From the NCBI RefSeq assembly GCF_001017655.1, contig NZ_CP010904.1:2610001-2642000 (forward strand): a stretch of DNA of 32,000 nt, in the 5' to 3' direction. A program made the position numbers and the translations under genes. Under the pieces are notes generated by a model. It ran no database searches. It saw only the letters and a list, made by a program, of their open reading frames with translations, and was not told the DNA's origin. The stretch is from Kiritimatiella glycovorans. GTDB taxonomy: Bacteria > Verrucomicrobiota > Kiritimatiellia > Kiritimatiellales > Kiritimatiellaceae. Positions 1 through 32,000 of the stretch are shown here, piece by piece (position 1 is the first letter of the stretch; each line of letters starts with the position of its first letter).

Positions 1-241
1 GGTCACGAAGATCGTCGGCCCTGTTGACCGCGTCGTAACTTTTAAGCCTGACCTCCTTCGATGTGTCTGCCTCATGGCGACGTACACGCGGCTTGCGGAT
101 CTCCTCATCAATACCGTCAATTCGAAGTCCTACGCGGGTTCCGCCGGCACGTCGGCAGCCTCTGTCCCCTGCCGGCTTGTAGGCCGGACCACACAGTTCT
201 GTGACCTCTTCAGCCAGAATATCGGCGATCAGGGTTCGCAT
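1..241 (-). CDS. Transposase, N-terminal part only (gene runs off the left edge); possibly mutator/IS256-like
   Basis: Hand translation of the minus strand from ATG at 241-239 gives MRTLIADILAEEVTELCGPAYKPAGDRGCRRAGGTRVGLRIDGIDEEIRKPRVRRHEADTSKEVRLKSYDAV... with no stop to position 1. The E-E-V-x-E-L-x-G-P...R-x-G...PRVR...Y pattern recalls N-termini of some mutator-family transposases. Family assignment is from memory and the ORF is too truncated to verify. Confidence 0.35.
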   Translation of the reverse strand, partial: MRTLIADILAEEVTELCGPAYKPAGDRGCRRAGGTRVGLRIDGIDEEIRKPRVRRHEADTSKEVRLKSYDAVNRADDLRD

Positions 242-299
242 TTCACCACGCAGCCAGTCACGGAAAACATCTCCTGCTGCAGACGGTTCAACTCAGCAG

Positions 300-431
300 T
301 TCTCATTATGGCCGCATTCCGACCGCGGACGGCGTGGCAGCCGTCCCTCCCGAGTCGATATCCGACGCATTTTCGGGCACTGGGAGGGTCGGGTGCCACC
401 CCGACCGAAAAGGGTGAAGCCATAATGAGAA
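300..431. other. Structured inverted-repeat element (candidate ncRNA, IS leader or MITE-like unit)
   Basis: Perfect 13-bp inverted repeat ttctcattatggc (300-312) / gccataatgagaa (419-431) encloses two perfect 7-bp hairpins: 327-333/340-346 and 387-393/400-406. A further possible pairing is 347-351/382-386. No credible ORF. Confidence 0.35.
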
Positions 432-481
432 TCGCTGGGTTCAACTTGTCCACGGGCTTCAAGGACGCTATTGTCACTCAT

Positions 482-545
482 GGCGGTCTCCTTTCGGGTT
501 GGTTTGCCCCGAGCGTCCAACATGGACGCTCCTCAGGAGACCGCC
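482..545. other. Second nested stem-loop element
   Basis: Perfect 11-bp inverted repeat ggcggtctcct (482-492) / aggagaccgcc (535-545) encloses a perfect 8-bp hairpin gagcgtcc/ggacgctc (511-518/524-531, loop aacat). Confidence 0.35.
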
Positions 546-900
546 TTCAAGTTTCAACAGTCAACGGGACACTTCCTGGCGCACAGAACCGGCGCACAAC
601 TGATCACGCTGGACGACGATCTATTGAAGCTGCGATCCGAGTGTGCGTTTATATGTGCGCCGTGCGACATTACGTTTTCATGAATCGCCTCAGGAAATGA
701 ACTTCAGGGTTGCGCCGGATCGGTTACCGCGGCCCGCTGTCGCCCAGGACCTTCAACCGCACGGACTGGGAGGACGATCTGGAGCGTGTCGCACGCCGGG
801 GCGTGGAACGGATTCGTTCCCTGACCGGCGAACTCCGGATAGCGGAAAAAGTTCGCAGTAGGCCCGCAGACCCGCGCAGCGGGACCAGGGCCGTGATCTT

Positions 901-1000
901 TCACGTGCCTGGCCTGCCGGAGGCAGGCGTACGGCGCTACTACGAACGATATCACGCGCCTGGCCTGCCCGAGGGGCAGGCGTGCGGCGCTACTACGAAC
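901..1000. repeat. Two tandem ~50-bp repeats, each carrying a GC hairpin, directly downstream of ahcY
   Basis: Copy 1 is 901-947 and copy 2 is 952-1000, with a 51-nt period. Shared text is tcacgYgcctggcctgcc...ggcaggcgtRcggcgctactacgaac. Hairpins are 912-918/922-928 (7 bp, loop gga) and 963-970/974-981 (8 bp, loop gag). Confidence 0.8.
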
Positions 1001-1010
1001 TTATCTACGA

Positions 1011-2441
1011 TCAGTACCGATAGTGCGCCGGCTTGAACGGTCCGTTCTGCGGGATGCCGAGGTACTTCGCCTGCTTCTTATTGAGCTTGTCGGTCTCAAT
1101 GCCGAGTCGCTCGATATGAAGCCGCGCGACTTCCTCGTCGAGCAGTTTCGGGAGCGTGTACACATCCAGCTCATACTTGCCGGGATTGCAGTACAGTTCC
1201 ATCTGGGCGAGCACCTGGTTCGTGAAGCTGTTGGACATCACGAAGCTCGGATGGCCCGTGGCGCAGCCGAGGTTCATCAGCCGTCCCTGCGCGAGCAGGA
1301 TAATGCTCTTCTTGTTCGGGAAGGTGATCTTGTCGACCTGCGGCTTGATGTTCGTCCACTGGTACTTGTTCAGCTTCGCCACCTGGATCTCGCTGTCGAA
1401 GTGCCCGATGTTGCAGACGATCGCCATGTCTTTCATCCTGCGCATATGGCGCTCGGTGATCGCGTCGCAGCAGCCGGTGGCCGTCACGAAGATATCGCCG
1501 ATCTGAGAGGCCTCGTCCATCGGCATGACCTCGAAGCCTTCCATGGCCGCCTGCAGGGCGCAGATGGGATCGATCTCGGTCACGATCACGCGCGCACCCT
1601 GGCCGCGGAGCGACTGGGCGCTGCCCTTGCCGACATCCCCGTAGCCGGCCACGACGGCGACCTTGCCCGAGAGCATCACGTCGGTGGCCCGCATCAGGCC
1701 GTCGACCATCGAATGGCGGCAGCCGTAGAGATTGTCGAACTTCGACTTGGTGACCGAATCGTTGACGTTGAACGCGGGGAAGAGCAGTTCGCCCTTGTCG
1801 CGCATCTGGTAGAGGCGGTGGACGCCGGTGGTCGTCTCTTCGCTGACGCCGCGGATATTCTTCGCGGTGCGCGAGAAACGGTTCGGATCCTTCTTCAACG
1901 CCTTTTTGAGCTGGTTGTAGAGGACCTCTTCCTCTTCACTTCCGGGCTTCCTGTCGAGGATCGACGGATTCTGCTCGGCCTTGTAACCGAGGTGCATGAA
2001 GAGGGTCGCGTCGCCGCCGTCGTCGACGATCATGTTCGGTCCGCGTCCGTTGCCCCAGTCGAGGGCCCGGTCCGTGAACGCCCAGTATTCTTCCAGCGTC
2101 TCGCCCTTGTAGGCGAAAACCGGCGTGCCGGTGGCGGCCACCGCCGCGGCGGCGTGGTCCTGGGTCGAGTAGATGTTACAGCTCACCCAGCGGATCTGCG
2201 CGCCGAGCGCCTGAAGGGTCTCGATCAGCATGGCCGTCTGGATGGTCATGTGCAGCGAACCCATGACGCGCGCGCCCTTGAGCGGCTTCTCTTCGCCGTA
2301 CTTCTCCCGGAGGTTCATCAGTCCGGGCATCTCGTGCTCGGCGAGTTTCATCTCTTCCCGGCCGAAATCGGCCAGCGAGATATCGGCGACGTGGTAGTCG
2401 CCGCTTTTTGTATTTCTGCTTCGGGTCGTTTTTTTAGCCAT
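1011..2441 (-). CDS. ahcY: S-adenosyl-L-homocysteine hydrolase (adenosylhomocysteinase)
   Basis: ORF 1011..2516 trimmed to ATG at 2441 (MAKKTTRS...). The sequence is unmistakably AhcY: [18 protein letters not shown]-binding [20 protein letters not shown]-terminal KPxHYRY. Confidence 0.95.
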
Positions 2442-3408
2442 GTTCAGCTGTACTCCTGTAGGTTCCGTTCTCCGTTTCCTGCGACTGTTCCTTCCGCGCA
2501 ACGGCGAGAAGGACATCGATATCGGGGGTCATCCCCGAAATTCTTTCCATGCGGTCGGTGTCGAAGCCGGCGGCGGCGAACCACTCGCGCAGCTGGTCTT
2601 CTTCGAATCCGAGCCACTGGTCGGCCCATTCCTCGCGGGTCCACTCCTGTTCGTGGCGGGCGAGTTCGAGCAACACCAGCTTCCCGTCTTCCCGCAACAC
2701 GCGCGCGGCCTCCCCCAGCGCGGCGTCCGGACGCGCCGCATGATGCAGCGACTGGCTCACGAACACCGCATCGAGCGATCCGTCCTCCAGCGGGAGATGC
2801 TCCAGGTCGCCGATGCGTCCGGAGATCCGCTCTTCCACCCCGCGCTCGCGCGCACGCTGCTGGAAGACCTCCAGCATTTGAGGGGACATATCGACGGCGT
2901 AGACCCGTTCCGCGAACCGGGCCAGCAGCAGGGCCAGTTCGCCCTCGCCGCACCCGAGATCGGCCACGCGACATCCTTCGAATCCCACGGCGAGAGCCGC
3001 GGCCAGCGCCCGCCACCCGCCTCCGGGCTCGGTGAGCGTCTCGTAGCGTCCGGCGATCCGGTCGAAAAACTCGCGGCTGCGGTTGCGCCGCTGCTCCAGA
3101 ACCCTGCGGATGCGCTCGCGGTCGCCTTCGCCGCCGGCAAGCTCCGCCAGCCGCCGACCCATGAACTGCTCAAAGGCCTGGTCTTCGAACAGCGGCCCGC
3201 GCCGGTAGTAATTCGAAGTCCCGTCACGGCGCAGTTCAACGATCCCCGTCTCGCGCAAGGGTTTAAGGTGTCGGCTCACCGACGATTGGGGCATGTCGAG
3301 TACGGAGGTCAACTCCGCCACCGACAGTTCCGCAATCCCCAGCGACCGCACCATGCGCAAACGCGCCTCGTCCGCCAAAGCCCTGAATATGTCCAGTGAT
3401 TCCGTCAT
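2434..3408 (-). CDS. sahR: ArsR-family HTH regulator fused to a SAM-dependent methyltransferase-like domain (SahR-type SAH-responsive regulator)
   Basis: The N-terminus [47 protein letters not shown] is an ArsR/SmtB winged HTH. The C-terminal half has methyltransferase motif I ([12 protein letters not shown]). The gene overlaps ahcY by 8 nt, which is the genomic context described for SahR. The symbol rests on architecture and context, not on a search. Confidence 0.65.
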
Positions 3409-3430
3409 ATATCCGTATATTCGGATATAT
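3407..3430. promoter_or_regulatory. Perfect 9-6-9 palindrome (candidate SahR/ArsR operator) overlapping the regulator's start codon
   Basis: atatatccg (3407-3415), tatatt spacer, cggatatat (3422-3430). A TATATT -10-like box lies on the minus strand at 3437-3432, just upstream. There is no Shine-Dalgarno sequence between it and ATG 3408. Confidence 0.5.
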
Positions 3431-3614
3431 TAATATAGCGCCGGACGAATGAATGCAAGGGGAAAGTGGCGAAGCAGGATGAAGCAGGATGTAGAGGGGC
3501 GGGAAGCAGAAAAAGGAAAGAGATAAACCGTGAAGAAGGGAAAGGCATGAAGGCTGATCGGTGACAAAGCCGGGCACGAGTAAGATTATCTCTGCCAGTT
3601 TGGGCGACCCTGAT

Positions 3615-3640
3615 TCCTGCGGGGGTGCTCCCCCGCAGGA
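3615..3640 (-). terminator. GC-rich hairpin downstream of the rubredoxin-like gene (possible terminator, no U-tract)
   Basis: 11-bp perfect stem tcctgcggggg/cccccgcagga with a tgct loop, about 20 nt past the stop at 3660. No T-run follows on the minus strand. Confidence 0.3.
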
Positions 3641-3659
3641 CAGGGTCGGCGTCGTCCGG

Positions 3660-3995
3660 TCAGCCCCACTTCTTCTTGCCGACGTGCACTTCGATTTCGG
3701 CCATCGACATCTTCATCATTTCCCAGCACATCTCGCGGGTTTTCGTAAAGACGCCGACGCAGCCCGGATCGAGATTATCCTCGATGCCGTCGTTGCAGCA
3801 GTATTCGATCTGGCGGGCGAGATCGATCAGCCGGGCGTGCTGCGCGTTCGAGTGGCGTGCACGCTCGATCTTACTCGCAGTCTCGTCGTCGAGTTCTTCG
3901 AACTTTTCCTTCTTCGCACCGCAGCGCGGGCACGTTTCGGGCGGCTCTTCACCGTCGTGGATGTACCCGCAGACCTGACATTTCCATTTCTTCAT
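3660..3995 (-). CDS. Rubredoxin-like zinc-ribbon protein with a C-terminal helical domain
   Basis: N-terminus [33 protein letters not shown] carries CxxC...CxxC rubredoxin-type knuckles. The remaining ~75 aa are unassigned. Confidence 0.6.
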
Positions 3996-4144
3996 CTTCG
4001 CATCCCCTTTCGTTTTGATGCCGTACGCTCGATGGGTCGTATTCTAGCAGGATCCCTGACGTTCTCAAGTTAAGTCCGTGTTCATCGGTCGCATTTCGAT
4101 TGCCTTCTTGCACGGAAACGGCGGACGGCCTAGCCTTGGCGACG

Positions 4145-4942
4145 ATGGAACTGCAATCTTTCATAGAGACGATGGAGCGCCTCGCCCCGCCCGAACTCGC
4201 GGAACCGTGGGACCACACCGGGCTGCTGCTGCGGCCTTTATCGCCCCGCGACGTGAGCACCGTACTGCTGACGATCGACCTCACCCGCGAGGTGGCGGAA
4301 GAGGCGGTGGCGAAGGAGGCTCAGGCGGTCGTAAGCTATCACCCCGTCCTGTTCGGCGGAACGCATCGGCTGGACGCGCGCGATCCGCAACTCGCGGCGG
4401 TGATGACGCTGGTGAAACACGAGGTCGCGCTCTACTCGCCGCACACCGCCCTCGACGCCGTCCGCGGCGGCACAAACGACTGGCTGGCCGGGGGGATCGG
4501 GAAAGGCGCGGCCGAGGTCCTGCGGCCCTCGGCGGCGGACCCGGACCACGGCATGGGACGCCGCATAGAGCTGGAATCCGGCACACGACCCGGCGACCTG
4601 GCCGCACGGCTTCGGGACTTCCTGGGTATCGATGCCGTCCACATCGCCTCTCCCTCCGCTAATCCGCTCTGCCGCACGGCCGCGATCTGCGTCGGCGCGG
4701 GTGCGGACGTGCTGCTCGACGCCGACGCGGATGTCCTGATCACCGGTGAGATGAAGCACCACGACCTGCTGGCCGCCACGGGCCGCGGCAAGGCCGTACT
4801 CCTGTGCGGCCACACCGAAACCGAGCGCGGCTACCTCAAAGTCCTCGCGCGTAAGTTGCGGCGCGCCTTCGGCCCCTTGGTTCGCGTACTCCGCTCACGC
4901 CGTGACCGCCCGCCCGGACGGTGGGAGGGGAAAGGGCTGTAG
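4145..4942 (+). CDS. NIF3-family dinuclear metal centre protein (GTP cyclohydrolase 1 type 2 homolog)
   Basis: ORF 4100..4942 trimmed to ATG 4145 ([27 protein letters not shown]...). NIF3/YbgI hallmarks: AxxWDxxGL at the N-terminus, VVSYHP, and ITGEMKHHD...GHTETER near the C-terminus. Confidence 0.85.
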
Positions 4943-5081
4943 GAGATTCCCTGCATCGGCGATACGCAAAAGGGAAACTCCCGCCTCTTCCCCCAACAAC
5001 TCAACAACCCAACAACCCTTCTCCCTAATCTTCCTCCCGCGCGCTTGGCAATCGCGCAAAATCGCTTATGCTGGTCGCTTT

Positions 5082-7640
<2,559 letters not shown>

Positions 7641-7752
7641 GGAGGGAGATGCTGCGAAAATGGAATTCACCATGAAGGGAGGAAGAGCATGAAGCGGATT
7701 CTAATCATGAACACACTTCCGGGTCTTTCGCTCCTCATGGTTTAATATCCGC

Positions 7753-7956
7753 ATGACTCTCCTGCTGAAATGGTGGCGGCTCGCGCTCTGCCCCTGGTTC
7801 GAACTCACACCGCGCGAGCGGAAACTGGTCGCGACGATTCTGGCGCTGGCCCTGCTGGGCCTGCTCGTGCGCGAATTCCGCCACCAGCCCCCACCCCATC
7901 GTCTCCGGAGTCCGGAGTCCGGCGCCACCCCCCATCAACCACCAACAAGCAACTAG
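7753..7956 (+). CDS. Hypothetical small membrane protein
   Basis: 67-aa ORF with one hydrophobic helix (LVATILALALLGLLV) and a Pro-rich tail. It has no SD and no recognisable domain. It is the only non-shadow ORF in the 330-bp leuS-HIT gap. Confidence 0.25.
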   Translation: MTLLLKWWRLALCPWFELTPRERKLVATILALALLGLLVREFRHQPPPHRLRSPESGATPHQPPTSN

Positions 7957-7972
7957 ACCCAGGAGGGCCCTC

Positions 7973-8389
7973 ATGGAAGACTGCATATTCTGCAGGATCG
8001 TACGGAGAGAGATCCCGGCGGAAATCGTCTGGGAGGACGAAGCGCTGCTCGCCTTTATGGACATCGGCCCGATCATCAGGGGACATACACTGGTGATCCC
8101 CAAAGTCCACCACGACCCGATTGAAGATACGCCGGACGAGATCGTCGCCGCGCTGTTCCGGTCGGCCAAGCGCATAGCCGCCGCGCAGCGCGAATCGCTC
8201 GGCGCCGAGGGAATCAACATTATTCAGAACAACGGGCGCTGCTCCGGGCAGGCCGTATTTCATATCCACGTCCATGTGATCCCCCGCTACAGCGATGACG
8301 GGCATCACTGGAACTGGGATGCGAAGAGCTACGGCGATCCCTCCGAGATGGCGGATCTCGCCGATAAGATCCGCGGCGCGCTCGCCTGA
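7973..8389 (+). CDS. HIT-family (histidine triad) nucleotide hydrolase
   Basis: CIFCRI N-terminus and the histidine triad HIHVHVIPR. AGGAGG Shine-Dalgarno lies 7 nt upstream of the ATG. Confidence 0.9.
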   Translation: MEDCIFCRIVRREIPAEIVWEDEALLAFMDIGPIIRGHTLVIPKVHHDPIEDTPDEIVAALFRSAKRIAAAQRESLGAEGINIIQNNGRCSGQAVFHIHVHVIPRYSDDGHHWNWDAKSYGDPSEMADLADKIRGALA

Positions 8390-8586
8390 AGATTGTGCGT
8401 TGTGGGGCGTGAAATGTGGTTGGTGTTTTGTAGGTTGTGGGTTGCGGGATGTGAAGTGACCAATCACCCTGTCTCGAAGAATGACCCTCTGCACCTCTGC
8501 GGGAGAATCGACACGGATTCCAACGACCTCATGCTACGGCGGCTGGTCGCCGCCGCAGATGGCCACGTTCGAAAATGGCGAAGGAG

Positions 8587-8601
8587 ACCGGCGAATGCCC
8601 C
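8587..8601. repeat. Left copy of the 15-bp direct repeat flanking the IS30-family element
   Basis: accggcgaatgcccc is identical to 9811-9825. The flanks diverge immediately on both sides of the repeat. Confidence 0.85.
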
Positions 8602-9810
8602 GGTAGGTTGTAAACCCAAATGCCGCATGTAGTGGTCTTGTTTCATTTATGAGATCGTTTTGAGTTCGTTCGTGAAGAGTTCGTGAGGGGTCATGAAGTC
8701 GAGGATCCGGCGCGGGTAGTTATTGATCCATAGCTCGATGTCGCGGATTTTCTGCTTGGTAAAGCGCGCGATATCCCGGCCCTTGGCCACGAACCGTCTG
8801 ATCATCCTGTTGCCGTTCTCGTTCGATCCGCGTTCCCAGGATGAGTATGGGTGGGCGTAGAAGATCTGGGTTCGCTGTTGCTTCGAGAAGGAAGAGGCTT
8901 CTAAGGCTTCGAAGTCCAGGAACTCGCTGCCGTTGTCGACCGTGATGGTCTTGAAAATCTGACGGAAGCAGCGGGAGCCATGTTCACGCTCGAGCCCTCT
9001 GAGAACTTTGAGCACGCTGGCTTGGCTCTTATCAGGCAGCTTGCGAATGATCGTGATCCGATGTCTGCGTTCCACCAGGGTCAATAGGGCGGCATTGGAC
9101 CCGCGCGTGGGGCCGGTCACCAGGTCCATCTCCCAGTGTCCGAACTCCTCGCGCGTCTCGGCTCCTTCGGGACGCTGGTCGATGCTTTTGCCTTTGGAAA
9201 TCCGCTTCGCCAACCGCCGAGCGCCGCGTTTGCGCCGCTTGGCTCGCTTACGCTTCTCCCACAGTGACTCGTTGCTGAGCCCGAAAATGACGCCTTTATC
9301 GATGTAGTTATAGATCGTCTTGGTGCACACCACCTCCTCCAGACCGGCCTGACGCATCCGAAAGGCGACTACATCGGGCGATTCCTTATGTTCCACAATG
9401 CGGCAACGGATGAATTCGGCCAGCGCATAGTTGCGGCCCAGCCTCAGACCGGGCCCCCTTGCGGTGGCGTGGTAATCATGGAGGTCCTGGCCGCGATCGC
9501 TGCTGTAGGTCCGGTATTCCCGCCACTCCGAGTCCCGGTGGGTCACCGTCCCGCGCTTGAGCTCACGCTGGATCGTACGCGGGTGACGCTCCAAGGCGGC
9601 CGCGATGTCCCGTGGGGGGATCCCCCCACGGGACATCCGCTCAATCACCATGCGCTCCACCCTCGTCAAGTGCTTGCCCTTCCTGCTATTCTGATTCTGT
9701 TCCATGCCGTCTCCTTCCTCTGTTGTCCTGTTGTAAGACCACAAAGGATAGCGAACCACGGCATGGAACGCTCTCTCCTATACCTGCGGCATTTCACATT
9801 ACACTTCTCA
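8602..9810 (-). mobile_element. IS30-family insertion sequence (1209 bp) with imperfect terminal inverted repeats
   Basis: Single DDE transposase ORF. The left end ggtaggttgtaaacccaaatgccgcatgta (8602-8631) matches the reverse complement of 9781-9810 (tgagaagtgtaatgtgaaatgccgcaggta) at 19/30 positions, including a perfect aaatgccgca core. It is bounded by the 15-bp direct repeat. Confidence 0.8.
8647..9705 (-). CDS. IS30-family DDE transposase
   Basis: ORF 8647..9759 trimmed to ATG 9705 (MEQNQNSRKGKHLT...), preceded by a GGAAGGAGA SD. It has an N-terminal HTH (RDIAAALERHPRTIQRELKRG) and catalytic-region motifs HWEMDLV, TVDNGSEF and YAHPYSSWERGSNENGNRMIRRF. Confidence 0.93.
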   Translation of the reverse strand: MEQNQNSRKGKHLTRVERMVIERMSRGGIPPRDIAAALERHPRTIQRELKRGTVTHRDSEWREYRTYSSDRGQDLHDYHATARGPGLRLGRNYALAEFIRCRIVEHKESPDVVAFRMRQAGLEEVVCTKTIYNYIDKGVIFGLSNESLWEKRKRAKRRKRGARRLAKRISKGKSIDQRPEGAETREEFGHWEMDLVTGPTRGSNAALLTLVERRHRITIIRKLPDKSQASVLKVLRGLEREHGSRCFRQIFKTITVDNGSEFLDFEALEASSFSKQQRTQIFYAHPYSSWERGSNENGNRMIRRFVAKGRDIARFTKQKIRDIELWINNYPRRILDFMTPHELFTNELKTIS

Positions 9811-9825
9811 ACCGGCGAATGCCCC
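9811..9825. repeat. Right copy of the 15-bp direct repeat flanking the IS30-family element
   Basis: accggcgaatgcccc is identical to 8587-8601. Confidence 0.85.
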
Positions 9826-9947
9826 ACTTTTTCTGCTTGCCGTTTCCCCTGGGAGTCTGTATTCATGTCGGGGTTTTTTGAAGCGCGCTCCGTAGCTATA
9901 CATTGGGATATGGAATTGTGCTGTGGGCCAGCAGAAGGAAGATCGAA

Positions 9948-10166
9948 ATGGATATGGATTTTAATAATATGGGGTTTTCCGTGCCGCAATCAAACACGCT
10001 GTCCGGATTCGGCAGTGCAATTTCCGTAGGTGGCAATTACTACCGATTCGATCAATCGACGCCCCGGAGGCTGACCGACATGTCCGCCCTGCATTCTGAC
10101 TGGAAGGCTGTCGGCAACGATTTCTCCTCCTGCATGTCGTCTCTCCCAGCCGGTTTTCGCCGATAA
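9948..10166 (+). CDS. Hypothetical small protein in the lower-G+C islet
   Basis: ORF 9903..10166 trimmed to ATG 9948 (MDMDFNNMGF...), preceded by AAGGAAG. No recognisable domain. Confidence 0.25.
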   Translation: MDMDFNNMGFSVPQSNTLSGFGSAISVGGNYYRFDQSTPRRLTDMSALHSDWKAVGNDFSSCMSSLPAGFRR

Positions 10167-10192
10167 TGAATATGGCTGAGTGGAAGCTCTAG

Positions 10193-10756
10193 ATGACAGA
10201 AGAGCCGAGAGAAGAACCGCCGCAGCCTGTTGATGCTGACGATTCGTCTTCCGCAGACGGTGAGAACTTAGAAGATCCTTGCTCCCAAGTTCTTGCACGT
10301 CTCGAGATCGAAGCGCCAGAAATTCTCTCTGGTTTGCCCAAGGAGCAGCGGGTATAGCTGCTTCACATCGTCACATCACATATGGTGATGAAGAGCCATC
10401 GCGGTCCGCTACCACCACCGGAAGATATAGCGCTCTACAATCGGCATATCACGAATGGGGCCGACAGAATTATGTCAATGGCCGAGAAACAGTCAGACCA
10501 TCGACGCAACATGGAACGGATAATTGTAACGAGTCAGACTTCCCAGAGCGGACGCAGCCAGTTGTTCGGCCTTCTCATAGGCCTGTTCGGGATCACTGCC
10601 GGTGCAATTGTTGCCACCATGGGTCACGACTGGGTTGGAGGCGGAATCGCGGGGACAACTGTAGTCAGTCTCGTATATGCTTTCATCACAGGACAACGAT
10701 CTCAGCGCCCGTCAAGCGACAAGTCTCCCTCTCCGCCTTCGTCTTCTCAAAATTAG
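10193..10756 (+). pseudogene. DUF2335-type membrane protein gene interrupted by an in-frame TAG (10355-10357)
   Basis: The downstream ORF 10382..10756 has GPLPPPEDIALYNRHITNGADRIMSMAEKQSDHRRNME plus two TM helices, as I recall for DUF2335. Upstream, ATG 10193 opens the same frame (MTEEPREEPPQPVDADDSSSADGENLEDPCSQVLARLEIEAPEILSGLPKEQRV) and stops at TAG, 8 codons before the downstream ATG. Confidence 0.55.
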
Positions 10757-10887
10757 CGTTCTTTGTCGGCGATTTGAGGCCGATCCCATGATCTCTCAAC
10801 ACCGGGACTCGCTGATTGACGGAGGAACAGGAGGCTCGTAGAGCCGCCACTATAAAAACCGGCCATCTGATACGCACGCTTCGCGCG

Positions 10888-10927
10888 AAAAAAAACGGGC
10901 GGTCCTGCTGTTCAGCAGGACCGCCCG
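10888..10927 (-). terminator. Rho-independent terminator of the pilus-like operon
   Basis: 14-bp perfect GC-rich stem (10896-10909 / 10914-10927, loop gttc) followed on the minus strand by 8 T (A-run 10888-10895). It lies 25 nt downstream of the secretin stop. Confidence 0.85.
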
Positions 10928-10951
10928 CCAGGGCTTCGGGGAGTCTACGAT

Positions 10952-13303
10952 TTACCGCTGCATCGACTTCGTCATCTGCTCAACCGACTGCCGATCCTGG
11001 GTTTTGTACCCGTAGGCGTCGACCCGGTTCGCGGTCACGAAGATGAGCAGGTTCTTCTTTTCGCTCCGCTCACCTTCCGACCGGAAGAAGCGCCCGACGT
11101 AGGGAACATCGCCGAGCAGCGGGACCTTGTCCTCAAAGGAACTGGTGGACTCATTGATCAGTCCGCCCATGACCACCGTGCTTCCGTCGGCGACGGAGAG
11201 CTGCGTGGTGACGGTGCGTTCACGGAATACCGGCATCGTGACCGTGAGCGGATCCGAGTCCTGGAAGGCGGGGTACACGGTGCGGGGTTCGTCCTCGCCG
11301 AGGTACTCACGGATCAGGGGCTCAAGTTCCAGATTAATCGTGTTGCTCTCCGTGTCGACATCGGGACGGACGCGGAGGATATAACCGAGTTCCTTATCCT
11401 CGTAATCCGTAGGCTCGATGTAAGCGAGCGGGATGCCCTGCACGGCGCCTTCGCCGCTGACACTGATCTCTTCGGTATCGAAGTCCATCGGGAACCGGCG
11501 GACGATAACCACCTTGATCGTGGCCTCTTCGCCGCTCTTCGTGGTCACCTTCGGCGCGGATAGCAGGTCGGCGGCGCCGCTCTGCTCCAGCGCGCGAATC
11601 TGGACATCCACCTGCGTCCCGTCGATCTTTGAGATCAGGAAGTCGGAGGTAGCCGTACTGAAGAAATCCTGCACCAGACTGCCGGTCTGGTCCTGATAGG
11701 GGGAATCCTGGGGAAGCTGAGCATTAGGATCGCCGCTGTTGCGAAGACCATCGCTGAAGAGCGGCGTGCCGTCCGTCGGGTCGCCGGGCGTACCGTCGCT
11801 TCCGATCTGGTAGTCTCCGCCGCCGGCGGTAATGACATCATTCAAGGTCCAGTCGAACCCGAGTTCGGAGAGCGCGCCTTCATTGACTTCCACGAACTTG
11901 GCCTCGATTTCCACCTGGGCGGAAAGCTGTTCGCGCGCTTTCTGGGTCAGACGCTCGATCAGCTTTTCGATCATGTCGAGGTTCTGCGGCGTGTTGCGGA
12001 CCGTCAGCGTGTTGAATTTCGGCCTGTACACGGCTGTCGCGCCCTGCGGGAATTCGACCCCGCTGAAGAAACCGGCTACGTCGATCGCGCCGCTGGTGCC
12101 GCCGCCACCGCCGCCACCACCGCCGGTCGTTTCGCCGAACAGCTCGAAGCCGCCACCGCCGCCGCCGCGGCCGCCGCCGGTATCTTCGCCATCACCCGCC
12201 TGGGCTTCCATTTCCTGGCCGATGGCGGGGATGACATCGTACGTGCGCAATTCGAGCTTTTCACGCGCCACGTAGCCGACGGGCGTAATCGTAACCACGT
12301 TCGGATTGACCTCGTACTTCAGGCCCGCCATTTCGGTGATGTACTTGAGGGCATCAAGCACGGAGATATCGCGCAGACTGATCGTGACGGTGATATCCTC
12401 AGCGCCGCCGCTCTGCTGGCCGCCGCCACCGCCGCCGAAACCGAATTCGTCCTCGTCATCTCCGCCACCCTGCTGGGACCGGGCCTTCGCGCTGTCGAGT
12501 CCGAGCAGAATAAAGTTCACGGGCTTGCCCTGCCGCTGACACATATCAGAGAGAAAGTTTACGACGTCCTTGATATTGGCTTCCCGGAAATCCAGTTCGG
12601 GAATGATGATATCTTCGAGCTTCTGTCGGAGCTGCTCGATTTTCTGCGCCTCTTCGGAAACCTTCCCTTCCTCTTCCTCTTCTCTGGGAAGGAGCGCTTC
12701 GCGCAGAGGGGGGTTCCAGGCCTTCTCGACATCGGCGAGCATGTCGGCCCGGGACGCACTGGTCTTGTCTTCGTAGGAGGCATTGCGCCGATCCGCAATT
12801 TTGCGCAGGTATTCGTTAGCTTCCTTATTGTAAGGGTCTTTGGATACGACCGTCTCGAACATGACGCGCGCCTGGTCGAATTTTCCCTTCTTGAAATAGT
12901 CCCGGCCACGGTCGATCATCTGATCGAGTTCATTGACCTCTTTGACCTTCTTTTCCTTTTTGGCGCGCTTTTCGGACTCTTCAGCCTTCTTGCGGGCTTG
13001 CTCGGCCGCTTCCTTTTCTTCGGCTTCCGCCGCAGCGTTCGCTTCCGCTTCGCTCTTCTCAGCCTTCATTGCCGCTTTCTTCTTTTCCGGTGCGGCTTTC
13101 ACTGCGGGGGCCTCAGGCTCGGCCTTCTCGGCCGGCTTTTCGACCTCAAACTTCGCTTCCGGCGCTTTCACTTCTTCTTCGGACGAAGTCTCACCGCCGG
13201 GGAGGTCCTCAAAAATCGACTCCATCGTCTCCTGCGCCGTCACGGCCTGAAATCCCGCAATGGTGATCACACCGACGACTATCATACTCAGTTTTCTGAA
13301 CAT
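10952..13303 (-). CDS. Secretin-family outer-membrane channel (PilQ/GspD-like; Amuc_1098-type)
   Basis: ORF 10952..13399 trimmed to ATG 13303 (MFRKLSMIVVGVITIAGFQAVTAQE signal peptide; AGGAG SD 8 nt upstream). The C-terminal secretin signature is TVVMGGLINE...KVPLLGDVPYVGRFFRSEGERSEKKNLLIFVTANRVD. The N-terminus has a K/E/A-rich stretch and a TPR-like segment. Confidence 0.85.
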   Translation of the reverse strand: MFRKLSMIVVGVITIAGFQAVTAQETMESIFEDLPGGETSSEEEVKAPEAKFEVEKPAEKAEPEAPAVKAAPEKKKAAMKAEKSEAEANAAAEAEEKEAAEQARKKAEESEKRAKKEKKVKEVNELDQMIDRGRDYFKKGKFDQARVMFETVVSKDPYNKEANEYLRKIADRRNASYEDKTSASRADMLADVEKAWNPPLREALLPREEEEEGKVSEEAQKIEQLRQKLEDIIIPELDFREANIKDVVNFLSDMCQRQGKPVNFILLGLDSAKARSQQGGGDDEDEFGFGGGGGGQQSGGAEDITVTISLRDISVLDALKYITEMAGLKYEVNPNVVTITPVGYVAREKLELRTYDVIPAIGQEMEAQAGDGEDTGGGRGGGGGGFELFGETTGGGGGGGGGTSGAIDVAGFFSGVEFPQGATAVYRPKFNTLTVRNTPQNLDMIEKLIERLTQKAREQLSAQVEIEAKFVEVNEGALSELGFDWTLNDVITAGGGDYQIGSDGTPGDPTDGTPLFSDGLRNSGDPNAQLPQDSPYQDQTGSLVQDFFSTATSDFLISKIDGTQVDVQIRALEQSGAADLLSAPKVTTKSGEEATIKVVIVRRFPMDFDTEEISVSGEGAVQGIPLAYIEPTDYEDKELGYILRVRPDVDTESNTINLELEPLIREYLGEDEPRTVYPAFQDSDPLTVTMPVFRERTVTTQLSVADGSTVVMGGLINESTSSFEDKVPLLGDVPYVGRFFRSEGERSEKKNLLIFVTANRVDAYGYKTQDRQSVEQMTKSMQR

Positions 13304-13485
13304 CGCGCTGCTCCTATGTTTTCGTGACAAATTTGTTCGCATCTCAAAAAGGGCGTTATAGGCATCGCTCGTGATTCCCGCAACAGTTTTCCGTTCCATT
13401 TTTATCTCCCTGGTCGACTGTTCTGCACTAGTGACCCTTTTCTTCTACGAACCGCTCCCCGGCCCCCCGCCGGCGAAGCTCTTCC

Positions 13486-14484
13486 CTATTCCCCGGTGAG
13501 CAGACGCCGCCGTTCCGCGTCGGTGAGCTTGGGCACCGTACTCTTGCGCCCGGTCTCCACGGCCTTCACGGTGACTTCTTCGTCCCGGATTTCAACGACT
13601 TCATACTGCTTTTCTTTGAGCGTGAATGTCTCGCCCACGCGCTTCACGAGCTTGCGGCTGTCCACCAGATAGATCATACCCGCCTTGACTTCGAAGGAAC
13701 TGATTTCCTTGCCCTGTTCGAGTGCGATCATCTTTTCGGCCTGTTCGAGGTAGAGCGTACGTTTGTCTTCGTCGTACCGTTTCACCTCGATCCCGGCAAC
13801 GCTCTGCCCGATTTCAACGAAGTGCGTCCGGCCGCCCTCCCGCAGGTTGAGTGCGAATACCCTGCTCCCGTCCGGGATGCGCGTCACAGACTTGAAGAGG
13901 AACTTGAAGGGGGTTTCGATGCGGCGCACCATCCGCAGCTTGGCCACGGGCGGCGGGAAGGAGCTGCTGTCCCGCGGGTCGGTGCCGGCGGTGTATTCCT
14001 CATAATTGGTGAAGCCGTCGTTATCCGCGTCACGCGTCGCGTCGGCGGCCACGGTGGGGTCGAACCCGTTTTCCCGTTCATACATATCCGGCATGCCGTC
14101 GCCATCGATGTCCACTTTTTCGGGATCCTTCAGCGCCGGCTGTTCGGCCCCGGTAAAGGGGCAGACTTCGGCCATATAGGGGATGGGATATCCTGAGCCG
14201 ACCGCGCGGACTCGGGTGCGGCTTGTGAACAGCGGCCGGCCGCTCTCCTTGAATTCCACGTCCCGCGTCATGGTCTCCATGGCGTTCCGGATCCGCTGCT
14301 GGGACACCGCCGCCGCCGCACTGACCTCCGCCGGCGGCGTTTCCCATGCGGCCGCCCGGACCTCCTGCCGGAGGCCGCGGATACGCATGACGCCGTAGAG
14401 CGCGGAAGCGGCCAGGAGTACAATGACGGCCGCGAGGGCCGCTTTTTCATAATGTCGCGCGATCCAGCCGAAGTTCCCTTTCAT
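13486..14484 (-). CDS. PilP-position pilus-like system protein (Amuc_1099-like): N-terminal TM anchor, TSP3-type Ca-binding repeats, two beta-rich modules
   Basis: TM helix AALAAVIVLLAASALYGV. Acidic repeats are DIDGDGMPDMYERENGFDP and DADNDGFTNYEEYTAGTDP. The C-terminal half resembles PilP/GspC-HR-like beta domains. The gene sits between the PilO-like gene and the secretin. Family naming is from memory. Confidence 0.5.
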   Translation of the reverse strand: MKGNFGWIARHYEKAALAAVIVLLAASALYGVMRIRGLRQEVRAAAWETPPAEVSAAAAVSQQRIRNAMETMTRDVEFKESGRPLFTSRTRVRAVGSGYPIPYMAEVCPFTGAEQPALKDPEKVDIDGDGMPDMYERENGFDPTVAADATRDADNDGFTNYEEYTAGTDPRDSSSFPPPVAKLRMVRRIETPFKFLFKSVTRIPDGSRVFALNLREGGRTHFVEIGQSVAGIEVKRYDEDKRTLYLEQAEKMIALEQGKEISSFEVKAGMIYLVDSRKLVKRVGETFTLKEKQYEVVEIRDEEVTVKAVETGRKSTVPKLTDAERRRLLTGE

Positions 14485-14488
14485 GACC

Positions 14489-15475
14489 TCACTCGCTCTC
14501 CTTCAGGGCAATGTTGGACGCAAACCGGTAGACATCCACCACCATAGTGACCGTGATCGTCTCGTCACCGGCGATCTTGCGCGCCTCCCGGCTTGCCTCG
14601 GTTTCGGCCTCGACCGTCTGATCCTGCGAACCCGAATCGCCGCCTTGCCCCTGCTCCGCCTCCTGTTTGGCCGATTCGGGGTCGAAATCGAGAATATCCG
14701 ACTGCGTGTCCGTGTTGACGATCTTTACCACCGAGAAGCGGTCGCTGTGGCTCAAGGCGTGCAGGATGCGCCAGATCGGCGCTTCCTTGGTGTTGAACGA
14801 CATCTGGACGCGCTCCGCGGTAAACAGGTCGTCGGGGTCGACATGGCTGGCCTCGAGCGAGCCCGCTTCGGCGGGCTGGCCCTGATCGCCCCCCCGGCTT
14901 CCGCGCCGGCCTGTCCGCGGCTCCGCCGCCGCGCGGAGCGCCTGTTCGAAAACATCGCGTTTGATGTCGGTGACCTCACGGACTCCCGACACGCAGAGCA
15001 CATGGAACAGCGTCTCCACGGCGTAGAGCTGATTGACGAGGCGGTCGACGTACTTATCCTGGGGAATGGTCCCCTGCACGTAGCGGCTGAACCCGAAACT
15101 GAAATCCTCCGGGACGGCAACGCGTGCGTCCTCGGCCCATCCGACCATCCGCTCACGGGTGCGGCCCAGCAGCGAGGCGAAGGCCACGGGGGCGATATTC
15201 TCGTTGGGCCGCTGCTCGCGCCGCATCAGCTCGATCAGATCAACCATGTGGTCCTGAAGCTGATTTACGTTCTCCTTCATCTGCGCCACGTTCTCTTTGC
15301 TGGGGAACGGGTCCCGGCGATTCAGCTCCCGGAGGCGCTCCTGCTGCTGCTTGAGTTCGCCGCCGACACGCAGAGCCTTTACCTGTTCGCGAACGGTGTA
15401 GACCAGCGTCCCGATGAGGAGCACGGCCAGTATGCCGCCGCCCACGATCAACAGCATGTGTTTGCGCCACTTCAT
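14489..15475 (-). CDS. PilO-position pilus-like protein (Amuc_1100-like): TM anchor, coiled coil, C-terminal alpha/beta domain
   Basis: It has an N-terminal TM helix (MLLIVGGGILAVLLIGTLVY), then coiled coil (KQQQERLRELN...NVNQLQDHMVDLIELM). It shares a 4-nt ATGA overlap with the upstream PilM/N gene and ends 4 nt before the next gene. Size and layout match the Akkermansia Amuc_1100 class as I recall it. Confidence 0.5.
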   Translation of the reverse strand: MKWRKHMLLIVGGGILAVLLIGTLVYTVREQVKALRVGGELKQQQERLRELNRRDPFPSKENVAQMKENVNQLQDHMVDLIELMRREQRPNENIAPVAFASLLGRTRERMVGWAEDARVAVPEDFSFGFSRYVQGTIPQDKYVDRLVNQLYAVETLFHVLCVSGVREVTDIKRDVFEQALRAAAEPRTGRRGSRGGDQGQPAEAGSLEASHVDPDDLFTAERVQMSFNTKEAPIWRILHALSHSDRFSVVKIVNTDTQSDILDFDPESAKQEAEQGQGGDSGSQDQTVEAETEASREARKIAGDETITVTMVVDVYRFASNIALKESE

Positions 15476-17181
15476 AGTTCAAACGGCTCCTTGAAGGCGA
15501 TCTCGATCACGTATTCCTGGGCGAAGGTTCCGGGGAGGGGCTGCTTTACGATTTTTGTGCCCTCGCCGAACGGCTCCATGGCCTTGAGCCGGTTCCAGAA
15601 CTCGGTCACCGAATTTTCGTCGACCTTATCCAGGTAGCCGAAGCCCGATATCCGCACGCCCGTAAGCTGCCGATGGTCCATCAGCCCGCCGCCCCCATTC
15701 TGCGGCTGCGGCATGCCGCGCATGCGGGAGCGTCCCCCGGCCTGCGCCTGCTGTTCCGAGTCGGCGAACATCGACTCCGTCTTAAAGACGTACATGCCCT
15801 CGGGGATCGCCGAGACGAGACGGTTCATTACGTTCATCCAGGTGTCGCGACGGCCCACGAGTCCCAGAAGTCTCGACTGATAGCGCTTGAGGACTTCTGC
15901 CTGTCGCTCCTGCAGTTCGAGTTTCTTTTCGATCTGCTCAAGATGCCGCACGCGATCGCTCACCCCTTCGAGCGCCTGCTGATTGAGGCTGGCGGTCGTG
16001 GAAAAGTAGTAGCCCCAGGCCGCGACCGTGAGCACCAGCAGCGCAAGCGCCGCCACGAGTGCGGGTTCCTTGCGGCGGAACGTCTTTTCGCGCACCAGCC
16101 GCGCCGGCATAAGGTTGATTTCCAGCGGGCAGGGCTGAACCTTACGCAAGGCCAGGCCGACGAGCTCATTCAGCGCGCCCCGGTCGCTTTCGAGCTGCGC
16201 GGAGTCGATGCCGGAATCCACCTCCACCGCCTTGAGGGCGTCGAGGTTTTCGACGGGGACGCCGAGCTTCTGACCCAGGAACTCGGCGAGACCCTCGATA
16301 CGGGCCGTCCCCCCGGCCAGCATGATGCGCTTCGGGGGGTTGCCGTTCTGCTGAGTACGGTAAAAATTGATCGAACGGTTGATTTCCATGTGCAGCCGGT
16401 TGGCCGTATTCTGCACGCACTGCCGGACTTTGGCCGCCTGCTCGTCTCCGGAAGACTCCTGCGTACCGCCCAGCTTTGCGTGGGCAAGCTTGAGCTGTTC
16501 GGCCTCGGCGTTCTCCACTTCGAGTTCGCGCGCGATCTGCTGGGTGATGGTATGGCCCGCGACGGGGACGCTCCGGATAAAGGCGCGATCCGCCTCCATG
16601 AACACGAGATCGGTCGAGCGGGCCCCGATGTCGATCACCAGCGTGCTCTCTTCCGGCAGCCCGTAGTTGTAGCGCGCGGCGTTGTAGAGCGCCATCGGCG
16701 CCACGTCGAGCACGTCGGGATCCAGCCCCGCCTGCTCCACCGCCGAGGAAATGCCCTCGACCATGTCCGCCTTGATGGCGGCCAGCATGACCCGGACGTC
16801 CTCCTCGCCACGCTCGACGAGCTGGTAATCCCAGACTACCTCGTCGATCGGGAAGGGCACATTCTGGACGGCCTCGTACTGGACGATCTGCTGGATCTTG
16901 TCCTGTTCAACCGGCGGGCAGCTTACAAAACGCGAAAAAACCGACTGTCCGGCAACGCTGACCACCGCCGTGCCCGCGGCGATTCTGTGTTCGCTCATCA
17001 GGCTCTTGAGCGTGCGGGTGATCTGCAGTTCGCGGTTCGCCTCTTCCCCGGCTCCGGGATCGATGGGCGCCATGCCGAACCGGTGCAGCCGGATCCCGCC
17101 TTCCCCGCTACGTATAAATTCCGCCAGCTTGACGCTTGCGGCTCCGATGTCCACCGCGAGAATGCGTTTGGATTTCATCAT
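15472..17181 (-). CDS. pilM: PilM-PilN fusion protein (actin-like ATPase fold, then TM and PilN-like periplasmic domain; Amuc_1101-type)
   Basis: N-terminus ILAVDIGAASVKLAEF...QYEAVQNVPFPIDEVVWDYQL...VIDIGARSTDLVF...MLAGGTARIEGLAEFL is PilM/FtsA-like. It is followed by EINLMPARLV, the TM helix ALVAALALLVLTVAAWGYYF, then a coiled coil, which is PilN-like. Confidence 0.85.
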   Translation of the reverse strand: MMKSKRILAVDIGAASVKLAEFIRSGEGGIRLHRFGMAPIDPGAGEEANRELQITRTLKSLMSEHRIAAGTAVVSVAGQSVFSRFVSCPPVEQDKIQQIVQYEAVQNVPFPIDEVVWDYQLVERGEEDVRVMLAAIKADMVEGISSAVEQAGLDPDVLDVAPMALYNAARYNYGLPEESTLVIDIGARSTDLVFMEADRAFIRSVPVAGHTITQQIARELEVENAEAEQLKLAHAKLGGTQESSGDEQAAKVRQCVQNTANRLHMEINRSINFYRTQQNGNPPKRIMLAGGTARIEGLAEFLGQKLGVPVENLDALKAVEVDSGIDSAQLESDRGALNELVGLALRKVQPCPLEINLMPARLVREKTFRRKEPALVAALALLVLTVAAWGYYFSTTASLNQQALEGVSDRVRHLEQIEKKLELQERQAEVLKRYQSRLLGLVGRRDTWMNVMNRLVSAIPEGMYVFKTESMFADSEQQAQAGGRSRMRGMPQPQNGGGGLMDHRQLTGVRISGFGYLDKVDENSVTEFWNRLKAMEPFGEGTKIVKQPLPGTFAQEYVIEIAFKEPFEL

Positions 17182-17206
17182 CCGTCTCGTCCCCGACCGT
17201 TACAGT

Positions 17207-17827
17207 TTACCGCGCCGCCGGCTTGATCTCTTCGTACTGTTCAATGTTGATAAAGGCAAAAGGCGTCTCAAGACGGTTCCGGAGCACCCCTTCACGCACG
17301 GAGAACTGTTCCCACCAGCGGCCCTGACCCTGGCGACTGCTCTCCCCGGCGATCTCACGTCCCTTATAGCTCACAAGCACCGCCCACTCGAGTATATCGC
17401 CGTCGTAGAAACGCCGGAGCGAATTGGGGTGCATGAAGACTTCGCTGAAATGCTCGTCGCCCTGGTAGATGTACACATAATCAATTTTTTTGTGGAACAC
17501 CACGGGCTGCGGGCTCTCCTGCCGGCCTTCCATCTCAGGAGGACGCATCAGCACATAGTAATCGAACGTAAGCTCATCGATCCACTCGGGCATGGTTTCG
17601 TATTCGACCACCATGCGGAACCATGTCTTCCTCGCTTCGTCCCGGATATTCAACCCGGCGGAACTGACGTCGTAATCCGGGGTCTTGGGCGCGGTGTCGG
17701 GGAAAACCTCCACTTCCGCGATTTCAAATCCGACCTCCTGCGCCTCGGCCGCAGTGCTGCTGAAGGACAGAACGAGGGCTGTGACGATTCCCAGGGCCGT
17801 GAGGCTCCTTCCGATAACGATTTTCAT
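17207..17827 (-). CDS. Secreted pilus-cluster protein (Amuc_1102-like), first gene of the operon
   Basis: Signal peptide MKIVIGRSLTALGIVTALVLSFSSTAAEAQE. GAGGAGG SD upstream. The gene ends 25 nt before pilM/N. No known domain is recognisable by eye; assignment is by position only. Confidence 0.4.
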   Translation of the reverse strand: MKIVIGRSLTALGIVTALVLSFSSTAAEAQEVGFEIAEVEVFPDTAPKTPDYDVSSAGLNIRDEARKTWFRMVVEYETMPEWIDELTFDYYVLMRPPEMEGRQESPQPVVFHKKIDYVYIYQGDEHFSEVFMHPNSLRRFYDGDILEWAVLVSYKGREIAGESSRQGQGRWWEQFSVREGVLRNRLETPFAFINIEQYEEIKPAAR

Positions 17828-17884
17828 TTTGCGCCCTCCTCAGGTTGTCCCGAAACGCGAATAGAAGCAGTTCAAGGATGGGCG

Positions 17885-17913
17885 AATCTATGCTCACCTG
17901 CGCAACCTGTCAA
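17885..17913 (-). promoter_or_regulatory. Candidate sigma70-type promoter of the pilus-like operon
   Basis: The minus strand reads TTGACA (17913-17908), a 17-nt spacer, then TAGATT (17890-17885). It lies about 55 nt upstream of ATG 17827, in the 110-bp gap after bioC. Confidence 0.4.
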
Positions 17914-17937
17914 AACAAAAAGCAAATACAGGCTGCA

Positions 17938-18714
17938 TTAAACCATCCCTGTATCAAAAAAACCGACCCGGTAGGTCGCCGGCAGACCCGCCGGTCCGGC
18001 GTGTCTGTGCCGATATATTTCTTTCAGCTTCCTCAGCTCGCCGCGGGTCAGTCCGCGCCGTCTTGCGGAGGGCGATCCGGTGACGCCCCGCTCGTGAAGG
18101 TCACGGAGGAGATCTTCCGCGCAGGGGTAGTACACGGTGCGGGTTTCAGTCTTTACGCGATCGGCGTTCATGCCGGCCTCCGCAAGGGCCCGGCCGACCC
18201 CGCCCTCGGAGGGCAGGCTCACGGGGGGCTCCACGCCGGGCGCCGCCGCACACCGCGCCGCGGAGAGCTCCTCGAGCGTACCCTCGAGCATGAGCGCGAA
18301 GGTGACGCGGGCTCCGTCCTCCAGGCATGCCGCGAGGGCGCGGAACAGCGCGGCGAGATCGGGAATCCAGTGGAGCGCCGAACTGCTGACCGCGCGGCTG
18401 AAGGGCCCTTCCGGAAGAGAGACCCGCATGTCGCGAACTTCGGTCGTAAGCTTCGGACCGCCCGCCGTCTTGGCCCGGCATACGTCGATCATGGCCGCGG
18501 AGGCATCGATGGCGTGAACGGCGGGCCGCGGGTTCAGAGCACAGAGCTGACGCGTAAGCAGTCCGGTCCCGCACCCCAGCTCCAGCACGCGGTCGGCCTC
18601 TTCAGGCAGCTCCATCCAGCGCACCAGTTCGCGCGCGACCTCCGCCTGCACGGCGGCGCCCGATTCATACGCGGCCGCGGCGGCGGAGAATCTTCTGCTC
18701 ACGTTTCCGCTCAT
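17938..18714 (-). CDS. bioC: Malonyl-[ACP] O-methyltransferase
   Basis: ORF 17938..18852 trimmed to ATG 18714 (MSGNVSRRFSAAAAAYESGAAVQAEVAREL...). Motif I is VLELGCGTGLLT. It has SSSALHWIPDL and a typical BioC tail (PATYRVGFF). ATGA overlap with the bioF-bioH stop. Confidence 0.8.
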   Translation of the reverse strand: MSGNVSRRFSAAAAAYESGAAVQAEVARELVRWMELPEEADRVLELGCGTGLLTRQLCALNPRPAVHAIDASAAMIDVCRAKTAGGPKLTTEVRDMRVSLPEGPFSRAVSSSALHWIPDLAALFRALAACLEDGARVTFALMLEGTLEELSAARCAAAPGVEPPVSLPSEGGVGRALAEAGMNADRVKTETRTVYYPCAEDLLRDLHERGVTGSPSARRRGLTRGELRKLKEIYRHRHAGPAGLPATYRVGFFDTGMV

Positions 18715-20639
18715 AAGGCGATCCTGCGGCTCAGCTCGTCCACACAGTAGAGGGGCAGGGCGTGACCTTCCCCCTGCATCTCTTCGAGTCGCGCCGCCGG
18801 AAGCTCGGCCTCGAGCCGCCGCGCGGCTGCGACGGGCACGATGCCGTCGCACGATCCATGCAGCAGATGCACCCGGCCGCGCACCCCGGCGAGGAGGGGG
18901 AGGATATCAAAAGACTGAAGGAACCGGAGCCCGGCGGACAGAACTTCGACCCCCGCACTCAACACCTTTTCGATCCGGACCTCCGCACCCTCCGCGGCGC
19001 GCGGCGCGGCGGAGCGGCGGTAGAATTCACGCAGCACCGGCTCGGGGTCACTCCGAAGCATACGCTGCATCGTCCGGACCTCGGCAGACGCAACGCCGCA
19101 GGGCCAGCCGCGCCCCGAACAGAAGCGGGGCGTCACGCCGCAGAGCACGAGCCCGCCCGCGGGGCCATCTTCACGCACCGCCCTTTCGAGAAGCAGCATG
19201 GCACCCAGCGACCAGCCGGCATGCCGCTCGAACGGACCCTGCTCCGCGATCAGCGACTCAAGGCCGTCGACGAAAGGCTGTTCCGACTTCCCGCCCCCGC
19301 CCCGGCCCCACAGGTCCTCCGGCCCGGAGAGTACCACCTCATGACCGGTGTCGCGCAGAGCCTTTGCCAGGGGGTCAAGTTCCGCCGCCGGATAACCCCA
19401 CCCGGACAGGAGGAGAATGCGGCGTGCGGAGTCGGAGGGCATGACGGTCCGACCCCGCTCCCGGTCCGGATTTGAATCCTGCCTCATCGTCTCCCCCAAC
19501 ACCGCCGCCGCGCGCCGGAGGTCGTCCTCCTGATGGGCGAGGGTGAGCGAGAAGCGGAGGCGCGCGGTGCCCTCCGGCACGGTGGGCGGACGGATGGCCG
19601 GAACGAGGATCGCCTTTTTCTCCAGAGCGGCGGAAAGGCCGACCGCCGCCCGGTCCTCGCCGACGATCACGGGAACGATCTGGCTTTCGGAATCCTTCAC
19701 CGCCACCCCCTGCGCGCGGAGCGCGGCGCGGAACAGATCCGCACGACGGAGCAGTTCCGGCCCCGGCGCGGGGTCCGCTTCGACCACGTCCAGCGCGCCG
19801 AGCGCGGCGCCCATGGCGGCGGGCGGCGGGGCGGTGCTGTAGATGAATGAACGCGAGCCGTTCACCAACCACTCGCGCAGCTTCGCGTCGCACGCCGCGA
19901 ATCCGCCGCAGCTCGCGAGCGCCTTGCTGAGCGTACCCATGTCCACGGTAACCGCATCCGCCCCGTTCTGATCCGCCAGGCGGCCGCGGCCGCGTTCACC
20001 GAATACGCCCGACGCGTGGGCCTCGTCGACCAGCAGCATGGCCCCGTGAGCATGGGCGAGGCCTGCGAGTTCCTCCAGCGGGGCGAGATCGCCGTCCATG
20101 CTGAACACGGATTCGGTGACGACCAGGATGCGGCGGGTCTTCCCCGGCAGTGATTTCAGGCGGCGCTCGAGGTCCTGCGGATCGTTGTGACGGAACCGGA
20201 TGAGCCGGGCGCGGCTGAGCACGGCGGCGTCGAGCAGGCTGGCGTGGGCGAGCCGGTCGGCGAGCACCACATCGCCCCGTCCCGCGAGCCGGGGAAGGAT
20301 CCCCGCGTTGGCCGCATAACCGCTCCCGAAGACCAGCGCGGCCTCGCGCCCCTTCCAGGCCGCGATCCGGTGCTCCAGGGTTTCATGCGGCGGGAGCGTG
20401 CCGCAGACCAGCCGCGAGGCCGTGGCCCCCGCCCCGTACTGTTCCAGGGCCTCCCGTGCCGCGGCGATCACGCGGGGGTTGCGGGCCAGGTCGAGGTAGT
20501 CGTTCGAGGAGAAATTGAGCGTCTCGCGTCCGTCCAGCTCCAGTTTCCCGCCCGCGGCGGGAAACACGCGCGTTCGCCGGAGGCGGCCACCGGTCCGCAG
20601 CCGTTCCAGGCCGGATTCGATCCAGTCCATGGAGGTCAC
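18711..20639 (-). CDS. bioF: Fusion protein: 8-amino-7-oxononanoate synthase (BioF) with a BioH-like alpha/beta-hydrolase (pimeloyl-ACP methyl ester esterase-like) C-terminal domain
   Basis: Residues ~1-390 are BioF: NFSSNDYLDLA, SGYAANAG, ESVFSMDGD, VDEAHASGVFG, and the PLP lysine context TLSKALASCGG. Residues ~400-642 have RILLLSGWGY, the nucleophile elbow HAGWSLGA, and LLHGSCDGIVP...GEGHALPL. No stop separates the halves. The start is GTG 20639 or ATG 20630. Confidence 0.85.
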   Translation of the reverse strand: MTSMDWIESGLERLRTGGRLRRTRVFPAAGGKLELDGRETLNFSSNDYLDLARNPRVIAAAREALEQYGAGATASRLVCGTLPPHETLEHRIAAWKGREAALVFGSGYAANAGILPRLAGRGDVVLADRLAHASLLDAAVLSRARLIRFRHNDPQDLERRLKSLPGKTRRILVVTESVFSMDGDLAPLEELAGLAHAHGAMLLVDEAHASGVFGERGRGRLADQNGADAVTVDMGTLSKALASCGGFAACDAKLREWLVNGSRSFIYSTAPPPAAMGAALGALDVVEADPAPGPELLRRADLFRAALRAQGVAVKDSESQIVPVIVGEDRAAVGLSAALEKKAILVPAIRPPTVPEGTARLRFSLTLAHQEDDLRRAAAVLGETMRQDSNPDRERGRTVMPSDSARRILLLSGWGYPAAELDPLAKALRDTGHEVVLSGPEDLWGRGGGGKSEQPFVDGLESLIAEQGPFERHAGWSLGAMLLLERAVREDGPAGGLVLCGVTPRFCSGRGWPCGVASAEVRTMQRMLRSDPEPVLREFYRRSAAPRAAEGAEVRIEKVLSAGVEVLSAGLRFLQSFDILPLLAGVRGRVHLLHGSCDGIVPVAAARRLEAELPAARLEEMQGEGHALPLYCVDELSRRIAL

Positions 20640-21424
20640 GGGCGCAGACCCTCCCGGAGCGCGGCCAGCGCGGCGCCGGGATCGGGCTGCCGCAGGAGGT
20701 GCTCGCCGACCAGGACGCCGGCGACATCGGCCTCCCGGAGTGTACGGATATCCTGCGCGGACCGGATTCCGCTCTCGCTGACGACCAGCGCATTATCCGG
20801 CAGCCCCGGCCGCAGCCGGAGCGTGGTTTCGATGCGGGTCTCGAAGGTGCGCAGATCGCGGTTATTGATCCCGATCCAGCGCGCGCCGCTGTCGACCGCG
20901 GCGGCGGCCTCCTCCGCGGAGTGGATCTCGACCAGCGGCTCGAGTCCGCACGCCCGGCAGCGCTCCGCCATCCCGTTCAGTTCATCGGGCTCCAGCACGG
21001 CGGCGATCAGCAGCACGGCGGAGGCGCCCGACATGCGCGCGTGATACACCTGCCAGTCCTCGACCACGAATTCCTTGTAGAGCATGGGGAGGCGCGTGGA
21101 CTTGCGCGCCGCCTCGAAATCGTCCTCGCCCCCGCCGAAGTAGCGGTAGTCCATGAGGCAGGATACGGCCTGCGCGCCGCGGTCTTCGTACGCGCGCGCG
21201 AGGGCGGCCGGATCGAAGTCCGCACGGATCACGCCTGCGGAGGGCGAGCGGCGTTTGATCTCGGCGATAAACCCGAACCCTTCGGCGCAGAGCGAAGCGG
21301 TCCAGTCCGGCGCGGGCGCATCCGCGGCCCCGGCCTGCTCGCGCATCGTCTCCGCGGGGACGTGTTCGCGCAGCTCCGCGATCTCGCGCCGTTTATGCGC
21401 TACGATCTCCTCGAGAATGTTCAC
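20636..21424 (-). CDS. trpC: Indole-3-glycerol phosphate synthase
   Basis: ORF 20636..21715 trimmed to GTG 21424 ((M)NILEEIVAHKRREI...), which forms a GTGA overlap with the prfB stop. TrpC motifs: IAEIKRRSPSAG, LYKEFVVEDWQVYHAR, LVEIHSAEE, IGINNRDLRTFE and VSESGI. The upstream part of the track ORF lies inside prfB and is an artefact. Confidence 0.9.
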   Translation of the reverse strand: MNILEEIVAHKRREIAELREHVPAETMREQAGAADAPAPDWTASLCAEGFGFIAEIKRRSPSAGVIRADFDPAALARAYEDRGAQAVSCLMDYRYFGGGEDDFEAARKSTRLPMLYKEFVVEDWQVYHARMSGASAVLLIAAVLEPDELNGMAERCRACGLEPLVEIHSAEEAAAAVDSGARWIGINNRDLRTFETRIETTLRLRPGLPDNALVVSESGIRSAQDIRTLREADVAGVLVGEHLLRQPDPGAALAALREGLRP

Positions 21425-22542
21425 GCCGATTCCTGCTGTTTCTTTTTCAGGTACGCCTCGATGAACTCGTCGAGGTCGCCGTCGAGCACGCCCTGGACAT
21501 TCCCCACCTGCACGTGGGTCCGGTGGTCCTTGACCATCGTGTAGGGCTGCATGACGTAGGAGCGGATCTGGTGGCCCCAGGCGATTTCGCCCTTCTGGCC
21601 GTAGAGCTTCTCGATGTCCTTGCGCTTCTGGTCCTCCTCCATCTCGTAGAGTTTGGCCTTCAGCATCTTCATCGCGACGGCGCGGTTCTTGTGCTGCGAC
21701 CGTTCCGCCTGGCACTGGACGACCGTGCCGGTGGGTTCGTGGACGATCCGCACGGCGGAGTCGGTGGTGTTCACATGCTGGCCGCCGGCTCCGCTCGAGC
21801 GGTAGGTGTCCACGCGGAGATCCTTGTCCTCGATCTCCACGTCAATGTCCTCGTCAAACTCCGGCATCACGTCGAGCGCGGCGAAGGAGGTGTGCCGGCG
21901 TCCGGCGCTGTCGAACGGGCTGATCCGGACCAGCCGGTGGCAGCCGCGCTCGGCCTTGAGGTAACCGTAGGCGTAGGGTCCCTCGACCAGCAGGGTCGCG
22001 CCCTTGAGACCCGCCTCGTCGCCCGGCTGGTAGTGCAGGGTCTGGACCTTGTAGTCGTGGCGCTCGAAATAGCGCATGTACATCCGGCAGAGCATGTCGG
22101 CCCAGTCGCAGGATTCCGTGCCGCCCGCTCCGGCGTGGATGCTGACGTAGGCGTTCTTCGAATCCATCGGACCGCTCAGCAGCGACTGCAGTTCGAGCTT
22201 GCGGAACGAGGTTTCCAGTTCGTGCAGCAGCCGTTCGGCGTCGGCCAATGCCGTATGGCGCTCTTCGCCCTCGTCCTCGCCTTCGGCCAGCTCGAGCATG
22301 ACATCGACATCCTCCAGCTTCTGCGCGAGGGCGTCGCAGGGCTCGATTACGCTGCGCAGGCTCTTGGAGTGGGCGATGCGTTTCTGCGCGCGGTCCGGGT
22401 CGTCCCAGAACCCCGGCTGTGCGGCCTCGTCTTCGACGGAGGCCAGTTCCTTCCGTTTCTCCTCGAGTCCGAGGTAGCCCTGCATCTCTTCAAGCCGCGC
22501 CCGGAACGCGTCGGCGTGCTGTCTGAGTTCGTCCAGTTCCAT
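21421..22542 (-). CDS. prfB: Peptide chain release factor 2, encoded in a single uninterrupted frame
   Basis: It has the SPF tripeptide (RISPFDSAGRRHTSFA) and GGQ (SGAGGQHVNTTDSAVRI). It is 373 aa from ATG 22542, with an AGGGAG SD upstream. The usual frameshift region reads EMQGYLGLEEKRKEL with no internal TGA. Confidence 0.95.
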   Translation of the reverse strand: MELDELRQHADAFRARLEEMQGYLGLEEKRKELASVEDEAAQPGFWDDPDRAQKRIAHSKSLRSVIEPCDALAQKLEDVDVMLELAEGEDEGEERHTALADAERLLHELETSFRKLELQSLLSGPMDSKNAYVSIHAGAGGTESCDWADMLCRMYMRYFERHDYKVQTLHYQPGDEAGLKGATLLVEGPYAYGYLKAERGCHRLVRISPFDSAGRRHTSFAALDVMPEFDEDIDVEIEDKDLRVDTYRSSGAGGQHVNTTDSAVRIVHEPTGTVVQCQAERSQHKNRAVAMKMLKAKLYEMEEDQKRKDIEKLYGQKGEIAWGHQIRSYVMQPYTMVKDHRTHVQVGNVQGVLDGDLDEFIEAYLKKKQQESA

Positions 22543-22642
22543 GCGTGCTCCCTGTGTTGATCCGCGGGAGTATAGGATGGGAGCGCATCCGTGTAAACGT
22601 CCCTTCGAAAACGGTTATTCGTGGGTTTTTATGGCAATACGC

Positions 22643-22733
22643 GTACTCGTACTCGGAGCGCCGAAGGCGCGATCCCCCTCCCCCGATTCGAGGAACTCGA
22701 GTACGAGTACCGCTTCGCTGAGTACGAGTACGA
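22643..22733. repeat. Hexamer-based inverted/direct repeat cluster in the prfB upstream intergenic region
   Basis: gtactcgtactcg (22643-22655) is the perfect reverse complement of cgagtacgagtac (22698-22710). A further direct copy gagtacgagtac lies at 22720-22731. An inner hairpin gcgcc-gaa-ggcgc lies at 22658-22670. Confidence 0.7.
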
Positions 22734-22995
22734 ATTATGTTCTCTCTGAATCCCGATTTCGACTTCGATCCGGATTTCGAGATCCCATCCGTGTGATCGG
22801 TGTAATCCGTGGTCGAAAACACAAGAAAGGTCTCTCGCAAAGGCGCCGGGACCGCAAAGATGGATGAGAACAGCACAGGCAAAGAACCCGTGGACGCCGC
22901 GAGGACGATCCATCGTGAACTTGGTCCAGGGCTTTAACCGGCGGACTCAGGGCGGGAAGCCGAAGGGGCGTGTGCATGCCCGCGTCCGGAACCCC

Positions 22996-24354
22996 CTATC
23001 CCCTCGATCGCGCGATCCGTTCGACCTGTTCGATATAGCGCTGGACGTCCTCGCGCGGATCCAGCCTCTGGGCGCGGCGCAGGAGCGGGAGGGCTTTTTC
23101 GAATCTGGACTGCCGGACCAGGAGCTGTCCGTGGTGGAGTTTGGCTTCGGCCTCGAATTCCTCCAGTTTTTCAGCCCGCTCAAAATAAAAGATCGCCTTC
23201 TCGGCCTGGTCTTCCGAGGCGTAATGCCGGCCGAGCAGGACCAGCGCGTCGCCATCGGTGGGGTTGCGTTCGACGACCTGTTCGAGGATCTCCGCCTGTT
23301 TCCCGCCCCGGCCTTCGGCCACGGCGATGCGGGCCTCGAGTTTGAGCAGGCGCGTCGCCCTCTCGTCCGCCAGGGTTTTTCCGTACACCTCGCGGACGCG
23401 TCCGATGAGCCGCTTCGACTCTTCGAGCGCCCCGCGGGCTGCGAGCACCTCGGCGTTGCGCAGCGGCCGGTCGACCGGCTGTCCGGGCTCGCTTTCGAGG
23501 GCGCGGAGGTAGACCTCCGCGGCGGCGGCGAGCATCTTCTCGTTCACATAGATATCGCCCAGCGTATTGAGGGCGCGTACATCGGCCTCGTTCCGCATGC
23601 GCAGATACTCGAAATTGCGCGCGGCCTGCAGCGGCTGTTTCATGCCCAGATAGGCATTGGCCTGCAGCAGCCAGAAGTCCTTACGCTCCGGATCGTCCCC
23701 GATCAGGGTGGAGGCCAGCGCGGCGGACTCCTCGTACTTCTCCTGTTTGAACAGGCTCTGGGCCAGTCCGAGCTTCCAGTCGACCGTATCCGGCTGCAGC
23801 AGCACGGCGCGGCGATACGCCGTCTCGGCGGGAACCTGTTCACCGACGCTCATATAGGCGTACCCCAGCAACCCGAAGGTCAGACCGTCGCCCGCGCCGA
23901 GGGCGATCGCCTCACTCAGCGGCTTGAGGGCTTTTTCGTACTCGCCGTTGCGGACATAAATCATGCCGAGGTTTTTCTGGGCGCGCAGGAAGCTCGGCAA
24001 TTTTTCGACGGCCGCCTCGTAATGCCGAACCGCGGCCCCGAGGTCGTCGAGCTGGAAGCAGACGTTGGCGAGCGTAAAATCGAACATCGCCGTGGAGGCT
24101 TCTCCGGTCTGCTTTTCGAGAAAGGCGCGCGCCTTTTCGGGTTCTTCCGCGCTCATGAACTCCAGAACCTTCTCGAGCTTTTCGCGCTCCACGCTGCTCA
24201 CACGCGGCTCGGTCTCCTGGTTTACCGCGTAGGAACCGAGGAAGCGCTGCCGGAAACCGGGATCGTTCCAGAGGTTGAGTTCCGGCGGCTCCTCTGCAGC
24301 CGCCATCGCGCTTCCCGCCAGAAGCATCGTCACCATCATCGCCAGATATTTCAT
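22996..24354 (-). CDS. Periplasmic TPR-repeat protein of the TonB locus (TtpD-like)
   Basis: ORF 22996..24477 trimmed to ATG 24354 (MKYLAMMVTMLLAGSAMAAAEE signal peptide; an alternative ATG is 24381). It carries multiple TPR-like repeats (e.g. NLGMIYVRNGEYEKALKPLSEAIAL, LGYAYMSVGEQVPAETAYRRAVLLQP) and is the last gene of the TonB cluster. Confidence 0.8.
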   Translation of the reverse strand: MKYLAMMVTMLLAGSAMAAAEEPPELNLWNDPGFRQRFLGSYAVNQETEPRVSSVEREKLEKVLEFMSAEEPEKARAFLEKQTGEASTAMFDFTLANVCFQLDDLGAAVRHYEAAVEKLPSFLRAQKNLGMIYVRNGEYEKALKPLSEAIALGAGDGLTFGLLGYAYMSVGEQVPAETAYRRAVLLQPDTVDWKLGLAQSLFKQEKYEESAALASTLIGDDPERKDFWLLQANAYLGMKQPLQAARNFEYLRMRNEADVRALNTLGDIYVNEKMLAAAAEVYLRALESEPGQPVDRPLRNAEVLAARGALEESKRLIGRVREVYGKTLADERATRLLKLEARIAVAEGRGGKQAEILEQVVERNPTDGDALVLLGRHYASEDQAEKAIFYFERAEKLEEFEAEAKLHHGQLLVRQSRFEKALPLLRRAQRLDPREDVQRYIEQVERIARSRG

Positions 24355-24463
24355 CGTCCTGCTCCGCTGTTGGCTTTTCATGATCCGTCTGCGCTGAACG
24401 CCGTCCGCGCCATGGTGAAAACTTTTCATGTCCTTCCCTCCCTCATGTAGAGCCTCCCGCATC

Positions 24464-25135
24464 TTATCCTGCCGCAAAACTGATCGGGACGCGCATCCTG
24501 AACCGGACGGGCTTGCCTTTGCGCTTTCCGGGCTCGAATTTCCATTTTTTGACCGCCTTGAGCGCGGGCTCCTCGAAGGCGGGGTGCGTGGATTTCTGCA
24601 CCCTGGCCTGCTCCACGCGGCCGCTCGTGTTGACCACGAAAATCACGTAAACGGTACCCTCCACCCCCTTGCTTCGCAGGTCGGGGGGGTAACGCGGCGC
24701 AGGCTGGTAGAGCACGCGCGGGCGCTGATCGAGCTGGGCCATGCTGAAAATGGCGTCCATCTCTGCTTTCTGCGCCGAGCCCAGATCGAGGTTCACGGCG
24801 AAATCGCCGCCCCAGTCGCCGCCCATACCCGGATTGAGCGCCAGCTCAAGCTGGGAGAGGTCGAGCGGCTGCGACTCCTGCTGCAGTTCGGGTTCGGGCT
24901 CTTCCGGCGGCTCCTCCTGCTCGGGTTCGGGGGGAGGCGGAGGCGGAGGCTCGAGCTGGGCGGTCTGCACGGTGCGCAGCTCCATGTCGTCCTGCTGCAT
25001 CTGACCGATCGTCTGCAGCACGGGCAGGATCATGAAATAGGCCAGCGTAATGAGCAGCGCACCCGCGACGAGCAGCAGCGGGCGGAGCATCTTTGTCCAC
25101 ATCGCCGACGGCTTCTTATGGTATCCGTGAACCAC
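24464..25135 (-). CDS. tonB: TonB-family energy transducer
   Basis: N-terminal TM anchor (LLLVAGALLITLAYFMILPVL) and a Pro/Glu-rich spacer (EPPPPPPPEPEQEEPPEEPEPE). The C-terminal TonB domain is PRYPPDLRSKGVEGTVYVIFVVNTSGRV...AVKKWKFEPGKRKGKPV. The start is GTG 25135 or ATG 25102. Confidence 0.88.
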   Translation of the reverse strand: MVHGYHKKPSAMWTKMLRPLLLVAGALLITLAYFMILPVLQTIGQMQQDDMELRTVQTAQLEPPPPPPPEPEQEEPPEEPEPELQQESQPLDLSQLELALNPGMGGDWGGDFAVNLDLGSAQKAEMDAIFSMAQLDQRPRVLYQPAPRYPPDLRSKGVEGTVYVIFVVNTSGRVEQARVQKSTHPAFEEPALKAVKKWKFEPGKRKGKPVRFRMRVPISFAAG

Positions 25136-25154
25136 CGTGTCTTGCTCCCCGCTG

Positions 25155-25568
25155 CTAGGACTTCTGCTTGCGCGTGGCGACGCTCACCTTTTCCGCGCCC
25201 GCCAGTTTCGCCTCGTCGATCACCCGCACCAGGATGCCCGACTGCACCTCGCGGTCGGCCTGAATGATGACCGGGACGTCCTCTTTCTGGAGCATGCGCT
25301 TGACCAGAGGGCGCACACCTCCGAGGCCGATCCGGTTTCCGCCGTAGACGACCTCGCCGTTGCCGGTGATGGCGATGAGGATGCTGTTCCGTTCGAGGTT
25401 CACGGAAGAGGCGGCCTGCGGCTTGTCGACTTCGACCCCCGTCTCCTCGACGAAGGTCGTCGTCACGATAAAGAAGATCAGCAGGATGAACACACAGTCG
25501 ATCAGCGGCGAGATGTTGACATCCGCCTCCTGCGTATCCTCGCGCATGGATGATCTGAATCTGCTCAT
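25155..25568 (-). CDS. exbD: ExbD/TolR biopolymer transport protein
   Basis: 137 aa. ADVNISPLIDCVFILLIFFIVTTTF is the canonical ExbD N-terminal TM, followed by the periplasmic domain (ILIAITGNGEVVYGG...VIIQADREV). GGGAGGA SD upstream. Confidence 0.9.
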   Translation of the reverse strand: MSRFRSSMREDTQEADVNISPLIDCVFILLIFFIVTTTFVEETGVEVDKPQAASSVNLERNSILIAITGNGEVVYGGNRIGLGGVRPLVKRMLQKEDVPVIIQADREVQSGILVRVIDEAKLAGAEKVSVATRKQKS

Positions 25569-25584
25569 GAGCAGTCCTCCCGAT

Positions 25585-26403
25585 TCAGTTTCTCAGACGT
25601 TCCTCGATTTCAGGGTTATGCACGGTGCGCGACTCAATGGGGCGTTCATGGATCGGGCGCGGCGCCCGGCCCGCGTCCGCCTCGCCGCTCCCGGCGTTCG
25701 GGGGCGCCATCGCCATCGGCGACCCCATGCCGGCCGCGCCGCCGAGCCGCCGGGCGGCGGCGGCCTGCTCGCGCAGACTCCCTCCGGCACCGCCGGCCGG
25801 CTGATCCTCGTCTCTCTTCCGCACCCTCGGGCGGCGGCGGCCTGCGACCACGGATCTGCGGCCGCGGCGACTGTCTTCTTTCACTTCCTCTTCAAATCCA
25901 AAGCGTTCGGGATCGACCTTCGCATTGCTGACCACCACGCGGGCTGCGGATTCTTCGCGTTTTTCCGCGGTGACCGGTTCCGGTGGCCTGTGCGGAGTCG
26001 CGGGGGCGTCCAGCGGCTTGAGCTTGAGTACGGCTTTCTTCCCGTCCCTGCGCATCGTCACGGTGCCGGCGGCCACATCAACCCCGGTCAGTTCGATCCC
26101 CTGGTAACGTTCTCCCGGCTTGAGCCATACGCTTTTATCGCTGGTGTTGTCGACCAGCCCGGCCTGCGGCCGGCCGTCGAAGCCTTCATACAACGTGCAT
26201 ATGCGCAGGTGCTTTGCGAACCGGTCGTCCATGACCGCTTTTCCATGCCCGGTTTCTTCTCCGCCTTCCGCCGCCGCGGCACCGAACGGCGCGCGCTCCA
26301 CGATCGGACGGTACCGGTCCCAGTCATGGATCGCCTCCGCCGTCCCCGCCGCGCAGAACGCGGGGAGAAGGACCGCTAAAACTCTGGCGGGCGCATCACT
26401 CAT
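25585..26403 (-). CDS. Uncharacterised secreted protein inserted between exbB and exbD (PilP/GspC-HR-like beta module plus a basic disordered tail)
   Basis: ORF 25585..26706 trimmed to ATG 26403 (MSDAPARVLAVLLPAFCAAGTAEA signal-like), 2 nt after the exbB stop. Core: LRICTLYEGFDGRPQAGLVDNTSDKSVWLKPGERYQGIELTGVDVAAGTVTMRRDGKKAVLKL. The C-terminal ~130 aa are R/G/A/P-rich. The upstream part of the track ORF overlaps exbB and is an artefact. Confidence 0.5.
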   Translation of the reverse strand: MSDAPARVLAVLLPAFCAAGTAEAIHDWDRYRPIVERAPFGAAAAEGGEETGHGKAVMDDRFAKHLRICTLYEGFDGRPQAGLVDNTSDKSVWLKPGERYQGIELTGVDVAAGTVTMRRDGKKAVLKLKPLDAPATPHRPPEPVTAEKREESAARVVVSNAKVDPERFGFEEEVKEDSRRGRRSVVAGRRRPRVRKRDEDQPAGGAGGSLREQAAAARRLGGAAGMGSPMAMAPPNAGSGEADAGRAPRPIHERPIESRTVHNPEIEERLRN

Positions 26404-26405
26404 CT

Positions 26406-27026
26406 TCAGACGGTCACCGCGGCCTGCTGCGTCTGCTTCCGGTGCAGCACCTGGGTGCACATGGTTTCGATGTGAGCAAGAAAGGCATCGTAGCGCTCGT
26501 GCTCGCGGTTGAGGTGATACTGGAAGAGCAGTCCGGCGAGCGCGATGATCAAGCCGGTTTCGGTCGTGATCAGCGCCTCGGAGATCCCCCCGGCGACCAT
26601 GTCCATCGTCTTGTCGCCGCCGGCGCCGGTCGAGAGCGCGAAGAACGTGGTCAGCATGCCGGTCACCGTGCCCAGCAGTCCGAGCAGCGGCGAAGCGGCC
26701 ACGCATACGCCGATCACCTGAAGATCGCGCTGGAAGGGGTGCATCTCCGTGCTGCGGAATTCGTCGAAGTGATGCCGCATGTCCTCGGTGTTCTCCGCGC
26801 CGAGCACGTACTCCAGCAGGCCGGCCACGGGCACGTGACGCCTGTGATTTCCGTCGTGGTAGCGCCGCCAGAAGCGGCCGGCGTCCTCCCGGTACCCCTT
26901 GTTCGCCAGCTTCATCTTCACGTGCAGTCCGACGGCGAAGAGGAAGAAGGCGTTCACCGCGATGGCGATCATCGCCCAGCCTCCGGAGATCCAGATTTCG
27001 ACGGCTTTATCCCATAATTCCATCAT
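26406..27026 (-). CDS. exbB: MotA/TolQ/ExbB proton-channel protein
   Basis: ORF 26406..27578 trimmed to ATGATG at 27026 (MMELWDKAVEIWISGGWAMIAI...), giving an ATGA overlap with the upstream stop. The canonical C-terminal channel motif is PLLGLLGTVTGMLTTF...GGISEALITTETGLIIALAGLLF. Confidence 0.9.
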   Translation of the reverse strand: MMELWDKAVEIWISGGWAMIAIAVNAFFLFAVGLHVKMKLANKGYREDAGRFWRRYHDGNHRRHVPVAGLLEYVLGAENTEDMRHHFDEFRSTEMHPFQRDLQVIGVCVAASPLLGLLGTVTGMLTTFFALSTGAGGDKTMDMVAGGISEALITTETGLIIALAGLLFQYHLNREHERYDAFLAHIETMCTQVLHRKQTQQAAVTV

Positions 27027-28462
27027 GAGGCACCTCCTTCGGCATGCGCCGATGCATCCGTATTCCGGCGGCTGATCTGGTTGAGCGCCGAGACGGCCAC
27101 TTTCTCCATGCGGTCCACGATGCCTTTGGCCTTGCGGGCCAGAAACGCGTGCAGCAGCAGCGAGGGGATGGCGATGATCAGGCCGAACTCGGTCGTGATC
27201 AGCGCCTCGGAAATCCCGCCGGAAAGCATCTTCACGTCGCCGGATCCGAACACGGTGATGAGCTTGAAGGTATTGATGATTCCGGTCACCGTGCCGAGCA
27301 GCCCGAGCAGCGGGGCGCAGGCTGCGGTCACGGCTATGAACGGAAGTGCGCGATGCAGCTTGAGCCGGGCCTGAAGCACCTTCTCGAACATGACTTCCTC
27401 GATCAGTTCCTTCGACTCGTTCAGGTGATCCACGCCGGCCGCGAGCATTTCGCTCACGGGGCCCCTGATTTTGGCGAGCTGCCCCTTGGCCTGGGCGACG
27501 TCGCGGCGTCCGAGCGCGCGCAGCAGCGGCTCGATTTTCCGGTCGTCGGGCACGGGCACGCGTGCGAGCTGCACCCATTTGACCAGTGCGACCAGCAGGG
27601 CCGCCGCGGCCAGGCCGAGGATCGGAAACATGACCACGCCGCCCTTGCGGATGTGTTCCCAGACCGTCTGTCTGGTCTGTTCGATCTTGTGGGCGTTCCC
27701 CTGCGTCGGGTCGAAGGGCATGTGTCCGTTGCCGCTCTCGACCAGCGTTCTCGCCATCTCCACCATGGCGGGATCTTCAAACCCGAGCACCGTGGGCTGC
27801 ATCGATCCGAGCCGCTGCTCGGCCAGGCCGGCGAGGTCGCTTTCATCCGCGCTGAAGTAGGCTGCGGGCCCGACCTGGGCGAACGTCCCTTCGACGACCA
27901 GGCCGCCGTCGCCGGCCGCGGTGCCGGGATAGCGCGTACCGCCGAGCATGGACTCCAGCCGCGCGACGGAGGAGGTCACCAGCTCGAGCTGATCGGCGAA
28001 CTGCTCGCCGGGCGAGAGGTTGCTGTTTTCCGGCGCGAGCCGGGCATCCTCGAGCACGTCCTCGTAGCGCTGAAGTTCGGCGATATGAAGCTGCGTCTCG
28101 TAATTCCGCGCGTACTCGCCGAGGAGGTTGGCGAGGTAGTTTTTCTCGTCGCGCCTCGCTTTGAGTTCCTCGCGGAGATTGTTGAGGTCGAGATTGCGCG
28201 TGTCGAGCGTGCGGCGCACGTCCTCGTACTCCGCCCGGACGGCGCGCAGGTTCTCCTCCAGCCCGCTCAACTCCCTGCTCAGCGGGATTTTCTGATCCAT
28301 GATCTCTTTGCGGAGCTGCGCGAGTTCGCGCTGGCTCTGTTCCAGCTTCGCGGTCGCCGCCTCCGCGGGCCCCTGTTCCGCCGCGACGGCCGGCCGCGCC
28401 GCGAACAGCAGCGCCGCCGCGCCCAGTCCGATTCCCGTGCGGATCATCCTGCTCCTATTCAT
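27023..28462 (-). CDS. Large MotA/TolQ/ExbB-family protein with a long periplasmic coiled-coil N-domain (TtpC-like)
   Basis: It has a signal/TM segment and ~230 aa of coiled coil (KLEQSQRELAQLRKEIMDQK..., DLNNLREELKARRDEKNYL). A MotA/ExbB channel follows (APLLGLLGTVTGIINTF...GGISEALITTEFGLIIAIPSLLLHAF). This matches the TtpC class of TonB2 systems. Confidence 0.85.
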   Translation of the reverse strand: MNRSRMIRTGIGLGAAALLFAARPAVAAEQGPAEAATAKLEQSQRELAQLRKEIMDQKIPLSRELSGLEENLRAVRAEYEDVRRTLDTRNLDLNNLREELKARRDEKNYLANLLGEYARNYETQLHIAELQRYEDVLEDARLAPENSNLSPGEQFADQLELVTSSVARLESMLGGTRYPGTAAGDGGLVVEGTFAQVGPAAYFSADESDLAGLAEQRLGSMQPTVLGFEDPAMVEMARTLVESGNGHMPFDPTQGNAHKIEQTRQTVWEHIRKGGVVMFPILGLAAAALLVALVKWVQLARVPVPDDRKIEPLLRALGRRDVAQAKGQLAKIRGPVSEMLAAGVDHLNESKELIEEVMFEKVLQARLKLHRALPFIAVTAACAPLLGLLGTVTGIINTFKLITVFGSGDVKMLSGGISEALITTEFGLIIAIPSLLLHAFLARKAKGIVDRMEKVAVSALNQISRRNTDASAHAEGGAS

Positions 28463-29241
28463 TTTGCTTCTCCTCCGCTGATATGCACCGGAAGCGGCTT
28501 GTAGACCGCCGGCTTCTCATTGCGATAGATCGCGATGGCCTCCTTCACCTCGGGCCCGAGCCCGCCGACCGGCTCCCAGGTCCAGCCTTCGGAACCGGGG
28601 CGGCCGACGCCGCCGCGCGTACCGTCGAGGTTGGCGTACCAGGCCTGCCCGAGGCCGACGTACATCGTTTCCACTTCGGCCTGTTCGCCGTCGGGAAGCG
28701 GACGCACCTCGCTGGCGATGACGATCCGGCGGTTGAACTTGTTCACCTCGTTCAGCAGACCGACGACGTTCTGATAGCGCTGCGACAGCGAGAGACTGGT
28801 ATCGCCGGGGTTGTCCGGGATCTTACGGCTGAGGGGCTTGACGGTATCCCGCAGGGGCTGGGGCAGCCGGACGACGAGTTCGCGCACTCGCGCCTCGAGC
28901 GGACCGATGCGGCCGCGCACGGTCTCCGTGGCCTGCTTCAGCGTCTCGTTTTCGTCCTGCAGTTCGCGGCGTTTCTCGTCGGCATGACCGATGTTCGAGC
29001 GCGCTTCCCCGATCTTCTTCCGCAGGCTCTCGATTTCCTCCTGCACGAGTTCGATGCGCTCATGGAGCATCTGCTCGGCCTCGCGCCATGCCTGCTTCTC
29101 CTCCGAGATCAGGCGCTGCGTCTCGACGTACTGATCGAGCGCCTGTCGGGCCGTGGCCATGTCAGGGTCCGGCCCGGCGTACAGCGGCATGGCCAGGGCC
29201 GCCGCGGCCACGAGCGGCGTTATCCGGGATCGAAGTGTCAT
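28459..29241 (-). CDS. DUF3450-type periplasmic coiled-coil protein (TtpB-like)
   Basis: Signal peptide, then coiled coil (EEKQAWREAEQMLHERIELVQEEIESLRKKIGEA...). The C-terminal part is LSLSQRYQNVVGLLNEVNKFNRRIVIASEV...MYVGLGQAWY. ATGA overlap with the TtpC-like gene. The DUF number is from memory. Confidence 0.7.
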   Translation of the reverse strand: MTLRSRITPLVAAAALAMPLYAGPDPDMATARQALDQYVETQRLISEEKQAWREAEQMLHERIELVQEEIESLRKKIGEARSNIGHADEKRRELQDENETLKQATETVRGRIGPLEARVRELVVRLPQPLRDTVKPLSRKIPDNPGDTSLSLSQRYQNVVGLLNEVNKFNRRIVIASEVRPLPDGEQAEVETMYVGLGQAWYANLDGTRGGVGRPGSEGWTWEPVGGLGPEVKEAIAIYRNEKPAVYKPLPVHISGGEAK

Positions 29242-29292
29242 AGCTGTGTCCTCCCTGTTTCGTTCATCCTGTCTTTCAAGTTTCTCTCCCGC

Positions 29293-32000
29293 TCACCATT
29301 TCCGGCTCAGACTCAGCGAATACGTCACGCCTTCCCTGTACGAAGTCGCTACCGCATCCTCCGGAATGTAATCCGAACGCCACACTTCGCGGATCGTCGG
29401 GTTCAGAATGTTTTCCGCCTTCAGCGAGAGCTTCCAGTGCTCCCGGAATTTCTGGCTGAAGCTGATGTTCATGCTGTTGTGCGGAAGCTGTACGAGGCTG
29501 GCAATGTAGTCGGCGCCGTTCGCATCGTCGCCGGCGATGAGCGTATCTCCCTTGCGGTTCCAGAAGATCCCCGCCGACGTGCCCGTGTGCCGGTTCTCGA
29601 ACAGGAAGTAGGCGTTGAAGATATATTCCGGCTGGTTCTTCATCGGGCGCTCGTCGATCTCGTACTTGCCGGGATCCTTGCCGCGCAGCTCCAGCAATTC
29701 GGTGACCTTGCGCACGTCGCGGTCGGGGACCGCGACGGTGGCGTCGAGAAAAGTCGCGTTCCCGCCAATCGAGAACCCTTCCAGCCACTCGAACCACCGG
29801 CCGAGGTTCTGGCGGATCTCGAATTCCACACCGAGCACTTCGCCTTCGTCGAAGTTGAAGGGGATGATATACGGCGTGCTGCCCTGTGCGGGGCGCTGGG
29901 CGTAGTCGATCGGATCCTGGATGTCCTTGTAGAAGCCGCTTACCGACAGCACCTGCCCGTCGGAGGGAAGCCACTCGAGCCGCAGGTCGTAGTTCTCGAG
30001 CTGGCTGATCTCAAGTCCGGGGTTCCCCGCAAACTGCTGCCCGTTGAGGCTTTCCTGCTGCGAGACGGGAGTGATCTCCTTGAAGGTCGGCCGGCCGATC
30101 GTCCGGCTCCAGGTCCCCCGCAGTTTGACGTCGTGAAAAGGGCCGAGGATGAACCCGAGCGAGGGCAGAATATCCAGCTGCTCGATGTCCGCGTTCGCCA
30201 GTTCATCGAGCGTGGTGTTCATGGAATCGGGAGAAACGAAGTCCGGGGTTTCCGGATCCAGCCGCACGTTGAGCACGGTGGCCTGCTGATCGTTGCCGTC
30301 CGCGGCGTGCACCTCCGTGTGCAGTTCGGTGTGTTCCCAGCGCGCGCCGCCGATCACCTTGAGCCACGGGGTGACGGGCATTTCGCCCATCAGGTACTTT
30401 GCGTGAACGTCCATGGTTCCCGTGTAGTCCACGTCATCCGAGAACTCTTTGATCATCCAGTTGACTTCGTTGGTCATGGAGTCGTAGCCGAAGAAACGGG
30501 AGTATTCCCGTCCCTCCCCGTACGGCGGGGGATATCCCAGCCGTATGTCCTCAAGGAAGACATCGCTCCAGAGATCGTCGAACGTGGCGTTGGTATACAC
30601 GGCATACGGGGTGCGAGCACCCATAATACTGGGTGCCGTGTAGTAAAAGGAGTCCTGCGTATAGCTCCGGTCGACGTCGTTCCAGGCGAGACCGGTCTTG
30701 AATTCCCCTTCACGCTCCGGTCCGAGCCGGAACGGCCATCTCAGGTTCAGGTCGGCGTAGCGGTTTTCCTCAATGATCTTTCTCCAGGCGCGCTCGGCAA
30801 AGTTCTTGGGCTTGCGCGGCCCGCCCCACTGACCGGTGCTCGGGTTATAGGCGGCGAGGAAAAAGCGGCGGTCGGGCTCGTTCTGCTCCGAAGCATTGTC
30901 CGCCAGCGACCAGTCGATCACGGGTTCCATCCATTCGACTCCGAGGAAGGAACCCTGAGGCATAAACGTGAGCGGGTTTTCGCCGCGGAGCTGAAGCGAG
31001 TCCATGCTGCGCTCGCGATAGATCAGCGACTGGTTGTGCCAGTAGAGGTTCTCATTGGTTTCATCATCCCAGCGGACACTCGCGGTATCTTCGGCGTGCT
31101 GGGTCCGCAGGTACGAGAGCGTGAGTTCATGCTCGTCTTTCTCGAACCCGACCATGCCTCCGACCCCCCACCGCACGGTCTCGGTGCCCTCCTGCATTTT
31201 CCATTGGTCCGGATCGGGGCTCTCATTGCCCTCTCCCGATTCGACGGGGATCTCGAATCCGGTGAATCCGCCGTTCGAGACCTTAAATTTGTCCTGCCCG
31301 TCATCGAAGTAGGAAAAGCTGTTCTTGTAATTCATCGTACCCAGCCAGCCGAACGAAGCCCCGGAATCCAGGTCCAGGCGGTCGCCATACGTGAATTCCC
31401 AGCTGTGGTCCACGGGCGCCGTGTCGCGGGAGGTTCCGATCGTATCGTTAAAACTGCGCACCTGGGCGTCGCTGTGTCTGAACCGCTCCTCTTCCGCCGG
31501 GGTCGGGTCGGGATTGTCGAAGTTGGGATGACCGCCGCGGGGCTTGGAGATGAGCGGCAGCACCTCGCCGGATTCGAGCGTCTTTTCACGATTGCCCTCG
31601 TCGACCCCCCAGTAATCCACGCCCCCGTTCCTGTAGGTGAGGAAGTCGTCGTTCCCGGTAGCCTGGCTGTTATAGGCCGTTCCCGCCTTGACCTCGAAAA
31701 TCTCCCCGTCGGGAATCGAGCGCGTGACGATGTCGACCATTCCACCCGAGGTGTTGGCCGGGAGGTCGGGCGTGAAGGTCTTGTGGACCTGGACGCTGTC
31801 GAGCATCGCGCTGGGAAAAAGATCGAGCTGCACCGCGCGGACATCCGGGTCGGCGGTGGGCATGGCGACGCCGTTGAGGCGGGTATTGACGAACCGGTCG
31901 GAGAGTCCGCGGATCACGGCGTACTTGCCGTCCTGTACCGAGGCGCCGGAGACCAGTTTGACGGCCTCGGCGGCCGAGCCCGCACCCGCCTTGCTCATCA
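29293..32000 (-). CDS. TonB-dependent outer-membrane receptor (5' end beyond the right edge)
   Basis: Plug-domain text: AVKLVSGASVQDGKYAVIRGLSDRFVNTRLNGVAMPTADPD...LDSVQVHKTFTPDLPANTSGGMVDIVTRS. A long beta-barrel follows, ending in the aromatic C-terminus ...TYSLSLSRKW. The signal peptide and TonB box are absent, so the gene continues past 32000. Confidence 0.9.
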   Translation of the reverse strand, partial: MSKAGAGSAAEAVKLVSGASVQDGKYAVIRGLSDRFVNTRLNGVAMPTADPDVRAVQLDLFPSAMLDSVQVHKTFTPDLPANTSGGMVDIVTRSIPDGEIFEVKAGTAYNSQATGNDDFLTYRNGGVDYWGVDEGNREKTLESGEVLPLISKPRGGHPNFDNPDPTPAEEERFRHSDAQVRSFNDTIGTSRDTAPVDHSWEFTYGDRLDLDSGASFGWLGTMNYKNSFSYFDDGQDKFKVSNGGFTGFEIPVESGEGNESPDPDQWKMQEGTETVRWGVGGMVGFEKDEHELTLSYLRTQHAEDTASVRWDDETNENLYWHNQSLIYRERSMDSLQLRGENPLTFMPQGSFLGVEWMEPVIDWSLADNASEQNEPDRRFFLAAYNPSTGQWGGPRKPKNFAERAWRKIIEENRYADLNLRWPFRLGPEREGEFKTGLAWNDVDRSYTQDSFYYTAPSIMGARTPYAVYTNATFDDLWSDVFLEDIRLGYPPPYGEGREYSRFFGYDSMTNEVNWMIKEFSDDVDYTGTMDVHAKYLMGEMPVTPWLKVIGGARWEHTELHTEVHAADGNDQQATVLNVRLDPETPDFVSPDSMNTTLDELANADIEQLDILPSLGFILGPFHDVKLRGTWSRTIGRPTFKEITPVSQQESLNGQQFAGNPGLEISQLENYDLRLEWLPSDGQVLSVSGFYKDIQDPIDYAQRPAQGSTPYIIPFNFDEGEVLGVEFEIRQNLGRWFEWLEGFSIGGNATFLDATVAVPDRDVRKVTELLELRGKDPGKYEIDERPMKNQPEYIFNAYFLFENRHTGTSAGIFWNRKGDTLIAGDDANGADYIASLVQLPHNSMNISFSQKFREHWKLSLKAENILNPTIREVWRSDYIPEDAVATSYREGVTYSLSLSRKW

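Follow-up and report, generated by a model that had tools for sequence, protein, structure and literature searches.

The five genes that occupy positions 17827-10952 of the minus strand are very probably the Kiritimatiella glycovorans ortholog of the Akkermansia locus Amuc_1102-1098 (MUL2), a single operon for a machine of the type IV filament kind, of which it encodes the envelope-spanning alignment scaffold and the pore in the outer membrane. We number them g1 to g5 in the direction of transcription. Their top NCBIfam matches are the Amuc_1102, Amuc_1101, Amuc_1100, Amuc_1099 and Amuc_1098 families respectively, which is the Akkermansia gene order, and profile searches bear out the likeness proposed in the initial annotation; the refuting outcome named there, a lack of such similarity for g1, g3 and g4, did not occur. 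Three of the five (g2, g3 and g5) score below the NCBIfam equivalog cutoffs, so they are divergent relatives and not strict equivalogs.

It is important to realize that this reading, while correct, is an ordinary one. The locus is already known and public databases carry the label: NCBI names the identical K. glycovorans proteins Amuc_110x-family for g1, g3 and g4, and PilM for g2. The initial annotation called the function of the Akkermansia locus as a machine poorly defined. By now the locus is not a complete functional blank: in Akkermansia it is MUL2, with a link to mucin acquisition. It has been described there as a type IV pili cluster whose membrane proteins are highly abundant (PMC5332112; PMC10688800).

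Operon structure and transcription signals

All five open reading frames are present and co-directional on the minus strand, at the coordinates first reported: g1 at 17827-17207 (206 aa), g2 at 17181-15472 (569 aa, stop codon at 15472-15474), g3 at 15475-14489 (328 aa), g4 at 14484-13486 (332 aa) and g5 at 13303-10952 (783 aa). The mechanical reading frame of g5 reaches 13399. We place the start at the ATG at 13303, which comes with the ribosome-binding site taGGAG, yields an N-terminal signal peptide and is the start of NCBI WP_052882675.1 (783 aa). With this start the previously listed gaps of 25, -4, 4 and 182 nt are reproduced; the negative value is the 4-nt overlap of the g3 start with the g2 stop.

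The cluster lies between a promoter-like site and a strong terminator. The terminator (10888-10929, minus strand) has a 16-bp GC-rich stem, a 4-nt loop and a U8 tail, with perfect 15-nt arms at 10896-10910 and 10913-10927. It folds at -38.1 kcal/mol (z-score -5.5), and none of 200 shuffled sequences folds equally well. The 14-bp-stem, 8-T terminator described earlier is real. The upstream bioF-bioC genes are closed off by another terminator-like hairpin, which lies at 17978-17955 and has a T-run, and the cluster is therefore bracketed on both sides. Within it we found no strong minus-strand terminator, Rfam element or tRNA. The proposed promoter TTGACA-17-TAGATT (17885-17913, minus strand, 57 nt 5' of the g1 start codon) is present and matches the consensus at 10 of 12 positions, yet it is suggestive only, because the 9 kb region holds 4 sites of that score where 1.7 are expected. 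We regard it as a putative promoter of the sigma-70-like kind.

From the spacing and the terminators we infer that the five genes form one operon read as a single transcript. It is rather unlikely, in our opinion, that there are instead two transcription units, with g1-g4 read from the upstream promoter and the secretin gene g5 from a promoter of its own in the g4-g5 spacer (13304-13485). That spacer is the sole long gap of the cluster; its 182 nt far exceed the other gaps, as well as the median of about 42 nt in relatives, and an internal promoter could hide there. However, a scan of its minus strand for promoter-like sites, terminator-like sites and Rfam elements returned none, and the sole strong terminator lies 3' of g5.

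The five proteins

The topologies given in the initial annotation agree with the predictions: signal peptides on g1 and g5, and a transmembrane helix in each of g2, g3 and g4. The g1 product is a Sec-exported Amuc_1102-family protein, either secreted or periplasmic. It carries a predicted Sec signal peptide, matches the Amuc_1102 family NF042424 (E 7e-17, 61.7 bits against a cutoff of 55) and aligns to the Amuc_1102 crystal structure 7dsz (E 1e-8). The identical protein WP_052882679.1 is named "Amuc_1102 family pilus-like protein" by NCBI.

In the g2 product an actin-like PilM domain and a PilN-like module form one covalent chain, joined through EINLMP, the conserved motif of the PilN N-terminus. 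The fusion was proposed at the outset and is upheld by separate profile matches of the g2 family to Myxococcus PilM (3jc8, E 2e-59) and PilN (3jc8_N, E 2.4e-9, profile positions 355-480). The top NCBIfam match is Amuc_1101 (E 1.6e-145), with a score below the curated equivalog cutoff. The cytoplasmic PilM part (aa 1-348, 16138-17181, minus strand) scores 206.5 bits against TIGR01175 pilM (cutoff 133) and matches Pfam PilM_2 (PF11104, E 2e-45). By Foldseek the model superposes on PilM 2ych with a TM of 0.88 and an rmsd of 2.6 A, and PilM 5eou was also matched. The PilN-like part (aa 351-569, 15475-16131, minus strand) holds the motif, the single predicted transmembrane helix of the protein (residues 375-393), a long helix and a ferredoxin-like domain; in the AF2 model (pLDDT 86.7) a helix spans 360-457 and residues 463-568 fold as a beta-alpha-beta domain. 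C351, P352, L357 and P359 are invariant.

The g3 product is an Amuc_1100-family bitopic inner-membrane protein, with a predicted N-terminal transmembrane helix at 7-25 and the NCBI name "Amuc_1100 family pilus-like protein". It matches NF038287 over its full length (E 9e-32, 110.7 bits, below the cutoff of 180), and the Amuc_1100 structures 6kny, 6lad and 6laf align with the family profile over almost its whole length (E 1e-16). Amuc_1100 itself has been immunolocalised to the Akkermansia cell surface (PMC5332112).

The g4 product belongs to the Amuc_1099 family and is anchored in the membrane; NCBI calls it "Amuc_1099 family pilus-like system protein". It matches NF042425 (E 8e-29, 101.2 bits against a cutoff of 50) and has a transmembrane helix predicted near the N-terminus (15-33). 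Two TSP3-type Ca-binding repeats lie at about 123-171 (TSP3_bac, E 7e-8), and there are two beta domains, at 183-256 and 265-319 (AF2 model, pLDDT 84.3). The model weakly suggests that one of these domains may be of the GspC/PilP type: its Foldseek match to the GspC HR domain 3oss_C has a probability of 1.00 and a TM (target) of 0.77, but an E of 0.12. None of 59 relatives has a PilP or GspC Pfam match.

The initial annotation called g3 PilO-like and g4 PilP-like. The architectures fit, but the similarity is weak or sub-threshold and there is no significant PilO or PilP match. The g3-family profile reaches PilO 3jc8_O at a non-significant E of 0.067, and 8 of 58 relatives show a weak T2SSM_b match. 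An hhalign comparison of the g3 family with the PilN portion of the g2 family returns a probability of only 11%. It is on architecture, together with similarity of this kind, that we describe g3 as PilO/GspM-like.

The g5 product is a secretin. It has a signal peptide, an N-terminal region that is rich in Lys, Glu and Ala and also TPR-like, linkers rich in Gly, and the secretin domain at its C-terminus (PF00263, E 7e-35). Its top NCBIfam match is Amuc_1098 (NF042912, E 1.5e-112, 377 bits, below the cutoff of 750). GspD, PilQ and MshL follow with E of 1e-42 to 1e-33, and PDB secretins match at 2e-18 and weaker.

Motor and pilin genes

The claim that no ATPase, platform or pilin gene lies nearby holds across the whole window, by which we mean the entire 32 kb stretch of DNA analysed: it contains no T2SSE or T2SSF gene, no pilin gene and no pilin motif. 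Of 47 loci with adequate flanks in genomes of Kiritimatiellia, Lentisphaeria and Verrucomicrobia, 44 show the same five-gene order, with short or overlapping gaps, and about 70 of 80 related loci have no pilin-motif, T2SSE or T2SSF gene within 10 kb. The secretin gene of relatives is usually followed by housekeeping genes (5'-3' exonuclease, CoaE, Rho); in K. glycovorans a terminator, a DUF2335 gene and an IS30 element are found there instead.

A few relatives do link the module to a motor or to pilins. One locus (L059) has T2SSE, a 366-aa PilT-like T2SSE, T2SSE and T2SSF genes (pilB-pilT-pilB-pilC) directly upstream on the same strand, and another (L064) has T2SSE and T2SSF 6-9 kb upstream. 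Three more (L018, L022 and L024) have upstream runs of 2, 5 and 6 prepilin-motif genes respectively, as well as a conserved upstream gene family of 730-810 aa, which in L024 runs directly into the Amuc_1102-like gene. These pilin clusters end in a large gene with a GspK-like N-terminus. The terms "autonomous" and "self-contained" in the initial annotation are true of the gene arrangement only, and not of the machine; the module directly follows pilB-pilT-pilB-pilC in L059 and pilin clusters in L018, L022 and L024.

In the machine that we propose, the PilN-like part of g2 would pair with g3 in the inner membrane, and g4 would use a GspC/PilP-type beta domain to bridge this pair to the secretin ring of g5, at its periplasmic N-domains. 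The g1 protein would act as an accessory in the periplasm or at the surface. The genes for the motor ATPases, platform protein, prepilin peptidase and pilins, whose products would build the filament through the scaffold, would lie elsewhere in the genome. This is the same arrangement as in classical pilMNOPQ operons, which are also unlinked to pilABCD (for example in P. aeruginosa). The machine might serve the capture or acquisition of extracellular glycans by this saccharolytic anaerobe; by analogy with Akkermansia this is possible, but we lean against relying on it, and it is the least certain step. The glycan role is carried over from a gut specialist to an anaerobe of hypersaline mats.

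Type IV pilus or type II secretion

The module could be read as the GspL-GspM-GspC-GspD core of a type II secretion system (T2SS), whose short pseudopilus exports folded glycoside hydrolases and sulfatases through the secretin with no extended pilus. We judge this unlikely. The layout of g2 is that of GspL (actin-like domain, transmembrane helix, periplasmic ferredoxin-like domain) and there is a weak GspL match (E 5e-4). Relatives of g3 weakly match T2SSM_b. Like GspC and unlike the lipoprotein PilP, g4 is membrane-anchored, and the GspC HR domain is the one structure that it recognisably matches. The secretin scores about equally with GspD (4.9e-42) and PilQ (1.4e-40), and the GspK-like genes of L018, L022 and L024 point the same way. 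According to Spring et al., the K. glycovorans genome encodes a T2SS, and more than half of its glycoside hydrolases carry signal peptides (PMC5148204).

Against this, g2 scores 206 bits with PilM, above the pilM cutoff, and 19 bits with GspL, and its C-terminal part matches PilN. The ATPase set of L059 includes the PilT-like retraction ATPase, and to our knowledge type II secretion systems lack such an enzyme. The Akkermansia locus is tied to mucin acquisition and pili-like structures, not to secretion. We believe a type IV filament scaffold remains the better reading.

It is very improbable that the five proteins work entirely on their own, as an envelope complex or surface structure that needs no pilins, ATPase or platform and has the Amuc_1100- and Amuc_1102-like proteins as its exposed functional units. 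The empty window, the some 70 loci of relatives that lack such genes within 10 kb and the surface localisation of Amuc_1100 favour it. The contiguity with motor genes (L059) and pilin clusters (L018, L022, L024) speaks against it, as does the g3 anchor, which is of PilO type and not an outer-membrane signature. PilM, PilN and secretin modules are, moreover, not known outside type IV filament machines, and classical pilMNOPQ operons are likewise unlinked to pilABCD.

Comparison with known systems

In the Akkermansia cluster the five families are identical, as are their order and orientation, its solved Amuc_1102 and Amuc_1100 structures are homologous to g1 and g3, and its pilin and ATPase genes also lie away from the locus, among dispersed pili genes (Amuc_1523-24, 1583, 0394, 0745). 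The K. glycovorans proteins are nevertheless very divergent; besides the scores below equivalog cutoffs, the alignments to the Akkermansia-based profiles leave out the C-terminal ~90 aa of g2 as well as the g4 beta domains. The host is a free-living halophilic anaerobe of another phylum in NCBI taxonomy, so neither mucin use nor TLR2 signalling is relevant here.

The type II core shares with our module a single-chain GspL-like g2, a membrane-anchored connector with a GspC HR-like beta domain, and a secretin that resembles GspD as much as PilQ. However, the GspL, GspD and T2SSM matches are all far under family thresholds, the module has no adjacent gspE-K genes, and one relative (L059) links it to a PilT-like ATPase.

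The PilMNOPQ systems of Pseudomonas aeruginosa, Myxococcus xanthus and Thermus thermophilus have the same M-N-O-P-Q functional order. The PilM fold, the PilN motif with its transmembrane helix and core, and the secretin are shared, and so is, for P. aeruginosa, the separation from pilin and ATPase genes. The differences are that PilM and PilN form one chain in K. glycovorans, that an extra first gene of the Amuc_1102 family has no counterpart, that the "PilO" and "PilP" positions are held by the Amuc_1100 and Amuc_1099 families, which have no significant PilO or PilP sequence match, that g5 stays below the PilQ cutoff (139.6 bits against 284), and that the "PilP" (g4) is anchored by a transmembrane helix and bears Ca-binding TSP3 repeats, whereas PilP is a lipoprotein.

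Family identity of the five proteins

The five minus-strand genes, which we call g1 to g5 in order of transcription, form a divergent member of the Amuc_1098-1102 cluster family, the type IV pilus-like locus called MUL2 in Akkermansia muciniphila. The top NCBIfam match of each protein is its own Amuc family, in the order 1102-1101-1100-1099-1098, as the initial annotation had proposed. Only two of the five pass the curated NCBIfam cutoffs: g1 (Amuc_1102, E 7e-17; NF042424, 61.7 bits against a cutoff of 55) and g4 (Amuc_1099, E 8e-29; NF042425, 101.2 bits against 50). The other three fall below their equivalog cutoffs: g2 (Amuc_1101, E 1.6e-145) with 486 bits against 650, g3 (Amuc_1100, E 9e-32) with 110.7 against 180, and g5 (Amuc_1098, E 1.5e-112) with 377 against 750. 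Judged by these scores, g2, g3 and g5 are homologs of Amuc_1101, 1100 and 1098 and not strict equivalogs.

It is important to realize that this identification adds little, since public annotation already says as much. The NCBI proteins identical to g1 to g4 are named 'Amuc_1102 family pilus-like protein', 'type IV pilus assembly protein PilM', 'Amuc_1100 family pilus-like protein' (despite the sub-cutoff score) and 'Amuc_1099 family pilus-like system protein'. The g5-identical protein is a 'hypothetical protein' at NCBI and a 'Type II and III secretion system protein' in UniRef. The synteny of MUL2 has also been published (PMC13174399).

Layout of the operon

ORF calling finds all five genes on the minus strand where they had been placed: g1 at 17827-17207 (206 aa), g2 at 17181-15472 (569 aa), g3 at 15475-14489 (328 aa), g4 at 14484-13486 (332 aa) and g5 at 13303-10952 (783 aa). 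The mechanical ORF of g5 starts further upstream, at 13399. A taGGAG sequence stands before the ATG at 13303; starting there, the product has a predicted N-terminal signal peptide and is exactly the 783-aa NCBI protein, whereas the longer form has no NCBI record. Once this start is used, the intergenic gaps of 25, -4, 4 and 182 nt described earlier are reproduced.

The terminator reported after g5 is real and strong: perfect 15-nt arms form a 16-pair stem followed by eight U, with a folding energy of -38.1 kcal/mol (z-score -5.5). On the other side a hairpin and T-run at 17978-17955 ends the upstream bioF-bioC genes, so the cluster is bracketed at both ends. Within the cluster we found neither a strong terminator nor a tRNA, and no Rfam family scored above threshold, whether the whole window or just the 182-nt spacer between g4 and g5 was scanned. 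The promoter assigned upstream of g1, TTGACA-17-TAGATT at 17913-17885, is present with 10 of 12 consensus matches, but the region holds 4 such sites against 1.7 expected, so we treat it as a candidate only.

The PilM-PilN fusion

The claim that g2 is a fusion of PilM and PilN is correct. The protein scores above the pilM cutoff (TIGR01175, 206.5 bits against 133) and also matches PF11104. A profile of 55 g2-family sequences matches Myxococcus PilM (3jc8) over positions 1-349 with E 2e-59 and, separately, PilN (3jc8) over positions 355-480 with E 2.4e-9. The linker between them carries a conserved CPLEINLMP motif (EINLMP at 353-359), which corresponds to the PilN N-terminal peptide that, by their titles, was co-crystallised with PilM in 2ych and 5eou. 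The AF2 model (pLDDT 86.7) has an actin-like domain at 1-348, which Foldseek superposes on 2ych with a TM of 0.88 at 2.6 A; 2ych, 5eou and 3jc8 are all matched, with E down to 4.5e-31. The actin-like domain is followed by a long helix (360-457) that includes a transmembrane segment at 375-393 and leads to a C-terminal ferredoxin-like beta-alpha-beta domain at 463-568. The features of PilN are thus present in g2: an INLLP-type motif, a transmembrane helix, a helix and a ferredoxin-like core.

These matches bear on the main rival reading, that the module serves type II secretion. The single-chain layout of g2 is like that of GspL and would suit such a role, but the strength of the separate PilM and PilN matches argues against it.

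The exported protein, the connectors and the secretin

The g1 product has a predicted Sec signal peptide and aligns to the Amuc_1102 crystal structure 7dsz (E 1e-8). For g3 the single-sequence PDB search gave no relevant match, but a 58-sequence family profile aligns near full length to the Amuc_1100 structures 6kny, 6lad and 6laf (E 1e-16), so the expected similarity to both proteins is borne out. The family is large, with 1052 representatives at E <=1e-3 among 1.84 billion clusters, the closest 40% identical to g3.

The likeness of g3 to PilO is one of architecture. It has the position, length and transmembrane anchor of PilO (predicted helix at 7-25), but the match of PilO (3jc8_O) to the family profile is sub-threshold (E 0.067), and T2SSM_b matches weakly in 8 of 58 relatives. 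The Akkermansia literature calls the Amuc_1100 fold PilO/PilN-like. We also considered a PilN/PilO paralogy between the g2 and g3 families; hhalign of the g3 family with the PilN-like portion of the g2 family gave an insignificant 11% probability, which lends the idea no support.

The g4 protein carries two Ca-binding TSP3-type repeats. Its predicted membrane anchor is a helix at 15-33 and it has no lipobox, so it is not a lipoprotein of the PilP type. Its AF2 model (pLDDT 84.3) contains two beta domains, at 183-256 and 265-319. A single-sequence PDB search gave no relevant match, the family profile found no solved homolog in the PDB beyond the Ca-binding loops, none of 59 relatives matched a PilP or GspC Pfam family, and full-length Foldseek returned nothing at E below 1e-3. 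The sole clue to the fold is the GspC HR domain (3oss_C: prob 1.00, TM(target) 0.77, 3.3 A, E 0.12), a resemblance that is only suggestive. The PilP-like beta modules attributed to g4 therefore hold as two beta domains with this one match, and not as membership of the PilP family. The protein may do the work of PilP from outside that family. Its likeness to GspC is a second point in favor of the type II reading, and, with a membrane-anchored, Ca-binding protein in the place of PilP, it would give the machine a mixed character between type IV pilus and type II secretion system.

Most Amuc_1099-family relatives carry a four-cysteine CxxC...CPFC zinc-ribbon-like motif in the region of g4 residues 91-112 (alignment A2), and 26 of 59 relatives have a UPF0547/DZR match. 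The K. glycovorans protein retains only C108 of the four cysteines.

The g5 protein is a secretin (PF00263, E 7e-35, above its cutoff) with a TPR-like, low-complexity N-terminal extension; a Pfam scan detected no AMIN domain. Its similarity to GspD and to PilQ is about equal, 144 bits against a cutoff of 351 for the former and 139.6 against 284 for the latter (TIGR02515).

Conservation in relatives

Kiritimatiella glycovorans is a member of the PVC group (phylum Kiritimatiellota). When species-representative genomes were scanned, g2 had at least 478 relatives, the best match among them being 45% identical. We compared the best 80 of these loci, grouped by record label: 19 are from Kiritimatiellia, 11 from Lentisphaeria/Victivallales, 26 from Verrucomicrobia-labelled MAGs, 4 from Chthoniobacterales, one each from Spartobacteria and Opitutia, and 18 are labelled PVC group or unclassified. 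Where flanks were adequate, the same five-gene order appears in 44 of 47 loci from this set, with median gaps of 8.5, 3, -4 and 42.5 nt. In Akkermansiaceae and other Verrucomicrobiales MUL2 synteny has been described as present, weaker in Chthoniobacterales and absent from Methylacidiphilales (PMC13174399, 2026).

The modest addition here is that Kiritimatiellia and Lentisphaeria, among them a free-living anaerobe of hypersaline habitats, have kept the full module to the same degree. This implies that the family is older than its association with the gut; signalling to the host by Amuc_1100 is probably secondary.

Downstream of the secretin, relatives usually have genes for a 5'-3' exonuclease, CoaE and Rho. 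The window instead has the terminator, a DUF2335 gene and an IS30-family element, which breaks the local synteny. The small DUF2335 membrane protein gene (10382-10756, plus strand) lies between the terminator and the insertion sequence. The latter is complete (8609-9803, about 1.1 kb past the terminator). Its minus-strand transposase ORF (8647-9759) encodes HTH_38 and rve domains, and imperfect inverted repeats of 23 nt flank the ORF at 8609-8631 and 9781-9803. Within the transposase ORF lies a perfect 34-bp palindrome (9604-9637) of two 17-nt arms with no spacer, GATGTCCCGTGGGGGGA/TCCCCCCACGGGACATC. We reject the idea that this element set the cluster moving, since only one IS is present and it lies beyond the terminator, and the cluster shows vertical conservation throughout the group.

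The missing parts and their linkage in relatives

The observation that no ATPase, platform or pilin gene lies nearby is correct. The other genes of the 32-kb window are all non-pilus: ahcY, an ArsR-methyltransferase, NIF3, leuS, IS30, DUF2335, bioC, bioF, trpC, a release factor and a TonB/ExbB/TonB-dependent receptor cluster. Scanning the window in all six frames also gave no prepilin motif. The further step, that the module is an autonomous unit, does not follow from this absence, given the linkage seen in relatives and the type II secretion system that Spring et al. (PMC5148204) report in the K. glycovorans genome. Two other Kiritimatiellales genome papers mention neither pili nor such a system.

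In one relative's locus, L059, a T2SSE ATPase (568 aa), a PilT-like T2SSE (366 aa), another T2SSE (570 aa) and a T2SSF platform protein (431 aa) occupy 3333-9200, co-directional with the Amuc_1102-like gene and leading straight into it, an arrangement of the form pilB-pilT-pilB-pilC. In L064 a T2SSE and a T2SSF gene (358-3300) lie 6-9 kb upstream of the module. Three more loci have runs of prepilin-motif genes upstream: 2 in L018 (about 700-5982), 5 in L022 (10-8096) and 6 in L024 (410-8169). All three have a conserved gene of 730-810 aa after the run that leads into the module, as shown for L024; the L018 member of this gene family has a GspK-like N-terminus and no Pfam match.

This GspK-like gene is a third point for type II secretion, but the PilT-like ATPase of L059 speaks against it. 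Contiguity with the missing parts, found in a minority of relatives, ties the module to a complete, possibly retractile, type IV filament machine. Classical pilMNOPQ operons are likewise unlinked to pilABCD.

Other features of the window

The ORF like bioF (18711-20639, minus) encodes 642 aa, with an aminotransferase domain at residues 40-380 and a C-terminal extension of about 240 aa that has no Pfam match. The GWSLG (G-x-S-x-G) motif in this extension suggests a fusion of BioF to a BioH-like hydrolase. At its 3' end the bioF-like ORF shares sequence with that of the bioC-like methyltransferase (17938-18852). As called mechanically, the ORFs of trpC and of the peptide chain release factor (20636-22542, minus) overlap by about 300 nt. 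In the former the IGPS domain begins only at residue 101, and the true trpC start probably lies well downstream of 21715. The TonB-system cluster (22996-31998, minus) encodes two MotA/ExbB paralogs with long N-terminal extensions (390 and 479 aa), together with a TPR protein, a DUF3450 protein and one with a TonB C-terminal domain; its TonB-dependent receptor continues past the end of the window.

A possible machine and its function

The set of genes and the families they belong to, the fusion of PilM to PilN, the topologies as predicted and the conservation of the operon can be taken as established, and on this basis we propose the following arrangement. The PilM domain of g2 would sit beneath the inner membrane while its PilN-like part pairs with g3. 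The g4 protein would connect these two to the periplasmic domains of the secretin through its GspC/PilP-type beta domain, g5 would be the outer-membrane pore and g1 an exported accessory. The pilins, ATPases and platform protein that make the filament itself would come from genes in other parts of the genome.

The proteins of the Akkermansia cluster are highly abundant envelope proteins (PMC5332112), and the Akkermansia literature describes MUL2 as important for mucin acquisition. By analogy, a role in glycan capture is plausible in K. glycovorans, a saccharolytic anaerobe. If such a role generalises, the module would be a candidate for the unexplained route of polysaccharide uptake in the PVC group. 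PMC5148204 states that polysaccharide uptake genes of the TonB-dependent Bacteroidetes type were not detected in K. glycovorans.

A more ambitious idea, which we think unlikely, is that the module represents a distinct PVC-wide branch of type IV filaments that ancestrally captured and imported extracellular polysaccharides by means of a retractile filament and the secretin. Such a branch would be marked by its combination of parts: a PilM-PilN fusion, connectors of the Amuc_1100 and Amuc_1099 types, an exported protein of the Amuc_1102 type and an N-terminally extended secretin. If true, this idea would explain glycan uptake by those Verrucomicrobiota and Kiritimatiellota that degrade polysaccharides, K. 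glycovorans among them, and the host effects of Amuc_1100 would be incidental.

Among known systems the closest is MUL2 of Akkermansia, which has the same five families in the same order, with three of the K. glycovorans proteins below the equivalog cutoffs. In the type IVa PilMNOPQ system PilM and PilN are separate proteins, whereas here they are fused. As for the type II secretion system, g2 scores 19.2 bits for GspL against a cutoff of 65, the GspD score of g5 is likewise short of its own, and the proteins fall outside the GspL, GspM and GspD families.
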